NCBI GenBank assembly: GCA_028282465.1 | Contig: JANQHX010000007.1 | Span: 1-64,000 of the forward strand | Reading direction: 5' to 3' | Source: Gynuella sp. | GTDB lineage: Bacteria; Pseudomonadota; Gammaproteobacteria; Pseudomonadales; Natronospirillaceae | DNA: 64,000 nt | Part shown: one piece after another, positions 1 through 64,000 of the stretch | Position numbering within the stretch: position 1 is the stretch's first letter | How the letters are laid out: each line of letters begins with the position of its first letter | The notes under the pieces: generated by a model | What the model was told of the DNA's origin: nothing | Seen by the model: only the letters and a program-made list of their open reading frames with translations | Database searches by the model: none | Made by a program: the position numbers and the translations under genes

Positions 1-705
1 CGCAGCTTCTAAATGTCGAATTCCCTGTTCTTGAATTCCCCAAAGCACTTCATCTTGAGGTAATGTTGGGGGCCTCCGAAAAAACTCTGTATTTTGTTCA
101 ATAGTTAATTGATACCAAGACAGATGTTCCGGCTCTAATTCAAATGCTTTTTGAAGATCAGTCATTGCCATACTTTTAGTTTGTTCGGGCAGGCCATGCA
201 TTAAATCTAAGTTGATGTTTTCAAAGCCTGCTTTTCTAGCCATGGAAAAGGCTTGTTCTGCCTCAGTTGCAGAATGAATTCGACCCAGGCTTTTTAAACT
301 GTGCTCATGAAAGCTTTGAACACCCATTGACAATCGATTAACGCCTGCATGTCTATAGTCTATAAATCGCTTTTGTTCAGCAGTTCCAGGGTTAGCCTCT
401 AATGTAATTTCAACATTAGAATCAAAGCCTAAGACGCTCTCTGCCATATGCAAAATCTTGCCTATGGCTTGGGCTGAAAATAAACTCGGTGTGCCTCCAC
501 CAAAAAAAATAGACTGTAGCTTTCGTCCCTGCACAGCAACGAGAGCGTCTGCTTCAAGATCTTCTTGTAAACATTGTAGGTATCTATTTTCTGGCAACGA
601 ATCCTGGGTTTGGTGTGAATTAAAATCACAATAAGGGCACTTACGCACACACCAGGGAATGTGCACGTAGAGACTTAATGGGGGAAGTTTTGTTATAGCT
701 GCCAA
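1..705 (-). CDS. hemW: Radical SAM family heme chaperone HemW (YggW), 5' portion only; the C-terminus lies beyond the window start
   Basis: The reverse-strand translation reads ...KLPPLSLYVHIPWCVRKCPYCDFNSHQ...IFFGGGTPS...EANPGT...GVNRLSMGVQSF...NLDLMHGLPEQT...HLSWYQLTIE. It is colinear with E. coli HemW, including the CxxxCxxC radical-SAM cluster. The ORF track misses it because the frame is open to the window edge. The likely start is TTG at the complement of 703-705 (MAAITKLPPLSL...). An upstream in-frame TTG at about 751-753 is also possible. Confidence 0.85.
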   Translation of the reverse strand, partial: MAAITKLPPLSLYVHIPWCVRKCPYCDFNSHQTQDSLPENRYLQCLQEDLEADALVAVQGRKLQSIFFGGGTPSLFSAQAIGKILHMAESVLGFDSNVEITLEANPGTAEQKRFIDYRHAGVNRLSMGVQSFHEHSLKSLGRIHSATEAEQAFSMARKAGFENINLDLMHGLPEQTKSMAMTDLQKAFELEPEHLSWYQLTIEQNTEFFRRPPTLPQDEVLWGIQEQGIRHLEAA

Positions 706-706
706 G

Positions 707-982
707 TTAGATGGTGTGGCGTTTGAACAGCTTTTCGCCCTGCTGGTCGACAATCATGCAACCTTTGGAAATGCTAATAGCTAGGGCTTCATCGCCGCTT
801 GGTGTAGTGTCACTGCGAACAAAGGGTTTTTCCTGATCGCCTTTTTTTATTAGCCCAGCAATGCGATAGGTAGCACCTTCACGGATTGGCTGACCAATGA
901 CAAGAAAGCCTTTATATTCACGCTCTTCTGACGGCCCTGAATTGGCGCCAAGACCGATCATTTTTTTAAGAAAACCCAGCAT
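707..982 (-). CDS. Hypothetical 91-aa protein immediately upstream of hemW
   Basis: It is a clean ORF on the same strand as hemW and the HAD gene. Its stop lies 1 nt from the proposed hemW start. I recognise no family. Confidence 0.45.
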   Translation of the reverse strand: MLGFLKKMIGLGANSGPSEEREYKGFLVIGQPIREGATYRIAGLIKKGDQEKPFVRSDTTPSGDEALAISISKGCMIVDQQGEKLFKRHTI

Positions 983-1087
983 GACAGTGTCTCATTTTAT
1001 TATTAGATACTAATTTATGATTGGCGGACTAATAGATAGCGTTGGCATTTTATCAGCAAATACTAAAATGCCAACTGGATCAAATAA

Positions 1088-1855
1088 CTAAATTTCTAAG
1101 ATTCTCTGTACAGCTGCGAGCACATCTGATTCCAATTCGTAATGAGCGTCGAGTTTGCTCTCATCACCTTCACGGTATTTTCCTGTTTGCACAAGACAGG
1201 CTTGCATACCGACATCAATAGCGCCCTGTACATCACCAAAAATATCGTCACCAACCATCCAACAGGATTCGGGCTCCATTTGGAGGTCAGACGCGACAGA
1301 CTCAAAAAATGCTGCTGCGGGTTTACCGGCCACAATGGCTCGACGATCAGCGGAATATTCAAGCGCATTAATAAAGGGGCCAGCATCCAGGTAAAACTCG
1401 CCATTCTCTTTAAAATATCTATTGTGGCCAATTGCTACTAGAGCGGCACCTTCCAGTAATAGTCGAAAAGCCTGGTTGAGATTTTCGTAATTAAAGCCAG
1501 ATGCGGCGTCACCCACTATCACTGCATCGGCCTCTTCGGGCGGCACATTATCTAAATCAGGGAGCAGATCTGGATGCACCAAACACCAGGTTTTTAGACC
1601 TTTCCATCTTGCAAAAGTACGCGCCGCTAATGGAGCAGTAAAGATTTGCCGACGATCAACATGCACTCCGACCTTGGCGAGTGTATCAACCATCATGTCT
1701 CTCGTTTTGCGAGACGTGTTGGTAACTAGGCGGTAAGGTATGTGTTTCTGCTCCAGTAATGCTAACGCTTCAACAGCCCCAGGTATCACCTGATCACCGT
1801 TAAGCAAAACACCACTGATATCTAGTAATACGGCCTTTTCAGACTCACTTTCCAT
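1088..1855 (-). CDS. HAD-superfamily hydrolase, subfamily IIA (NagD-like)
   Basis: The 255-aa product has the HAD motif I 'LLDISGVL', followed by 'VTNTS' and the C-terminal motifs 'VGDD...D', typical of HAD-IIA/TIGR01458-like phosphatases. Confidence 0.8.
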   Translation of the reverse strand: MESESEKAVLLDISGVLLNGDQVIPGAVEALALLEQKHIPYRLVTNTSRKTRDMMVDTLAKVGVHVDRRQIFTAPLAARTFARWKGLKTWCLVHPDLLPDLDNVPPEEADAVIVGDAASGFNYENLNQAFRLLLEGAALVAIGHNRYFKENGEFYLDAGPFINALEYSADRRAIVAGKPAAAFFESVASDLQMEPESCWMVGDDIFGDVQGAIDVGMQACLVQTGKYREGDESKLDAHYELESDVLAAVQRILEI

Positions 1856-2079
1856 CTAATGATTAATCCCGTAGTTCTTATATTATTTTATTACCCAGCT
1901 AGCTAGGGGCACACTCGCTGCGCCTTGTTTGACTCAAAAAACAGCCGACGCCAGCGTGAAACAAATTAGTGTTAGCAGGCCCTAACATAAATTAGCTGAT
2001 GTAGCTTCAGTGTAACAGGTTTAATGAGACAGCAACGTGGGAATAGAGTTTCATTGGGTTTACAGGACAGTGTTTCAGA

Positions 2080-2625
2080 CTAACGGCGAGGGTACTTACG
2101 AGCATTTACCCAGGCCGCTAGCAGACCGAATATAAAGCCAAAGATATGACTTTCAAAACTGGTTTGTGCTCGAAGATCTATTAAGGTGAACAGCATTCCA
2201 CCATAAAAAAAAGCAATCCAAATACTAATGAAAACGGGCTTCCAGCGTCGAATTAACCACCCGTAGACTAACAGATAAGACCAGTACCCCATGATTAGAC
2301 CGCTGGCACCGACGTGAACTCCAGGTCGACCCACTAACCATACCGCCATTCCGGTCAGGAAAATTATGATCCAAGTGACTCGCCAGAAATTAGGGGTTTG
2401 GGAGGCGAAAATGACGAACACAAAAAGAGGTAGGCTGTTCGCCATGATGTGCTCAAGACTGCCGTGAAGGAATGGAGAAGTAAATATACCGATAAGATGA
2501 ACCGGGCTTTGAGGTACCAGCCCGAACATATTGAGGAAATAGTGGGCGTGCATATTGATCAGCTGCAGCACCCAAATAAACACAAGCCAATTGATAGCTA
2601 ACCGAAAACTCTTCCCTAGCGTCAT
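2080..2625 (-). CDS. Rhomboid-family intramembrane serine protease
   Basis: The 181-aa polytopic membrane protein carries the catalytic 'GASGLIMG' (GxSG) motif in a TM helix and the 'SHIFGFIFG' (AHxxGxxxG-type) His helix. Its start is 7 nt after the stop of the upstream TerB-like gene, so co-transcription is likely. Confidence 0.7.
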   Translation of the reverse strand: MTLGKSFRLAINWLVFIWVLQLINMHAHYFLNMFGLVPQSPVHLIGIFTSPFLHGSLEHIMANSLPLFVFVIFASQTPNFWRVTWIIIFLTGMAVWLVGRPGVHVGASGLIMGYWSYLLVYGWLIRRWKPVFISIWIAFFYGGMLFTLIDLRAQTSFESHIFGFIFGLLAAWVNARKYPRR

Positions 2626-2632
2626 TTAAAAA

Positions 2633-2875
2633 TCAAAAATTCTCTAATATCTTTTTCAGCTCTTCTACACTTTCAGCCAGCTCAGGATCAAGCTCTTCTT
2701 GCTCCAAGCGAGCCATAACATTCTCCAGAACCTGCTTTTCTTTAGGATCTATATGACCGTCTCGAATAGCGATCTCCACCAAAGCACCCAACTCTTCAGC
2801 ATTCAAAGTCCCATGTTCGTCAAAGGCCTGCTTTGATCTAAAGGACATTTCCTGATGGTCTGATGAATCTTTCAT
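2633..2875 (-). CDS. Small (80 aa) TerB-like/DjlA-N-like protein, paralog 1
   Basis: It aligns along its full length with the 80-aa product of 11324..11566 (shared pattern ...SFRS...F...G.L...EL..LV.IA.RDG.ID..EK.VLEN...RL...EL..EL.E.V..L.K.L...). The 'IA.RDG.ID..EK..L' core resembles the TerB/DjlA N-terminal fold. Confidence 0.55.
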   Translation of the reverse strand: MKDSSDHQEMSFRSKQAFDEHGTLNAEELGALVEIAIRDGHIDPKEKQVLENVMARLEQEELDPELAESVEELKKILENF

Positions 2876-2988
2876 AACTCTGTCTCAATGGAATGGCTCT
2901 GGGGTTGGAATCGGCATGTAACATGGGTTCTAAAGACTAAGATACAAGGTTAACGCCGATATTCTGTTAAATACCAATAGTCTTTATG

Positions 2989-5900
2989 TTAGCCGCTACT
3001 CTCTAACGCTTGGAGTTTTTCCATGATTTCATTCATTTTATAATGAGTGTTCAAATCAATATTGATTTTGCCATTCATTATTTTGACTAACGGCAGCAAA
3101 GACTCGTCAAGAGTGTTAATCAAAGCCTTCAGCACATCATCTACACCCTGAACCGGCTCATTCACCACAGTCACATTTGGCTCCCGCTGCATGAGAGCAT
3201 CCAGTTTATTGATGACAAGATTGCCATCGAGTTCCGGCTTATTTGTTTCTCTGCTCTGGTTTTGGATGACCCTTGCAAGTTTGGCGATTTGAGTGGCAAC
3301 TAACCTTGCTGACTCACCTTGACTACTTTGCGGTTCATCAGATCCTGCTAAGGCCTTAGTCGCCGCTACCAAATCTACCAATTGAGCCACCACCTTTGTT
3401 GCAGCGTCAGTATCGTCACCACCCATCGCTTTGTTACGGGAGAAATCGTCCAAAATTTGCTGCCAGCGCTGGCTCTGCACCTCTGTCATATTGCCACGAA
3501 GCTGAGCCAGCTTAAGCAGATTTTCTTCGGCTCCCTGGGTCAGCAACTGAGCTTCGCCTTGGTAATGATCTGACACCAACTGCATCAATTCATCTTGAGT
3601 CATCACTGAAGAGAGTTTTTCAGCCATCTTATTCATATTTCGATAGCTACCCTGAAGCTTAAAAGCAGGTTCTTGTCGATATTTTTCTGCCGTGGCGCTG
3701 CTTTCAATATATTGCTGATTCACTTTTAAAATAACATCTCGAATGACAAACATTTTTTGCAGTACCGAGACAATTTCCTGAACTTCAGCACCACTGTAAT
3801 TGTGCTTGAGTTCATTGGCTGCTATTTGATCCGTTTCGGCCATTTTAATCAAACTGTAGACATCATCCATACCCCGAGTTGCCAACGGAGCTAACACCGA
3901 ATTAGAGGTCAACGAGTTTTCAATAAAACTCAAACCGAAGGTGTCCTGTTTACCACCAATCACATCACCCAGGTTATAAATGTCCGCACGGTTTGCCAGC
4001 ATGTCCGGAATTCGGAAGAGCTCACCACTTTCCGTGTAGGGGTTGCCCGCCATCACAATGCAGAATTTTTTACCTCGCATATCATAGGTTTTGCTGTCAC
4101 CTTTCCAGACACCTTCCATACGACGTGTTCCGTCACATAAAGAAATAAATTTTTGCAAAAACTCTGGATTAGTATGCTGAATGTCATCCAAATAAAGCAT
4201 GACGTTGCTACCCATCTCCAACGCCAAATTAAGTTTTTCCAGCTCCTGCCGAGCGGCACTGTTAGTTGCTTGGGAGGGGTCAACTGAATCCGCCTGATGA
4301 CCAATAGACGGGCAGTTAATTTTCATAAACACCAAGCCAAGACGATTCGCTACATATTCCATCAAGGTGGTTTTACCATAACCTGGAGGCGAGATAAGCA
4401 GTAACAGCCCCATTAAATCAGTGCGCTTATTTTCACCCGCAGTACCCATTTGTTTAGCTAGGTTATCGCCGATCATAGGTAGGTAAACTTCGTTAATCAG
4501 TTTGTTGCGGACGAATGAAGACAATGGTCTCGCTTTGTATTCATCTAACCTGAGATCTTCACGATACTGTTCCACCAAGCTCTGGCGCACATCTTGTAAT
4601 TTGTACCAACGAGGAACTGTTTCTAAATGAAAGGCCGACAACCGCTCCAGATACTCATCCAGCTGCAGTTGATATTGGCCGTTATCTAATTGAGAGTGAT
4701 CGCCATACATACCAACAACAGTTGCTTGCAAGTCAGCTTCTGTATCTTGCCGATCGACACGGGCATCAGCATTTAAAATTGAAACCGCCTCAGGAATAAA
4801 ACTTTCTAACTCAACAAGGTTTTTATGTTTAACAAAACCTTGCAACCAACTGTTAGTTAAACGCCAGCGGTTACCCACATGACCTTTTTGCTTTTCTAAA
4901 GCCGTCTGATAATCACGCCAAACATTTTGGACATTGAGTTCAGTTTGGAAATCATTAACCAATTTACGAGCGTATTTAGTCGTCACAAATTGATGATGCT
5001 CTGCTGACAGCTCAAGCACCAAATACTCTGCCGCCTGTTTGATTTTTACCAATGGAACTTTCAAAGCCCAAGACTCGTTAAATTCCATCAACTGCTGAGA
5101 TACTTCAGCTTCAACATTATTAAGAGATGTGCGATCGCCAAATACGCTGGACAACTGATATGCAGTTCTAGCCCTTTCTGGCCAATGTTCACATACCTCT
5201 GAACGCTGATGATTCACCCAAAACACCACTGCTAACGACCTTGCTAACGCACTAAACCTTAGAGGCCCAGCCTGTTCGAGGAGTTGGACTAATATCTTTA
5301 GTATATTTGCTGCGTCTTGATCATGAATACCCTTCTCGTAGCCTTCACGATAGCGATCAGAGGCAAAGTCTCGAACCAGATCTAATAACGCTTCGGGGTT
5401 TTCAATTGCTTGAGTGAGCTCATCCCAACCAACAGATTTTGCTGAGGGCAATTTCCCCTGAGACGTCTGTAAAATTAAAAATGCCAGGTATTCAGAACGA
5501 TAGACAGTTTCAGATTCTGAACTGAGGTTTTGATCCCATAGATTAGACAGTTGGCTTAAACTCTCGTCTTCAATGGCTTCGTAATAATCTGTACCGGTAA
5601 GATGAATATGTTGAACACCTGATCGTGGAATCAGTGTTAAATCCAGTTCAGTGGTATTGACCGAGAAACGGTGTCTTGGCCCTAATTTAATGACCTTACC
5701 GCCCTCTTCAAAGATATCGGATTTATCCCTGAGGGTTCGAATAGCCTGATCCTTCAATGCTTTAACTTTCGCTTCCAAATCATCGGCTTTAACGACTTCG
5801 TCCAACTCACGCAACTCTTGAGAAAGCTGATTCAGTTTGAGTATCAAGGCATCAGAAGCAAAAAACGTATTCAGCTCATCCTCAGTTTTAAAACCAGACG

Positions 5901-8262
5901 TTCTGCGGTTAACGCTTTCGATAATTCGGCTAGCAGCATCAAAGATATTTTGAGCTTTACGCTGACGCGCTTCTAAAAGCTGTTGTTTTTGGGTTTCAAA
6001 GGCTTCGTAGATTTCATCTCTCTTGCCGAGAATATCGGTCAGGAATTCATCATGCTCACTAAACTGACTTTCCAGCTCTTCCAGCTGAACCAATAACCGC
6101 GCTAACTGTTCATCACATTTTTCTGGGGAGGTCGAAAGGGAAAGCGCACTTTGCACACTTTGACCCAGCAACTTGAATTGAGCACCAAACTGAGCTGTCG
6201 CTTCTGCAGAACCCAATGATTTTCGTTTTTGCTGCAGCCGAGCTTTTTGCTGATTGAGCTTGCCATAAAATTCCGAAATGGATTCCACAATGGCGGTTTG
6301 CTTTGTAGCATCTGCAACTTTCAAGGTGGCCATTAATTCTGATAGTAGATCCAAGCCCTCTGCAATAGAATTAATTTTCTCCAGCAGTGGTTCCAAATCA
6401 GACACCTTTGAAACCGAATCTGCCCCGCTAACTAACCCTTGCATATCTTTCTGATAATGAGCCAGAGCATCATCACCGGATAAAAATTCGACGGTTTGCC
6501 CATTGAGTCTGTTTTCAGCATCAGCCAGTTGCTGATCTAATTCATCCAGGCGAGCCACATCCATGTAACGCAGCTCTTTTAATGACATCAGGTGCCCACG
6601 CTGTTGTCGAATTTTCTGCAAGCCTTGAACAAAATCTCCAGGGCTTCGCCAGCCATCTGGATGACTGCTTTTAATAATTTCTTTCTGGGAAACTTCCGCC
6701 TGGGAAAGTGCTTCTTTAGAGTTTTTTTGGATGCTCTCTACTTTTTCATACTCATCCAAAACAAGTTCAGATGTTTCAGATATTTGCTTAATGAGTGCGG
6801 CTGTTTCTGATAACTTGTCACTGTCTAGCCAGTAGTAACTATCAAAAATTTTACCGCAGCTTTTACTCAACAAATTAAAATGGCTAGCGGACACATTAGC
6901 CTCATTAATCATGCGAACAATGCCGTATATTTCTGAGATGCCACGGACGAGTTCTGCATTACCAAGCTTTCCAAAAAAGCTAGTTTTTAAAGGTTGCTGA
7001 CTGGCAAATTCATCAGAGAAGTAAGGTGTTTCCCAAACCTGCAAAGGATGCACTCTGGTTGCTTCTGTCTCGGCATAGAAGATTGCTAAATGTCCGTTTT
7101 CAAAAAAGCCATAACCATGACCAAAAATAGGGTTGCTTAACTCTTTTTCGATAAGATTGTAATTGAGTAACGCAACCTTACCGTCGTTTGGTTCATAAAA
7201 TAGGAACAGAACATCTTCACCATTGGGTGACTTAAACTGTCGCTTATATACAAAGCCGGAATAATCATCATCAAAGGTTTTATGAGCGCCTGTGGCGAGG
7301 TAATACCCCCCGGGAAATACAATCCCATGATCCTCTGGCAACTGTACACAGGACTCACCAATGGCATCCAATCGTACAACCTTTTCAGTTTGCTTGTTGA
7401 AGACTAAATAGCGGAAAGATTCCTCAAGATAGGGCTTAATTTTTAATAACAGAAGTTGACCTAGCTCGACAAACTCAAGCTCAAGATCATCTAGAGACTG
7501 ATTAGTTTCTTGAACAGGCTCAGAATAAATACCTTCGCCTGAATCGGTGTTGTTTTCCACCTTAATGGTCAGAGCACCGTTTAAGCAATCAACAAATAAA
7601 CTATCTTGAACACTGTAATGAGCATGGCGACCTAATACAATTTGATCTCGGTCTACCGTTTGCCATTCAAAATCAAATTTTGGTGGTAGCTCAATATCTC
7701 TCTCACCGCGATTATCAATGTATTGCAAGTCGCCAGTTGCAGATAAATTCCAGCGAAATACCCGCTGGTCACTTAATTGATCACCAATTTGGAAAGCGGC
7801 TAATAACTTTCCATTTTTGGTTACCAACTGCGTTAATCGAGTGTTCTTGTAGTAAGAATACAGCTCACGAAAATCATTAAGAAAACTTTGGTCATTAAGA
7901 AAGCTTTTTTCAATCGGAACCGCTTCGATATCAAGGTTATCTTGATCGCCCTTAAGTCGGTATAAACCGAATACGTCTGTAACAGCCGTTTCTTTTTTTA
8001 AGCCAATAAATACGTTATAGCCAAACAGCAGATAATCGCCGACTCTAACCAAATCGCGAGCTACGCAATTATGTTCTGTTCTAAGCCGTAAGCGACCAAT
8101 AACAGACATTTCTGTGCTGCCAAACTCTTGTTGGCGCTCAGCATTAATAGCCTGAACCTGCTTAGAAAGTTCTTTACCCTGCTTAATTAAGCGAGAGTGA
8201 ATAACCTCATAGGTTCCACCTTCAGAAACCGCTTGCTCTACAATGGATTGATTATCTGCCAC
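2989..8262 (-). CDS. Giant (1757 aa) coiled-coil protein with a C-proximal AAA+ ATPase domain (AAA_5/MoxR-dynein-like); family unknown
   Basis: It is a single uninterrupted 5.27-kb ORF. The Walker A box 'LLLISPPGYGKTTL' is encoded near nt 4370-4400. It is followed by 'SNVMLYLDDIQH' (Walker B-like) and 'KFCIVMAGNPYTESGELFRIPDMLANRADI' (sensor and Arg-finger region typical of AAA_5). The central region, roughly residues 550-900, is strongly Q/E/L/K-rich and heptad-like, so a long coiled coil. The N-terminal 450 aa are beta-rich and unrecognised. I see no TM segments. Confidence 0.8.
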   Translation of the reverse strand: MADNQSIVEQAVSEGGTYEVIHSRLIKQGKELSKQVQAINAERQQEFGSTEMSVIGRLRLRTEHNCVARDLVRVGDYLLFGYNVFIGLKKETAVTDVFGLYRLKGDQDNLDIEAVPIEKSFLNDQSFLNDFRELYSYYKNTRLTQLVTKNGKLLAAFQIGDQLSDQRVFRWNLSATGDLQYIDNRGERDIELPPKFDFEWQTVDRDQIVLGRHAHYSVQDSLFVDCLNGALTIKVENNTDSGEGIYSEPVQETNQSLDDLELEFVELGQLLLLKIKPYLEESFRYLVFNKQTEKVVRLDAIGESCVQLPEDHGIVFPGGYYLATGAHKTFDDDYSGFVYKRQFKSPNGEDVLFLFYEPNDGKVALLNYNLIEKELSNPIFGHGYGFFENGHLAIFYAETEATRVHPLQVWETPYFSDEFASQQPLKTSFFGKLGNAELVRGISEIYGIVRMINEANVSASHFNLLSKSCGKIFDSYYWLDSDKLSETAALIKQISETSELVLDEYEKVESIQKNSKEALSQAEVSQKEIIKSSHPDGWRSPGDFVQGLQKIRQQRGHLMSLKELRYMDVARLDELDQQLADAENRLNGQTVEFLSGDDALAHYQKDMQGLVSGADSVSKVSDLEPLLEKINSIAEGLDLLSELMATLKVADATKQTAIVESISEFYGKLNQQKARLQQKRKSLGSAEATAQFGAQFKLLGQSVQSALSLSTSPEKCDEQLARLLVQLEELESQFSEHDEFLTDILGKRDEIYEAFETQKQQLLEARQRKAQNIFDAASRIIESVNRRTSGFKTEDELNTFFASDALILKLNQLSQELRELDEVVKADDLEAKVKALKDQAIRTLRDKSDIFEEGGKVIKLGPRHRFSVNTTELDLTLIPRSGVQHIHLTGTDYYEAIEDESLSQLSNLWDQNLSSESETVYRSEYLAFLILQTSQGKLPSAKSVGWDELTQAIENPEALLDLVRDFASDRYREGYEKGIHDQDAANILKILVQLLEQAGPLRFSALARSLAVVFWVNHQRSEVCEHWPERARTAYQLSSVFGDRTSLNNVEAEVSQQLMEFNESWALKVPLVKIKQAAEYLVLELSAEHHQFVTTKYARKLVNDFQTELNVQNVWRDYQTALEKQKGHVGNRWRLTNSWLQGFVKHKNLVELESFIPEAVSILNADARVDRQDTEADLQATVVGMYGDHSQLDNGQYQLQLDEYLERLSAFHLETVPRWYKLQDVRQSLVEQYREDLRLDEYKARPLSSFVRNKLINEVYLPMIGDNLAKQMGTAGENKRTDLMGLLLLISPPGYGKTTLMEYVANRLGLVFMKINCPSIGHQADSVDPSQATNSAARQELEKLNLALEMGSNVMLYLDDIQHTNPEFLQKFISLCDGTRRMEGVWKGDSKTYDMRGKKFCIVMAGNPYTESGELFRIPDMLANRADIYNLGDVIGGKQDTFGLSFIENSLTSNSVLAPLATRGMDDVYSLIKMAETDQIAANELKHNYSGAEVQEIVSVLQKMFVIRDVILKVNQQYIESSATAEKYRQEPAFKLQGSYRNMNKMAEKLSSVMTQDELMQLVSDHYQGEAQLLTQGAEENLLKLAQLRGNMTEVQSQRWQQILDDFSRNKAMGGDDTDAATKVVAQLVDLVAATKALAGSDEPQSSQGESARLVATQIAKLARVIQNQSRETNKPELDGNLVINKLDALMQREPNVTVVNEPVQGVDDVLKALINTLDESLLPLVKIMNGKINIDLNTHYKMNEIMEKLQALESSG

Positions 8263-8337
8263 AGCCTGATCCTTGACTCAAATATTGGGAATTCAAAAAA
8301 GTTAATGGGCTGAAATGAATTCAACCCAGTGACTTTG

Positions 8338-10299
8338 TTAACCGTTGAACTGCTCTGGGTTTTTGTTTTCTTTTGCACCCAACGTCATCAGTTTTTCAAT
8401 CACCTGTTGAATTGCTGGACTTTTCCCAATTAAACCTTCAACGGCATTCCCCAGGCCCAAGCCTTGAGCCAGTTTGTTAAAGTAATCTCCTTGGCCACCT
8501 ACAATATCAATGTTGGCATTTTCAAAGGCTGCAGCCAGTACTTCTGCTTGATCTTTCGCAATGGATTTATTGGCATCAATACTCGCCATCACTTCTTGAA
8601 TTGCCGCTTCTAGGTTCATACGGAACTCTTCGAATTCACGAGCCTGTGGACTCATATTGCTCATGGCAGCAAATTTGTCGATCAAGCCCTGAGCTTCAGA
8701 TGATGCTTTCTGGCGGATAACCTCAGCAGAGGCCAGACCTTTTTCTTTCTCTGCTTTGGCAATTGCAAGCCCCATCTCTTCTTCACCACGGGCTTCTGCG
8801 GTAAGTAACTCTTCACGTACTTTTGCTTCAACCAGCCCTTTTTTCTCATCGGCAGCGGCCTGCGCTTCGGTGACTCTGGCCTCTACTAGGCCCTCTTTTT
8901 CAGTAGCATCGGCTTTGGCTTCCATCACTCGTGCCTGTGCCAAACCTGAAGCCGCCTCCTCAGCTTGCATACCTTCAGCTTTCTTCTTGCGAGATTCCGC
9001 GTCTTTCGCAGCAGCTTCTAGTTCAGCTTGAGCGATTAAGTTAATTTCTTTCGCTTTGTGGATGGCTTTCTGCTCATCTGCTTCTGCGGCCTTCACCTCT
9101 TTGACCATTTCTTCTTGAGCAACTGCTTCAGCATCTAGAATACGAACCTGCTTTTGGCGGTCAGCTTCTGACACTTCTCTCACCTCTTTAATACGCTCTT
9201 CTTCTTCAGCAACCTTCTTCTCAACTGCTATGCGTTCTGAAATAGTGCTGGCAATAATTTTACGCTCTTCTTCCAGTGCTTTTTCTTTATTGATCCGTTC
9301 TAGTTCAACTTCACGCTCTCGGTTTACCGCTTCTAATTGCTGGGCACGAACCACTTTCTCTTCTTCAACTGCAATGGCACGTTCGCGGTTTTTACTGGCG
9401 ATTTCAACTTGCCGCTGTTTGTTTTCTTCTCGAATAGCGACTTGCTCTTCGGTTTCAATGCGAGCCTGTTCTGCCTTTAAGCGCTCTTCTTCAACAACCT
9501 TTTTAGTCTCGGCTTCTTCCCGAGCACGCAGGGTATCGACTTCTCTTTGTTGTCTGGCTTCAGCATCTGCTTCCTGACGCTCTAGAGATAGCAAAGCCTC
9601 TCTGGCTTCAACATTTTTCTTGGTGATTGCCAACTCTTCATCTTTTTCAAGACGGTTGGTTTCTACATTTTGAGTAGCCGTTAATTCGGTGATACGACGA
9701 ATACCTTCGGCATCTTGAATATTATTTGGGTCTAACTGAGTTTTAGGAGTTTGCTCTAAATAGTCGATCGCTACATCTTCTAAAACATAGCCATTTAAAT
9801 CATTACCAATGACTTCAACAATTTTTTCACGGAATTGAATACGGTTTTCAAACAAGTCTAAGAAAGACATGTTTTTACCTACGGTTTTTAACGCTTCAGA
9901 GAATTTAGCGTTGAACAATAAGTTTACCGCCTCTTTGTCTGATGCACGTTCAACCCCAATGGCTTTTGCTACTTTTAATACGTCATCGGAGGTTTCATTT
10001 ACTCGCAAATAGAATGCAACGGTAATGTCTGCTCGAAGGTTGTCTTTACAGATTAATCCATCTTGACCCCGTCGATCTAATTCAAGAGTGATCAAAGAGA
10101 TCTTCATTACTTCTTTTCTGTGCACAATAGGTATTACCATTGAACCAGTGAAGCTCACCTTGGGCTTGCTCGCTGTAGTATTCACGATCAGGGCATGGCC
10201 CTGATCTATTTTTTTATAAAAAGCAGCATAAGAAAAAACCAACGCTACTACGGCAAACACAATTATCCCGATAACTGAGGTAAAAAACTCGGCACCCAT
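8338..10299 (-). CDS. yqiK: Flotillin-like SPFH/Band-7 protein (YqiK family)
   Basis: The 653-aa product has an N-terminal TM helix and an SPFH domain ('...SLITLELDRRGQDGLICKDNLRADITVAFYLRV...'). These are followed by a very long E/A/K/R-rich coiled coil ('EAEARQQREVDTLRAREEAETKK...'), typical of bacterial flotillins. It is paired with a YqiJ-like gene immediately upstream, as in E. coli yqiJK. Confidence 0.85.
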   Translation of the reverse strand: MGAEFFTSVIGIIVFAVVALVFSYAAFYKKIDQGHALIVNTTASKPKVSFTGSMVIPIVHRKEVMKISLITLELDRRGQDGLICKDNLRADITVAFYLRVNETSDDVLKVAKAIGVERASDKEAVNLLFNAKFSEALKTVGKNMSFLDLFENRIQFREKIVEVIGNDLNGYVLEDVAIDYLEQTPKTQLDPNNIQDAEGIRRITELTATQNVETNRLEKDEELAITKKNVEAREALLSLERQEADAEARQQREVDTLRAREEAETKKVVEEERLKAEQARIETEEQVAIREENKQRQVEIASKNRERAIAVEEEKVVRAQQLEAVNREREVELERINKEKALEEERKIIASTISERIAVEKKVAEEEERIKEVREVSEADRQKQVRILDAEAVAQEEMVKEVKAAEADEQKAIHKAKEINLIAQAELEAAAKDAESRKKKAEGMQAEEAASGLAQARVMEAKADATEKEGLVEARVTEAQAAADEKKGLVEAKVREELLTAEARGEEEMGLAIAKAEKEKGLASAEVIRQKASSEAQGLIDKFAAMSNMSPQAREFEEFRMNLEAAIQEVMASIDANKSIAKDQAEVLAAAFENANIDIVGGQGDYFNKLAQGLGLGNAVEGLIGKSPAIQQVIEKLMTLGAKENKNPEQFNG

Positions 10300-10333
10300 A
10301 ATTTATCTCTCCATATTTCTTATAGTCGAATAT

Positions 10334-10987
10334 CTATTTCAATTGCTGTTTAAAATCTTCTTCTGATACCACCTGATAAATTTCTTCAGCATCAGACAGC
10401 TTCTCGATAATGACCACTTGGTCATTTGTTTTAAAATTTTTGTTTGAGCGTATCTGTATAATTAAACTTGCGCCTTGTGCCTGCACATCCCCTTCGCCAA
10501 AGTGTTCATCAACTCTACTACTTCGAACACGACAGGTTTTACCCACTAATTCTTTCTTAGGAGCAGGAGCATAAGCGTTTCTAAAAAATTTCTTTAAAGG
10601 TCTGATCACAAACGATGTCACGGGCATCGCTATCGCAACACTACCAACCAGAATGGCTGCACCAATTGGCCATTTGAGCACACTATCCATCAATCCAAAT
10701 GGCATTAACCAAACACAGGTATAAGAGATCACCCATGAGGTTAAACTTAGTATCGTAAGAACAAACATAATGGGTACACCAGTAAAACCCATGGTGGAAA
10801 TAAAGCTGGTAAAACCACCGACCTCGCTAGCATCTACATCAACATCAACATCAATATCAGCATCAAAATCAAACACACCGAGCATTGAAATCAATGACAA
10901 ACAGATTGTCACCCCCAACATAATGCTGAACACCACGGTGGGAAATGACAATACGATCGCCAAATAAGCTTCTGTTGAATTTTCCAA
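10334..10987 (-). CDS. yqiJ: YqiJ-like inner-membrane protein (DUF1449, NfeD-like OB-fold partner of flotillin)
   Basis: The 217-aa product has several TM helices, an acidic 'DFDADIDVDVDVDASEVGG' stretch as in YqiJ, and a C-terminal soluble beta-rich (OB-like) segment. It ends 35 nt before the flotillin start. Confidence 0.7.
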   Translation of the reverse strand: MENSTEAYLAIVLSFPTVVFSIMLGVTICLSLISMLGVFDFDADIDVDVDVDASEVGGFTSFISTMGFTGVPIMFVLTILSLTSWVISYTCVWLMPFGLMDSVLKWPIGAAILVGSVAIAMPVTSFVIRPLKKFFRNAYAPAPKKELVGKTCRVRSSRVDEHFGEGDVQAQGASLIIQIRSNKNFKTNDQVVIIEKLSDAEEIYQVVSEEDFKQQLK

Positions 10988-10990
10988 AAC

Positions 10991-11314
10991 TTACTCTCCT
11001 TGTTGCTCTTTAGCCCACTCAATCAATGCTTCAGCAGCTTTCTCTTTAATAGCTAATTTGTCATCTGGGTCTAGCCCATACTCGTCAGCCAACAGCTCAT
11101 AGTCTCTTAAAGACAAGCTAATGGTGAGCCTTGGGCGCACTGGTTTTTTGACAGGCAACCCAAGAATAGCTCGCATCTGATCCGAAGGTGTTCTGTCTTC
11201 GTCCAATGCCGCTTGCTTAATTTGTTTCTGTGCTTCTGAAGAAATGTCAAATGCAACCTGAGTTGCCTTAATCGCTTTTCGCTCTTCAGGCCACAGCTGT
11301 TTTTTATCAACCAT
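10991..11314 (-). CDS. Hypothetical 107-aa soluble protein inside the PspA-flotillin cluster
   Basis: It is a clean ORF tightly packed between the TerB-like and YqiJ-like genes, with a 4-nt gap to yqiJ. I recognise no family. Confidence 0.5.
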   Translation of the reverse strand: MVDKKQLWPEERKAIKATQVAFDISSEAQKQIKQAALDEDRTPSDQMRAILGLPVKKPVRPRLTISLSLRDYELLADEYGLDPDDKLAIKEKAAEALIEWAKEQQGE

Positions 11315-11323
11315 TAATTAATT

Positions 11324-11566
11324 TTAAATTTCACTCAACTGCTTTGTTAACTGACTAACTTTTTCACCCAATTCACCTTGAAGCTCATCTGCCGAAAGCC
11401 GAGAGATTATATTTTCCAGTACTCGTTTTTCATTGGCATCTATCTCACCATCCCTTAGGGCAATGGCTATAAGCTCGTCTAGTTCTGAAACGTCCAACTT
11501 CCCGTCATCGCTAAATACGTTGATAGAACGAAACGTCAGTTCTAAATAGTCTCTTGATTCAGTCAT
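11324..11566 (-). CDS. Small (80 aa) TerB-like/DjlA-N-like protein, paralog 2
   Basis: It is a paralog of 2633..2875 along its full length. Its start codon overlaps the stop of the upstream PspA-like gene (TAATG), which suggests translational coupling. Confidence 0.55.
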   Translation of the reverse strand: MTESRDYLELTFRSINVFSDDGKLDVSELDELIAIALRDGEIDANEKRVLENIISRLSADELQGELGEKVSQLTKQLSEI

Positions 11567-12264
11567 TACTCGGCATCCTTTGCTTGTTGTTTAATTCTCT
11601 CCAACACAGACCCCGCAGAATGGGAATCAACTTTAATACCCGCTTCTTTGAGCTGCGTATCCAGATCCGCTTTTTTCAGGCTCGCATCCACCTCTTTTTT
11701 TGCTTCTTGCAGGTCGTCGTGTTGCTGCTGTTTTTCTTTAATGCGCTCTAGTGATTCTCTGGCGCTACTCAATGCTGATTGCTGACTATTGATTTCACTG
11801 GTTACCTGCGCGGTAGCTTTTTGCACACTGGCGGTAGTGGAGACCATATCCAGTTCCCGTTGATATTCAGCAATATTCTTTTCTGCCGTTTCAATCTGAT
11901 TTTTTAAGCGATTGGCTTGATCTGTATACTGGTTCACTACAGAAGTTTTTTGGCCCAGTTGAACCTCGAGATCACCGACTTTTGCAGCGACTTCTAACGC
12001 AAGCGCTTCATTATTTTGCTCAACAGCACTCAATGCATGAGTTTCATATTCGATTTTTTGTTTGTTTAATTCATTTACATTTCTTTCTTCTGCCATTCGT
12101 TTAGCAACAACTTGCGCCAACGATCCCTTGGCATCTTCCAATTGTGATTTGGCATCAATGATTTCTTGTTCGGTTATTCTGAGCGCTTGGCTATCGACTA
12201 CAGCCTCGCCTAACTCTCTGGCGCTGCCACGGATCATAGTGATCAGCTTTTGCAAAACATTCAC
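11566..12264 (-). CDS. yjfJ: PspA/IM30-family protein (YjfJ-like, ESCRT-III superfamily)
   Basis: It is 232 aa, the same length as E. coli YjfJ, and entirely helical coiled-coil sequence ('...LRITEQEIIDAKSQLEDAKGSLAQVVAKRMAEERNVNELNKQKIEYE...'). It lies immediately downstream of a DUF2170/YjfI homolog, as in the E. coli yjfIJ pair. Confidence 0.8.
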   Translation of the reverse strand: MNVLQKLITMIRGSARELGEAVVDSQALRITEQEIIDAKSQLEDAKGSLAQVVAKRMAEERNVNELNKQKIEYETHALSAVEQNNEALALEVAAKVGDLEVQLGQKTSVVNQYTDQANRLKNQIETAEKNIAEYQRELDMVSTTASVQKATAQVTSEINSQQSALSSARESLERIKEKQQQHDDLQEAKKEVDASLKKADLDTQLKEAGIKVDSHSAGSVLERIKQQAKDAE

Positions 12265-12283
12265 AGGTATTACCTCCTAATCA

Positions 12284-12739
12284 TTATTTTAAAAATGGCT
12301 CTATGGCTTCTAATGCGTCCATGGCGTTACTAGCCAAGGTGACTAACTCATGATGAAAAACTTCTTTTTTTGAATGTCTTGCAAGTGCGCCAAACACCAC
12401 ATAATAGTCTGAGACTAGCGCAAAAGAGCTCAACGGCATTGGAATATTGAGATCTAGTAAGTAACGGTTTAACTCCACTTCCTTTTCCAGTTTTATTTCA
12501 TCTTTTTTAAATAAATAAGCGATACAAATGATCTGAGTATTTGTGACAGTGACAAACAATGGCAGCGCGTCCAGCTCAGACACCTCGACTCTCAACACTG
12601 GCTGTTCGCCATTAATTGGCAGGCAGTTAAAGGTATGCCCCTTATATTTTGCCTCCGCCAAACTAAGTGTTAGCTCTTGCATTAACTCCATATGCACCTC
12701 GGTTTTGACATAATATGTCCATACTAGATGTGCCGACAT
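12284..12739 (-). CDS. yjfI: DUF2170 protein (YjfI-like)
   Basis: '...MPLSSFALVSDYYVVFGALA...LASNAMDALEAIE' matches E. coli YjfI ('MPLSSVGISSVQQEEYYIVFGALS...LVDNALDLAEI'). The true start may be the internal Met ('MELMQELTL...') rather than 12739. Confidence 0.75.
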   Translation of the reverse strand: MSAHLVWTYYVKTEVHMELMQELTLSLAEAKYKGHTFNCLPINGEQPVLRVEVSELDALPLFVTVTNTQIICIAYLFKKDEIKLEKEVELNRYLLDLNIPMPLSSFALVSDYYVVFGALARHSKKEVFHHELVTLASNAMDALEAIEPFLK

Positions 12740-13123
12740 AATATGTCAACAGCTTCATAAAAATTTAATACTAATGATGACCACAATGCGGCAAAGTAAA
12801 TCAAAAGGCCTCTCCGCAAGTTGATTAGAATCGAGCTGATAAAGGTAAAAAATTTCGAAAAATGAAGTTTAGTAGCTATTTGTGAAAAGCAAGGAATTTG
12901 AGGATGTTAAGAACAAGTGGTCTGTGAATGGCTCTTCCAATCATCAGCTTTCAAATGATTTTTACACCTTGAGTGAATCAAGTTATAGCAATGGCTGCCA
13001 GTTAAGCATTGATATTGAAAAAGTGAACTATGGAACCTTAGATTACAACTATGGCAAGGGCGGAGAAGCCAGAGGTATACAAAGAACCACCCTTAACCTA
13101 GAACTTGAGCCCAGGTTGTAAGA

Positions 13124-15262
13124 CTATTTTGGATTTTTAGGCAAGCCAGTGTGCTGAGTCCGCGCATGTTGAAACTTTCTGCGTGCGCCGCTCTTCATTT
13201 TTCTTTCCCGTTGATATTTTTCTTGCTCTCTTCGAGTTTCAGCCGGCACCAAACATTTTTTACCCCGGCCAATCAAATCTTCACGCCCCATTTTTCTCAA
13301 TGCGGCGCGTAGCATCGACCAATTATCAGGGTCGTGATACCTCAAAAAAGCTTTATGCAAGCGACGTTGATCTTTGGTTTTAGCACTAAACACCAACTCA
13401 CTGCCCTTTCGTTTAATAGGCCTCAAAGGATTACGTTCGGTGTAATACATTGTGGAGGCCGTCGCCATGGGAGATGGGTAGAAGTTTTGCACCTGATCTA
13501 CCCGGAAACCATTGCCTTTTAACCATAGCGCTAAATTCATCATGTCTTCATCAGTGGAGCCTGGGTGTGCAGAAATAAAATATGGAATCAAATACTGCTC
13601 TTTCCCAGCTTCTTTGGAAAACTGTTCAAACATTTTTTTGAAAGCGTCGTAGGTGCCCATACCCGGCTTCATCATTTTAGTGAGTGGACCATCTTCAGAA
13701 TGCTCTGGGGCAATTTTTAAATACCCTCCCACATGATGCGTCACAAGTTCTTTCACATATTCTGGGTCTTCAACCGCAAGGTCGTACCGTAAGCCAGAGG
13801 CGATAGCGATTTTTTTAATGCCGGGAATTTCACGGGCTTTTCTATAAAGCTGAGTAGTTGGGCTGTGGTCGGTATTTAAGTTCGAACAAATTGTGGGATA
13901 AACACAGCTAAGCCTGCGACAGCTCTCTTCAATTTCTTTGCTCTTACAATTCAATCGGTACATGTTGGCGGTTGGGCCACCTAGATCCGAAATCTGCCCA
14001 ACAAAACCAGGGGTTTTATCACGAATTTGCTCTAACTCATTCAAAATACTTTCTTCAGAGCGGCTTTGAATAATGCGCCCTTCATGTTCCGTGATAGAAC
14101 AAAATGTGCAGCCACCGAAACAACCTCGCATGATATTTACTGAGGTTTTAATCATGTCATAAGCTGGAATTTTAGCGTCGCCATAAACCGGATGAGGAAC
14201 CCTTTGGTAGGGCATTTCAAATACCCAATCCAACTCTTCTGTTGTCAAAGGTATGGGAGGTTGATTCAGCCAGATATCATTTCGCCCATGACGCTGAACT
14301 AAACACCTAGCGTTACCAGGGTTGGTTTCTTTATGAAATATTCGGTCGGTATGGGCATACAGAAGAGTGTCTTTTTTAACGTCTTCGTAAGATGGTAATC
14401 GAATAAAAGAACCTTCAGGATCAGTTTGCACCGCCGCTGGGTCAGGTAAAATCGTTACCGCCTCCGCGCCAGAAAAATCTGCTTCTTTTTCCTGCTTTTC
14501 TTCTTCCATGGCATAAGGGTTTTTCTTCACCATGGGCTTACCGGGTTGGTCTATTCGCGTCGAGTCGATTTCTTCCCAGTTTTCCGGTAACTGTTTTCTA
14601 AGGAATGCCGTGCCACGAATATCTTGAATATCTTTTATCTTCTCGCCATTCGCAATTCGATGAGAGATTTCCACCAATGCTCTTTCAGCGTTTCCAAATA
14701 ATAGAATGTCTGCCGTGCTGTCTAATAAGACCGAGCGACGAATAGATTCACTCCAGTAGTCATAATGAGCCAGCCTTCTGAGACTAGCTTCAATGCCACC
14801 AATTATAACCGGCACATCATTGAAAGCTTCTTTGCATTTTTGGGTATAAACCGTTACTGCTCTGTCAGGGCGTTTACCGGCAACATCACCTGGAGTATAG
14901 GCATCGTCATTGCGATACCTTTTGTCGGCAGTGTAACGGTTGATCATAGAATCCATATTGCCGGCTGTGACACCAAAATACAGATTCGGCTTACCTAACA
15001 CTTTGAAATTATCGGCGCTTTGCCATTCAGGCTGCGCAATGATGCCAACTCGGAATCCCTGAGCTTCCAAGGTTCTGCCAATAACCGCCATACCAAAACT
15101 AGGGTGATCCACATAGGCATCGCCAGTCACCAGAATAATGTCGCAGCTATCCCAACCAAGCTGATCCATTTCTTCTCGACTCATTGGCAAGAACGGCGCA
15201 GTGCCAAAGCACTCTGCCCAGTATTTGCGGTAGTCGTAAATGGCTTTTGGTTGGGTTGTCAT
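13124..15262 (-). CDS. ygiQ: YgiQ-family radical SAM protein (UPF0313)
   Basis: The 712-aa product starts '[57 protein letters not shown]', which is colinear with E. coli YgiQ. The radical-SAM Cys cluster is '[13 protein letters not shown]'. The C-terminal tail is basic. Confidence 0.9.
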
Positions 15263-15413
15263 GGCTGGTCTATCTATTTCTATTTTTAAAAGGTTGAGTA
15301 TTTTAGTCGGAATAAATTCGGAATGCTAAAGCAATTCGCTCGAATTTGTTGCCACAAGTAACGTAAACTCCCCGTCTATTCAAAACAAAAACCACACTAA
15401 GGGAATTGATACT

Positions 15414-15830
15414 ATGTTTGCTATCCTATTTTTTCTGCACATGGTCGGCTTAGGCATGGGAATGGCCGCAAATCTTGCCAGCCCCATTTTGTCCGCCAAT
15501 ATGACCAGCATAGAAGAAGGGGGCCGTATTAAAATTGTGCGAACTTTTTCGATAATGGGAGCTATTGGCTTAGCTTTATTATTAATAAGTGGCATGACAA
15601 TGATAGCCCTTACTGGCCCAGGATTAATAACCGCTGGTGGCTTATGGTTTAAGATTAAAATTCTGCTAGTGGGGCTAATGATTGTGTTACTTGGTATTTC
15701 ACAGATGAATCTCGCTAAGGCTAGAAAAACCAATGATTTGGTTCATTTAGCTAAGAATAAACTGATAGGAAAGCTTTCGTTGGCAACATTATTATTGATA
15801 ATCCTGATGGCATCTTTTGCTTATCACTAA
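15414..15830 (+). CDS. Small polytopic membrane protein (hypothetical)
   Basis: The 138-aa product has 4 hydrophobic helices and a Shine-Dalgarno-like AAGGGA 9 nt upstream. The overlapping minus-strand ORF 15380..15733 has no comparable features. Confidence 0.55.
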   Translation: MFAILFFLHMVGLGMGMAANLASPILSANMTSIEEGGRIKIVRTFSIMGAIGLALLLISGMTMIALTGPGLITAGGLWFKIKILLVGLMIVLLGISQMNLAKARKTNDLVHLAKNKLIGKLSLATLLLIILMASFAYH

Positions 15831-15860
15831 ATTCCAGTGAGACTTTTTGGGAGGTAGCTA

Positions 15861-16397
15861 ATGGCCTTAAAAGCCACTGTATTTAAATGCCATCTACAGG
15901 TTGCTGATATAGAGCGACACTACTACCACGACCATCATCTAACCATTGCACGCCACCCATCTGAAAATGATGCCAGGATGATGGTTCGTATCCTGGCATT
16001 CACTTTGAACGCCTCTGAATCACTGACATTTACTAAAGGCTTAAGTACTGACCATGAACCCGATTTATGGCAAAAAGATCTGACCGATCGCATCGAGAAA
16101 TGGATTGAAGTGGGCTTGCCCTCTCTGGACCGTCTAAAGAAAATTGCCCATAAAGCAGACCAAGTTTTTATTTACGCTTATGGCGCTCGAACGGCTCCTG
16201 AATGGTGGAAAGATGTGGGCACTCATTTGAGTCGTTACCCTAATTTGAAAATCTTTTTAATTGGCGATGGTAAAGAGGAAGAGCTGACTCAGCTTGTAGA
16301 TCGCTCTATGAAGTTGCAGGTGAATATTCAGGATGAGGACATTTGGATTGGAAATGGCGAAACGGAAATATTGGTTTCGATACAAACCTTACTATAA
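15861..16397 (+). CDS. yaeQ: YaeQ-family protein
   Basis: 'MALKATVFKCHLQVADIERHYYHDHHLTIARHPSENDARMMVRILAF' is colinear with E. coli YaeQ ('[36 protein letters not shown]...'). A GGAGG Shine-Dalgarno lies upstream. Confidence 0.85.
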   Translation: MALKATVFKCHLQVADIERHYYHDHHLTIARHPSENDARMMVRILAFTLNASESLTFTKGLSTDHEPDLWQKDLTDRIEKWIEVGLPSLDRLKKIAHKADQVFIYAYGARTAPEWWKDVGTHLSRYPNLKIFLIGDGKEEELTQLVDRSMKLQVNIQDEDIWIGNGETEILVSIQTLL

Positions 16398-16405
16398 AAA
16401 TCTAT

Positions 16406-16765
16406 CTAAATAACATGCAACGCAACCGCAATAAAAGCGGGTAAACCTTGAATCCAGAACAGCTTGAAACCAACGGTAATAGCGCCAAACACACCAGCCA
16501 AGGCAACACAAAACATAAAGAATAGATTAATACTGGTGGCAAATACGGGGTCTCCAATCACAAGCGACCAGACTAAGCCCGCCACTAAAAACAAGTTATA
16601 GATGCCCTGATTTGCGGCGAGCATTTTTGTTTTTTCAGCAAAATCTTTTTTTAAGCCAAATACTTTTCGAACCATTGGCTGGGTCCAGAGTACGGATTCC
16701 ATTAAGAAAAAAATGAAGTGTTGTATTGCTATAAAAACAGTGAGAATGACGAGAGGCAGTGTCAT
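16406..16765 (-). CDS. DUF1304-like small membrane protein
   Basis: The 119-aa product has 4 TM helices. The family call is by recollection only. Confidence 0.5.
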   Translation of the reverse strand: MTLPLVILTVFIAIQHFIFFLMESVLWTQPMVRKVFGLKKDFAEKTKMLAANQGIYNLFLVAGLVWSLVIGDPVFATSINLFFMFCVALAGVFGAITVGFKLFWIQGLPAFIAVALHVI

Positions 16766-16830
16766 GTTCAGTACTTCAAAATCTGAGCGAGTTGTTCTAT
16801 TTTACCGGCTTAAAGATGTTGGGCAAGGGG

Positions 16831-28153: not shown

Positions 28154-29917
28154 ATGAAAAATACAATAAAGCTTGCTGTGTTAAGCGCATTGTTCGTAAG
28201 TGCAGCTCACGCACAGGATTATCACGTCGCCAAAACCGGCGCAGACACTAATTCGGGCACAAAAGACGCTCCCTTCCTAACGATTCAAGCGGCAGTGGAT
28301 ATTGCTAAAGGCGGCGACACCGTGATTGTTCACGAAGGTACCTACAGAGAAACCGTAACCTTCAAACAGGGTGGAAAATCTGAAGATAACCGCCTGGTAT
28401 TAAAAGCTGCTGAAGGTAAAGACGTTACCATCAGTGGATCGGAAGTCGTTGAAAAATGGAAAAACAAAAAAGGTGTTTGGACCGCTAAAATTAAAAACAG
28501 CATTTTTGGTGACCAAGCCAATCCCTTTGGCACCCTGTTGAAATACCCTCGTCCAGTTTCTGTGGATTCAGTATTCAATCAAACTGGCTGGCAAACCTAT
28601 GGTCTAGAAGCTCACCGTGGTCAGGTAACCATCGACAATTACCCATTAGTTGAAGTGCTAACGAAAGAAGAAGTGAAAAGCACTCCCAATTCCTTTTTTG
28701 CGGATGTCAGTAAAAAGAGAACCACTATTACGGCCAACTTCGGTAATAAAGATCCTAACAAGCATCTAGTTGAAGTATTTGCTCGCATGCACGTTATCAC
28801 TGCTGATGCTTATGCGGCTAACTATGTCACCGTGTCAGGATTCAATTTACAGCACGCTGCCACTCACTGGGCACCACCTACGGTTTATCAACCTGGATTG
28901 ATTGAATCTAATGGTAGCGGTTACTGGATTATAGAAAACAACAAGATTTCTAATTCACGTGTTGTTTGTATCTCAATTGGTATTCCAGAAGACAGCAATC
29001 CAAACCCTCGTGCTATTAGTGGTAACCACATTATTCGCTACAACCACATTCAATACTGTGGCCAGGGCGGTATTGCTGGCCAAGCCTACGCCGATTACAC
29101 GCACATTCATAACAACATCATTGAAGACATCAACCCATACACAGAAATGGGTGGTTGGGAAACTGCTGGCATAAAAACCCATAACAATGACTTCACTATG
29201 ATCGAAAACAATCTGATCAAAAACGTCAAAACTATTGATCCAATCGGTGGTGCTGGTCACGGTATCTGGATTGATTATGAAAACACCAATGTGGTTATTC
29301 GCAATAACGTCATCATGGGCGCAGAGGGCTATCCAATCGAGTTAGAGGCCAACTGGGATGGTCCGTTCTTAGTTGCTAATAACGTTGTGGTAGGCGATGG
29401 TTGGGAACCAGTGTCTATTCAGTCTTCACGTAATGGAATTTGGGTTCACAATATTATTGTTGACGCTAGCATTAACTGGGTAAACCAAGACTACGGCGGC
29501 CGCCCTGTTGTAATGGGTGATCGTTGGTTCAATAACATCTTCATTGGTGATTCTGGTCTTGATGAAATGCTAATCGGTTCTGAAGATTATAAAATTGGAA
29601 ATAATTTATTCTTAGATGGCGCCAACCCATCACCAATCGAAGAAAATAGTGTTGAGTCTTCAACGCCTGCTAACTTTAAGGCCACACTTAAAAATGGCGT
29701 GATAAATGTAAGCTTCGACTTAGGAAAAGATGGTTTAGGTAAAGGCCTGCCTTTTGTCAACAATGCCTTCCATGGTCACCCTTTAATGTCAGCGGATAAA
29801 AATGATATTCCAGTGGATATGGACATTCTTGGAAACAAGCGAGGAAAGTCTCCTCAATGGGGGCCATTTGAAAATATTAAGGCTGGTACCAATAGCTTTG
29901 AATTATCGATTCAGTAA
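28154..29917 (+). CDS. Secreted right-handed parallel beta-helix (pectin-lyase-fold) protein, paralog A; possible polysaccharide lyase or hydrolase
   Basis: It has a signal peptide ('LAVLSALFVSAAHAQ') and the N-terminal 'YHVAKTGADTNSGTKDAPFLTIQAAVDIAKGGDTVIVHEGTYRETV' typical of the DUF1565/beta-helix N-cap. Repeated 'N.I.NN.I....' PbH1-like rungs follow. It is about 60% identical along its full length to 36462..38222. Confidence 0.8.
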   Translation: MKNTIKLAVLSALFVSAAHAQDYHVAKTGADTNSGTKDAPFLTIQAAVDIAKGGDTVIVHEGTYRETVTFKQGGKSEDNRLVLKAAEGKDVTISGSEVVEKWKNKKGVWTAKIKNSIFGDQANPFGTLLKYPRPVSVDSVFNQTGWQTYGLEAHRGQVTIDNYPLVEVLTKEEVKSTPNSFFADVSKKRTTITANFGNKDPNKHLVEVFARMHVITADAYAANYVTVSGFNLQHAATHWAPPTVYQPGLIESNGSGYWIIENNKISNSRVVCISIGIPEDSNPNPRAISGNHIIRYNHIQYCGQGGIAGQAYADYTHIHNNIIEDINPYTEMGGWETAGIKTHNNDFTMIENNLIKNVKTIDPIGGAGHGIWIDYENTNVVIRNNVIMGAEGYPIELEANWDGPFLVANNVVVGDGWEPVSIQSSRNGIWVHNIIVDASINWVNQDYGGRPVVMGDRWFNNIFIGDSGLDEMLIGSEDYKIGNNLFLDGANPSPIEENSVESSTPANFKATLKNGVINVSFDLGKDGLGKGLPFVNNAFHGHPLMSADKNDIPVDMDILGNKRGKSPQWGPFENIKAGTNSFELSIQ

Positions 29918-29937
29918 TTAAATCCAAAGTCTTAGAA

Positions 29938-29961
29938 AGAGCGCATCAGCGCTCTTTTTTA
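29938..29961 (+). terminator. Rho-independent terminator after beta-helix paralog A
   Basis: AGAGCGC-ATCA-GCGCTCT perfect 7-bp stem followed by TTTTTT. Confidence 0.75.
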
Positions 29962-30269
29962 ATAACTAAATAAAATCAGCGTACCTACCCAACTAAAAGT
30001 AAGATTGAAATCCCTTCAAAATTAATTGTCCCTATAATTCTTTATCACCATTCAATATCCCCTTCATAAGCTGCTATGACTGCATGAAACATGTGGTAAC
30101 AGAACAGAGTTATCAGATCATGTTAATAACTCGATGTGTAAGCTAAATTTCCATTCTGAGTTTATTGTAAATAGTCATAGTTTTCTTAACTAAGTTAAAT
30201 CGTAAAGCCTGAGAATAAAAACAGGCTTGTTAAACAGACACCTCTAATCAAATTAACAGCGAGCATCAT

Positions 30270-31481
30270 ATGGCAAAAATACTTCAGATTTCATTGCTAT
30301 CAATATGTCTTACATGGTGTTCATTCTCTTTTGGCATTTCGGCAGATGAGAGACTGGTACAGGCTATCATGTCTGAAAACATAGTCCGAATTCGAGTCTT
30401 ACTAAGGCAAGTAGATGACATAAACCAGGTTCGTCACAAAGGCCAAGATCTAGTTACATTCGCTATTAAAAACGGGAAAGACGAATCTGCAGAATTTTTA
30501 AAAAGCCAAGGCGCCAAAGTTCAAAAAACCAATTCAGTTAAGAAAAAACCAAAAACGGTTGCTACAAAAAAACCTAAAATCAATAAAGAAATAAATTGGA
30601 ATACTGCGTTATCTTCCATTGAAAACATCAAGAATGCACTGAGGCAAGGCGCCAGTCCTAATGCAGTATTTAATGGTGAGTCAGTACTTCACTACGCGGC
30701 GAACCGCGGGAGAGTAGGTGTTGCGAAAGAGCTCATCCTGAACGGGGCCAATCCAAATAAACTGGATAAAAATAAACGATCCATTCTTCATGCCTTTGCT
30801 CAGTCGCCGAGTCGAAGTGGTGTTGAGCTTGCGTTAGAGCAGGGTGTAAAAGAAAACCTCAAGGATTCTAAAGGTCATACCTATAAAACCTATCTATTAG
30901 CATCATCCCAAGGCCAAGTTATTTTCAACAGCTTGCGATTAAAAAACGCCTCCGAAGATGAAATGACTAGAGCGACCAAGTTAGCAGCAAATACTAAAGA
31001 CATTAAAGCTCTTAAAAACCTATTGGTTGTTAACAATGGCAAACACGACATAGACATTTCATCAGACCTATTAACTGCTGAAAATTTTGAAATTGCCCTT
31101 CTGTTAAATCGCTACGCAAGTGTTAGAGCGAAACGATTTTACCGGGGGAAAACTTTTTATCAGATGGTCACTAAAGACTTTAGTGTTGGATATTATTTGG
31201 TAACCATGGGAGCCGACCCAAAACCAAAGTCGTTCCTTGACGTTCAAAGACTGGCGGAACTGTGTAAAACCCAGGATATGATGCCCATGCTAGCAGCAGG
31301 TAAGATAATAGCTGACACTCCAATGACTGAGTTTGATCATGAAACCTTATTCGATTTCATGTCAACCAAATGTGAAGCCGAACAGAGCTTAAACATCACT
31401 GAAATAGCAGCTAAAAATGTTGTTAACTCAATGGTCATTTCAAACGAACTTGCACTCGAAATGGCACTAGGTGATCAGTAG
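30270..31481 (+). CDS. Secreted ankyrin-repeat protein with Lys/Pro-rich linker, paralog A
   Basis: It has a signal peptide, then a Lys/Pro-rich linker 'KKKPKTVATKKPKINK', then ankyrin repeats ('GESVLHYAANRGRVGVAKELILNGANPNKLDKNKRSILHAFAQ'). It is about 55% identical along its full length to 31830..33068. Confidence 0.8.
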   Translation: MAKILQISLLSICLTWCSFSFGISADERLVQAIMSENIVRIRVLLRQVDDINQVRHKGQDLVTFAIKNGKDESAEFLKSQGAKVQKTNSVKKKPKTVATKKPKINKEINWNTALSSIENIKNALRQGASPNAVFNGESVLHYAANRGRVGVAKELILNGANPNKLDKNKRSILHAFAQSPSRSGVELALEQGVKENLKDSKGHTYKTYLLASSQGQVIFNSLRLKNASEDEMTRATKLAANTKDIKALKNLLVVNNGKHDIDISSDLLTAENFEIALLLNRYASVRAKRFYRGKTFYQMVTKDFSVGYYLVTMGADPKPKSFLDVQRLAELCKTQDMMPMLAAGKIIADTPMTEFDHETLFDFMSTKCEAEQSLNITEIAAKNVVNSMVISNELALEMALGDQ

Positions 31482-31829
31482 TTTTAAAACTTAAACAAGT
31501 TAACATAAATAAAATTTATGCTAACTAAGCATTCAATAAAAAGCTTTTCTCTCTTGTGACAGGCTTTAACAAAGCAGGCACAGCAAATCATATTATTGTA
31601 TAATCTTCGACCATCAGTTAACTCAAAATAGTATATTGATTCTATTTTTATAGCTTAATTATCGAGTATAAAAATTCGAAACTTAAATTTCGTAACTTAA
31701 TATGGAATTTAGCTACTGAATTAGTTTTCATTTAAGTCGCGATAAAATTATTAAGACATTCGTTTCACTATACTCAATTTGAAATTTAGTTCTTGATCTA
31801 TAAAGTTTGTAAGGATTTGTGAGTAAAGC

Positions 31830-33068
31830 ATGGAAATTAAGAGAGTATCGTTGTTGGTGCTGACCCTCTTTTGCTGTTCATTGGTATTTGGAAATACAGT
31901 TGAAGAAAAGCTAGCAGAAGCCATTTTGTCTGAAAATATAGTAAGGATGAGAGTGTTGCTACGTCAGGTTAACGACATCAATCAACTTCGACATGAAGGG
32001 CAGGATCTGCTTACGTATGCCATAACAAATGGAAAAAAGGATGCGGCTGATTATTTGCGAAGCCAAGGTGCTGTTAGACAAAAGATTCAAAGGCCAATCC
32101 CAAAACCAAAAGTTGTAGTTAAAAAACCTGAGGTCTCGAAACCCAAGCCAAAGCCCAAACCTAAACTTAACTGGAACACCGCTTTAACATCAGCAAAGAA
32201 CGTTCGAAGCGCTTTAAACGATGGCGCAAACCCTAACGCTACTTTCAATGGTGAGTCAGTTCTACATTATGCTGCGAATCAGGGGCGAGCAAGTGTGGTT
32301 GATGTGCTGATTCAACGCGGTGCCAATAAAGATACAGTGGATAGTAACAATCGAACTGTATTGCATGTATTTGCACAATCCCTAAATGGTGATGGAATCA
32401 GAGTCTCACTAAAGCATGGTGTGAACTCAACCCTTTTAGACAATGCAGGTAATACCTATAAAACATATTTATTATCTAGCATCTCGGGGCAAACAATTTT
32501 TGACAACTTGCAACTGAACACGGCGACCATAGAAGAAATGAGGGGAGCAACAAGATTGTCAGCGGACGCACGAGATTTTAAAGCACTTAAAAACTTATTG
32601 ATTGCAGGCAAAGGCAATCATGGTATTGAAGTGACTTCGGAATTGTTAACATCAGAAAAAATTGAACTTGCGCTAACTCTTAATCGTTTTAGCGATGTAA
32701 AGCCTAAACAGTTTTATCCAGACAAGACGTTTTATCAAACTGTTCAAGAGAACTTTGAGTCAGGATATTACTTGGTTACGATGGGGGTCGATCCAATGCC
32801 AGCATCATTCGCAGACCTTCGCATTCTAGAAGAACTTTGTAAAACACAAGATGTCATGCCCATGTTAGCTGCTGGAGGAGTTACCGCTGCAACGCCTATG
32901 ACTAAGTTTTACCATAAAAATGTTTTTGAATTTATCTCCTCTAAATGCCAAACCAAACAAAGTATTGGCTTAACAGAGGCCGATGCAAAACAAAATATTA
33001 CTTCGATGATTATTTCAGAAGAAATGGCATCTATATTGGCAATCGGTGCGACTGCATTGACTAAATAA
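31830..33068 (+). CDS. Secreted ankyrin-repeat protein with Pro/Lys-repeat linker, paralog B
   Basis: It has a signal peptide, a 'PIPKPKVVVKKPEVSKPKPKPKPK' linker and ankyrin repeats ('GESVLHYAANQGRASVVDVLIQRGANKDTVDSNNRTVLHVFAQ'). It is a paralog of 30270..31481. Confidence 0.8.
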   Translation: MEIKRVSLLVLTLFCCSLVFGNTVEEKLAEAILSENIVRMRVLLRQVNDINQLRHEGQDLLTYAITNGKKDAADYLRSQGAVRQKIQRPIPKPKVVVKKPEVSKPKPKPKPKLNWNTALTSAKNVRSALNDGANPNATFNGESVLHYAANQGRASVVDVLIQRGANKDTVDSNNRTVLHVFAQSLNGDGIRVSLKHGVNSTLLDNAGNTYKTYLLSSISGQTIFDNLQLNTATIEEMRGATRLSADARDFKALKNLLIAGKGNHGIEVTSELLTSEKIELALTLNRFSDVKPKQFYPDKTFYQTVQENFESGYYLVTMGVDPMPASFADLRILEELCKTQDVMPMLAAGGVTAATPMTKFYHKNVFEFISSKCQTKQSIGLTEADAKQNITSMIISEEMASILAIGATALTK

Positions 33069-33094
33069 TCAACCCCGCCTTACGACTTTAAAGC

Positions 33095-33138
33095 ACCAAG
33101 GAGAATAATTCATATGCACAACTCTTCTTGGTGTTTTA
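33095..33138 (+). terminator. Rho-independent terminator after ankyrin paralog B
   Basis: CACCAAGGAGA ... TCTTCTTGGTG (11-bp stem with 1 mismatch and a long loop) followed by TTTT. Confidence 0.6.
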
Positions 33139-33534
33139 AACGCTTTATTTTTCTCAAGCTCACAACCTCTTAATAGAAAGATTTTTTTCAAAACAGATGT
33201 ACTTAACTGCACTCATTAAGCTAACTGTAAATTATATAGTTCAACTGTCAGCAATGAGACTATTGAATCATAATTAATTTTTTTCTAATTCAAACCAATC
33301 GAACACACTTCCCCTCTATAACTTTGAATATATTTTTATTCTTAAAGAGATTTTCTGCTGAATTATAGAATTACAATACAATGACCCACTGTTTAGTATC
33401 GAAACCCTGCTGGATCACCTACTCATACGTCATGTAATTTTAATGACAGTCACTTAGATTAAATCTTTTTACTAGAAAAAATTTATTTTCCTAAAAAAAA
33501 TATAAATGCTTGCAAGGATAGTACAGGAGAACCA

Positions 33535-36192
33535 ATGAAGTTCAGAACCACCTCAGTTAGTGCATTATTGTTATTGGGCACTACATTGTTAACAGGTTGT
33601 GGAGGGTCAGGAGACTCTAACTCAGCACCGAGCACCCAAAGTTTTTTAGATGTAACTATAAGATCAAATTGCGAAACAAGGCCAGAATATGTCTGGCTAG
33701 ATGACAAGTGTAGAATTGCCGATAACCCTTTTGTAGATAATCTAAACGCTATTGAAAAGCTGCCATCACAAGACCGAGCCAACCTAGTGGCTTATCTGGT
33801 GTCTACCGAAAAGTTTCAAAGCTTCGATAACATACTTCCCGGCTTTACTGGATCTACAAACACGGATGAACCCAATAACGATTCTTGGATCGATAACCGC
33901 TTACTAGCTGATAAATTAAATCAAGAGCTATTGGTCGAAGTAGGTGCGCAACAGGTGTTGCTAGACCAGTTAGTGACCGCCAGCACCAGCCAGACTTGGG
34001 TTCAAAGCGAAAGCACTACAGTAGAAATTAATGGTCAGTCAACGTCAAAGTCTGCAGAATTTTTATTGGATGATGGCACGCTTACCATCACCGTTATGGG
34101 CGAAGTAATTTATTCATTTACCCCAATAGAAGCCTTATCGCTGTCCGCTCATTTGGGGATGAACAGCACAACGGGATTTACTAACCACCCAGATCAAAGC
34201 AGGCCATTGTATTTAGAGGATACAAAAGACTTCGCAGTCTTTATACAACCTAACTTGCAAACGCTTATCCAAGAAACCTTAGCACCCACTGACGCCTCTA
34301 TAGCGTTAGTAAAGGACGCCCTTTCCCTTTCTCAACGCTTTACTGATGAGAACATCAGCATAACTCGGGGAACTATGCCAGCAGGCTTTAAAGTGACTCT
34401 GGATAACGGTGAAGGATATATACAAGGCTTTGGTCAAGCTGGGGGCACTAGCAATAATAATATTGACACATACTTGATTGCACCGAGAACGTTATTTGAA
34501 GACTCCATTGACACAGATATTGTCGGCACAATGGATTTTCAAATTTGGCTTAAGCCTAATCAGAAGGAAAATCTGGGCTTCACAGCGAACACTATATTAT
34601 CGGCCAATGGTACTCTAGATTATCAAGCAGATATTCAAGAAAACGACGCTTCAGAATTGTCTATTTCCTTTTCGCAATTGTTAGCAACCACGAGAGCAAC
34701 ACTAGACACACATTATAATATTGACGATGTCGACATCTTAGAAAACATTACCAATGTTTTCGTTGATGACTATTATGAAAAATCAGAGGCGTTAAGAAAC
34801 AGCGCTTATTTATCTGAGCTAAGTCCGGCCTATCAAGACGGATTTCCACAGGCGTACGACATCGTGCCTGTTTACAATCGACTGGTAGGTACTGAAAACT
34901 TTGCGACTCATATTATGGAAAATGACAGAGCATTTCCTTATTTTTTAACTAGAGCCATGCCAAATTATTCAGTTATTACATCTGAGGAAACCACAACCCC
35001 ATACAGGTATTATGACTTTGTGGTTGGTCGCTTTATCGCTAACACTCTCGCCTATGAGTTATCTCGGGATGACGCTGACTTTAAAGAAATTCTAGATCGT
35101 TGGACATTGGTATCTAACAACCTAGGGAATACTTATGCAGAGTTTTACAACAGTATCCTAGATCCCATCGAGTTAATCTTAGATGAACTGCCCAATGACT
35201 CCGTTGAACATTACTACGAAGCAGTGAGCGAACTTGCTGCGACCTTTGGTTATCGACATATTCCTTTGGCAAATAGTTCGTTAATCACTACCATTAATTC
35301 AGCTACTAACGCAGCTACGGCACCTTATGAAGAACCAGTTGTTGATAATCTTGAAGATCTAAGAAGTCTGGTAACATGGAATGGATTAGGTAGATTTTGG
35401 TCCATCAATGAAGAAGCTAATGAAAAGCTAGAAACAGTGCCGCAATTATTGACTGAGGAATTGAAAGCCACCTACCAAACACATGATGACGTTTCCGTTC
35501 TTTTTGATCTGCCTGTATATGCGTATAACTATATATTTTTAGAACCAGAAACTGCCCAAAGCCAAGTTGAGGCTAAAACGGTTGTATTAAATCGCGCAGT
35601 TGCAAACACCAATGCTCCGCATAGTGATATTGTGATACTCAACAATCACAATATTGGCCGGTGGAACATGATTAGCCGCGGTTATCATGAAAACTGGAAT
35701 GAACATGTGTACGCAGATGTACTGCAAATTTTAAGATATATGCCTCGAAGCACTTTTACGGGGGATCTCCAATGCACTGAAGGCAGTATGGCTGAAAAGT
35801 ATAACTGCGTACGCATGACCAGCCTGATGGCTCTGGATCGTTTTACTGTGGGAGACACTGGCTATTTAGAGAACGGCGACGGTGACAAGCCATTTATTAC
35901 TAAAGCAAATATCATTGAAGGCTGGATTGCAAAGCATGCTGAGATTATTTCATTAAACTCGTTAGACGCCTTCAATTGGGAAAATAGACAAATTAATTCA
36001 ATTAGAGAAGGTCACTGGCTCAGTTGTGACAATACTGAAATAAACCGTAGAATTGATCGGACAGATGAGCTGTTAGACGCGGCGCTTGATATTCTAAGAG
36101 TCAACCCAAATCCACTTTCTTTTACCGAAGAAGGCGAACAATATAATGAGTATCTTGATGAATATAAGGATTTGATGGAAGCCTGTATTTAG
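33535..36192 (+). CDS. Large (885 aa) lipoprotein of unknown function
   Basis: It has a lipoprotein signal ('LLTGCGGSGDSNSAPS'). Composition is soluble, acidic and Asn/Thr-rich. I recognise no catalytic motif. Confidence 0.75.
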   Translation: MKFRTTSVSALLLLGTTLLTGCGGSGDSNSAPSTQSFLDVTIRSNCETRPEYVWLDDKCRIADNPFVDNLNAIEKLPSQDRANLVAYLVSTEKFQSFDNILPGFTGSTNTDEPNNDSWIDNRLLADKLNQELLVEVGAQQVLLDQLVTASTSQTWVQSESTTVEINGQSTSKSAEFLLDDGTLTITVMGEVIYSFTPIEALSLSAHLGMNSTTGFTNHPDQSRPLYLEDTKDFAVFIQPNLQTLIQETLAPTDASIALVKDALSLSQRFTDENISITRGTMPAGFKVTLDNGEGYIQGFGQAGGTSNNNIDTYLIAPRTLFEDSIDTDIVGTMDFQIWLKPNQKENLGFTANTILSANGTLDYQADIQENDASELSISFSQLLATTRATLDTHYNIDDVDILENITNVFVDDYYEKSEALRNSAYLSELSPAYQDGFPQAYDIVPVYNRLVGTENFATHIMENDRAFPYFLTRAMPNYSVITSEETTTPYRYYDFVVGRFIANTLAYELSRDDADFKEILDRWTLVSNNLGNTYAEFYNSILDPIELILDELPNDSVEHYYEAVSELAATFGYRHIPLANSSLITTINSATNAATAPYEEPVVDNLEDLRSLVTWNGLGRFWSINEEANEKLETVPQLLTEELKATYQTHDDVSVLFDLPVYAYNYIFLEPETAQSQVEAKTVVLNRAVANTNAPHSDIVILNNHNIGRWNMISRGYHENWNEHVYADVLQILRYMPRSTFTGDLQCTEGSMAEKYNCVRMTSLMALDRFTVGDTGYLENGDGDKPFITKANIIEGWIAKHAEIISLNSLDAFNWENRQINSIREGHWLSCDNTEINRRIDRTDELLDAALDILRVNPNPLSFTEEGEQYNEYLDEYKDLMEACI

Positions 36193-36218
36193 GTTGTTGA
36201 ACCCTATTATTTGATTTC

Positions 36219-36246
36219 AGGGGTGCTAGCTTGCACCCCTTTTTTA
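36219..36246 (+). terminator. Rho-independent terminator after the 885-aa lipoprotein gene
   Basis: GGGGTGC-TAGCTT-GCACCCC perfect 7-bp stem followed by TTTTTT. Confidence 0.8.
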
Positions 36247-36461
36247 GACCTAATTTCTCTCATTCATAATTTCCAATTCACATCCCAGTGATAAACAGTC
36301 GATTATATTCATAAAGCCCATTCCACTATTTTTGAATTTTTAATCTGAATCATCTCGATAGTCTTTTTTGGCAATTTATTTCTTTGCAACTGGGCGCTCA
36401 TTGTTTTTACTGTCGACGTTAACTGTTAAGCTAAATCAAAAACAAGAATCGAGACCAGTGT

Positions 36462-38222
36462 ATGAAAACAATAAAAACCCTAATTTTATTGCTGTTGCTT
36501 GTCGGTCATGTTGCCCATGCTCAGATTTATTATGTTGCCAAAACCGGATCAGACAAAAACCCAGGCACCCAAACAGAACCCTTCCTAACCATTTCACAAG
36601 CCGCTAAAGCTGCGGGCGCTGGTGATACGGTTATTGTTCATGAAGGTGTATATCGTGAACAGGTAAATCTTACTAAAGGCGGTAAGTCTGAAGAAGAACG
36701 ATTGGTATTTAAAGCAGCTGATGGTGAGGATGTTGCCATTAAGGGTTCAGAGGTCGTTGATTTTTGGGAACAACAGGAAAGTCTATGGACGGTGAAGCTA
36801 AATAAGAAATTTTTCCCGAAAAAGTTTAATCCATATAAAAAATTAGTGAAGTACCCTCGAAATGTTTGGTGGGACAAAGAATATGGTGGCGTCGGCTGGC
36901 AAACTTATGGATACGAGGCCAACCGAGGCAACGTATTTATCAATGACCTTCCTTTAGTTCAGGTTTTTACCATTGAAGATGTAAAAAGCACCAAAAACTC
37001 TTGGTATGCAAAAGTAAAAGGTAAAAAGACCACTCTTCATGCGAACTTTGGCGAATTAAATCCTAACGAGGAACGCACAGAGGTTTTAGTTCGCGAAAAA
37101 GTATTCGCAGCAAAACCAGTAGGCAAGGTGGACTATGTAACTGTGTCAGGATTTACTCTTCATCACGCTGCAACTTATTGGGCGCCACCTACCGTTTATC
37201 AAACAGGTTTGGTTGAACCTCATGCCGGTGCACACTGGATTATTGAAAATAATGATATTGGTTTTTCAAGAGCAGCTTGTGTTTCTGTTGGTGTTCCTAA
37301 GGGAGATCCTGAAGAAGCTTGGGAAGGACGAGGGCATCATATTATTCGTAACAACAAAATCCATAACTGTGGCCAATCGGGAATTGCTGGTCAGTATTTC
37401 GCAGATTACAGTCATATTAGTGGCAACTGGATTGAGAATATCAATATATATACAGAGTTTGGCGGCTGGGAAACGGCGGGCATTAAGCTCCACCATAATA
37501 ATCACAGTGTTATCGAAAATAATTTTATAAGAAATATCTATACCATTGACCCGGTAGCTGGATCAGCCCATGGCATTTGGATTGATTATGAGAACTATCA
37601 TACCGTCATACGCAACAACATAGTCACCGATGTTGAAAGTCATCCACTGTTATTAGAAGCCAATTGGAATGGGCCATTTTTAATTGCTAATAATATTTTT
37701 ATAGGTACGCCTACAGCGATTTATTCATCCTTGAATCAGGTGTGGGCCCACAATCTTTTTGTAGATTCACCCTTATGGTGGACTAATCAAGGCTTTGGTG
37801 GTCGCCCGGCAATTGATAACGAATTTTGGGCGAACAATATTTTTATCGGACAGGGTGGTTTAGAAACTGCTAATAGCGATACCAAGATACCTAATATAGA
37901 AATGAATCATAACTTATATTTAGATGGTGCTCAGCCTCACGAAACTGAATCCTCCAGTGTGATTTCTGATACAGAATCTAAATTCAGTTTAACGGTCAAT
38001 GATTATTCTGTGGACGTCAGTATTCATCTTTCAGGAGATGATCTGTCAACTGACTTGAGAGTGATTGACCAAAGTCTTCATGGTATGCCGATTTATTATG
38101 GTGATGAATCAGAGGCTATTGTGGATACAGACTTTTTTGGAAACACTCGAAGCAAAACACCACAGTGGGGGCCATTTGAAGACTTAAAAGCTGGCAAAAA
38201 CTCTTATCAAATTAAGTTCTAA
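36462..38222 (+). CDS. Secreted right-handed parallel beta-helix protein, paralog B
   Basis: It has a signal peptide and 'IYYVAKTGSDKNPGTQTEPFLTISQAAKAAGAGDTVIVHEGVYREQV'. It is colinear with 28154..29917, sharing 'ATYWAPPTVYQTGL', 'GGWETAGIK', 'HGIWIDYEN' and the C-terminal 'PQWGPFE'. Confidence 0.8.
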   Translation: MKTIKTLILLLLLVGHVAHAQIYYVAKTGSDKNPGTQTEPFLTISQAAKAAGAGDTVIVHEGVYREQVNLTKGGKSEEERLVFKAADGEDVAIKGSEVVDFWEQQESLWTVKLNKKFFPKKFNPYKKLVKYPRNVWWDKEYGGVGWQTYGYEANRGNVFINDLPLVQVFTIEDVKSTKNSWYAKVKGKKTTLHANFGELNPNEERTEVLVREKVFAAKPVGKVDYVTVSGFTLHHAATYWAPPTVYQTGLVEPHAGAHWIIENNDIGFSRAACVSVGVPKGDPEEAWEGRGHHIIRNNKIHNCGQSGIAGQYFADYSHISGNWIENINIYTEFGGWETAGIKLHHNNHSVIENNFIRNIYTIDPVAGSAHGIWIDYENYHTVIRNNIVTDVESHPLLLEANWNGPFLIANNIFIGTPTAIYSSLNQVWAHNLFVDSPLWWTNQGFGGRPAIDNEFWANNIFIGQGGLETANSDTKIPNIEMNHNLYLDGAQPHETESSSVISDTESKFSLTVNDYSVDVSIHLSGDDLSTDLRVIDQSLHGMPIYYGDESEAIVDTDFFGNTRSKTPQWGPFEDLKAGKNSYQIKF

Positions 38223-38260
38223 ATAACTAATGGTTAGCGGTTAGAAAGCGGATTAGTAAA

Positions 38261-38296
38261 AATGGGCTGATAGATTTTGCTATCAACCCATTTTAC
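38261..38296. terminator. Bidirectional stem-loop terminator between convergent genes (beta-helix B on the plus strand, GST on the minus strand)
   Basis: AATGGGCTGATAG-ATTTTG-CTATCAACCCATT is a 13-bp stem with one mismatch. It is flanked by A-runs on the 5' side and a T-run on the 3' side. Confidence 0.65.
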
Positions 38297-38297
38297 T

Positions 38298-38984
38298 TTA
38301 CAGTGCACAGACCTTAACGCCTCTTTGCACTGCAGGCCGCTCACTAATAGCTTGGTGCCAACGAATCACGTTTTTATACTCGTAGTAATTGACTGCTTCA
38401 AAAGCCTCGTAGAAATTAAATGCGCCTACCCAAGGGAAGGTAGCAATATCTGCAATACTGTAATCATCTCCGGCGAGATACTCGGTTTCGCCTAATTTTT
38501 TATCTAACACCTTAAGTAAGCGAATGGTTTCTTTGGTATATCGTTCTTCACCATAACTATCGGTTTTTCCCTTCGCAAATTTATAGAAATGACCAAATTG
38601 ACCAAACATGGGGCCGATACTCGCCATTTGAAAAAATAGCCATTGAATAGTTTGCCACCTTTGAGTGGGGTCAGTACTCAGCAATTTACCGGTCTTTTCA
38701 GCTAGATAAATCATCATGGCGCCCGACTCCATGAAATGGATAGGCTTACCATCAGGCCCATTGGGATCTATTAATGCAGGTATTTTTGAGTTTGGATTGA
38801 TCTTTTTAAAGTCTTCATCAAATTGTTCATCTTTCATGATGTTAATTAAATGAGCTTCGTAAGGAAGTTCTGATTCTTCCAACATAATGCCTAATTTCAT
38901 GCCATTAGGTGTGGCTAAAGAATAAAGCTGGATACGTTCTGGGTGTTGAGCAGGCCATCTTTCTGGGAACCAAAGATCCGACAT
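38298..38984 (-). CDS. Glutathione S-transferase family protein (Nu-class, YghU/YfcG-like)
   Basis: The 228-aa product has a GST N-terminal thioredoxin-like part ('IQLYSLATPNGMKLGIMLEE...IPALIDPN') and a C-terminal helical domain ('YLAGDDYSIADIATFPW'). Confidence 0.85.
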   Translation of the reverse strand: MSDLWFPERWPAQHPERIQLYSLATPNGMKLGIMLEESELPYEAHLINIMKDEQFDEDFKKINPNSKIPALIDPNGPDGKPIHFMESGAMMIYLAEKTGKLLSTDPTQRWQTIQWLFFQMASIGPMFGQFGHFYKFAKGKTDSYGEERYTKETIRLLKVLDKKLGETEYLAGDDYSIADIATFPWVGAFNFYEAFEAVNYYEYKNVIRWHQAISERPAVQRGVKVCAL

Positions 38985-39077
38985 GAGTTTATCCTCTGAA
39001 TGCTTGAAGGCTATTTGTTACGACGGGTTTTGAATCATAGACCCAAATGCTGCGAATTAATTCCTTTCAAGTAGGCA

Positions 39078-39105
39078 CAAAAAAAGGCCTCATTGAGGCC
39101 TTTTA
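39078..39105 (-). terminator. Rho-independent terminator downstream of pfkA (minus strand)
   Basis: On the minus strand, the AGGCCTCAATGAGGCCT hairpin is followed by TTTTTTTG. Confidence 0.75.
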
Positions 39106-39122
39106 GGAAGTTTGATTTCTGC

Positions 39123-40085
39123 TTAGCTAAGCTTTTTAAACAAATCGAACAATTCTTGGTCAAACGGGCGGGTCATGTTTTCGATGGCGTCAATAATGTC
39201 GTGATGCACCATTTCGTTTTTCTGAATGCCTACACAACGGCCACCTTCACCAGCCATCAACAGTTCAACAGCGTAGGCGCCCATGCGGCTCGCTAAAATA
39301 CGGTCATAAGCATTTGGCTTACCACCGCGCTGGACATGGCCTAGTATGGTTGCTCGAGTTTCAAGTTTGGTTTCGTCTTCAATACGCTTGGCTAGGGCAT
39401 TGACATCACAAATATGCTCAGTCACTGCCACAATTGCGTGCTTCTTACCCTGGGCTACATCTTTTTTCAACGAGCTGATCAGTTCGTCTTCAACGAAATC
39501 AACTTCTGGTAAAATCACATATTCGGCTCCACCGCCCATACCTGCTCTCAATGTCAGGTCACCACAGTATCGGCCCATGACTTCCACAACTGATATTCGA
39601 TTGTGAGAAGAACAGGTGTCTCTCAGACGGTCAATAGCGTCTAGAACCGTGTTCATAGCGGTTACGAAACCAATGGTGTAATCGGTACCAGCCACATCGT
39701 TATCAATGGTTCCTGGAATGCCAATACAGGGATACCCCATTTCAGTGAGGCGTTTTGCACCCATGTAGGAGCCGTCGCCACCAATCACTACTAGGGCATC
39801 AATCCCATGCTCATTCAAATTCTTAATGGCTTCTAAGCGGACAGACTCCTCTTTAAATTCTGGGAAGCGAGCCGACCCTAGAAAAGTACCGCCGCGGTTG
39901 ATCTGATCAGATACTGAGCGACGATCCATTTTAACAATTCTGTTCTGATGCAGACCTTGGTAGCCATCTTCAACACCAAATACTTCTAAGCCTTGACTCA
40001 GTGCTGTGCGAACAACAGAACGAACACACGCATTCATGCCCGGCGCATCACCACCACTAGTTAGCACACCAATTTTTTTAACCAT
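39123..40085 (-). CDS. pfkA: ATP-dependent 6-phosphofructokinase
   Basis: The 320-aa product starts '[28 protein letters not shown]' and has the 'GGDGS' and 'PGTIDND' motifs. Confidence 0.95.
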
Positions 40086-40342
40086 ATCAACCCCAATAAG
40101 CTTATTCTTTGGTCCAGAAGATGGACACTAATGTCATTAAATTACGGAATGATTATACGAAGGCAGCAGATTCTTGTGTTGAACACCCTCTATTTGAAGG
40201 CTTGTTTAGCTTCTGATCCGCTCAAGACGGCCATTATTGTGATAAATCGTGAATATGCAATCCTAATATGTAATAAAGTTACAATATTCAGACTGTTTTC
40301 CGTACAATCTCACCCTTTCAACTACCTGAGTCAATAATATTT

Positions 40343-40624
40343 ATGGCAAGTATCGCCTGCGCCCATCACATCATAGTTAAGAACAAAGTATTGGCCCAAG
40401 AGTTGAAGGAACGACTGGATAAGGGCGAGCCTTTTGATGTTCTGGCTAAAAAGTATTCACAATGCCCATCCGCCAAAAAGGGAGGGGACTTGGGTGAGTT
40501 CCGCAAGGGAGACATGGTGAGAGCATTTGATAATGTGGTGTTTAAGAAAGAACTGCTTGTGGTTCACGGCCCCATTAAAACTCAGTTTGGCTATCATTTG
40601 ATTAAAACAATTTATAGACACTAA
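40343..40624 (+). CDS. ppiC: Parvulin-type peptidyl-prolyl cis-trans isomerase PpiC
   Basis: The 93-aa product reads 'ASIACAHHIIVKNK...CPSAKKGGDLGEFRKGDMV..FD..VF', colinear with E. coli PpiC. Confidence 0.9.
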   Translation: MASIACAHHIIVKNKVLAQELKERLDKGEPFDVLAKKYSQCPSAKKGGDLGEFRKGDMVRAFDNVVFKKELLVVHGPIKTQFGYHLIKTIYRH

Positions 40625-40866
40625 TGACTCACGTAATCCATCTACCTGATCGAGATTGTTTTAAGGTTGAGACCGAACACGGCGACGCCTTTTTGCAGTA
40701 CCTGCTCGAACACAATCAAATTAATTTTTACCGCACATTTGTCCCCGAGAACGCGAGGGGCCAAGGAATTGCAGAGGCCTTGGTAAAAGCGGGTTTGGAA
40801 TGGGCCAAGGACAACGATTTTGAAATTGAGGCAAGTTGTTGGTACGTCGCCAAGTTCTTGAAATAA
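40624..40866 (+). CDS. Small GNAT-like (Acetyltransf_CG-type) protein
   Basis: The 80-aa product has the 'ENARGQGIAEALVKAGLEWAKDN' Q/RxxGxG/A acetyl-CoA-binding-like motif. Its start overlaps the ppiC stop. Confidence 0.55.
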   Translation: MTHVIHLPDRDCFKVETEHGDAFLQYLLEHNQINFYRTFVPENARGQGIAEALVKAGLEWAKDNDFEIEASCWYVAKFLK

Positions 40867-40919
40867 TCTAGCTAAGTTCTTGAAATAGCCTAATTATGGC
40901 AAAATAACTCCAAAGCTCA

Positions 40920-41579
40920 TTGTTGGAGTTATTTATGGACATGTTGTCGCAAAATGAAGCACGAGTACTGGGCGTGCTGATGGAAAAAGAAGTTACAACC
41001 CCTGATCAATATCCCCTTTCACTTAATTCACTAACCTCTGGCTGTAATCAAAAAAGCAGTAGAGAACCGGTTATACAATTAACAGAAGCTGAGGTATTGG
41101 ACTCGGTTAGCAGCCTCATTGAGAAACATATTGTTTTGGAAGATTCAGGGTTTGGTAGCCGTGTCATTAAATATAAACATCGCTTCTGTAATACTGAGTT
41201 TGGAAAATTAACATTAACGGGTCAAGAGTTTGCGATAATCTGCTTATTGTTACTTCGAGGCCCACAAACCCCTGGGGAACTTCGAAGTAGAAGTGGACGC
41301 ATGTGTCAATTCAAGGATGTGGCCGAAACGGAGTCGGTATTAAACCATTTAATGTCTAGAGAAGACGGCCCCTTCGTTAGAAAACTCCCTAGAGAACCCG
41401 GAAAACGAGAAAGTCGTTTTCAACAACTCATAGCAGAAGAAACATTATCTGTAGATGCTCAGCCCAGTGAAACAACGGAAGATAATCAACAAGGCAACCT
41501 TGAACAACGGGTAAAAACACTCGAGTTACAAGTAGCAACCTTGATCAGCACCATAGAAGATTTAAAAAATGACCGATAA
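40920..41579 (+). CDS. yceH: YceH-family protein (DUF480/UPF0502)
   Basis: '[39 protein letters not shown]...[20 protein letters not shown]...[17 protein letters not shown]...[19 protein letters not shown]' is colinear with E. coli YceH. Confidence 0.85.
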
Positions 41580-41862
41580 AAATACTGAAATAGAGGCGGC
41601 AGTTTTTAGAAAACTGTTGAAGCATCTGGATTCAAGAAAAGATGCTCAAAACATTGAACTTATGAACCTAGCTGGCTTTTGCAGAAACTGCTTATCTAAA
41701 TGGTATGTAGCAGAGGCAAACGAAAGAGGCATAGAAATTGATTACGAACAAGCCAGAGAACTGGTATATAGCGAACCCTATTCGGACTGGAAGGCTAAAT
41801 ATCAAACTGAAGCCACACCAGAGCAATTGAAAAAATTTAACTCAACTAACAAGGAAGATTAA
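41569..41862 (+). CDS. DUF1244-family protein
   Basis: The 97-aa product has the '[10 protein letters not shown]' motif characteristic of DUF1244. It overlaps the yceH stop by 11 nt. Confidence 0.75.
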
Positions 41863-42410
41863 TGCTCAAGCACTTATTTATCTTTTCGATCATGCTAGCT
41901 CTGACAGCTTGTCAGACTGCCCAAAATATACCTACTCCAGAAGATGCAACAGAGGCTGGCATAGGTCACTTCGCTATTAAGGTGGGATTTGAAACCAACG
42001 AAAAAGGCGCAACATCAGATTATTATCATGTTTTTAAAATTCTGAGCCTTGAAGATGACTCAGAATACGACTTGACGGTAAAAGCATCTGCCAACAAAGG
42101 TTTTGCGCTATTGGAAAATCTCAACGATGGGAATTACATTTTGAAGGGCTATCAAACTGCTGTTGCTAAAAAGCGGGCTCGATATAAAGGTGAGCTAAAA
42201 TTTCAAGAATTTAATGCACCTTTTTCAGTTAAGGCAGGGACAGCAACTATTTGGGAGTATGAATTTATCGTTGAACACACGGTTAAATCGAAAAGCTCTT
42301 CCACGGGCTGGAAGTTTGAAGAAATTCCCACCGCCGACCATGATGAAATAACCAACGCCCTCTACAAAAAATTCGATCTGCTATCAAACTACTCAGTTCA
42401 ATTTGATTAA
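41862..42410 (+). CDS. Lipoprotein, hypothetical
   Basis: It has the lipobox 'LALTACQ', and its start overlaps the previous stop. Confidence 0.6.
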   Translation: MLKHLFIFSIMLALTACQTAQNIPTPEDATEAGIGHFAIKVGFETNEKGATSDYYHVFKILSLEDDSEYDLTVKASANKGFALLENLNDGNYILKGYQTAVAKKRARYKGELKFQEFNAPFSVKAGTATIWEYEFIVEHTVKSKSSSTGWKFEEIPTADHDEITNALYKKFDLLSNYSVQFD

Positions 42411-42442
42411 TCATTCATAACCTTCAGACTGATGTTAAAACA

Positions 42443-43336
42443 TCAGATTACAGTAAAGGTTCCCCGCCCGGACACTGAATTAAAGTAGATCCGGGCATCA
42501 CCGCTACCAAAGGTTTTTTTCACTCTGGTAGCACCCGAAATAATTTTTTCTGTACTTGAATGCCCGCTAATAATAGATTTCATGGCTACGCTGTGAGACC
42601 GCATTTCAATTTCTACATTTAATGGCTTGCGAGTACTCACCTCAACATCGCCAGTAATAGTATTAAAGGTAAAATCAGAGTTCCTTGATAAGGCCACCGC
42701 TAGAAAAATATCACCTGAGATAGTGTTGTATTCGATAACATCTATTCTAGAATCTCTAAACCTGTAGTTTCCAGAGACTGAATTAACCCTTAAAAGCTCG
42801 CCTTCTAATTGCCCTTCAACATTGCTGCTGATGCTATCAATAATTATCTTCCCTTTATGTTTTTCCAGTTCCAGCTCTGTATTAACAGTATTGAATCTAA
42901 AATCACCCACAGAATTAGAGAGTACGACCCTTCCACCTTCAGTTCGAATAACCCCACCAGACTTCAAATCTTTTACATATATATTCGATTTAACATCTTT
43001 TATATTCAGTGTGACAGATTCAGGCACCCTGACTAGCAGCTCACTGCCTGTTCCATTTTTACTAAGCCGATGTTTATTCAATAAAAACTTCACAACATAT
43101 TGCTGAGCTTCCACACTGTAGAACTTTGATTCTGAATCCAAAACACCAGATATAGAGATTACTGGCTTATCCCAGGATTCAATGGTGATATTCCCTCTAT
43201 AGTTTTCAAGTGAAAGTGTAGCGGATGTAGAGACATTAAACTCATAGCTAATTCTTCTGTCTTCTGGAACCGGAGTTTTACAAATTGCAGGCACAGAAAC
43301 AAACAGAATTAAAAACACAGAAGCAATAACTTTCAT
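42443..43336 (-). CDS. Secreted DUF4097/Toastrack-like beta-repeat protein (putative adhesin fold)
   Basis: It has a signal peptide and repetitive beta-strand segments ('GNI.IES...I.I'). It is the last gene of an ECF sigma / anti-sigma operon, as is typical for DUF4097. Confidence 0.6.
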   Translation of the reverse strand: MKVIASVFLILFVSVPAICKTPVPEDRRISYEFNVSTSATLSLENYRGNITIESWDKPVISISGVLDSESKFYSVEAQQYVVKFLLNKHRLSKNGTGSELLVRVPESVTLNIKDVKSNIYVKDLKSGGVIRTEGGRVVLSNSVGDFRFNTVNTELELEKHKGKIIIDSISSNVEGQLEGELLRVNSVSGNYRFRDSRIDVIEYNTISGDIFLAVALSRNSDFTFNTITGDVEVSTRKPLNVEIEMRSHSVAMKSIISGHSSTEKIISGATRVKKTFGSGDARIYFNSVSGRGTFTVI

Positions 43337-43337
43337 T

Positions 43338-43856
43338 TTATAGTCTCAACTTTTCTGCCGACTCGATTAGCAAGCGCTCTTTTTCGAGCGTCTTATGTAA
43401 TAGTGCGATCAGTTCGTTATTCCCCGGATCTTCACTCAATGCTGTTTCAATTTCTAGAAGCGCGATTTCAATCAATTGAAGATTAACAAGTATGGTTTCT
43501 TTTGCCTCTGTGGAAAGATGTTCTAAACGCTGAGGAAGATCTTCTTTCAACTGAGTGCGAATTGCCTGATAGTTTCCTTGAGTAGTATTGCTTTCTTGAA
43601 CAATTATCACAGGTTTCTGAGTGGAAAATACTAGGGCGAATGCTGCCATCAAGAAGGAGCAGGCAACTGCCAACTGATTCCAATCGGGTTTAAATGAAAA
43701 TCTATTTTTGTGAATCTTTGGTTCAGTAATACCTTTATCAATAGCATCCCAAAGATCTTTCTCTAGCGGAATAGAGTCCGGAAGATCTTCAATAGCTTTT
43801 TTGAGTTTCAAGTCCATTTCTAAATCGAACACATCTTTACTCATTGACTTAACCAC
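43338..43856 (-). CDS. Putative anti-sigma factor (single-pass membrane)
   Basis: The 172-aa product has one central TM helix ('LAVACSFLMAAFALVF'). It overlaps the ECF sigma gene stop by 16 nt and ends 2 nt before the DUF4097 start. Confidence 0.55.
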   Translation of the reverse strand: MVKSMSKDVFDLEMDLKLKKAIEDLPDSIPLEKDLWDAIDKGITEPKIHKNRFSFKPDWNQLAVACSFLMAAFALVFSTQKPVIIVQESNTTQGNYQAIRTQLKEDLPQRLEHLSTEAKETILVNLQLIEIALLEIETALSEDPGNNELIALLHKTLEKERLLIESAEKLRL

Positions 43857-44413
43857 TCTTTTAACATTGATTTGGCTCGGTGCAATTGTGCTTTACTGGT
43901 ACCGATAGCAATACCGACCTTGTCAGAAATTTCTTCATGACTAAACCCCTGTAATTCAAACAGTACGAAAACGGTTCTTGCTCCATCAGGTAGTTTGGAT
44001 ATCCCCATCTCAAGGTCTCGCCGATCATCGTCTAAGCTCGGATCAGCAGGTATGGATAAATCCAACTCTTCACTGTTTTCTTCGTACTCATGGCGTTTTA
44101 GTCTTATGCGGTCTAACACAATGTTAGTGGTGAGCCGATGGAGCCAAGTACTGAATTTACTGTCTCCACGGAATTGTTTGATTTTCTTCCAGGCTTGAAT
44201 AAAGGATTCTTGGGTTAATTCCTCAGACAATTCGCGATTCTTTGTCAGTCGCAAACAAATGGCAAAAACACGCCCTTTTTCAGCTTCATACAAATGTTTA
44301 AACGAAGCCTTATCTCCCTGTTTTACCGCAGAGATGAGTTCAGAGTAGTTTTCACTGGAATCTTGCTCGATGACATCCATTGTTATTTTTGTAGCTGCCA
44401 GTCTGTGCATCAT
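43841..44413 (-). CDS. ECF (sigma-70 family) RNA polymerase sigma factor
   Basis: It has a sigma-70 region 2 ('FKHLYEAEKGRVFAICLRLTKNRELSEELTQESFIQAWKKIKQFRGDSKFSTWLHRLTTN') and a region 4 HTH ('FVLFELQGFSHEEISDKVGIAIGTSKAQLHRAK'). Confidence 0.85.
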   Translation of the reverse strand: MMHRLAATKITMDVIEQDSSENYSELISAVKQGDKASFKHLYEAEKGRVFAICLRLTKNRELSEELTQESFIQAWKKIKQFRGDSKFSTWLHRLTTNIVLDRIRLKRHEYEENSEELDLSIPADPSLDDDRRDLEMGISKLPDGARTVFVLFELQGFSHEEISDKVGIAIGTSKAQLHRAKSMLKEWLSQ

Positions 44414-44611
44414 ACTTCCTTGGACGGGTTTGATCGCCCAATCGTTTATTTGTTGGTGAATTTTCCTCGTAAGGCAATTTTCATTTAGGAACGAAAACTA
44501 CATTGATTTGTGTTGATTCCGCTAAAACATAAGCTAGATAAAGTGTAATCCATAAGTTGTTAGCTTACTGATTTAGACGGGTATTTTTAAGAAATGGTTT
44601 ATGAGTGAGCC

Positions 44612-45055
44612 TTAGATGGCCTTTAGGAAGCATATGATTCGATCGACTTCTTCAAAACCTAACTTTTGATGTGCATTGATGCTTTGAGAATTACCGATTT
44701 CAGCGTCACTGGCTAAATAGTGATAACCGCTTTTTTGTGCCCAACGTTCGGCTTTCAGCATTAGGTCTCTACCTAAGCCTTTGCCTCTGAGGTCTTCATC
44801 CACATACCAACCCTCTATGTATGGAACGTTTTGCTCATCGGCTCCTTCAGCATAACTGCGAATATTGACTTCAATAAACCCGCCCAGGGTTAAGTCATCG
44901 CGCTCAATAACAAAGGTCTTTGTTATGTAGATACTTTTATCTAAAAAATAGTCTTTTGTTTGTTTACGGTGCTCTTTTGCGCTTTCTGGCCAAAGCAAGG
45001 TTCGCATTCGTATCCATTCTTTGCCATCGGATTTTTTTACCGACCTAACTTTCAA
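44612..45055 (-). CDS. GNAT N-acetyltransferase, AAC(6')-I-like
   Basis: The 147-aa product has 'LLWPE' near the N-terminus and 'LRGKGLGRDLM' (R/QxxGxG/A), which resemble aminoglycoside 6'-N-acetyltransferase type I enzymes. The substrate is not demonstrable from sequence. Confidence 0.6.
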   Translation of the reverse strand: MKVRSVKKSDGKEWIRMRTLLWPESAKEHRKQTKDYFLDKSIYITKTFVIERDDLTLGGFIEVNIRSYAEGADEQNVPYIEGWYVDEDLRGKGLGRDLMLKAERWAQKSGYHYLASDAEIGNSQSINAHQKLGFEEVDRIICFLKAI

Positions 45056-45257
45056 ACCTCTACTCCACTAGAACCTGTACTTTTACAATTATTATGCAGG
45101 GTTCTTACAGACAGATGAATTTTAAAGCTAGGAGTTATTAGGTTTTTTTAGACTGACCCTCAAAACCCTATGGCCTTATATTCCAGCCGTTCGGTTTCAT
45201 TAATGTATTACAGTGCTGTTTATAAATGTTCACCCATGTCTTTGCACGATACTGCAA

Positions 45258-45285
45258 TAAAAAAAGCCCAAGGTTGCCTCGGGCT
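45258..45285 (-). terminator. Rho-independent terminator downstream of the DUF4397 gene (minus strand)
   Basis: On the minus strand, GCCCGAGGCAACCTTGGGC (7-bp stem with 1 mismatch) is followed by TTTTTTTATT. Confidence 0.6.
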
Positions 45286-45323
45286 CACATTTCAAAAAAT
45301 CTAGGGTTTACGGAATATAAATC

Positions 45324-46712
45324 CTACATTTCACCTGCTGGGTCAGTATCTACGTTCAACACTAAATCAGACAGATCATTTGTCGCGACAGCGCTATAGA
45401 CACCGCCATTCATTAGTGTGGCGCTGGTAACAATTAGGGTATTTAGTGTCCCAGCTTCAGCTACCGCAAATGTGTAAAATCCCCCAGGCACCTCCAGAAC
45501 CGCGTTAGCATTGAGCCCAATGCCCGCAAGCACGACGGTATCCTGGCTAAAGTTGCCGTCAGCCGATGCGTGAATATCAACAGGTCCTATGCCTTCGGCA
45601 GCAGTACTTGCATGAACCACTCTCAGTTTTGCAAACAACGCGACAGAACGCAGATCTTCGGAAATAACCAGTGGGTCAATCGTTTCATCTGTTACATCGT
45701 TTAAATCACCAACTGCATAAATAGAGGTTGTCGACCCAGCAGCGAATGACACTCCAGGGGCATCAATAACGACTGGCTCGGTAGTACCACTAGGCACAAC
45801 AGATAGGTCGTACTCGCCCGCAGGTAAATCAGCTGATGCAAAGTCTTTAAATGCCACGCCGACGAAACCGGTAGGCATTCCACCAGCCAACACATCAACC
45901 GCTGGAGCGTCTTGTACCGCATGAACGACTCTCACCGTTGCCTGTTCACCAGTGTTCCTAATGACACCAACACCATCGGCTGAACCTAACAGTAGATTAA
46001 CTGGTGAAACTGCTCCACCGCTTACGTTAGGTACTGCGGTAATCATGAAATCGCTACCCCCGGCTAAATCTAAGTCACCGCTATCAAACACAACCGCAGA
46101 ATCACCTGCTAATGTAATTCGAATACGATAAGTACCGGAAGGGATAGTGACCGGCAGAACATCGCTGTCCGCCTTGAACTCTAAACCTGAAATCGCAGGA
46201 TCTACATCGTCAATGGTTTCTGACGTACTTAGATAAATGTCTACTCCAGGAACATCTGGGTGAGCGTGCAGAACATCTAAGCGAATGGAATCAGAAGCAA
46301 CCGCTTCGGCTGAACGACCCAGTACCACAGGTTCAATAGACGCTGCGTAGTTCACTGCAATCACATCGTACTGCATATCAGATTCAAGTGGTAAGTTTGC
46401 CGAAATAACAGTCGCTGAACTATCCCCAGGAAGTAATGCATCAACTGCGACCGCATAAGTACCTGGATCAACAGCGAGTAAACCGCTGCCTTGTTGGTAG
46501 TCAACCATGCCCAAACCTGAAACTACTGTCCCATCCAAACTTATCGACACCAATGGCGCGTCTGAAGAAGCGTGGGTAACTCTCAAGTAAGAGGAGCTTG
46601 GCTCTTCAGGCGCTTGACCGTCTGAGTTATTGTCATCGTCATCATCTGAATTTAAGCAGCCCCCTAAAGCTAGGGCTGACACGGCGATAAGTGAATAGGT
46701 GATTGTCTTCAT
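45324..46712 (-). CDS. DUF4397-repeat lipoprotein
   Basis: It has the lipobox 'LGGCLNSDDDDDNN' and then repeated 'LRV.HA..DAP.VDI...G.....L.Y' modules, 3 to 4 copies, characteristic of DUF4397. Confidence 0.75.
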   Translation of the reverse strand: MKTITYSLIAVSALALGGCLNSDDDDDNNSDGQAPEEPSSSYLRVTHASSDAPLVSISLDGTVVSGLGMVDYQQGSGLLAVDPGTYAVAVDALLPGDSSATVISANLPLESDMQYDVIAVNYAASIEPVVLGRSAEAVASDSIRLDVLHAHPDVPGVDIYLSTSETIDDVDPAISGLEFKADSDVLPVTIPSGTYRIRITLAGDSAVVFDSGDLDLAGGSDFMITAVPNVSGGAVSPVNLLLGSADGVGVIRNTGEQATVRVVHAVQDAPAVDVLAGGMPTGFVGVAFKDFASADLPAGEYDLSVVPSGTTEPVVIDAPGVSFAAGSTTSIYAVGDLNDVTDETIDPLVISEDLRSVALFAKLRVVHASTAAEGIGPVDIHASADGNFSQDTVVLAGIGLNANAVLEVPGGFYTFAVAEAGTLNTLIVTSATLMNGGVYSAVATNDLSDLVLNVDTDPAGEM

Positions 46713-46985
46713 TTTTTATATTCCTTTGTGGCTGTCGATAGGTAGACCGGTTTACGTCCCCTGGTGATGTGCCGATTAGGAAATATTTTTTTTTGGAAGA
46801 TATTTATCAGTTTAAAAAACTGGTGGATCTAACAATTTTTAAAAAGCGTACGAATAAAAATTAATTAAGATCAATGAAACCCGAAAAGAACTATTAACTC
46901 AGTACCAGCTGCGTTCTGTCAAAAGATACCCCCTTCCCCAAGCCTACTATGCGCAACAATTTAACGAGCAGGGACGACAAGACTG

Positions 46986-48020
46986 ATGCAAGCAAATATC
47001 AAGTTAACTGACTACAGTCATGGCGCTGGTTGCGGTTGTAAAATCTCGCCTCAAGTACTTAATGAAATTTTAAAGCATTCATCCCCTGAATCGAGAGATA
47101 TTAATTTATTGGTTGGAAATGGTTCACGAGATGATGCTGCCGTTTACGACTTGGGTAATGGACAGGGCGTCATTAGCACCACAGATTTTTTTATGCCGAT
47201 CGTAGACGACCCATTCGAGTTTGGGCAAATAGCTGCCGCCAATGCCATCAGTGATATCTATGCGATGGGCGGCAAACCAATCATGGCCATTGCCATTCTA
47301 GGATGGCCCATCAATCGACTCAGCCCAAGAATTGCTAATCAAGTATTGGAAGGCGGAAGAAGCATGTGCGCCCAAGCTGGAATACAGTTGGCTGGTGGCC
47401 ACAGCATAGATGCCCCAGAACCAATATTTGGATTAGCTGTAACTGGCACTGTTAGTTTGAAACGATTAAAGCGAAACAATAAAGCCAGAACAGACAGTAA
47501 ACTGTTTCTGACTAAACCTTTAGGAATTGGAATTCTTTCTACCGCTCAAAAACAAAACTGCCTACTCGACGAACATCAACACATCGGAAAAAAATGGATG
47601 TGTAAGCTAAACGACTTTGGTTACCAAGCCGCAAAACTGAAATCAGTTTCATCTATTACCGATGTCACAGGTTTTGGACTCCTAGGCCATCTCACAGAAA
47701 TGTGTTTAGGCAGCGGGGTCAGCGCCAATGTCTTTTTCGATAATGTTCCAGTCATTGAAGAGGCTTGGCATTATTTAGATAAAAACTGTATTCCAGGTGG
47801 TACTGGTAGAAATTTTGAAAGCAACTTCGAATACTTCAGTGAAATGAATGAAGCCCAACGCTTGATACTCTGTGACCCACAAACCAGCGGTGGTTTGCTG
47901 ATTGCGGTTGATCGCGAAGATTCCAGCCAACTAGAAGCTATGGCCAAAGAAACCGATTGCTTTATTCAAGAAATTGGCGAACTTAAGAAACAAACGCAAC
48001 CACTAATTTCAATAATCTGA
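46986..48020 (+). CDS. selD: Selenide, water dikinase (selenophosphate synthetase), Cys-type
   Basis: '[21 protein letters not shown]...[60 protein letters not shown]' is colinear with E. coli SelD. The active site is 'GAGCGCK', with Cys rather than Sec. Confidence 0.95.
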
Positions 48021-48976
48021 TGGCACTTACGTCAAAAAATCCCGCATATTCTGATCGGTGGATGGGAAGACGCTACTATCCCATTAGTCAGTATTTTAAA
48101 AACCTATTTGGCGAACGCATTGCTAAAATAGCTATCAGTGTCTCAGAGGCATGCCCTAACCGGCGAATTGGCAGCAAATTGGAGCCTTGCATTTTTTGCG
48201 ATGAATGGGGGTCTGCCGCCTATCATCGAGAAGCTAGCCGAGATCTATTGGATCAAATTCGATTCAATAAAGGTTTGGTCACTCGTCGTCATAAAGCCAA
48301 AAACTTCTTAGTGTACTTTCAAAGCTATACCAACACTCTAGATAAACTCGAAACCCTCGCTCATAGGTATCAGCTTGCTCTTACAGAGCCAGATATTAAA
48401 GGCTTGGTCATTGGCACTAGACCAGATTGTTTGCCTGATCGACTAATGCCAGTATTTGAGGATATCAGTACCCGACGCTATTTAATGATTGAAATTGGCG
48501 CGCAGAGTTTTTTTGATGACCAGTTGTTTTTTCTAAAACGAGGCCACACCAGCAAGACGAATATTCAAGCCATCCAAAAGCTTTCGGATCTCACTCATGC
48601 GGATATTGGTGTCCACCTGATTTTCGGCCAACCCAATGACACAAAAAGCAGAATCATCGAAACCGCACAAAGAATCAATGAACTGCCTGTTAACAATGTA
48701 AAGCTTCATAATTTGCATGTGCTAAAAAACACGGAGCTCGCTAATTTGTATTTTGATGGAGAGTTTATTCCAGATTGTTTAGAGGAATACACAGAGAAAG
48801 TCATACTATTTCTCAGGCACTTATCCCCAAAAATTTCTGTGCAAAGACTAGCTGGTTTAGCCAGTAGATGGGATGAACTTGTAGCACCCGGGTGGACTAG
48901 AGAAAAAATGCGCCCAATTGATTTTATTGAAAGCAGAATGAGGCAAACTGATTGTTACCAGGGGGATTTATTCTAA
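48020..48976 (+). CDS. TIGR01212-family radical SAM protein (YhcC-like)
   Basis: 'CPNRRIGSKLEPCIFC' matches the unusual YhcC Cys cluster 'CPNRDGTIGRGGCTFC'. 'YFQSYTNT' and 'GTRPDC' are also conserved with E. coli YhcC. Its ATG overlaps the selD TGA (ATGA). Confidence 0.85.
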   Translation: MALTSKNPAYSDRWMGRRYYPISQYFKNLFGERIAKIAISVSEACPNRRIGSKLEPCIFCDEWGSAAYHREASRDLLDQIRFNKGLVTRRHKAKNFLVYFQSYTNTLDKLETLAHRYQLALTEPDIKGLVIGTRPDCLPDRLMPVFEDISTRRYLMIEIGAQSFFDDQLFFLKRGHTSKTNIQAIQKLSDLTHADIGVHLIFGQPNDTKSRIIETAQRINELPVNNVKLHNLHVLKNTELANLYFDGEFIPDCLEEYTEKVILFLRHLSPKISVQRLAGLASRWDELVAPGWTREKMRPIDFIESRMRQTDCYQGDLF

Positions 48977-48996
48977 GAGCCTCTGACTAAACTTTA

Positions 48997-49770
48997 TCAA
49001 GATTCTTCAGAGGCCTGAGCATCTGCTTCTCGCGACTTAACTTTCACTAATTTACCCACTAACAGTCCAGATTCAAAAAGCAGGTACATGGGTACAGCAA
49101 GAATAGTTTGTGAAAATACATCCGGTGGTGTGGCTAACATGGCGATCGCAAAACATCCAACAAGAATATAGGGTCTTTTTTGAGAAAGGCTTTCAACCGT
49201 TGTTAAACCCGCCCATATCATCAGGACCGTGGCAATGGGTATCTCAAAGGCAATACCAAATGCAAAAAACATTTTCAGTATAAAATCTAACACGCTTGAA
49301 ATATCAGGAAGGAACGCCACGCCTTCTGGGCCAATTGCAGTAAAGAAGCCAAAAACTAGGGGCATAACAACGAAATATGCGAATGCAACTCCGGCGTAAA
49401 AAAGAAAGATGCTGCTGATTAGAAGTGGGATCGCAAAACGTTTTTCATTTTTGTAAAGCGCCGGTGCGATAAAGCCCCATACTTGGTGAAGAATATAGGG
49501 CACAGCCAACATAACAGCCAATACCAAGGTAAGCTTAAACGGAACCAAGAAAGGCGACGCCACACCGGTAGCAATTAAACCCGCATCCGATACATCACCA
49601 GGTAATAGAGACATCAATGGTTTTGCCGCTATCAAATACAATTGGTTTGCAAAGGTGTAGAGCCCCACAAACACAACGATCACCACGACAACTATTCGTA
49701 ATAACCTGTCCCGAAGTTCTTTTAGGTGTTCAACCAATGGCTGGGGAGTATCGTTGTTGTCCTGGGTCAT
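48997..49770 (-). CDS. tatC: Twin-arginine translocase subunit TatC
   Basis: The 257-aa product has 6 TM helices. 'PLVEHLKELRDRLL' is the TatC N-terminal signature. It is in tatABC order. Confidence 0.95.
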   Translation of the reverse strand: MTQDNNDTPQPLVEHLKELRDRLLRIVVVVIVVFVGLYTFANQLYLIAAKPLMSLLPGDVSDAGLIATGVASPFLVPFKLTLVLAVMLAVPYILHQVWGFIAPALYKNEKRFAIPLLISSIFLFYAGVAFAYFVVMPLVFGFFTAIGPEGVAFLPDISSVLDFILKMFFAFGIAFEIPIATVLMIWAGLTTVESLSQKRPYILVGCFAIAMLATPPDVFSQTILAVPMYLLFESGLLVGKLVKVKSREADAQASEES

Positions 49771-50120
49771 TTCTCGGATTTTTCTTCTTTGTTGCTGTTA
49801 GCGGTTTCATTCACTAACTGTTCTGATTCTGAGTCAGCTTCTTTGTTAGCTTCATCTTTTAATAGATGCTGAGCTTCTTTCTTTTCTGACTCATTATTAT
49901 TGGTGAAATTTAAGCCTTCGGTTTCGGATTTTATTTTCTTATTCAGTTCTTCCAAACGGATTTCTTGCTCTATTTGAGCCTGCATGCCATTAAAGAATCT
50001 TTTAACCTTACCCACAGTGCCTCCCACCGTTTTAGCAACCGCAGGAAGTTTCTCTGGGCCAATCACAACCATTCCAATAATAGCTAAGAACAGTAGTTCC
50101 AGAAATCCGACATCAAACAT
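49767..50120 (-). CDS. tatB: Twin-arginine translocase subunit TatB
   Basis: The N-terminus 'MFDVGFLELLFLAIIGMVVIGPEKLP' is followed by an amphipathic helix and an acidic tail. It lies between tatA and tatC. Confidence 0.85.
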   Translation of the reverse strand: MFDVGFLELLFLAIIGMVVIGPEKLPAVAKTVGGTVGKVKRFFNGMQAQIEQEIRLEELNKKIKSETEGLNFTNNNESEKKEAQHLLKDEANKEADSESEQLVNETANSNKEEKSEK

Positions 50121-50122
50121 AA

Positions 50123-50362
50123 TTAAGACTCAGTCTTATCTTTGTCTTTCGTTTCATCTTTCATTTCAGCAAAGTTGGCATCTTTCTGCTCTAACTTTTC
50201 GCCATCGGCAGGCTTGCTTTCTTCATCGTCCATGGCTTTTTTGAAGCCTTTGACTGCACCACCTAAATCGCTACCCAAACCCTTTAGTTTTTTAGTACCA
50301 AAGATCAGAATTACGATTACCAACAAGATGGCCAATTGCCATAAACTGATTCCACCTAACAT
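50123..50362 (-). CDS. tatA: Twin-arginine translocase subunit TatA
   Basis: The 79-aa product starts '[34 protein letters not shown]', the TatA/E signature. Confidence 0.9.
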
Positions 50363-50437
50363 TTTGTTCTCCTAACTATTTGATTTTGCTTTTCTGCAAC
50401 CCACGCATTCTAGTGGGCTGCTGTTACAAATTAAGTT

Positions 50438-50782
50438 TTAAAATCCTACCCAGTTATCATCTCTGACATCACCTAGGATATGAAAGTGTAAATGGGGTAC
50501 TTCTTGTCCACCCCCATCTCCTGAGTTAGCAATGACTCTGTAGCCTTCTTTGAGTCCGGCTTCAGCGGCAATTTGCTGCGTTTTCAGCAACATTTCGCCA
50601 ATTAGTCCGGAATCTCCAGGCTCCAATTCAGCTAGGCTAACAATGTGTTTTCTCGGAATTAACAAGATGTGTACGGACGCTTTTGGCGCTATGTCTTTGA
50701 AAGCCACCATCTGGTCATCTTGATACACAATGTCGGCGGGAATTTCACCTGCAGCTATCTTACAAAAAAGACAATCGGTCAT
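50438..50782 (-). CDS. HIT-family (histidine triad) protein, HinT-like
   Basis: The 114-aa product has the 'HLHFHILG' H-phi-H-phi-H-phi-phi triad. Confidence 0.85.
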
Positions 50783-51114
50783 TTTTGATTCCTCGAAGCT
50801 TTTTCTTCCAATCCTGACATATCAAAACGTCGAGCTAATTCGCTCAACACATCCTGTGGGCCAAGATCTAAATGAGACAGCATAACTAGGGTATGGAACC
50901 AAAGATCTGCGGTTTCATAAACTAGATCTGTTTTATCCGAACCCTCACTGGCAGCATCTTTAGCTGCCAACACAGTCTCAAAACTTTCTTCGCCCACCTT
51001 TTCAAGAATTTTGTTCAGGCCTTTATGGTGTAGTAAAGCTACATAGGACTCTTCAGGGGAGGAAGCTTTACGTTGTTCCAAAATCTCAGCTAATTGGGTT
51101 AATACGTCAGACAT
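50779..51114 (-). CDS. hisE: Phosphoribosyl-ATP pyrophosphatase HisE
   Basis: The 111-aa product reads '[19 protein letters not shown]...ILEKVGEE..E...A', the MazG-like HisE pattern. It overlaps the HIT gene start. Confidence 0.8.
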
Positions 51115-51131
51115 AAGTTTTACTTTTCAAA

Positions 51132-52763
51132 TCACTTCTTAAAGGCTAGAACAATTGAAACAACCATAACACTAAGCGCCATATAGGTAGGTTCTTTCAC
51201 TTCGGGCCAAAAATCGAAATAGGTCCAAATGCTTGCTAGTAAAGCTACATTTGCCACCCATTGCCAAAGTCGTTGAGTTTTTTGCTTCTCTAGAGAGGTT
51301 TCTAACTCTTGTAGTTTAACCTGTATTTGCTGACTAGATTGCGACCAATCTCCAGCCTGCTGCAGGGTATTGAACACTAAATCAGGGACTTGCGGGGCTT
51401 TTTCAAGCCATGCTGGCGTGTGCTGCCAAAGTGACTTTAGGGTTTTCAGGGGGTTTAGTCGGTCTTTTAGCCAATTCTCTAAAAAAGGCTTGGCGGTATC
51501 CCAGAGATTAAGCTCGGGATACAGATCCCGACCTAAACCTTCAATATTGAGCAAAGTTTTTTGAAGCAACACCAGTTGTGGTTGAACTTCCATATTGAAA
51601 CGGCGTGCCGTTTGAAATAAACGAACCAGCACCAGACCAAAGGATATCTCCGCCAAAGGCTTTTCAAATACAGGTTCACACACCGAGCGGATAGCACTCT
51701 CAAACTCTTGCACTTTGGTATCTGAAGACACCCAACCCGACTCTACATGGAGCTTGGCTACTTGATGGTAGTCCCGATTAAAAAACGCTAATAGGTTCTG
51801 GGCAAGATAGCTTTGATCTTGCTCGGACAGGGTTCCAACAATGCCACAGTCCAAACCAATATAGCTGGGGTCTTGGGGGTTATCTCTTGATACAAAAACA
51901 TTGCCTGGGTGCATATCGGCGTGGAAGAAGCTGTCTCTGAATACCTGGGTGAAGAAGATCTCAACCCCTCTCTCAGCAAGCTTTTTCATGTTGGTGCCCT
52001 GAGCATTTAGGGCATCAACATCTGACACCGGAATACCATAAATTCGCTCCATCACCAGAATCTGAGGCCGGGTCAGCTCCCAATACACTTCGGGTACATA
52101 GAGCTGATCTGAGCCCTCAAAATTCCTGCGCAATGTCGCCGCGTTGGCCCCTTCACGCATCAGATCTAGTTCATCCAGGATGGTTTTTCGGTATTCATCC
52201 ACCACTTCTACTGGGCGCAGGCGTTTACCATCAGGAATCAACTGAACCAGTTTGGCGATGATAAACATTAAAGCCAGATCGTTTTCGATGGTGTTTCGAA
52301 TTCCTGGCCGAATAACTTTGACCACAACATCTTCACCAGTGAGCAGAGTTGCCGGGTGCACCTGCGCCACAGATGCCGATGCCAATGGTTGTTCGTCGAA
52401 GCTCGCAAAATGCGTTTCAATGCTGCCCTTTAGCTGAGTTTCAATCACTGTTCTGGCTAGCTTGCCCTCGAAGGCAGGTACCTGATCTTGTAACTTGCTG
52501 AGCTCGGACGCTAATTCTTCGGGCAACAAATCTCTGCGGGTAGAAAGCATCTGCCCAAATTTAATAAATACTGGGCCAAGTGCTTCAAGTGCTAACCTGA
52601 CCCTCATGCCAACAGGTTGATTCACTGGAAATAGGTGCCTAAGAAACATTAGAGTCAATAAAACTCTGAGGCTAAAAGGCAAATGATGAACGGGTATTAA
52701 GGTATCGAGTCGAAATCTGGTGATCACCCAAGCAATTTTGATCAATCTAAACAATGCTTTCAC
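51132..52763 (-). CDS. ubiB: Ubiquinone biosynthesis protein kinase-like UbiB
   Basis: The 543-aa product has an ABC1/ADCK domain ('[19 protein letters not shown]', 'ASIAQVH.A.L..G..VVVKV.RP', '[11 protein letters not shown]'). It lies in ubiE-ubiJ-ubiB order. Confidence 0.95.
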
Positions 52764-53389
52764 TGCTGGATGGCTTCCATTTGTTGCTTCAACTTGTTGA
52801 TTCGAGCCTGTAGCCGGTCGCTTTGAAATCGCACGTCAGCCACCTTCTTAGAAAACTCTTCAGCTTGTACCGGGTGAGCAAACAAGCCACTTTCTTCTTT
52901 GATGAAATTGCGACTGCTACGGTCCAAATTACCAATAATAGATTGTGCTGAACTGGCTAAAAATCGGATACCATCAGCAATCAGATGTCCTGGAACATCG
53001 CCAGTCACGTCTGCGATAGCGGCCTCCCAGTCAATGTTCAAGCTAGACATGACAGATTGCAAAACACTTAGGCTCTGAGTACTACCTTGAACCTGTAGGC
53101 CAAATTCCATCAATGCCTGAGTTTTATCCTCCGCTGACGCAAGCTGTATAAAGTCCTTCATTAACCCACTGACTTCTGCCTGAGTATCGCCATCCCACTG
53201 CCCCATTAATCGAAGCTGTTGGGTTTCAATCATCAGGTATACATCTAAGTCAGGTTGCTGAAAGTGAAATCCAAATACTTGGCCTTGCAAGTTTTCAAGT
53301 CGCTTTTTAGAGACGGGATCGTACTTCAGCGCCTGATTAACCAAGGTTTCGATAGCTGCAATACCCGCCAATTTCAATGTTCGCATCAA
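52760..53389 (-). CDS. ubiJ: Ubiquinone biosynthesis accessory factor UbiJ (SCP2 domain)
   Basis: The 209-aa product is placed between ubiE and ubiB. It has an N-terminal SCP2-like region and a C-terminal coiled coil. The start and stop overlap the neighbouring genes. Confidence 0.7.
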
Positions 53390-54147
53390 AGCTTGATTCC
53401 CCGATGCAGAGCGACAATGCCACCGGTCATATTATGGTAGGTTACTGGGTCGAAGCCTGCTTTTTGCATCATAGCTTTAAGCGTTTCTTGATCAGGATGC
53501 ATGCGGATGGATTCAGCTAAGTATTTGTAACTGTCCGCATCATCGGTAACCAATTTGCCCATCAAAGGTAGGGCTTTAAAGGAATACTCATCGTACACCT
53601 TGCTTAGCAATTGCGAGGTTGGCTTTGAAAACTCCAGCACCAAGAGTCGACCACCTGGTTTTAACACCCTAAACATACTTTCTAAGGCTTTTTGTTTGTC
53701 AGTCACGTTACGCAGGCCGAAGGCAATCGTGATGCAATTGAAGTAGTTATCAGGAAAGGGCAGCTCTTCAGCGTTGGCTTGAATATAGTCCACATTTGAG
53801 GTGTGACCACGATCCACCATTCTTTCTCGGCCCACCTCTAACATTGAGCCATTAATGTCCGCCAAAACCACGTTCCCTTGATCACCCACGATATTGGCAA
53901 AAGCAGAGGCCAGGTCGCCAGTACCACCGGCAATATCTAATATTTTGTGCCCAGGCCGAGCGGCACTTAGCTCAATGGTGAAGCGCTTCCATAAACGATG
54001 AATGCCAAATGACATCAAATCATTCATCACGTCATATTTATTGGCGACGGAATGGAAGACTTCAGCGACTTTGTTTTTTTTCTCAGACTTGGGTACCTGC
54101 TGGTACCCAAAGTCGATGGTTTCCTGTTCAGACAAGAGATGACCCAA
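53386..54147 (-). CDS. ubiE: Ubiquinone/menaquinone C-methyltransferase UbiE
   Basis: The 253-aa product has '[28 protein letters not shown]' and the SAM motif '[12 protein letters not shown]'. Confidence 0.95.
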
Positions 54148-54293
54148 TCTTTATAAGTAATTTGGAGCAGCATTGTGCCAAATAACCTCTGAACTGTCAG
54201 GCCAGAGAATTCTTAATGACACCGTTTTGAATTAGATTACAACCCGATAAAAAGAACTAACGTCTTAGAAAAGGTTAACAATGGAGAAAAAAC

Positions 54294-54509
54294 ATGCATG
54301 TTTTTGAAATGGTGGTATGGGTTGTGGGCATATCAGTCGCTGGTGGAACAGTAATGGAGTACTTCAAATCCAAGAGTAGAGGCTTACCTAAAGGGCTAGC
54401 ACAAAGGCTAGAACGGCTTGAAGCCTTGGAGGATAGAGTGGCGACTCTGGAGAAAATACTCACTGAACCTAAAAGTCAGCTTAAACGCGAGATTGATGAA
54501 TTGAATTAG
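54294..54509 (+). CDS. PspB-like small membrane protein (possible phage-shock protein B family)
   Basis: The 71-aa product has an N-terminal TM helix and then 'SKSRGLPKGLAQRLERLEALEDRVATLEKILTEP'. This resembles E. coli PspB ('SNRSGRSELSQSEQQRLAQLADEAKRMRERIQALESILDAEHP') in layout and in the LE.IL motif. Confidence 0.4.
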   Translation: MHVFEMVVWVVGISVAGGTVMEYFKSKSRGLPKGLAQRLERLEALEDRVATLEKILTEPKSQLKREIDELN

Positions 54510-54641
54510 CCTCTAAATCCATCATCTCACATGAATATAACGGATCTATCGGAGCTGGATGAATGCATGTCGGTGTGATTCGATACCCGCGAAATGATCT
54601 GGACTTAACGCCACCCAATCACTAGAGTTCGCTCCACTAAA

Positions 54642-55391
54642 ATGAATGGAGTAAGCAACATGATTAAGGTTTTGGTTAACGGCGCGAGCGGTCGAATGGG
54701 TACTGAGGTAGTCAATGCTGTTACAAATGACCCCGAGCTTGAGTTAGTTGGAGCCATCGATTTTAAAGATAACTTAGCAAGCTCTATTGCAAATACAAAA
54801 CCCGGTGTCGTGGTGGATTTCACAGTCGCTTCAGCAGGTTATGACAATGCTAAAACCATTATTGCAGCTGGTGTCTGCCCTGTCATTGGTACCTCTGGTT
54901 TTCAGCAGGCCCAGGTAGATGAGCTTACAGCCTTAGCAGCGGAGAAGAATCTAGGCGGCCTTATCGCCCCAAATTTTTCCCTTGGTGCTGTCTTAATGAT
55001 GAAATTCTCTGCTGAAGCAGCCAAATACCTACCTAATGCAGAAATCATTGAAGCCCACTCCACTCAAAAGGAAGATTCCCCATCAGGAACAGGTATTCGT
55101 ACCGCCGAACTTATTGCTGAGGCCCGCACCCAATTACCAGATCCAACCAGTGATAAAGAATTACTTGCAGGCGCCAGAGGAGCAAAACTGAATGAAGTGC
55201 CTTTGCATTCAGTTCGATTACCAGGAGTAGTTGCTCAACAAACTGTGTTTTTTGGCGGATTAAGTGAAACACTGAAAATCGAACATAATTCTCAACATCG
55301 CACGTCCTTTATGCCGGGAGTTTGCTTAGCCTGCAAAAAGGTAGTTCAGCGCCAAGATCTAGTTTATGGCCTTGAGTATCTATTGGATTAA
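54642..55391 (+). CDS. dapB: 4-hydroxy-tetrahydrodipicolinate reductase
   Basis: The product has 'IKVLVNGASGRMG' (NAD(P)-binding) and 'EIIEAHSTQKEDSPSGT'. The real start is probably the Met at 54660 (MIKVLVNGA...). Confidence 0.9.
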   Translation: MNGVSNMIKVLVNGASGRMGTEVVNAVTNDPELELVGAIDFKDNLASSIANTKPGVVVDFTVASAGYDNAKTIIAAGVCPVIGTSGFQQAQVDELTALAAEKNLGGLIAPNFSLGAVLMMKFSAEAAKYLPNAEIIEAHSTQKEDSPSGTGIRTAELIAEARTQLPDPTSDKELLAGARGAKLNEVPLHSVRLPGVVAQQTVFFGGLSETLKIEHNSQHRTSFMPGVCLACKKVVQRQDLVYGLEYLLD

Positions 55392-55415
55392 TATCTGATT
55401 TAGTCAGTTAACTTA

Positions 55416-55446
55416 ATAAAAAGGCTCCGAAATAGTAGAGCCTTTG
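55416..55446. terminator. Stem-loop terminator between the dapB and djlA 3' ends
   Basis: AAGGCTC-CGAAATAGTA-GAGCCTT has a 7-bp stem. It has an A-run on the 5' side, so it serves as a terminator with T-tract for the minus-strand djlA. On the plus strand a T-tract is lacking. Confidence 0.5.
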
Positions 55447-55467
55447 CAGAAAATAATTTAGTGACCA

Positions 55468-56352
55468 TTATTTTCTGGACTGCTTGATTAAATCATATGC
55501 CCTTTGAATTTCCTGACTCTTTTCAGTGGCGACCTTAATCATATCCTCAGGAACACCCTGGCCGATTAACTTATCAGGATGGTATTGGCTCATTAGTTTT
55601 CGATAGGCTTTTTTCACCTCAGCATCTGATGCTGATGAGCTAACATCTAAAGCCGCATAAGCCGCTTCCATTTCCGATTCAGGGCTGAATTTATTACGCC
55701 AGTCCCCTTGGCCACTCCCACTGTGGCCTCGACTGCGCTGTTGATAGTCAGAGTGCTGTTCTGATTGTTGCTGCTGATAACCTCGGGAAGACTGTTGTTG
55801 ATCCGCGAAGCGCCGTTGTGCCGCAACCATCCTCAGAGTGTGTTCAAGAAATCGTTCACCGTATCCCAGCTTGTTTGCGATACTTCTTAAGGCTAAGTTT
55901 TCCGCATCGTCCAACGAATCGTCACTCAATGCTAGAGCGATTAGATACTCCAATAGCAACTGTTTAAGGTTTGCGAACTGGCCACAGGTTTCAACAAATT
56001 CATCAAGAATGTATTGGTAGTCAAAACTGGGCTTGGTGCCTTCTTTAAAATACAAAATGGCTTGCTTTCGATGCTCTGCCGTCAGTCCCATTTCTGTCAT
56101 CATGGTTTCTGTTTGCTGAACCTCGTCTTCAGACACTTGGCCATCAGATTTAGCCATGTACCCTAGGAGCTGGAAAACCGTTTTAAAATATGAAAGCTGA
56201 ACTTTTTGTAACTGCTCAGGCGAATGCACTGAGAATGTTTTTTTCAAGCCAACATCAAATGCATGACCGGCTGCGCCCCCTAACAGAGCACCAAAAGGAG
56301 GCCAAACCAGATAGCCAAGCAACGCACCGATGATTTTACCGAAAATGAACAC
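55468..56352 (-). CDS. djlA: Co-chaperone DjlA (TerB-like N-domain plus C-terminal J-domain)
   Basis: The 294-aa product has an N-terminal TM helix, a central TerB-like 'MAKSDGQVSEDEVQQTE' region, a Q-rich linker and the C-terminal J-domain 'AYRKLMSQYHPDKL'. Confidence 0.85.
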   Translation of the reverse strand: MFIFGKIIGALLGYLVWPPFGALLGGAAGHAFDVGLKKTFSVHSPEQLQKVQLSYFKTVFQLLGYMAKSDGQVSEDEVQQTETMMTEMGLTAEHRKQAILYFKEGTKPSFDYQYILDEFVETCGQFANLKQLLLEYLIALALSDDSLDDAENLALRSIANKLGYGERFLEHTLRMVAAQRRFADQQQSSRGYQQQQSEQHSDYQQRSRGHSGSGQGDWRNKFSPESEMEAAYAALDVSSSASDAEVKKAYRKLMSQYHPDKLIGQGVPEDMIKVATEKSQEIQRAYDLIKQSRK

Positions 56353-56481
56353 GGGTTTTCCTTAATTGAAAGCATCGAAGAGATTGTGAACAAACACCCA
56401 TGTTAATCAAGTTTATTTACCGGTTTTTTATGGGTGAATAATTGAGCTAAGGTAGACATTGGAATCAAATTAAGGATAAAG

Positions 56482-56919
56482 ATGAAAGCGTTAATACAAC
56501 GGGTAAGCGAAGCCAGTGTAACGGTGGACAGTGAAGTGACCGGAGCTATTAATCAAGGGCTACTGGTGCTGCTTGGCGTCGAAAAAGACGATGATGAACA
56601 CAGGCTGGAAAAACTGTTGCAGAAAATATTGAAGTATCGGATCTTTTCGGATGACAACGGCAAAATGAACCTAAGCCTGCAAGACATCAATGGCGGTCTT
56701 TTGGTTGTGTCTCAATTCACTTTAGTTGCAGATACAGGAAAAGGGTTACGACCAAGCTTTACTAGAGGTGCATCGCCAGAGTTGGGGAAACAACTTTATC
56801 TGGATTTCGTCACCAGAGCTCGCGAGCTTCACGACCAAGTAGAAACCGGAGTATTTGGCGCAGACATGAAAGTCAGCTTATTAAACGATGGCCCGGTAAC
56901 GTTTTGGCTTGAAGCCTGA
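56482..56919 (+). CDS. dtd: D-aminoacyl-tRNA deacylase
   Basis: The 145-aa product has '[16 protein letters not shown]...[12 protein letters not shown]...[10 protein letters not shown]' and the 'SQFTL' motif. Confidence 0.95.
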
Positions 56920-56972
56920 ATTATAAGACAAGTTGCAATCAGAGTCTCGACAACCCTTGAAGCCTTCCATTG

Positions 56973-58097
56973 CTATTTATTTGGTAACTTAGAAAGATAC
57001 TGAAGCGCCAGCTCTTCTCCTTTCCGATAACTAGCAATACCCTGCTTACTGCCAGTCGCCTTTAAATATTTGTCATAGGTTTTCCACATAGGTTTACTAA
57101 TGTGTAGGCGAGCCCATTGTCGATTGTACTCACGAATGCATTGCCAATCGTTTAAAACCTGTTCGCTTAGCTTTTCAACAGCTGCGTTTTCAGTGTCTGT
57201 ATGACGAACCCCTTGCACACCCGTTGCGATCCAAAACTGTAACCAAGCACTGTATTGCTCTTCTACAGAGCCATATCGCCAAAGAGCCACATAGGCCACT
57301 AAGTTGGCGGAATCTTCATCTGCAAATCCGTTTAGATGAGCACGCTCATGAGCAATGGTATGAGGGCGAATAATAGGATGCTGAAAGCTTGTTACCCCAG
57401 GCTGGGCGACAAATGGGTTATATATTCCAGCGATGCCTAAGCGTTTCATGAGATCACTGATTATAAAAGTTTTGGAGTTTGCACTGTTGATAACAGGCAA
57501 TTCATGAAACGTTAAAAACTGATCCAAGACTCTTTCAACTGAATGATCTTGTTCTCGAAAGTTAGCATTTTGGGAACAGAGGTTCTCTGTAATTTGTTGC
57601 CTCAGACCATTGGTTTGTTTGACTCCTTCAACCATCACTTGGCGCTTTAACTGATCAGACATTTCTGTCAGCTCAAAAATATTTTCGGTGGGCTGCCGAA
57701 GATAATTAAAACCCCATACCACTGAAAATATGAAAACTACCCAACCTGCCAGCGCGGCTTCAGCAAAAAGCGTTTTAACAATATTGATAGAGAGCCACTT
57801 TGGATTATTTCGCGACGCTATCACGGCAAAGATGCCACTTATTAAAATCACAAGTGCAGTAATAATCAAACCAACAATGATTAGCTCATGAAGACTGATG
57901 GGCGACCAAAATGAAAAACCCGTCAAGAAGCCCGCTAATTTTGGATACCAAGTTAAACTGTAAAACGACTCCACCCATTGTGGATGATCAGCCAACAGCC
58001 ACCAAAGAAAAAACGCAATAGCACCAAACAAACAGCCTAACCAGTGCCAGGTTTTGAGAGAAAAGTTAGGGTGTTTTTTATTGAAAATCGAAAACAA
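56973..58097 (-). CDS. DUF3810-like membrane protein with HExxH motif (putative Zn-metalloprotease)
   Basis: The 374-aa product has 3 to 4 N-terminal TM helices and a C-terminal soluble domain containing 'TIAHERAHLNGFADEDSANLVAY' (HExxH...E). Confidence 0.55.
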   Translation of the reverse strand: MFSIFNKKHPNFSLKTWHWLGCLFGAIAFFLWWLLADHPQWVESFYSLTWYPKLAGFLTGFSFWSPISLHELIIVGLIITALVILISGIFAVIASRNNPKWLSINIVKTLFAEAALAGWVVFIFSVVWGFNYLRQPTENIFELTEMSDQLKRQVMVEGVKQTNGLRQQITENLCSQNANFREQDHSVERVLDQFLTFHELPVINSANSKTFIISDLMKRLGIAGIYNPFVAQPGVTSFQHPIIRPHTIAHERAHLNGFADEDSANLVAYVALWRYGSVEEQYSAWLQFWIATGVQGVRHTDTENAAVEKLSEQVLNDWQCIREYNRQWARLHISKPMWKTYDKYLKATGSKQGIASYRKGEELALQYLSKLPNK

Positions 58098-58280
58098 AAC
58101 AGTTCACTGACAAATGCAAACTTATTTATTATATCAAGATTTTATTTTTCAAAGAAGATTATTAACAAGCACAGTGCTTTAATGCGCTTTAAATTATCAA
58201 ATAAATTACGTGAAGCCAGCAATACAGCTCCACGCAATTTATTAAAACTATTTCAAGACAGTTTCAGAGTCATGGCCACC

Positions 58281-59897
58281 TTAGTCTTGAGGGCCCTTAA
58301 ATATCTTTCCTGCAACGCCTTCATATTTCCAAGATCCCTTACCACCTTCTAATTCGCCCCAGTTACCTGTGTAGAAGTGATCTCCAATTTTAGAGTTGTA
58401 GTATCTAAACACATCCTTTGTATTACCAGATGTTGGTAAATAGGTTGCTATACCTTCATATTTCCATCCAGAATGACCCGAGCCAAGTTCACCCCAATTT
58501 GTTGTATAAAAATGATCTGTGGAACCTGAATGATAGTAACGATAGAGCGGCTTGGTTCCTGAAACATTTTTACGGTACGAATAACCTAAAACACCTTCAT
58601 ATTTCCATCCAGAGTCAGGTGCAGATTGTAGCTCCGACCAATTCGCTGTATAAAAATGGTCGCCAATGCCGTGGTTATAATATCTGTGAATCGCGGTATA
58701 GGTAGATGAAGTACCTCTGGAATATGCCAGCAGGTTTGGCGTGTCACCAGTTTTTCTATCTGTAACCCTTCCAAAAGTAACCTTACCCATTACATGATTA
58801 ATTACCGAAGATGGCGATGCGTTTTTTGCACCTTGTAGGTACAAGGCAGCAACTCCAGCAACATGCGGCGATGCCATAGACGTACCATTTAACGTTCGAG
58901 TAGAGCTGTCACTGAATCGATAGGTCGATTTAACATTGACACCTGGAGCCCAAACATCAACACATTGGCCATAATTTGAAAAGCTTGCTCGCTTGTCATT
59001 GGAATCTGTTGCGCCAATAGTTAAAGCTTCTTTAACTCTAGCAGGGCTTCTACTACAAGCGTCTGTATTTTCATTGCCAGCGGCAACAACAACAGTAAAT
59101 CCAGCTTGGAAAGCTCTTCGAATAGCGTCGTCTGCAGTTCTAGAACCTCCGCCACCGAGACTTGCATTAATCACAGCGGGCCTAACACCATTGTTAACGA
59201 TCCAATCTAACCCTGCTGCGAAGTCAGACCATTTTCCATCGCCATTACAATCCAATACTCTCACTGGAACCAAGTTCACCTGCTTAGCAACGCCGTAAGT
59301 TGTACCACCAATTGTGCCTGCCACGTGGGTACCATGACCCTCGCAGTCTGTGCCATTATGATTTCTTCTATTAATTGCGTCCCAACCATTTGCGACCCGA
59401 CCACGAAGATCATTGTGTGAAGCTCTTATTCCAGTATCGACAACATAGGCTGTTACACCTACGCCTGTTCTGTCATAGCTGTATTTACTATTCAAACTTT
59501 TGCCACGCTGATCAATGCGATCTAAATTCCAAACGGGATTATTTTGCGTTGCTTGCTTGGTCACAATTCCATCTTGCTCTATGTATTCTACATGTGAGCT
59601 TTTACTGAGATTAGTAATTGCTGCTTTGCTTCCAACAACAACAAAACCATTGATCACTTTGTTATAGACATATTTAACATCTAAACCATGTTCACTAGCC
59701 ATTGTTTTGGCTCGAACCGACTTAGACATTCCGGCATATTTTAGCTTATCTGTTGTTACCTTTCCTTCATCCTTTAATACAACAATATAGCGATTAAGAT
59801 TAGAGTTATTGCTATATACTTTAGCTGCTAAGCTACCCGTGCTCATTAACGCCGAGCACATCACTAATGACACTATTGATGAATACTTAAATTTCAT
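58281..59897 (-). CDS. Secreted subtilisin-like serine protease (S8) with I9 propeptide and three C-terminal 45-aa repeats
   Basis: It has a signal peptide, and its propeptide 'RYIVVLKDEGK' is I9-like. The catalytic triad contexts are 'VVDTGI', 'HGTHVAGT' and 'GTSMASPHVAG'. The C-terminus carries 'RYYNHGIGDHFYTANWSEL...GWKYEGV' three times. Confidence 0.9.
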   Translation of the reverse strand: MKFKYSSIVSLVMCSALMSTGSLAAKVYSNNSNLNRYIVVLKDEGKVTTDKLKYAGMSKSVRAKTMASEHGLDVKYVYNKVINGFVVVGSKAAITNLSKSSHVEYIEQDGIVTKQATQNNPVWNLDRIDQRGKSLNSKYSYDRTGVGVTAYVVDTGIRASHNDLRGRVANGWDAINRRNHNGTDCEGHGTHVAGTIGGTTYGVAKQVNLVPVRVLDCNGDGKWSDFAAGLDWIVNNGVRPAVINASLGGGGSRTADDAIRRAFQAGFTVVVAAGNENTDACSRSPARVKEALTIGATDSNDKRASFSNYGQCVDVWAPGVNVKSTYRFSDSSTRTLNGTSMASPHVAGVAALYLQGAKNASPSSVINHVMGKVTFGRVTDRKTGDTPNLLAYSRGTSSTYTAIHRYYNHGIGDHFYTANWSELQSAPDSGWKYEGVLGYSYRKNVSGTKPLYRYYHSGSTDHFYTTNWGELGSGHSGWKYEGIATYLPTSGNTKDVFRYYNSKIGDHFYTGNWGELEGGKGSWKYEGVAGKIFKGPQD

Positions 59898-60472
59898 TTT
59901 TATTCCTTTTCAAGCATGTTTAATTCCTTCGATCAATCTACCAAAAGTAATCAAACAATTCTTTTTGATTGGAGAAGAAAAATTGATAGCATTTGAAAAT
60001 CACGAGCCAGCTCGCAACTTTAAAATATTGAATAATGATGATTTATTTTTGTGATGAAGCTATTGGCTTTAATGATTTGAATCTTAGATACACAAGATGC
60101 CCATCGCAATTTTCTTTATGATTGATAACAAAGGCTTGCTTTTTAACCAAACATTTCATCTTTGTCCAAACAGACACAACCCTAACTCAGATCATCTTTT
60201 ATACTTGATGTTTCGACTAATAAAACTAATCAAGTCAAATAGGAGTAATTGTTTAAACTCATGGTAATGATCCTACAAACAACTCCAAATTTTTTCTTAG
60301 CATTCTATATAAATTAATTCTAAGCTCTTCATGCGTTATACCTTTAAACAAGCCGCCTTATTTACTGCGTTGAGTTTGCACATAAGAGAAAATTGAGATT
60401 ACTTAAAAAATATTGCCAAACACCTAAAAATCCCTACCATTAACTAAATCTTGATCAAATAATCTACTTGCT

Positions 60473-61990
60473 ATGTTCAATCTAAAACTCCAGCCGACCT
60501 CTAACAAGCGAAACTTAGCCGCTATTGACCTGGGCTCTAATAGTTTCCATTTGATAATTGCAAAGATTGAAGGAGACCAACTGCTGATCCAAGACAAGAT
60601 CAAAGAATCTGTGCGTCTTGGGTTTGGCTTGAAGTACAACGGTGAGCTTAGCGAAGAAGCACGGTTAAGAGCCTTAGATTGCCTGAGCCGATTTGGCGAA
60701 AGGCTAAAGGATTTTACACCGGGTTCAGTGCGAACCGTAGGCACAAAAACCTTGCGTAGTTTGGCCGATGCAGAGGAATTTTTGGCTCAAGCAGAAAACC
60801 GACTGGGCCACAGCATCGAGATTGTTTCGGGTGAAGAAGAGGCTCGCTTAATTTACGCTGGCGTATCTCGAAATCTAGCCTTTGATGGTAGGCACCGTAT
60901 TTTGATGGATATCGGCGGTGGTTCAACTGAAATAATTATTGGTAAGGACATGAATCCAGAGCTGAAGGAAAGCTTGAGCATGGGGTGTGTTCAAGTCATG
61001 CGCGACTTTTTCAGTGATGGTAAGGTGACAAATAGTCGCATTAAAACAGCTCACACTTATTGTTTACAGGAAATTGAACCGATTTTGGATAGCTATCTCG
61101 ACCATGGTTGGGATGTGGTACTAGGCTCCTCCGGTTCAATTAAAGCGGCGTCCAAGGTTTGTGAAGCCATGGGCTTCAGTAAAGGGGTTATTGAAAAAAA
61201 ATTCCTTACGCAAATTATCAATATTTATAAAGACCAGGGTGACTTAGACGTTGACATCAAAGGCCTAGCCGATGAACGTAAACCGGTTTTTTTAGGCGGC
61301 TGTATTGTTCTAAGAGCTTTGTTTGAGTCTCTGAAATTAAAAGAAATGACTGCGTCAGACTGGTCTTTAAGAGAGGGGCTACTTTACGATCTTGTTGGAC
61401 GAATAGATAACAAAGACATTCGAGACAGCAGTGTCAGCCATTTAGCAAAACGCTTTCGAGTTAATAGCTCACATGCAGCTCGTGTTAAGGACACTGCACT
61501 GAATTTTTTAGATCAGCTTGCTGAACCTTGGCAACTTTCAAGGCCGGAATCTGATCAATTATTGAGTTGGGCTAGTGACTTAGTTTTTGTTGGTCTGGAC
61601 ATCACCCACAGCGACTATCATAAACATGGTGCGTATGTGGTGGAGCATGTGGACCTAGCTGGATTTTCTAGACAAGAACAAGCTCAGCTGGCTGCATTGA
61701 TTTTGGCCCATCGAAAACGTTTCCCGTTAAAGGTTATGGATCAATACAAAGCAGAGCTTATATTTATTGCGATTATTTTGAGGTTAGCAGTGCTCTTCAA
61801 CCGAACACGCTTAAAAGAAGGTTTGCCAGAATTAGATTTGGAGATTAAGAAAAACAAATTGAGAGTTTTGCTACCTACTGGATGGCTAGAGAAACACCCG
61901 CTGACATTAGCTGATTTGGAAACTGAAAAACGGCGTTTAAACGCCGTTGATATTGAGTTGCTTTATCCAGTACCAGATACCGAAGACTAG
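60473..61990 (+). CDS. ppx: Exopolyphosphatase (Ppx/GppA family)
   Basis: The 505-aa product has 'LAAIDLGSNSFHLIIAK' (the actin-like ATPase fold phosphate-1 motif) and 'VSGEEEARLIYAGV'. Confidence 0.9.
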   Translation: MFNLKLQPTSNKRNLAAIDLGSNSFHLIIAKIEGDQLLIQDKIKESVRLGFGLKYNGELSEEARLRALDCLSRFGERLKDFTPGSVRTVGTKTLRSLADAEEFLAQAENRLGHSIEIVSGEEEARLIYAGVSRNLAFDGRHRILMDIGGGSTEIIIGKDMNPELKESLSMGCVQVMRDFFSDGKVTNSRIKTAHTYCLQEIEPILDSYLDHGWDVVLGSSGSIKAASKVCEAMGFSKGVIEKKFLTQIINIYKDQGDLDVDIKGLADERKPVFLGGCIVLRALFESLKLKEMTASDWSLREGLLYDLVGRIDNKDIRDSSVSHLAKRFRVNSSHAARVKDTALNFLDQLAEPWQLSRPESDQLLSWASDLVFVGLDITHSDYHKHGAYVVEHVDLAGFSRQEQAQLAALILAHRKRFPLKVMDQYKAELIFIAIILRLAVLFNRTRLKEGLPELDLEIKKNKLRVLLPTGWLEKHPLTLADLETEKRRLNAVDIELLYPVPDTED

Positions 61991-62007
61991 TTAAGAATAC
62001 TGATTGC

Positions 62008-64000
62008 TTAACTCCACTTGTCCATCAACAACATTTGTGCAGACACTGGTTCATGGTCTTCAGGTGTCGTCAGTGTATAACTGCCGTCTGGCTGCAGCTC
62101 CCAAGCATGAGTGTTGTCACTCAAATAGATATATAAATCATCTAAGATTTTCTCTTTATGCTTTTTAGCTTTCACCGGAAAACAAGTTTCCACACGATGG
62201 TGCATATTACGAATCATCCAGTCTGCACTTGAGCAGAATACTTCTGATTCACCACCATTGTGAAAAACAAATACTCGCGTGTGCTCTAAAAAACGCCCTA
62301 CAATACTACGAACTCTTATATTTTCTGAAACCTCTGGAATACCCGGTCGAATTTGGCAAACACCACGAACAATCAAATCAACCTGCACACCGGCTTGTGA
62401 CGCTTCATAAAGTTTCTTAACCAATTCTTCTTCATAAAGAGAATTCATTTTTAGAATAATACTGGCTTCTTTGCCTTCACTAGCATTATCTATTTCATTT
62501 TGGATTTTCTTCATCATGGTTTTATGCAAAGTAAATGGCGCGTGAACAAGAGCATCCATCTTTGATACTTTACCCAAACCCGTTAACTGCAAGAAGATTC
62601 GATAAACATCTTCACCCAGAGCCTTGTCACCGGTAATCAAACCGTAATCGGTATAGATTGCTGAGGTTTTTGGATGGTAGTTTCCGGTACCTAAATGCAC
62701 ATAATGACGCAAGGTACTGGCTTCACGACGGGACACCATGATCATTTTGGCGTGAGTTTTAAAGCCTACAACTCCGTATACAACGTGAATACCCACTTCC
62801 TGGAGCCTTGCTGCCAACGCAACATTGGCTTCTTCATCAAAACGAGCTCTAAGCTCAACAACCACAGTGACTTCTTTACCCGCTTTCGCTGCGTTAACCA
62901 GAGCATCCACAATGGGCGAGTTGGGGCCGGTACGGTATAGAGTTTGTTTAATGGCCAATACATCGGGATCACGAGCAGCCTGCCTCAAGAACTCTACAAC
63001 TGTAGAAAAAGAATCGTAGGGATGATGCAGTAATATTTCCTGACGCTTTAATATGGTGAAAATATTTTTCTTCTGCTTGATGAATTTTTGTTGCGCTTGC
63101 TGAAATCTCGGAAAATAAAATTCTGGATTCTTTTCCAGATCAAAGAGTTCGGCTAATCGATTCAAATTGACTGGGCCGTTCACTCTATAAAGATCATTTT
63201 CATTAATTTCACAGCGTTCAGCTAAAAAGTTGGTCAACTCGTCGGGGCAGTTATCTGCAATTTCAATTCTCACTTCATCGCCATACTGGCGATAAACCAA
63301 CTCCCCTTCCATGGATCTCAACAAATCTTCAGATTCCTCTTCATCCAGAAAAATATCTGAGTTACGAGTTAATCTGAATTGATAGCAGTTCTGTACAGTC
63401 ATTCCGAAAAAGATTTCTTCCATAAAGAAATGGATGATGGACGACATGAATATGTACTCACGCCCTTTGCCAAGGCTCAACTCGGTGGGCATGGGTAAAA
63501 TGTGGGGTAACGATCTAGGCACCTGAACAATGGCTCGACCTGAGTTACGGCCAAAGGCATCCTTACCTTGAAGCTGAACAATAAAATTCAGGCTTTTGTT
63601 CAAGATCCTCGGAAAAGGATGAGCAGGATCAAGACCGACAGGACTCAGCAATGGCAGCACTTCTGTCTCGAAGTAGCGTTTTAAGTAGTCCTTGTGTTCA
63701 TCTGTCCATTCGTCTCGACGGAGAATACAAATTCCATGTTCCCGTAATAACGGAATTAATGAATTATTTAAAATGTCATACTGTCGATCCACCATGGTGT
63801 GGGCACGCACAGAAATTCTTTCCAAGGCTTCTTCTGCATTCAATTGATCTGGCCCTGAAACACCCGTTCTACCTGCGTCAATGAGTTCTTTTAGCCCTCC
63901 CACTCGCACTTCGAAAAACTCATCAAGATTCGTAGCTGAAATACAGAGGAATCTTAAGCGCTCTAAAAGTGGGATGGTTTCTAAAGTGGATTGATACAAA
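62008..64000 (-). CDS. ppk: Polyphosphate kinase 1, N-terminus truncated by the window end
   Basis: The product has 'RFLCISATNLDEFFEVRVGGL' and two PLD-like HKD-type motifs ('KTHAKMIMV', 'LGTGNYHPKT...' and 'GRFLEHTRV'). The C-terminal 'LLMDKWS' resembles the E. coli PPK end. The frame is open to position 64000, so the true start lies beyond the window. Confidence 0.95.
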   Translation of the reverse strand, partial: LYQSTLETIPLLERLRFLCISATNLDEFFEVRVGGLKELIDAGRTGVSGPDQLNAEEALERISVRAHTMVDRQYDILNNSLIPLLREHGICILRRDEWTDEHKDYLKRYFETEVLPLLSPVGLDPAHPFPRILNKSLNFIVQLQGKDAFGRNSGRAIVQVPRSLPHILPMPTELSLGKGREYIFMSSIIHFFMEEIFFGMTVQNCYQFRLTRNSDIFLDEEESEDLLRSMEGELVYRQYGDEVRIEIADNCPDELTNFLAERCEINENDLYRVNGPVNLNRLAELFDLEKNPEFYFPRFQQAQQKFIKQKKNIFTILKRQEILLHHPYDSFSTVVEFLRQAARDPDVLAIKQTLYRTGPNSPIVDALVNAAKAGKEVTVVVELRARFDEEANVALAARLQEVGIHVVYGVVGFKTHAKMIMVSRREASTLRHYVHLGTGNYHPKTSAIYTDYGLITGDKALGEDVYRIFLQLTGLGKVSKMDALVHAPFTLHKTMMKKIQNEIDNASEGKEASIILKMNSLYEEELVKKLYEASQAGVQVDLIVRGVCQIRPGIPEVSENIRVRSIVGRFLEHTRVFVFHNGGESEVFCSSADWMIRNMHHRVETCFPVKAKKHKEKILDDLYIYLSDNTHAWELQPDGSYTLTTPEDHEPVSAQMLLMDKWS

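Follow-up and report, generated by a model that had tools for sequence, protein, structure and literature searches.

A PspA-flotillin-AAA+ gene cluster of Gynuella sp. is a member of the conserved Bac-type operon class with lineage-variable accessory genes

Nine tightly packed open reading frames fill positions 2080-12739 of the minus strand in the window, the 64,000-nucleotide stretch of Gynuella sp. DNA analysed here. The open reading frame list is identical to the run of nine consecutive minus-strand genes that an earlier sequence-only reading had placed in this interval. The presumed promoter region and the nine genes are, from 5' to 3':

12740..13123, minus strand, intergenic region 5' of the DUF2170 gene, presumed to bear the promoter (384 nt)
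12284..12739, minus strand, DUF2170/YjfI-BacA-like protein with a CesT/Tir-like chaperone fold (listed as 151 aa)
11566..12264, minus strand, PspA/IM30 protein of the YjfJ/BacB type, ESCRT-III superfamily (232 aa)
11324..11566, minus strand, TerB-like copy 1, acidic and helical (80 aa)
10991..11314, minus strand, 107-aa protein, family not recognised
10334..10987, minus strand, YqiJ/YuaF (NfeD2-type) inner-membrane protein (217 aa)
8338..10299, minus strand, YqiK-type flotillin (SPFH2), BacD/PaFlo3 ortholog (653 aa)
2989..8262, minus strand, giant soluble AAA+ protein, BacE ortholog (1757 aa)
2633..2875, minus strand, TerB-like copy 2, paralog of the product of 11324-11566 (80 aa)
2080..2625, minus strand, minimal rhomboid intramembrane serine protease (181 aa)

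In gene order the intergenic gaps are 19, -1, 9, 3, 34, 75, 113 and 7 nt, where the negative value is a 1-nt overlap between the PspA stop and the start of TerB-like copy 1. All of the gaps given previously were confirmed save one, the gap between the 107-aa gene and yqiJ being 3 nt and not 4 nt. The upstream boundary was likewise borne out, with ygiQ (13124..15262, its identity as radical SAM YgiQ confirmed) lying on the same strand side across 384 nt. The spacing suggests that the nine genes are cotranscribed in Gynuella sp.; the bacABCDEF genes of P. aeruginosa, which are just as tightly spaced, form a single transcript, as verified by RT-PCR, and are under negative control by BacA (PMC10948618). 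Internal signals could sit in the 113-nt and 75-nt gaps, one example being a weak stem-loop at 8328..8306.

No Rfam family was found in 12740..13123. A sigma54-dependent promoter has been reported for the P. aeruginosa bac operon. Our scan for a TGGCAC-N5-TTGCW-like sigma54 site, the criteria of which may be too strict, recovered none upstream of the cluster in the window, nor any in 49 relatives, P. paraeruginosa among them, and regulation here may therefore depart from the model published for P. aeruginosa.

Profile searches and comparison with E. coli homologs upheld the identities assigned to the nine proteins. The first gene product matches Pfam DUF2170 (E = 2.7e-34), NCBIfam BacA (1.8e-14, under the cut-off) and PDB 8q8o, a 'DUF2170 family protein' (1.9e-5), and by BLASTP it recovers E. 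coli YjfI (1e-10) and P. paraeruginosa BacA (1e-11). Translation probably begins at M17 (about 12691), which would give a protein of 135 aa and not the listed 151 aa; the orthologs in related loci L082 and L001 are 135 aa long, and a sigma70-like TTGACA-17-TAGTAT element at 12749..12721 overlaps the listed ATG. Directly 3', after 19 nt, the PspA protein scores above the gathering threshold for Pfam PspA_IM30 (6.4e-36), aligns over its full length with E. coli YjfJ (BLASTP 8e-22) and matches Vipp1/PspA chains in the PDB (9e-5).

The YqiJ-like protein matches Pfam YqiJ_N below the gathering score (0.0023), and a profile built from 25 of its orthologs aligns with E. coli YqiJ (hhalign 91%, 9.4e-7). 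Hydropathy points to multiple N-terminal transmembrane segments followed by a soluble C-terminal domain. For the 653-aa flotillin no Pfam match was found even at E <= 1, Band_7 included, and no PDB sequence match. It nevertheless aligns with E. coli YqiK (BLASTP 5e-42, 30% identity across 492 residues that take in the SPFH region; hhalign 99.8%), and its orthologs in related loci, with E values down to 1e-276, include BacD of P. paraeruginosa (L033). The flotillin has a single transmembrane segment, at its N-terminus, together with an SPFH domain and a long coiled coil rich in Glu, Ala and Lys. YqiK and YqiJ together constitute an SPFH2-NfeD2 pairing (PMC2636767).

The two 80-aa proteins are paralogs (48% identical), so the duplication noted previously stands, but their assignment to TerB falls below the Pfam threshold for both. 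Copy 1 matches TerB with an E of 0.003 and copy 2 matches DUF533 (1.3e-4) and TerB (1.1e-3), all under the gathering score; the TerB bit scores of 18.3 and 19.7 against a cut-off of 24.4 cover the C-terminal third of the model only. Among 19 members of the family, 10 match TerB (best 5.8e-5) and six match EF-hand_7. Of 70 related loci, 18-20 carry a homolog, though not at a fixed place in the operon: L082 has the same 1-nt overlap with the PspA stop, and elsewhere a single copy lies after the giant gene (L037, L038, L003) or, in Pseudomonas, before it. The 107-aa protein has no Pfam or NCBIfam match. It contains two strand-helix-helix repeats and is a possible candidate for a tandem ribbon-helix-helix (RHH) regulator, with RHH_1, RHH_10 and CopG_antitoxin each reaching an E of only about 0.1 in one of five family members scanned. 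Its orthologs were found only in L001, L049, L066 and L082, always beside PspA and together with the short type of DUF2170 protein.

Directly after the flotillin gene lies that of the 1757-aa ATPase, which had been called unrecognised; it belongs in fact to Pfam DUF3686 (7e-194) and DUF7902 (1.5e-27) and has more than 5,700 homologs. A beta-rich, propeller-like DUF3686 domain occupies about residues 31-477, followed by a coiled-coil/helical middle with DUF7902 at 598-682, a single AAA+ module at about 1260-1460 (AAA/AAA_5, 1.5e-8, residues 1287-1410) and a helical C-terminus. No transmembrane segment is predicted, and Pfam detects no MIT domain. In an alignment of 12 sequences Walker A (GYGKTT), Walker B (LYLDD), N1407 and R1425 are invariant. 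The 'DD' of Walker B, where 'DE' would be usual, makes robust ATPase activity uncertain and suggests slow or switch-like hydrolysis. The structure was assessed from AF2 models, in which the AAA+ module is of low confidence (pLDDT 63.6) and has a beta-hairpin before strand 4. The best Foldseek matches of this module were ClpA, ClpB, NorQ and RuvB, with Vps4 at rank 29 (E 9e-4), and the modelled resemblance to Clp, NorQ and RuvB thus appears generic and not Vps4-specific.

The rhomboid (Pfam Rhomboid 2.8e-18) retains its catalytic motifs intact: the TM2 HxxxN (H59xxxN63), the GxSG serine (GAS108G) and the TM6 histidine (H160xxGxxxG), all invariant in 31 orthologs. In 28 of 72 loci the giant gene is followed immediately by an ortholog, often in translational coupling: half of these pairs (14) overlap by a 4-nt stop/start. 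A tblastn search of the window gave no match to BacF, the PLD (HKD) hydrolase, the rhomboid holding the 3' end instead; among related loci, more than 22 have a PLD gene after either the giant gene or the rhomboid.

Gene neighbourhoods were compared for the best 80 of 516 confirmed matches to the giant protein, mostly from Gammaproteobacteria. Within this sample 73 loci were informative for the genes directly upstream of the giant gene, and in 72 of them these are YqiJ and flotillin; DUF2170 and PspA genes are present in 46-49 of 70, about two thirds. It had been proposed that the composite would be refuted if homologs of the giant ATPase never co-localised with PspA or flotillin; these counts decisively show the opposite and uphold a functional link of the ATPase to both. 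Whether both always accompany the ATPase is a different matter: flotillin is near-invariant, whereas PspA is missing from about one third of loci. The giant ATPase is foremost a partner of flotillin and YqiJ, with PspA a frequent add-on, and since about one third of loci have no PspA and DUF2170 genes in cis, PspA may not be the substrate of the ATPase. The closest informative relative, L082, has the same seven-gene order as the window, from DUF2170 through PspA, the 80-aa protein, the 107-aa protein, YqiJ and flotillin to the giant protein. The order and orthology of bacA-E are the same in the window, in P. paraeruginosa and in many other Gammaproteobacteria. Because the layout recurs across dozens of genomes, a chance arrangement can be ruled out.

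This synteny bears on the name 'DNA repair ATPase' that many homologs carry, in line with the Pfam description of DUF3686 as an 'ATPase involved in DNA repair'. Were the giant protein such an enzyme, its adjacency to membrane genes would be incidental, and a recJ-like gene two genes downstream in P. paraeruginosa and the weak similarity to the RuvB P-loop could be read that way. However, the RuvB similarity is limited to the generic AAA+ core, Pfam detects no DNA-binding or nuclease domain, and synteny with two membrane proteins is near-obligate (72 of 73 loci). The literature searched does not mention DUF3686, and the name therefore appears to be propagated annotation. We regard a DNA-repair function as extremely improbable.

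The sequence-only reading had considered the system undescribed. Its operon class is already in Ravi et al. 2024 (PMC11237479), comprising CesT/Tir(DUF2170)-PspA, YqiJ/YuaF, band-7/flotillin and a beta-propeller/coiled-coil/AAA+ protein, with Dokdonia donghaensis ANH61663.1 as an example. All five defining components are found here in the same order. An ESCRT-like role for the operon's AAA+ was proposed in the same study (PMC11237479); that ESCRT-like, chaperone-type interpretation agrees with the one made from the sequence. We conclude that the cluster is a new example of a described, widely conserved Bac-type PspA-flotillin-AAA+ operon. PLD is only an optional extra in the published class, and rhomboid, TerB-like and RHH-like members are not mentioned in the main text or supplement (PMC11237479).

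The genes correspond to the 'biofilm-associated cluster' bacABCDEF of P. aeruginosa (PA3732-PA3727 / PA14_16140-16200). Orthology, checked against P. paraeruginosa L033, holds in the same order for BacA (DUF2170), BacB (PspA), BacC (YqiJ-like), BacD/PaFlo3 and BacE (giant protein). In contrast to bac, the DUF2170 protein here is short (about 135 aa against 206 aa), the 80-aa TerB-like and 107-aa genes are inserted between PspA and YqiJ, the ATPase gene is followed by the other 80-aa paralog and a rhomboid gene, and the PLD gene bacF is absent. The accessory genes (the TerB-like pair, the 107-aa RHH-like gene and the rhomboid) are lineage-variable; what is mildly new here is the presence of two TerB-like paralogs, the rare RHH-like gene and the rhomboid, with no PLD gene. 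In P. aeruginosa the operon, under study since 2008, has been associated with phenotypes affecting biofilm, rhamnolipid and virulence (PMC2587700, PMC10948618), PA3731 is induced by osmotic shock (PMC2587700), a crystal structure of BacA is available (PMC10948618) and deletion of paFlo3 (BacD) lowers biofilm by only about 20% (PMC13086221). These phenotypes are indirect with regard to the mechanism proposed below.

In E. coli the homologs of the window's YqiJ, YqiK, YjfI and YjfJ keep the order within each dyad, but yqiJK and yjfIJ lie 1.2 Mb apart and neither adjoins a giant ATPase, as had been supposed, nor a rhomboid or TerB-like gene. There yjfIJ runs on into yjfKLMC, a polyamine-linked variant.

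SPFH scaffolds form assemblies with proteases in HflK/C-FtsH, in stomatin-NfeD with the STOPP protease, and in mitochondrial SLP2-PARL-YME1L. By analogy only, the cluster likewise brings together genes for an SPFH protein, its NfeD-like partner, an AAA+ ATPase and a protease acting within the membrane (the rhomboid, cf. PARL). It differs in that its AAA+ protein is a soluble 1757-aa protein without a protease domain and in that only about 40% of relatives have the rhomboid.

ESCRT-III/Vps4 offers a second comparison, since an AAA+ ATPase gene here neighbours that of PspA, an ESCRT-III superfamily protein predicted to polymerise. The giant protein could accordingly be a dedicated Vps4-like disassemblase for the PspA polymer in an undescribed composite system. 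About two thirds of loci have its gene together with that of PspA, and the functional niche is open, a Vps4-like ATPase being apparently absent in bacteria according to a 2025 review (PMC7619361). We consider this unlikely. ClpA/ClpB, NorQ and RuvB rank above Vps4 in the fold search, which, at modest model confidence, would place the module outside the Vps4/classic clade, and Pfam found no MIT domain. The invariant partner of the ATPase is flotillin/YqiJ and not PspA, which the neighbourhood can do without, as about one third of loci show, and both the operon with its ESCRT-like idea (PMC11237479) and the P. aeruginosa bac genes are already on record. Of the ESCRT-III/Vps4 logic proposed earlier, the family of PspA holds, while the likeness to Vps4 is only an analogy, the AAA+ module matching ClpA/ClpB, NorQ and RuvB as well as Vps4 or better.

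The genes flanking the cluster differ between the window and relatives L082 and L084, from which it appears that the cluster moves as a unit. Such mobility would also suit a membrane-centred anti-phage or conflict system, abortive-infection-like, that would counter invading elements or toxins instead of maintaining the membrane, and the cluster has a large ATPase, a 'phage shock' protein and TerB-like proteins, a domain type that, like the PLD of many relatives, also occurs in defence systems. Yet the only PADLOC matches among the nine proteins were weak and spurious coiled-coil hits of LmuB to PspA (5e-4), nucleotide composition is that of the flanks, and no tRNA or mobile-element marks were found nearby. 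The cluster is kept across many species of one genus, for example Pseudomonas, whereas typical defence islands are patchy, and in P. aeruginosa the phenotypes are ones of biofilm, osmotic stress and virulence. A defence role is thus highly unlikely.

Overall, the locus is very probably best explained as a Bac-type operon, orthologous to bacABCDE, with lineage-variable accessory genes. It would most likely work as follows. The single-pass flotillin and the multi-pass, NfeD-like YqiJ would form an oligomeric scaffold at the cytoplasmic face of the inner membrane, a docking site for the giant protein, whose beta-rich N-terminal domain and long coiled coils would make the contact. With its single AAA+ module the giant protein may then build up, take apart or remodel both the scaffold and the PspA polymer, which the YjfJ-type PspA, with its ESCRT-III fold, would form on stressed membrane. 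The chaperone-like DUF2170 protein would restrain PspA; in P. aeruginosa, loss of BacA causes all Bac proteins to rise (PMC10948618). As SPFH scaffolds recurrently pair with membrane proteases, the rhomboid may cut a membrane-anchored component or client. The TerB-like proteins could be small adaptors, possibly metal-binding, and the 107-aa protein may bind DNA as an autoregulator. Together, these activities would serve inner-membrane maintenance and adaptation to envelope stress.

Nine consecutive ORFs occupy positions 2080 to 12739 on the minus strand, and the ORF list of the window thus reproduces the array, with ygiQ 384 nt upstream, that the sequence-only reading had delineated. In 5' to 3' order the features are:

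ygiQ, 384 nt upstream of the cluster
12284..12739, minus strand, DUF2170 protein (Pfam DUF2170, 2.7e-34)
11566..12264, minus strand, PspA-like protein (Pfam PspA_IM30, 6.4e-36)
11324..11566, minus strand, 80-aa TerB-like protein, first copy
10991..11314, minus strand, 107-aa protein
10334..10987, minus strand, 217-aa YqiJ-like protein
8338..10299, minus strand, 653-aa flotillin
2989..8262, minus strand, giant 1757-aa AAA+ protein
2633..2875, minus strand, 80-aa TerB-like protein, second copy
2080..2625, minus strand, rhomboid protease (Pfam 2.8e-18)
HAD-IIA hydrolase gene (profile search), 224 nt downstream of the cluster

The intergenic gaps, in the same order, are 19, -1, 9, 3, 34, 75, 113 and 7 nt. 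In base composition (GC 0.39-0.47) the cluster is like its flanks, tRNA and Rfam scans of the window found no tRNA genes and no Rfam families, and a PADLOC search with the cluster proteins gave no meaningful match to a defence system.

The flotillin identity of the 653-aa protein was first doubted, since no Pfam match was obtained even at E <= 1, NCBIfam was silent, and sequence and profile searches of the PDB gave no match. It was settled by direct comparison with E. coli YqiK, to which the protein aligns by BLASTP over 492 residues (5e-42, 30% identity) across the transmembrane anchor and the SPFH region and then into the coiled coil; a profile built from 25 orthologs matched YqiK with an hhalign probability of 99.8%. 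The proposed YqiK-like call is therefore upheld, as are those for its neighbours. The PspA-like protein is similar to E. coli YjfJ over its full length (8e-22), and in direct comparisons the DUF2170 protein resembles E. coli YjfI, BacA of Pseudomonas paraeruginosa and PDB 8q8o. The 217-aa protein matches YqiJ_N below the Pfam threshold, and its family profile matches E. coli YqiJ (hhalign 91%, 9.4e-7). Topology prediction assigns one transmembrane segment to the flotillin, several to the YqiJ-like protein and none to the giant protein.

The Pfam Band_7 and Flot models miss the whole YqiK-type flotillin subfamily, at E <= 1 and in precomputed annotations too. The P. paraeruginosa ortholog (locus L033, 7755-9821) is likewise without a Pfam match at E <= 1, and the flotillins of the window (8338-10299) and of a related locus, L082 (5763-7844), are missed in the same way. 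Surveys of SPFH proteins that rely on domain models will count too few members of this family.

An operon of this kind is already in the literature, and the suggestion that the cluster is an undescribed system does not stand. The CesT/Tir-PspA pair combined with three further genes was reported by Ravi et al. 2024 (PMC11237479), who also found abbreviated flotillin-YqiJ(-AAA+) operons to be more widespread and proposed ESCRT-like roles; their table includes a Bacteroidetes example with the same order, Dokdonia donghaensis. The P. aeruginosa form of the cluster is bacABCDEF (PA3732-PA3727). There osmotic shock induces BacB (PspA; PA3731), and strains that have lost BacB show less biofilm, rhamnolipid, swarming and virulence (PMC2587700). 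The six bac genes form a single transcript by RT-PCR, loss of BacA (DUF2170), whose crystal structure is CesT-like, increases the levels of the remaining five Bac proteins 6- to 13-fold (PMC10948618), and deletion of BacD, the flotillin PaFlo3, has a small effect on biofilm (PMC13086221). An eLife 2022 paper on Arc (PMC8926400) was set aside as a source on PA3729, which appears there as a mere background protein in a pull-down table. Homology, gene order and conserved linkage place the window cluster in this Bac-type PspA-flotillin-AAA+ family; co-transcription, stress induction and phenotypes belong to the literature on P. aeruginosa, not to this cluster.

To survey gene neighbourhoods, a genome collection was scanned, giving 516 confirmed relatives of the giant protein. 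The best 80 loci, mostly from Gammaproteobacteria plus a Zetaproteobacterium and Lampropedia, were taken with 10-kb flanks, and all their ORFs were searched with the window proteins using phmmer. The closest relative in that collection is 56% identical, and the giant protein of L082 is 59% identical; the nearest relatives of the giant protein are Kangiellaceae, Cellvibrionaceae and Oceanospirillales-like Gammaproteobacteria. Among these best 80 of 516, 73 loci extend far enough upstream to be informative, and in 72 of them genes for a YqiJ-like protein and a flotillin immediately precede the giant gene in the same orientation. DUF2170 and PspA are present in 46-49 of 70, a rhomboid gene follows the giant gene directly in 28 of 72 (14 of these 28 with a 4-nt stop/start overlap), 80-aa TerB-like proteins occur in 18-20 of 70, and the 107-aa protein is confined to 3 of 70. 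The co-localisation of the giant family with flotillin and with PspA that had been put forward for checking is thus borne out. The TerB-like gene varies in position: many Pseudomonas have it between the flotillin and giant genes, Cellvibrionaceae downstream of the giant gene, and a Hahella downstream of PspA.

The 3' end of the operon varies as well. P. paraeruginosa L033 encodes BacA-E in the same order, and 1 nt past the giant gene's stop comes BacF, a phospholipase D-type (PLD) hydrolase (PLDc_2, 1e-29). A BacF-like gene comes after the rhomboid in 15-16 loci; in at least seven it is placed immediately after the giant gene. A giant-rhomboid-PLD tandem, often with the 4-nt giant/rhomboid overlap, is found at ~15200-16700 in L010, L013-L015, L018, L021, L025-L028, L030, L032, L046, L048 and L050. 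No PLD gene was found in the window, so that P. paraeruginosa has PLD only at this end whereas the window has rhomboid only. L082, the closest informative relative, encodes DUF2170 (135 aa), PspA, a 79-aa protein, a 112-aa protein, YqiJ, flotillin and the giant protein; it shares this seven-gene order with the window, including the 1-nt overlap of PspA with the TerB-like gene, and is without the second TerB-like gene and the rhomboid. L084 has YqiJ, flotillin and giant genes only. From such variable gene sets across L033, L082, L084 and other loci, we conclude that the window cluster is one combination drawn from a common pool of modules.

The small proteins are more divergent. The two 80-aa paralogs are 48% identical, and two copies occur in the window alone among the best 80 of 516 loci. 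All their TerB and DUF533 matches are below the Pfam threshold, and the earlier label stands only as 'TerB-like'; across the family, weak matches are to TerB in 10 of 19 members and to EF-hand_7 in 6 of 19. An alignment of the family (A6) shows a repeated acidic DGxLDxxE-type motif (window 11324-11566 and 2633-2875), which may bind a divalent cation. The 107-aa protein has no Pfam or NCBIfam match. Its family (window 10991-11314; L001 6655-6975; L049 5418-5741; L066 6795-7127; L082 4759-5097) is rare, always adjoins PspA and accompanies a short (135-150 aa) DUF2170 variant. Two strand-helix-helix repeats, with ribbon-helix-helix models matching only at E ~0.1, suggest a single-chain ribbon-helix-helix DNA binder. 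In the rhomboid, the HxxxN, GxSG (S108) and HxxGxxxG motifs are invariant in 31 orthologs.

Homologs of the giant protein number more than 5,700 at E <= 1e-5, and its DUF3686 family extends to Bacteroidota and archaea. The protein itself has these domains:

residues 31-477, DUF3686 (Pfam 7e-194)
residues 598-682, DUF7902 (Pfam 1.5e-27)
residues 1287-1410, a single AAA/AAA_5 module (Pfam 1.5e-8)

Walker A (PPGYGKTT; K1297), Walker B (LYLDD), N1407 and R1425 are invariant in a 12-sequence alignment, and we infer that N1407 is sensor-1-like and R1425 Arg-finger-like. Walker B carries an invariant Asp-Asp (LYLDDIQH; D1359-D1360; window 4183-4188), not the usual Asp-Glu, which suggests slow or switch-like ATP hydrolysis. 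In an AF2 model of residues 1201-1757, a beta-hairpin precedes strand 4 of the AAA+ core. Foldseek matched the model in the PDB to ClpA/ClpB, NorQ and RuvB at ~1e-4, Vps4 coming no higher than rank 29. The module appears to be a generic, divergent AAA+ rather than a Vps4-specific one, an assignment that is tentative because the C-terminal model is of modest confidence (pLDDT 63.6). No solved structure was found among relatives, and the literature searched made no mention of DUF3686, DUF7902, PF12458 or the ATPase activity or function of BacE, the giant protein of P. aeruginosa. A correlation between C-terminal truncation of giant homologs and absence of PspA was considered across the relatives' loci and gave no clean pattern.

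Most homologs carry the annotation 'DNA repair ATPase' or 'AAA family ATPase'; in public databases the family (window 2989-8262 and homologs P0004-P0120) goes by the name 'DNA repair ATPase/protein'. This name apparently derives from the Pfam description of DUF3686. Neither domain content nor gene neighbourhood supports a DNA-repair role, and the label is a mis-annotation. A recJ-like gene (DHH, DHHA1, RecJ_OB) lies two genes downstream of BacF in L033 (16607-18322); it is probably unrelated to the cluster and could have strengthened the label.

Upstream of the cluster, a sigma70-like site (TTGACA-17-TAGTAT, 12749..12721) overlaps the first listed ATG of DUF2170 (12739). Since the DUF2170 orthologs in L082 and L001 are 135 aa long, the true start is probably Met17, at ~12691 (window 12691-12749). 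No sigma54 consensus was found upstream in the window or in 49 relatives, by criteria that also missed the published P. aeruginosa site in P. paraeruginosa. Counts of promoter- and terminator-like sites in the region were not above shuffled-sequence expectation, so the scan does not define transcription units. A weak stem-loop with a T-rich tail lies inside the 75-nt flotillin-giant gap (8306-8328, minus strand) and could be a candidate attenuator.

A dedicated AAA+ partner for PspA and flotillin had been proposed. The flotillin/YqiJ half of this is supported by the near-obligate linkage, whereas PspA is present in only about two thirds of loci, a difference that moves the emphasis from a 'bacterial Vps4 for PspA' to a 'flotillin-associated ATPase'. 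As a whole that interpretation holds for gene calls and linkage and fails on novelty. The mechanism we infer for the Bac-type machinery is that the giant protein would act on a scaffold of flotillin and YqiJ and remodel it. PspA, kept in check by DUF2170, would often join as an ESCRT-III-like module, and, on the model of HflKC-FtsH, stomatin-NfeD protease and SLP2-PARL, rhomboid and PLD would serve as partner hydrolases acting at the membrane. A stronger reading, which we consider possible though rather unlikely, is that the DUF3686 AAA+ protein is primarily an SPFH-directed remodelling ATPase which, with the translationally coupled rhomboid (PLD in relatives), forms an SPFH-AAA+-hydrolase machine for membrane quality control and repair like HflKC-FtsH or SLP2-PARL-YME1L, PspA/DUF2170 being an optional ESCRT-III-like module that the ATPase would regulate as well.

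The window cluster adds no new kind of system. The survey sharpens the hypothesis by tying the ATPase to flotillin/YqiJ and by adding recurrent rhomboid, PLD and TerB-like members; the published operon descriptions consulted (including PMC11237479) name neither rhomboid nor TerB-like members, which are, as far as checked, previously undescribed. In related Pseudomonas strains the operon is complete, with eight to nine genes, for example DUF2170, PspA, YqiJ, flotillin, TerB-like, giant, rhomboid and PLD genes in that order in L027 and L030; these points are testable there or in P. aeruginosa. The Bac-type operon bears on the assembly and disassembly of PspA/Vipp1 polymers and flotillin scaffolds in bacteria, and among genomic candidates for an ATP-driven partner of these structures it is the strongest. 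A Vps4-like ATPase appears to be absent in bacteria according to a 2025 review (PMC7619361); if the stronger reading is true, this gap would be filled by a non-homologous ATPase, and the recurrent rhomboid and TerB-like proteins would be integral parts of the SPFH-AAA+-hydrolase machine.

What the first reader, a model, noticed from the sequence alone, without database searches (positions are those of the whole stretch)
28154..38222. Accessory-looking island: paired secreted beta-helix paralogs bracketing two paralogous secreted ankyrin-repeat proteins and an 885-aa lipoprotein
- **Content.** Five plus-strand genes in a row all encode signal-peptide proteins: beta-helix A, ankyrin A, ankyrin B, a large lipoprotein and beta-helix B.
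- **Intergenic structure.** The genes are separated by long AT-rich intergenic regions of about 270 to 470 nt (350, 348, 465 and 269 nt). Four of the five have their own strong rho-independent terminator, which is unlike the tightly packed housekeeping operons elsewhere in the window.
- **Paralogy.** The two beta-helix proteins (587 and 586 aa) are about 60% identical. The two ankyrin proteins (403 and 412 aa) are about 55% identical. Both pairs look like old tandem duplications.
- **Possible function.** Secreted ankyrin-repeat proteins are classic eukaryote-like proteins of host-associated marine bacteria. The pectin-lyase-fold beta-helix proteins with the DUF1565-type N-cap are commonly polysaccharide lyases or hydrolases. 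Together this suggests a host- or polymer-interaction locus, targeting an algal or animal surface or an extracellular polysaccharide.
- **Boundaries.** The island sits between argH and a GST gene. A convergent bidirectional terminator lies at the 3' end.
Basis: partly seen in the sequence, partly recalled or inferred. Interest (0 to 1): 0.7.

Follow-up and report, generated by a model that had tools for sequence, protein, structure and literature searches.

The report
Exported GH120 glycosidases, orphan ankyrins, rare lipoprotein
This 10-kb stretch is a lineage-specific cluster of five separately transcribed genes for exported proteins (two GH120-type sugar-cleaving enzymes, two orphan ankyrin-repeat proteins, one lipoprotein from a rare undescribed family); I found no evidence that they form one conserved system or a recently acquired island, so it is only mildly interesting.

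Summary
The five plus-strand ORFs are real and sit at the stated coordinates. All have signal-type N-termini, and both paralog pairs are real, at 51% and 53% identity rather than about 60% and 55%.

The beta-helix proteins are not lyases. They are glycoside hydrolase family 120 members: XylC (PDB 3VST) matches at E=1.5e-57 and 2.1e-67, and the GH120 insertion domain scores above Pfam's cut-off. The catalytic Asp and Glu and three -1 subsite residues are conserved. Arg450 is replaced by Trp and Gln289 is missing, so the sugar specificity may differ from xylose.

The ankyrin proteins have no relatives except each other. The 885-aa lipoprotein has only 13 distant full-length relatives among 1.84 billion representatives, no Pfam family and no structural relative.

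Codon usage is normal for the window, and there are no mobility genes, tRNA or flanking repeats. In 34 loci from other organisms no GH120 or lipoprotein homolog sits next to an ankyrin gene or next to each other, so the combination is unique to this genome.

Best reading: a lineage-specific collection of independently transcribed envelope or secreted proteins at a synteny break downstream of argH. The only function assignable with confidence is glycoside hydrolysis by the two exported GH120 enzymes.

The parts
28154..29917 (+). BH-A: exported GH120-family glycoside hydrolase (587 aa). Signal peptide ends ...AHA/QD. It has a beta-helix with a beta-sandwich insertion at about residues 99-208. 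Predicted nucleophile is D374 and acid/base is E398.
   Evidence: Pfam GH120_ins 46.1 bits (cut-off 27), Beta_helix and DUF1565. XylC 3VST matches at E=1.5e-57. Active-site columns are conserved in 53 relatives.
29937..29956 (+). Rho-independent terminator after BH-A: AAGAGCGC-ATCA-GCGCTCTT followed by TTTT.
   Evidence: Hairpin of -12.1 kcal/mol with a T-run.
30270..31481 (+). AnkA: exported ankyrin-repeat protein (403 aa, pI 9.4). Layout: signal peptide 1-22, short ANK module 25-80, Lys/Pro-rich disordered linker 86-105, ANK stack about 110-260, unmodelled helical C-terminal third with a conserved Cys pair (332 and 368).
   Evidence: Pfam Ank_2 60 bits. Ankyrin-1 matches at E=2e-26. AlphaFold2 model. 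The only homolog is AnkB.
31830..33068 (+). AnkB: paralog of AnkA (412 aa, 53% identical, pI 9.2) with the same architecture.
33096..33131 (+). Weaker, long-looped hairpin plus T-rich tail after AnkB; a possible terminator.
   Evidence: -9.1 kcal/mol. The consensus scan did not find it.
33535..36192 (+). 885-aa acidic lipoprotein (pI 4.3) from a rare undescribed family. Lipobox LLTG-C22 is followed by a Gly/Ser linker. The N-terminal half is beta-rich (about 40-400) and the C-terminal half is all-alpha (about 400-885). Six invariant Cys lie in the mature part, and H650-D651 and G776-Y777-L778 are invariant.
36219..36240 (+). Strong rho-independent terminator after the lipoprotein gene: AGGGGTGC-TAGCTT-GCACCCCT followed by TTTTT.
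   Evidence: -15.9 kcal/mol.
36462..38222 (+). BH-B: second exported GH120-family glycoside hydrolase (586 aa, 51% identical to BH-A) with the same catalytic residues.
   Evidence: Pfam. XylC matches at E=2.1e-67..
38264..38289 (.). Bidirectional terminator hairpin shared by BH-B and the convergent GST gene, flanked by AAAAAT and ATTTT.
   Evidence: -10.3 kcal/mol.

Best explanation
The block is a lineage-specific cluster of five independently transcribed genes for exported proteins. It lies at a synteny break downstream of argH. It is neither a single conserved system nor a recently transferred island.

**The beta-helix proteins.** Both are Sec-exported members of glycoside hydrolase family 120. 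By homology to XylC they should act as retaining glycosidases using double displacement. In BH-A numbering, Asp374 is the nucleophile (positioned by Lys341) and Glu398 is the acid/base. They would remove terminal beta-linked pentose-type residues, most likely xylose, from oligosaccharides or glycans in the periplasm or outside the cell. The -1 pocket differs from XylC (Arg450 to Trp, Gln289 absent, His352 to Trp), so the exact sugar may differ.

**The ankyrin proteins.** Both are exported, basic protein-binding modules with unknown partners.

**The lipoprotein.** It is a disulfide-bonded, probably outer-membrane-anchored protein of a rare family with unknown function.

**Shown here:** gene structure, export signals, GH120 membership, conservation of the catalytic residues, rarity of three of the five genes, and the absence of the same gene combination in the other loci sampled.

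**Inferred:** enzymatic activity, cellular location, and functional independence of the genes.
For: - **GH120 assignment.**. The XylC catalytic and binding residues come from PMC3507262. Their equivalents E336, K341, D374 and E398 are invariant and H343 nearly so (52 of 53) across 53 clade members.
- **Export.** The N-termini show signal-type leaders. About 45 of 53 clade members carry leaders. Each mature protein has an even number of cysteines; their conservation was shown for the ankyrin pair and the lipoprotein family.
- **Separate transcription.** Spacers are 269-466 nt, with terminators after three or four of the genes. No shared upstream motif rises above shuffled controls.
- **Not a conserved module.** Contexts of GH120 relatives and of lipoprotein relatives show no pairing. 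A tblastn of all island proteins against 34 loci found no co-occurrence.
- **Not a recent island.** Codon usage and GC are within the window's range. There is no tRNA, Rfam element, flanking repeat or integrase.
- **Carbohydrate role in a relative.** The Gilvimarinus chinensis homolog sits beside a LacI regulator, a TonB-dependent receptor and a GH43 enzyme.
- **Marine precedent.** Marine GH120s are annotated as xylose-debranching enzymes in fucoidan loci (bioRxiv 10.1101/2025.08.13.670036).
Against: - Clustering five exported proteins on one strand, with two of each of two kinds, is a pattern a functional unit would also give. Lack of conservation elsewhere cannot exclude a lineage-specific system.
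- No close relative of this organism was available. ArgH is alone in its 90% cluster and the best genome hit is 77%. Presence or absence of the block in sister species was therefore not tested.
- Part of the -1 sugar pocket differs from XylC, so xylosidase activity is not assured.
- Signal peptides were judged by eye and by hydropathy, not with a trained predictor.
Confidence: 0.55

Rival explanations
1. One reading: the five genes form one host- or polymer-interaction locus. The lipoprotein binds or presents a surface glycan, the two GH120 enzymes cut it, and the secreted ankyrin proteins act on a eukaryotic host (alga, sponge or other animal) as eukaryote-like effectors.
For: - All five products are exported and encoded on one strand in one block.
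- GH120 relatives occur in carbohydrate-utilisation loci and are listed for fucoidan loci.
- From general knowledge, ankyrin-repeat proteins with signal peptides are enriched in marine symbionts; this was not tested here.
Against: - No pairing of these families occurs in any of 34 other loci.
- The cluster has no transporter, regulator or TonB-dependent receptor.
- Each gene has its own long spacer and most have their own terminator.
- There is no shared upstream motif.
- The lipoprotein shows no lectin or carbohydrate-binding fold at significant scores.
- The ankyrin proteins score far below the cut-offs of the known effector families.
Confidence: 0.2
2. The ankyrin proteins are periplasmic partners of the GH120 enzymes, acting as inhibitors, self-protection factors or chaperones. 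This would be analogous to Bdellovibrio Bd3460, an ankyrin protein encoded next to the secreted peptidoglycan endopeptidase that it inhibits. Two enzymes would match two cognate ankyrins.
For: - There are two enzymes and two ankyrin proteins, at similar divergence (51% and 53%).
- BH-A and AnkA are adjacent.
- Both protein types are exported.
- There is a precedent for ankyrin-mediated self-protection against an exported hydrolase (PMC4686830).
Against: - No other GH120-clade gene in 28 loci has an ankyrin neighbour.
- The gene order is BH-Ank-Ank-Lipo-BH, not two enzyme-partner pairs.
- An exo-glycosidase acting on xylo-type glycans has no obvious self-target that would need immunity.
- The two BH copies are not each other's nearest relatives, which argues against a single duplication of an enzyme-partner unit.
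Confidence: 0.08
3. The block is a horizontally acquired genomic island inserted between argH and the GST/pfkA genes.
For: - GC3 is slightly lower (0.362 against 0.404, p=0.045) and the spacers are AT-rich.
- The content has no counterpart next to argH in 80 other genomes.
- BH-A and BH-B each group with proteins from other organisms.
- An MCP gene is also inserted just upstream of argH, relative to the conserved kinase/regulator-argH arrangement.
Against: - Codon usage is as close to the window norm as that of core genes (B 0.256 against 0.304 +/- 0.08).
- There is no integrase, transposase, tRNA or direct repeat at the borders.
- The GST and pfkA genes are also absent from the argH neighbourhood of all compared genomes. 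The comparison is therefore too distant (77% ArgH identity at best) to define an insertion.
Confidence: 0.15

Closest known systems
XylC, the GH120 beta-xylosidase of Thermoanaerobacterium saccharolyticum (PDB 3VST; PMC3507262)
   Same: - Right-handed beta-helix with an inserted beta-sandwich domain (the Pfam GH120_ins model scores above its cut-off).
- Alignment over residues 22-477 at E=1.5e-57 (BH-A) and 2.1e-67 (BH-B).
- Catalytic Asp382 and Glu405, plus Glu353, Lys358 and His360, are conserved.
   Different: - BH-A and BH-B carry signal peptides, whereas XylC aligns from its residue 2 with no leader.
- Arg450 aligns to Trp, and Gln289 lies in a 26-residue XylC-only insertion.
- His352 becomes Trp and Trp383 becomes Tyr. 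The stacking residue Trp113 has no aligned counterpart.
- The substrate is therefore not established.
Bd3460 of Bdellovibrio bacteriovorus, an ankyrin self-protection protein (PMC4686830)
   Same: An exported bacterial ankyrin-repeat protein encoded beside a gene for an exported hydrolase.
   Different: - No sequence relationship was established.
- The neighbouring enzyme here is a glycosidase, not a peptidoglycan DD-endopeptidase.
- The pairing is not conserved in any other GH120 locus examined.
- AnkA and AnkB are about 400 aa, with a Lys/Pro linker and an extra C-terminal region.
Legionella Dot/Icm ankyrin effectors (AnkY/LegA9, AnkH/LegA3; NCBIfam)
   Same: Local similarity limited to the ankyrin repeats.
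   Different: - Scores are 35 and 20 bits against cut-offs of 600.
- These proteins have N-terminal Sec-type leaders.
- ORFs of at least 150 aa and Pfam scans of about twenty window proteins gave no type IV secretion domain; the window was not scanned completely.
Gammaproteobacterial carbohydrate-utilisation loci (TonB-dependent receptor + LacI regulator + glycoside hydrolases), as around the Gilvimarinus chinensis GH120 homolog
   Same: They contain a GH120-clade enzyme about 40% identical to BH-A.
   Different: The present block has no receptor, transporter, regulator or second CAZyme family. Instead it holds orphan ankyrin genes and a lipoprotein of unknown family.

Membership tests
Glycoside hydrolase family 120 (GH120) | Right-handed beta-helix catalytic domain with the family-specific inserted beta-sandwich domain | tested here: met
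   Pfam PF21258 Glyco_hydro_120_ins scores 46.1 bits (BH-A) and 35.5 bits (BH-B) against a cut-off of 27. PF13229 Beta_helix scores 39.9 and 40.4 against a cut-off of 25.9.
Glycoside hydrolase family 120 (GH120) | Significant sequence similarity to the founding member XylC over the catalytic region | tested here: met
   phmmer against the PDB: 3vst_A at E=1.5e-57 (BH-A, residues 22-477) and 2.1e-67 (BH-B).
Glycoside hydrolase family 120 (GH120) | Catalytic nucleophile Asp382 and acid/base Glu405 (XylC numbering) | tested here: met
   They align to D374 (IWIDYEN) and E398 (IELEAN) of BH-A. Both are identical in BH-B and invariant in 53 of 53 clade members.
Glycoside hydrolase family 120 (GH120) | XylC -1/+1 subsite residues that bind xylose (Trp113, Gln289, His352, Glu353, Lys358, His360, Trp383, Arg450) | tested here: inconclusive
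   Glu353, Lys358 and His360 are conserved. His352 becomes Trp and Trp383 becomes Tyr. Arg450 becomes Trp (Trp or Tyr in 46 of 53). Gln289 falls in a XylC-only insertion, and Trp113 is unaligned. A structural superposition was not made.
Glycoside hydrolase family 120 (GH120) | Beta-xylosidase activity with retention of configuration | not testable with these tools
   This needs recombinant enzyme assays.
   Pel9A-like_beta_helix scores 18.7 and 23.3 bits against a cut-off of 25.2, covering only residues 15-68. NCBIfam PelN scores 27-30 bits against a cut-off of 740, again N-cap only. The rhamnogalacturonan lyase 5olq match is E=4e-4 over residues 21-69 only.
Ankyrin-repeat proteins | Ankyrin repeats recognised above family cut-offs | tested here: met
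   Ank_2 scores 60.1 and 57.4 bits (cut-off 27.3) and Ank scores 36.4 and 33.4 bits (cut-off 21.1). Ankyrin-1 matches at E=2e-26. The AlphaFold2 ANK stack at 110-260 has pLDDT of about 90.
Dot/Icm type IV ankyrin effectors (AnkY, AnkH, AnkX) | Equivalog-level match to the effector family | tested here: not met
   Scores of 18-35 bits against cut-offs of 600-1400.
Enzyme / ankyrin self-protection pair (Bd3459-Bd3460 type) | Conserved adjacency of the exported hydrolase gene and the ankyrin gene across genomes | tested here: not met
   No ankyrin homolog lies within 8-10 kb (less on short contigs) of GH120-clade genes in 28 loci.
Enzyme / ankyrin self-protection pair (Bd3459-Bd3460 type) | Physical binding and inhibition of the enzyme by the ankyrin protein | not testable with these tools
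   This needs biochemistry or a complex prediction.
Genomic island (horizontally acquired) | Composition or codon usage deviating from the host genome | tested here: not met
   Codon-usage distance is 0.256 against 0.304 +/- 0.08 for other genes. GC3 is 0.362 against 0.404 +/- 0.046, which is borderline at p=0.045. The reference is only the 64-kb window.
Genomic island (horizontally acquired) | Mobility genes, a tRNA target or flanking direct repeats | tested here: not met
   No tRNA, no Rfam element, no border repeats, and no integrase or transposase ORF in or beside the block.
Genomic island (horizontally acquired) | Absence from the same site in close relatives | tested here: inconclusive
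   The best ArgH relative among 80 fetched loci is 77% identical. The upstream kinase/regulator-argH synteny is kept, but nothing downstream is shared, including GST and pfkA. No close relative was available.
Polysaccharide / carbohydrate utilisation locus | Glycoside hydrolases linked to a TonB-dependent receptor or transporter and a dedicated regulator | tested here: not met
   None of these is found between argH and GST. They are present around the Gilvimarinus homolog.
Bacterial lipoproteins | Signal peptide ending in a lipobox [LVI][ASTVI][GAS]C | tested here: met
   LLTG-C22 is followed by GGSG. The Cys is invariant and the lipobox is conserved in all 14 family members. The +2 residue is Gly, not Asp, so outer-membrane sorting is expected from the textbook rule. 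That is an inference.

The most novel reading that the evidence does not exclude
The 885-aa acidic lipoprotein may represent an undescribed family of surface or outer-membrane lipoproteins with a fold that has no solved relative. The family has 14 cluster representatives among 1.84 billion. It carries three invariant disulfide-forming Cys pairs and invariant His-Asp and Gly-Tyr-Leu motifs that could form an active or binding site. In this organism it might work together with the two basic, exported orphan ankyrin proteins and the GH120 enzymes as a lineage-specific glycan- or host-surface-processing machine.
Probability: 0.1. Interest if true: 0.6.

Novelty: new member of a known kind. Interest (0 to 1): 0.3.

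Why it matters
- It corrects the annotation. These are GH120 glycosidases, not lyases. They belong to a large, mostly exported and uncharacterised GH120 clade whose -1 pocket differs from that of XylC, the family's structurally characterised founding enzyme. One of these proteins would be a reasonable target for finding a new GH120 specificity in marine glycan turnover.
- It flags a rare lipoprotein family with no Pfam model and no structural relative, and two orphan exported ankyrin proteins.
- Beyond that the locus is ordinary. It is not a conserved system, and it opens no long-standing question.

Tried and rejected
- **Lipoprotein homologs.** The word-indexed search found only the protein itself. 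Exhaustive HMMER was needed to find any relative.
- **AnkA C-terminal third.** The AlphaFold2 model with a two-sequence alignment left residues 285-403 unmodelled.
- **Metagenome scans.** The scan with the lipoprotein alignment was impossible because no stretch is conserved enough. The close GH120 clade gave no confirmed hit. A broader alignment gave 24 loci.
- **Shared regulatory motif.** None rose above shuffled controls. TAAGCTAA occurs three times in the block's spacers but at inconsistent distances from the start codons, and is not significant window-wide.
- **Defence-system or phage origin.** PADLOC and PHROGs hits cover only the generic ankyrin segment or the beta-helix N-cap.
- **Closest BH-A relative (P0008).** Its DNA could not be fetched.

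Full report
**1. Observation.**

The five plus-strand ORFs exist exactly as described:

| Gene | Coordinates | Length |
|---|---|---|
| BH-A | 28154-29917 | 587 aa |
| AnkA | 30270-31481 | 403 aa |
| AnkB | 31830-33068 | 412 aa |
| Lipoprotein | 33535-36192 | 885 aa |
| BH-B | 36462-38222 | 586 aa |

- The block is flanked by argH (26647-28026, +) and a convergent GST gene (38298-38984, -), followed by pfkA.
- The identical locus occurs in an independent Logan assembly, and the proteins are also on record from an NCBI genome (contig of 103,850 bp).
- BH-A and BH-B are 51% identical over 575 residues. AnkA and AnkB are 53% identical over 405 residues.
- Spacers are 352, 348, 466 and 269 nt, at 26-35% GC.
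- Hairpin plus T-run terminators follow BH-A (29937-29956, -12.1 kcal/mol) and the lipoprotein gene (36219-36240, -15.9). BH-B has a bidirectional one (38264-38289). AnkB has only a weaker long-looped candidate (33096-33131), and AnkA has none.
- All five products begin with a charged n-region and a hydrophobic h-region. The BH proteins end theirs in AHA/Q. The 885-aa protein has the lipobox LLTG-C22.

**2. The beta-helix proteins are GH120 glycoside hydrolases.**

- Pfam finds the generic Beta_helix and DUF1565 N-cap, and also the GH120 insertion domain above its gathering score in both proteins.
- Against all PDB sequences the only real match is XylC, the founding GH120 beta-xylosidase of Thermoanaerobacterium saccharolyticum (3VST). 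The E-values are 1.5e-57 for BH-A and 2.1e-67 for BH-B.
- The lyase-type hits (Pel9A-like, PelN, a rhamnogalacturonan lyase) cover only the N-terminal cap and lie below or far below the cut-offs.
- The XylC paper (PMC3507262) names Asp382 as nucleophile and Glu405 as acid/base. It lists Trp113, Gln289, Glu353, Lys358, His360, Trp383 and Arg450 at subsite -1, and His352 at +1.
- In the HMMER alignment and a 53-sequence alignment of the clade, the equivalents of Glu353, Lys358, His360, Asp382 and Glu405 are invariant or nearly so. In BH-A these are E336, K341, H343, D374 and E398.
- His352 is Trp and Trp383 is Tyr or Phe. Arg450 is Trp or Tyr. Gln289 lies in a 26-residue insertion that these proteins lack. 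Trp113 has no aligned partner.
- The catalytic machinery is therefore intact but part of the sugar pocket differs. Membership of GH120 is met, while xylosidase specificity is not established.
- About 45 of 53 clade members carry hydrophobic leaders, and one has a Tat-type motif. XylC aligns from residue 2 with no leader. This is an exported clade.

**3. History of the beta-helix pair.**

- In a neighbour-joining tree without support values, BH-A groups with P0008 (60% identity) from another sample. BH-B groups with P0009 and P0011 (52-54%).
- The two copies are therefore not each other's nearest relatives. The split predates this lineage, or one copy came from elsewhere.
- P0008 lies on a 2.7-kb contig. 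A co-directional gene ends 105 nt upstream and a convergent gene starts 172 nt downstream. This layout would fit a single-copy argH-GH120-GST locus, but the DNA could not be retrieved, so this stays a lead.

**4. The ankyrin proteins.**

- Ankyrin repeats are recognised well above the cut-offs and match ankyrin-1 at E=2e-26.
- A search of 5.8 billion proteins returned only AnkA, AnkB and two generic ankyrin hits at E of about 1e-5 to 1e-6. As a family they are orphans.
- The AlphaFold2 model (pLDDT 63 overall) gives this layout:

| Residues | Feature | Confidence |
|---|---|---|
| 1-22 | Leader | - |
| 25-80 | Short ANK module | pLDDT about 80 |
| 86-105 | Lys/Pro-rich linker | disordered |
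| 110-260 | ANK stack | pLDDT about 90 |
| 285-403 | Helical C-terminal third | unmodelled |

- The C-terminal third holds a Cys pair conserved between the paralogs.
- Both proteins are basic, with pI 9.2-9.4.
- Matches to Legionella effector families score 18-35 bits against cut-offs of 600-1400. PADLOC and PHROG hits cover only the repeat segment.

**5. The lipoprotein.**

- The word-indexed search found only the protein itself.
- Exhaustive HMMER over 1.84 billion representatives found 13 full-length relatives of 860-927 aa at 23-30% identity.
- All share the lipobox and a Gly/Ser linker. They also share six invariant Cys in the mature part (C46, C59, C747, C758, C831, C884) and the invariant residues H650-D651, W721 and G776-Y777-L778.
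- With this alignment AlphaFold2 gives a usable model (pLDDT 78, pTM 0.68). The N-terminal half is beta-rich and the C-terminal half is all-alpha.
- No function could be assigned from any of the following:
  - Pfam on all 14 members.
  - A family profile against PDB sequences.
  - Foldseek against PDB (best E=0.15).
  - Foldseek against viral models.
- The protein is very acidic, with pI 4.3.

**6. Is it a system?**

- I examined neighbourhoods of GH120 relatives and of five lipoprotein relatives. I also examined 24 metagenomic GH120-clade loci.
- A tblastn of all island proteins against these 34 loci found no ankyrin homolog. It also found no lipoprotein homolog near a GH120 gene, no GH120 gene near a lipoprotein homolog, and no locus with two GH120 copies.
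- The nearest GH120 relatives stand alone beside AraC- or LysR-type regulators. The Gilvimarinus chinensis homolog sits in a typical LacI / TonB-dependent receptor / GH43 locus, which supports a carbohydrate role for the clade.
- The lipoprotein relatives have no recurrent neighbour.
- Within the window the five upstream regions share no motif beyond shuffled expectation.

**7. Is it an island?**

- Codon-usage distance of the five genes to the rest of the window (0.256) is below the mean of the other genes (0.304 +/- 0.08). GC3 is marginally lower, at 0.362 against 0.404 +/- 0.046 (p=0.045).
- There is no tRNA, no Rfam element, no border repeat and no mobility gene.
- Long spacers are common elsewhere in the window.
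- ArgH is alone in its 90% cluster. The best of 80 genome loci is a 77%-identical Oleispira MAG.
- In about 40 of those loci the sensor kinase / LytTR regulator pair lies next to argH, as it does here. Nothing downstream of argH is shared, including GST and pfkA.
- The block therefore lies at a synteny break, but insertion cannot be demonstrated at this evolutionary distance.

**8. Verdict.**

- The secure result is that two exported GH120-family retaining glycosidases flank two orphan exported ankyrin proteins and a lipoprotein of a rare, structurally unassignable family.
- The most likely picture is a lineage-specific accumulation of separately transcribed envelope or secreted protein genes. 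The GH120 enzymes would trim beta-linked pentose-type residues from extracytoplasmic glycans.
- A coherent host- or glycan-interaction machine, ankyrin partners of the enzymes (with the Bd3460 precedent, PMC4686830), or horizontal acquisition all remain possible, but each lacks positive evidence.
- Novelty is modest. These are new members of a known enzyme family, alongside uncharacterised neighbours.

Noticed in passing
window 25351-26526 (+), with 24250-25287 (-) and 26647-28026 (+): A methyl-accepting chemotaxis gene with a CZB domain sits between the sensor kinase / LytTR regulator pair and argH. In about 40 other genomes the kinase gene abuts argH directly, about 160-250 nt apart. The MCP therefore looks like a second lineage-specific insertion in the same zone.
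   Followed up: partly
window 2989-8262 (-) and 8338-10299 (-): A 1757-aa protein with DUF3686 ('ATPase involved in DNA repair'), DUF7902 and AAA/AAA_5 domains lies beside a co-directional 653-aa protein with no Pfam match. This is possibly a large ATPase system of unknown role.
   Followed up: no
window 30139-30146, 33217-33224, 36427-36434 (+): The octamer TAAGCTAA occurs three times in the block's intergenic DNA, out of six hits in the whole window (3.0 expected by chance). The sites lie 131, 318 and 35 nt before the next start codon. The spacing is inconsistent, so this is probably chance in AT-rich DNA.
   Followed up: partly
Logan contig from ERR4592246 carrying P0008 (no locus id; DNA not retrievable): The closest relative of BH-A (60% identity) sits on a 2.7-kb contig. 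A co-directional gene ends 105 nt upstream and a convergent gene starts 172 nt downstream. This mimics a single-copy argH-GH120-GST arrangement, but the flanking genes could not be identified.
   Followed up: partly
window 30270-33068 and 33535-36192: There is a strong charge contrast. Both ankyrin proteins are basic (pI 9.2-9.4) and the neighbouring lipoprotein is very acidic (pI 4.3). This is compatible with, but no evidence for, an electrostatic partnership.
   Followed up: no
L089 (Gilvimarinus chinensis KB898709.1), 1-9809: The GH120-clade homolog there lies next to a LacI-type regulator, a TonB-dependent receptor, a tryptophan-halogenase-like gene and a GH43 enzyme. This is a typical gammaproteobacterial xylan/arabinan utilisation locus.
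   Followed up: no
L086 / L087, 7002-12607: One lipoprotein-family member (P0131) follows a glycosyltransferase and a PIG-L-type deacetylase gene on the same strand. An integrase lies 8 kb upstream. This was not seen in the other four contexts.
   Followed up: no
window 33535-33680 (lipoprotein residues 1-45): The family profile's only PDB-sequence hits (E=0.1 and 1.2, not significant) are to the lipobox plus Gly/Ser linker of the AcfD/SslE homolog and of the OmcA/MtrC cytochrome. From my own knowledge, both are surface-exposed lipoproteins exported by type II secretion. This is a weak hint that the protein may be surface-exposed.
   Followed up: no

Follow-up and report, generated by a model that had tools for sequence, protein, structure and literature searches.

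The selenophosphate synthetase gene selD in the analysed 64,000-nt stretch of Gynuella sp. DNA (here called the window) overlaps the start of a gene for a divergent radical SAM protein of the MnmL/YhcC family (Table 1), and this linkage is real, conserved and non-random. In our reading, to which we assign a probability of about one half, the two genes form a translationally coupled operon whose products both serve the mnm5(s2/se2)U34 nucleoside of tRNA-Lys, tRNA-Glu and tRNA-Gln. The linkage would then be explained most simply by the fact that the substrate nucleoside of the radical SAM enzyme is the one selenated by SelU. A literature search found no paper connecting selD with TIGR01212, YhcC or MnmL.

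Table 1. Features of the selD–radical SAM region; positions are those of the window
Feature	Position	Strand	Basis
selD, selenide-water dikinase (selenophosphate synthetase), 344 aa, Cys-type	46986-48020	+	NF002098, TIGR00476, AIRS + AIRS_C
Divergent MnmL/YhcC-type (TIGR01212) radical SAM gene, 318 aa	48020-48976	+	TIGR01212, Radical_SAM + Radical_SAM_C
Stop/start junction TGATG	48018-48022	+	read from the sequence
Intergenic region 5' of selD, 273 bp, common to the divergent DUF4397 gene; presumed promoter region	46713-46985	+	no element identified by scans
Hairpin in the gap separating the radical SAM stop from the 3' end of the convergent tatC gene; could act as a bidirectional terminator (weak support)	48979-49016	n/a	fold

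The selD stop codon TGA (48018-48020) and the ATG of the radical SAM gene (48020-48022) share one base (...ATC TGA TGG...). A preliminary description of this DNA had reported an ATGA overlap at this point; stop and start do overlap, by a single base and not by four. No Shine-Dalgarno-like purine run was present in the sequence preceding the ATG, and use of Met15, the sole alternative in-frame start, would remove Trp14, which is conserved among homologues. Taken together, these features would make coupling by termination-reinitiation the natural reading of the junction.

The SelD protein gave full-length equivalog matches, with 519 bits against NF002098 (cut-off 299) and 428 bits against TIGR00476 (cut-off 125), and it comprises the Pfam domains AIRS (PF00586) and AIRS_C (PF02769). 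Its catalytic N-terminal motif SHGAGCGCK (core GAGCGCK) carries Cys in place of Sec, and with the SelD proteins from Vibrio, Photobacterium, Xenorhabdus and Hafnia it shares 60-65% identity. Judged by these features, it is an ordinary and entirely canonical selenophosphate synthetase.

The radical SAM protein matched TIGR01212 with 221.3 bits over model positions 1-300 of 302 (curated NCBIfam cut-off 180), in line with the YhcC/TIGR01212 type proposed for it in the preliminary description; this family now carries the NCBIfam name 'tRNA modification radical SAM protein MnmL/YtqA'. Pfam recognized Radical_SAM (PF04055, 31.5 bits) and Radical_SAM_C (PF16199, 70.7 bits). For comparison, a Clostridium homologue reached 383 bits against TIGR01212 and E. 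coli YhcC 473 bits, so that the window protein scored less than half as high as the latter. It is 31% identical to YhcC; E. coli YhcC and Bacillus MnmL are about as far apart from each other as from the window protein. The low score and the low identity to YhcC could possibly reflect an altered substrate or reaction. On the whole, its sequence places the protein within the TIGR01212 (MnmL/YtqA/YhcC) family as a divergent member.

The core of the family is intact in this protein. The motif CPNRRIGSKLEPCIFC, quoted already in the first account of the gene, spans residues 45-60 and contains the cluster motif CX11CX2C (C45, C57 and C60, inside CPNR...C.FC) with the same spacing as C33, C45 and C48 of E. 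coli YhcC. When the window clade, a sister clade from the Bdellovibrionota and 57 canonical TIGR01212 members were compared, all invariant residues were found to be kept: CPNR...C..C, K36, Q79, YFQxYTNT, GTRPDC, E158, G160, R174-G175, H199, G203, P205, K228, T238, Y257, R276, PxW (P290, W292) and QG (Q314-G315). The similarity to YhcC therefore comprises the TIGR01212 equivalog match, the cluster motif, both Pfam domains, four conserved Cys and the invariant core. The subfamily of the window differs from YhcC by motifs of its own, such as FCDEWGSAAY following the cluster motif, N231/H233 and an inserted Trp at position 284, and also by its surroundings, since E. coli yhcC adjoins arcB and gltB whereas the window gene adjoins selD.

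The closest solved structures by sequence were the radical SAM domains of Elp3 (E = 5e-8, residues 129-271). Elp3, the Elongator subunit for cm5U34 formation, is likewise a radical SAM enzyme working at C5 of U34; it differs in having a KAT/GNAT domain and in building the side chain, where an MnmL-type enzyme trims it, and the window protein reached 45 bits against TIGR01211 (cut-off 350).

YhcC of E. coli converts cmnm5s2U at position 34 of tRNA into nm5s2U both in vivo and in vitro (bioRxiv 10.64898/2026.05.18.725915), and MnmL of Bacillus carries out the same conversion, the evidence in Bacillota being genetic (bioRxiv 10.1101/2023.12.21.572861). From this homology we infer that the window enzyme would hold a [4Fe-4S] cluster at C45, C57 and C60 together with SAM, and that it would strip the carboxymethyl group of cmnm5(s2)U34 oxidatively without O2, yielding nm5(s2)U34, which would then be methylated to mnm5(s2)U34. 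SelD would supply selenophosphate, and a SelU/MnmH protein, assumed to be encoded elsewhere in the genome, would act on the same nucleoside, exchanging its 2-thio group for selenium to give mnm5se2U34. It is established that SelD and SelU together produce mnm5se2U at the wobble position (PMC9312934). Through the pairing, one pathway would thus have its two branches expressed together, that for the C5 side chain and that for selenium supply, probably at low O2. Selenation at C2 and trimming at C5 are chemically independent, and shared regulation alone would therefore explain the pairing. A nucleoside had been among the targets considered in the preliminary description, and in this respect it pointed the right way.

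The members of the sister clade from the Bdellovibrionota are 42-48% identical to the window protein, share the clade-specific residues and score 257 bits against TIGR01212. In 15 of 16 loci, the radical SAM gene lies head-to-head with a gene for a stand-alone MnmC-type methyltransferase (PF05430), which is the next enzyme of the pathway after the MnmL step, as it methylates nm5s2U. In the loci examined this clade never neighbours selD. The arrangement is analogous to MnmL-MnmM (YtqA-YtqB) of Bacillus subtilis, in which a radical SAM gene is linked with the gene of a second enzyme for the same U34 nucleoside. The window differs from the B. subtilis pair in that the linked partner is selD, providing selenium for C2, and no methyltransferase is nearby; an nm5s2U methyltransferase (MnmM or MnmC domain) was seen neither there nor in the other gammaproteobacterial loci examined.

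A similar logic is known from gammaproteobacterial selD-selU (mnmH) operons, in which selD is co-transcribed with an enzyme acting on xm5s2U34 of tRNA. Unlike SelU in these operons, the partner in the window is predicted to act on the C5 side chain and not to use selenophosphate. SelU itself, with its rhodanese and P-loop parts, was found neither in the window nor in the related loci searched: tblastn with the E. coli protein detected no selU/mnmH, either in the window or in related loci totalling 1.54 Mb, and the E. coli queries for selA, selB and mnmC gave nothing in the window or in the fetched related loci either. ARAGORN found zero tRNA genes in the 64-kb window, NCBIfam or Pfam scans of nearly all window ORFs of at least 120 aa named no other selenium gene, and no selenoprotein gene was seen in any related locus. 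The earlier statement that canonical selenium-trait genes are missing from the vicinity of selD thus holds for the entire window.

The linkage was then followed through the relatives of the window gene (related loci are numbered L083 to L112). In 8 of approximately 23 lineages of the gammaproteobacterial clade, selD stands directly upstream of the radical SAM gene: the window, L083, L086, L091, L103, L106, L112 and L107, the last with a decayed radical SAM gene. Records carrying the linked module are GCA_036960565.1, GCA_003358065.1, GCA_052725035.1, GCA_041156845.1, ENA ERZ511469 and JGI 3300025465. In an all-against-all comparison, the linked loci had no flanking genes in common within 7 kb, except for an MFS transporter in L086 and L107 and paralogues with a GGDEF domain. 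Synteny between the window and L083 was rejected, because the divergent upstream genes (a DUF4397 gene of 462 aa and a gene for a 504-aa protein without Pfam match) are not homologous. Recent horizontal acquisition was rejected as well, G+C content and skews across 42-54 kb being unremarkable. As the pair recurs in different surroundings, the adjacency is more than chance, and the lineage-specific neighbourhood that the preliminary description had named as the sign of a chance arrangement was not what we found.

Neutral hitch-hiking, i.e. an accidental ancestral adjacency that some descendants have not yet broken up and that has no functional meaning, nevertheless has to be weighed. The SelD proteins of the linked loci L083, L086, L091, L103, L106 and L107 form one cluster with mutual identities of 69-87%, which fits a single ancestral arrangement and not repeated recruitment. 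In roughly two thirds of the clade's lineages selD does not adjoin the radical SAM gene, and in a metagenome-assembled genome of the Halieaceae the gene for a close SelD relative stands by itself. However, the pair has persisted at approximately 60-65% protein identity while the flanks within 7 kb were replaced, and the genes of the window have even moved closer together, to the one-base overlap, after loss or absence of a small ORF that separates them in relatives. The pairing is also specific, as none of 75 other TIGR01212 loci had selD within 10 kb. We consider neutral hitch-hiking quite unlikely.

The small ORF just mentioned encodes, in most relatives, a helical protein of 55-83 aa ending in K-x-C-x-C-R-G and lies between selD and the radical SAM gene. 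This three-gene order was seen in L086, L091, L103, L106 and L112 and as a decayed copy in L107; the latter is not an independent pair of selD and small ORF, since a truncated radical SAM remnant follows the small ORF. In L084, L089 and L094 the small ORF accompanies the radical SAM gene without selD, in L108 it stands alone in a nos cluster, and from many members of the clade it is missing. Unlike in the relatives, no small ORF adjoins the radical SAM gene in the window, and no copy or remnant was found in any frame. Over 27 codons, the first, second and third codon positions vary in 17, 11 and 27 columns, respectively, which indicates coding selection. The small protein had no Pfam or NCBIfam family match, comparison with the PDB returned nothing beyond generic coiled coils, and it is rare: a set of 5.8 billion proteins contained 38 clusters of it. 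AlphaFold2 modelled two helices and, less confidently, the tail. A role as a redox partner or as a tRNA-binding partner is conceivable. Of the whole finding, this protein is the only part that is really unexplained.

With this protein at hand, the idea of a new selenium chemistry can be stated in its strongest form. Selenium is used in selenocysteine, in 2-selenouridine made by SelU, in the selenium cofactor of molybdenum hydroxylases, in selenoneine and in ovoselenol. SelD, the K-x-C-x-C-R-G protein and the radical SAM enzyme might constitute a dedicated three-part system for a selenium-dependent reaction outside these five uses. The window would then carry this system reduced to two genes. 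Such a reaction could be a selenation of the wobble nucleoside independent of SelU, or it could involve the Cys-x-Cys tail as substrate or selenium carrier. The recurrence of the three-gene module, the coding selection on a rare small ORF without family match, the clear divergence of the radical SAM subfamily from characterised members and the fact that no known selenophosphate client was seen in the linked loci are in favour of such a system. The enzyme itself argues against it. Known sulfur-inserting radical SAM enzymes have extra conserved Cys for an auxiliary cluster, but in the alignment of the window clade, the Bdellovibrionota clade and the 57 canonical members only four Cys columns were conserved, identical to those of canonical MnmL/YhcC, and no Cys was specific to the selD-linked clade; therefore, nothing points to an auxiliary cluster or to a selenium or sulfur relay residue. 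A second conserved Cys set, as for the auxiliary Fe-S cluster of the MiaB/RimO/LipA/BioB type, is absent from the protein, and Pfam and NCBIfam found no SPASM, twitch or peptide-recognition domain that would mark a RiPP maturase. Moreover, the subfamily features are common to the Bdellovibrionota clade, which is paired with a methyltransferase and never with selD, the window and many other members lack the small ORF, which occurs elsewhere without selD, and SelD is canonical. A new selenium reaction is thus very improbable, and the uncharacterised selenium-inserting enzyme suggested in the preliminary description is not supported, given a family with a known activity in YhcC, an invariant core, the four canonical Cys and a methyltransferase-paired sister clade.

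Co-regulation without a common substrate was considered as a further explanation. Both genes might simply be wanted at low oxygen, the MnmL/YhcC-type enzyme as an O2-independent substitute for MnmC and SelD mainly to provide selenocysteine for anaerobic selenoenzymes, for example formate dehydrogenases. E. coli yhcC is indeed activated by FNR and needed only anaerobically, and the incidence of MnmL drops as the oxygen requirement rises. The module or the small partner gene also adjoins genes of O2-independent metabolism or denitrification at three loci: hemN and two genes of the U32 peptidase family in L105, a gene with SCP2 and two U32 genes in L107, which from their Pfam content we take to resemble ubiT-ubiU-ubiV, and nirS-like and nosRZDFYL genes in L108. 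Yet this anaerobic theme was present in only 3 of approximately 11 inspected neighbourhoods, the sister clade includes Bdellovibrio, whose members are aerobic predators, and neither selA and selB nor selenoprotein genes were seen in any locus.

The lack of a conserved FNR/CRP-type site also weighed against co-regulation. One FNR-like site, TTAATtaagATCAA (46861-46874, 1 mismatch), lies 118 nt upstream of selD; sites with 1 mismatch occur in the window at chance frequency (7 found vs 5.2 expected), and a comparable FNR/CRP-type site was not conserved upstream of selD in L083, L086, L091, L103 and L106. FNR/CRP-type regulation of selD was therefore dropped. No sigma-70-like promoter was detected on the + strand upstream of selD, and promoter and terminator scans of the + strand around the operon gave no matches. 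The hairpin downstream of the radical SAM gene (-17.6 kcal/mol, z-score -1.78, no T-run) is marginally better than shuffled sequence and was not picked up by the terminator scan. Altogether, we regard co-regulation without a shared nucleoside as unlikely.

The interpretation in which both products serve U34 is supported by the TIGR01212 membership and the invariant core, by the methyltransferase pairing in Bdellovibrionota, by the Elp3 structures, by an ordinary SelD whose linkage is non-random and by the established formation of mnm5se2U through SelD and SelU. Weighing against it are the lack of selU in the loci searched, the low TIGR01212 score, the large share of lineages without an adjacent selD and the small protein, for which this interpretation has no explanation.

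The outcome is mostly deflationary, as the characterised function of the family would account for the selenium link without new chemistry. At the same time, the analysis assigns a probable function to the divergent half of the MnmL family, in which no member has been studied experimentally. If the shared-nucleoside reading is correct, some marine bacteria use an operon to tie together two independent branches of modification at a single wobble base of tRNA. This would suggest that the synthesis of mnm5se2U is run as one unit, perhaps when oxygen is low.

Both ORFs of the pair lie where the preliminary description had placed them. The product of the first matches the SelD equivalogs over their full length and has AIRS and AIRS_C domains, and its catalytic motif near the N terminus, GAGCGCK, has Cys in place of Sec; the second encodes a TIGR01212 radical SAM protein in which the motif CPNRRIGSKLEPCIFC forms residues 45-60. 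At the junction cTGATGg the two genes share one base (selD stop 48018-48020, radical SAM start 48020-48022), not the four-base ATGA overlap described before. Since no Shine-Dalgarno-like sequence precedes the radical SAM ATG and the sole alternative in-frame start would cut off the conserved Trp14, translational coupling, as originally proposed, stays the natural reading. Within the 64-kb window, E. coli SelU, SelA and SelB used as tblastn queries gave zero matches, zero tRNA genes were found, and no further selenium gene was named when almost every ORF of 120 aa or more was scanned against family models, in agreement with the initial impression that no other recognisable selenium gene is present there.

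The radical SAM family had been taken as uncharacterised, which no longer holds: NCBIfam now names TIGR01212 'tRNA modification radical SAM protein MnmL/YtqA', and the reaction of E. coli YhcC has been demonstrated. YtqA (MnmL) of Bacillus and Streptococcus was implicated in the conversion of cmnm5s2U to nm5s2U at tRNA position 34 (2023 preprint, 10.1101/2023.12.21.572861). YhcC performs this conversion in vivo and as purified, reconstituted enzyme, and during anaerobic growth it stands in for the O2-dependent oxidase domain of MnmC (2026 preprint, 10.64898/2026.05.18.725915). Neither preprint mentions selD, selU or selenium. The window protein is 31% identical to YhcC, and its TIGR01212 score of 221 bits compares with 247-262 for its own clade mates, 257 for a Bdellovibrio homologue, 383 for a Clostridium homologue and 473 for YhcC; judged by its sequence, it is a divergent member of the MnmL/YtqA/YhcC family.

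When 33 members of the window clade were aligned with 57 canonical members, YhcC among them, and 16 homologues from Bdellovibrionota, all family-wide invariant positions were found to be kept in the window protein, leaving an intact MnmL core. Just four Cys columns are conserved, three of them cluster ligands and the fourth lying in GTRPDC, and all three groups have the same four. The selD-linked clade adds no Cys of its own, so nothing points to an auxiliary Fe-S cluster or to a relay residue such as sulfur-inserting radical SAM enzymes employ. What marks out the subfamily, namely the motifs FCDEWGSAAY and N231/H233 and a Trp insertion at 284, is also present in the Bdellovibrionota clade. 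Among solved structures, the closest by sequence are radical SAM domains of Elp3, a U34 C5-modifying enzyme.

What we regard as the strongest independent functional evidence comes from this Bdellovibrionota sister clade, where 15 of 16 loci have an MnmC-type methyltransferase gene immediately upstream of the radical SAM gene and head-to-head with it. This gene is stand-alone, and its product is similar to the E. coli MnmC methyltransferase domain, which converts nm5s2U to mnm5s2U, the next step after MnmL. The arrangement mirrors the Gram-positive MnmL-MnmM pairing and looks like its proteobacterial counterpart, which supports an MnmL-like reading of the whole divergent subfamily. The most plausible reading of the window enzyme is a divergent MnmL rather than a selenium-inserting enzyme.

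A scan of one genome per species, reaching as far as 10 kb to either side, showed neither selD nor selU among the at least 80 TIGR01212 loci listed, among which the closest relatives are sparsely represented; these relatives were therefore examined through a metagenome scan and through contig look-ups by exact protein sequence. Among members of the gammaproteobacterial clade, which are 53-67% identical to the window radical SAM protein, selD immediately precedes the radical SAM gene in the window and in the related loci L083 (a Bermanella genome assembled from metagenome), L086, L091 (with L100 as a second, almost identical contig), L103, L106, L112 and L107. L107, where just the first ~40 codons of the radical SAM gene survive, is a decayed copy of a three-gene module, selD-small ORF-radical SAM. 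Adjacent selD is missing in ~15 other lineages of the clade. Apart from generic GGDEF paralogues and an MFS transporter in L086 and L107, for which a role in the module is possible, the selD-linked loci have no common flanking genes within 7 kb, and the tatC-ubiE run of the window contributes no gene common to the others. The linkage is thus real, recurring in several lineages with differing flanks. The pair persists at ~60-65% protein identity despite complete flank turnover, which argues for selection on the linkage; neutral hitch-hiking of the two genes is unlikely because the flanks around the retained pair have turned over. The linked SelDs, the window's excluded, form one cluster (69-87% mutual identity) beside unlinked ones such as the solitary selD of a metagenome-assembled Halieaceae genome. 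The window SelD is a lone branch, with 60-63% identity to the linked SelDs and equally to those of Vibrio and Photobacterium. A single old selD arrangement with repeated loss fits this pattern better than repeated recruitment.

Most of the linked relatives carry, between selD and the radical SAM gene, a small ORF of 55-83 codons, and in the loci L084, L089 and L094 it directly precedes the radical SAM gene without selD; its place is almost always directly upstream of a divergent MnmL-type gene, often directly after selD. The N-terminal part of the product is variable, the tail constant (...L.QII.D(I/V)RERD(A/S)xK(K/N/T)C(L/I)CRG, then 1-4 residues), with K, C, C, R and G invariant in 35 sequences. 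Among the 27 best-conserved codons, all third positions vary as compared with 11 second positions, and the ORF is therefore a real coding sequence under selection, not a conserved RNA or DNA element. In a set of 5.8 billion proteins it accounts for no more than 38 clusters. It has no relatives in Pfam, NCBIfam or PDB beyond coiled coils, and structure prediction gives two helices and a basic tail of lower confidence. We can only guess that it is a partner subunit of the radical SAM enzyme, for redox or tRNA binding. The 80-nt selD-radical SAM spacer of L083 holds a frameshifted remnant, reading IQEVRRRDANKK in one frame and NLCRGRS* in another, and L088 and L092 may retain short remnants. In the window, where selD and the radical SAM gene abut directly, neither copy nor remnant was found. 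The trio of selD, radical SAM gene and Cys-x-Cys protein is suggestive of the new selenation reaction proposed in the preliminary description; however, such a reaction is highly improbable given the canonical Cys complement of the enzyme, a sister clade that is selD-free and paired with an MnmC-type methyltransferase, and a window that lacks the small ORF. What stands of that interpretation is the real linkage and its probable concern with a tRNA nucleoside, while the selenium-inserting enzyme gives way to the MnmL family assignment and the sister-clade pairing.

Several neighbourhoods bear on oxygen. L105, a metagenome-assembled Marinobacter locus, has the radical SAM gene without selD or small ORF; its flanks hold a hemN-type radical SAM gene and two genes of the U32 peptidase family, which suggests an O2-independent enzyme neighbourhood; in L107, SCP2 and two U32-family genes resembling ubiT-ubiU-ubiV precede the decayed module; and in L108 the small ORF occurs on its own, with nirS-like genes to one side and nosRZDFYL genes to the other. 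Together with the FNR dependence of yhcC in E. coli, these flanks would suit low-oxygen co-regulation of selD and the radical SAM gene without a shared substrate. We consider this rather unlikely, as a search for a conserved FNR-type box found none and most neighbourhoods have no low-oxygen theme. In addition, L112 has a TmcA-type tRNA cytidine acetyltransferase gene 5 kb upstream of the module, and in L084 the radical SAM gene converges on a gene for a class I aminoacyl-tRNA synthetase (Glu/Gln type); these tRNA-related neighbours may be coincidence.

Elsewhere in the window, a second radical SAM gene belongs to the YgiQ family. The gene for a 1757-aa DUF3686 protein is followed by those for 653-aa and 217-aa proteins without family match, and the three may constitute a defence or repair module.

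Features of the window and of related loci (L handles)
Feature	Locus	Coordinates	Strand	Remarks
selD	window	46986-48020	+	344 aa; NF002098 519 bits (cut-off 299), TIGR00476 428 bits
Radical SAM gene	window	48020-48976	+	318 aa; Radical_SAM, Radical_SAM_C; TIGR01212 cut-off 180 bits
1757-aa protein gene and next two genes	window	2989-10987	-	DUF3686 ('ATPase involved in DNA repair'), DUF7902, AAA
YgiQ-family gene	window	13124-15262	-	TIGR03904, 867 bits
ECF sigma factor, probable anti-sigma and DUF4097 ('toastrack') genes in row	window	42443-44413	-	
GNAT protein gene	window	44612-45055	-	aminoglycoside 6'-N-acetyltransferase group E model, 131.7 bits, just below cut-off 140
DUF4397 lipoprotein-like gene	window	45324-46712		divergent from selD
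tatC, tatB, HIT-family phosphoramidase, hisE-like, ubiB, ubiJ-like, ubiE	window	48997-54147	-	housekeeping run convergent with operon; hisE, ubiB, ubiJ names read from translations
MnmC-type methyltransferase gene	L007-L022	e.g. L016 9215-9913, L018 955-1755	opposite to radical SAM gene	~60-900 bp upstream of radical SAM gene; PF05430
Small ORF	L086	7401-7622		
Small ORF	L091	~2390-2578		
Small ORF	L103	5829-6038		
Small ORF	L106	5750-6001		
Small ORF	L112	9791-9997		
Small ORF	L084	7806-7997		
Small ORF	L107	8001-8207		
Small ORF	L108	8001-8222		
Small ORF	L089, L094			just upstream of radical SAM gene
Small-ORF remnant	L083	7925-8000		
Radical SAM remnant	L107	8208-8340		ends ahead of CPNR cluster motif; after selD and small ORF
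MFS transporter	L086	4398-5666	-	49% identical to L107 copy
MFS transporter	L107	8512-9834	+	
Radical SAM neighbourhood	L105	3878-8359		
TmcA-type gene	L112	1255-3441		
Aminoacyl-tRNA synthetase gene	L084	9301-10815		

Altogether, the account with the best support is that the two window genes form an operon in the service of a single tRNA nucleoside. Its radical SAM enzyme would strip the carboxymethyl group off cmnm5(s2)U34 without O2, and SelD would provide selenophosphate. A SelU presumably encoded elsewhere in the genome would spend it on the same nucleoside, exchanging the 2-thio for a 2-seleno group to give mnm5se2U34, the established product of the SeU trait (PMC9312934); this common target would explain why the genes are linked. 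Both genes add new members to known families. The literature searched mentions neither the conserved linkage of selD with MnmL nor the small Cys-x-Cys protein that partners it.
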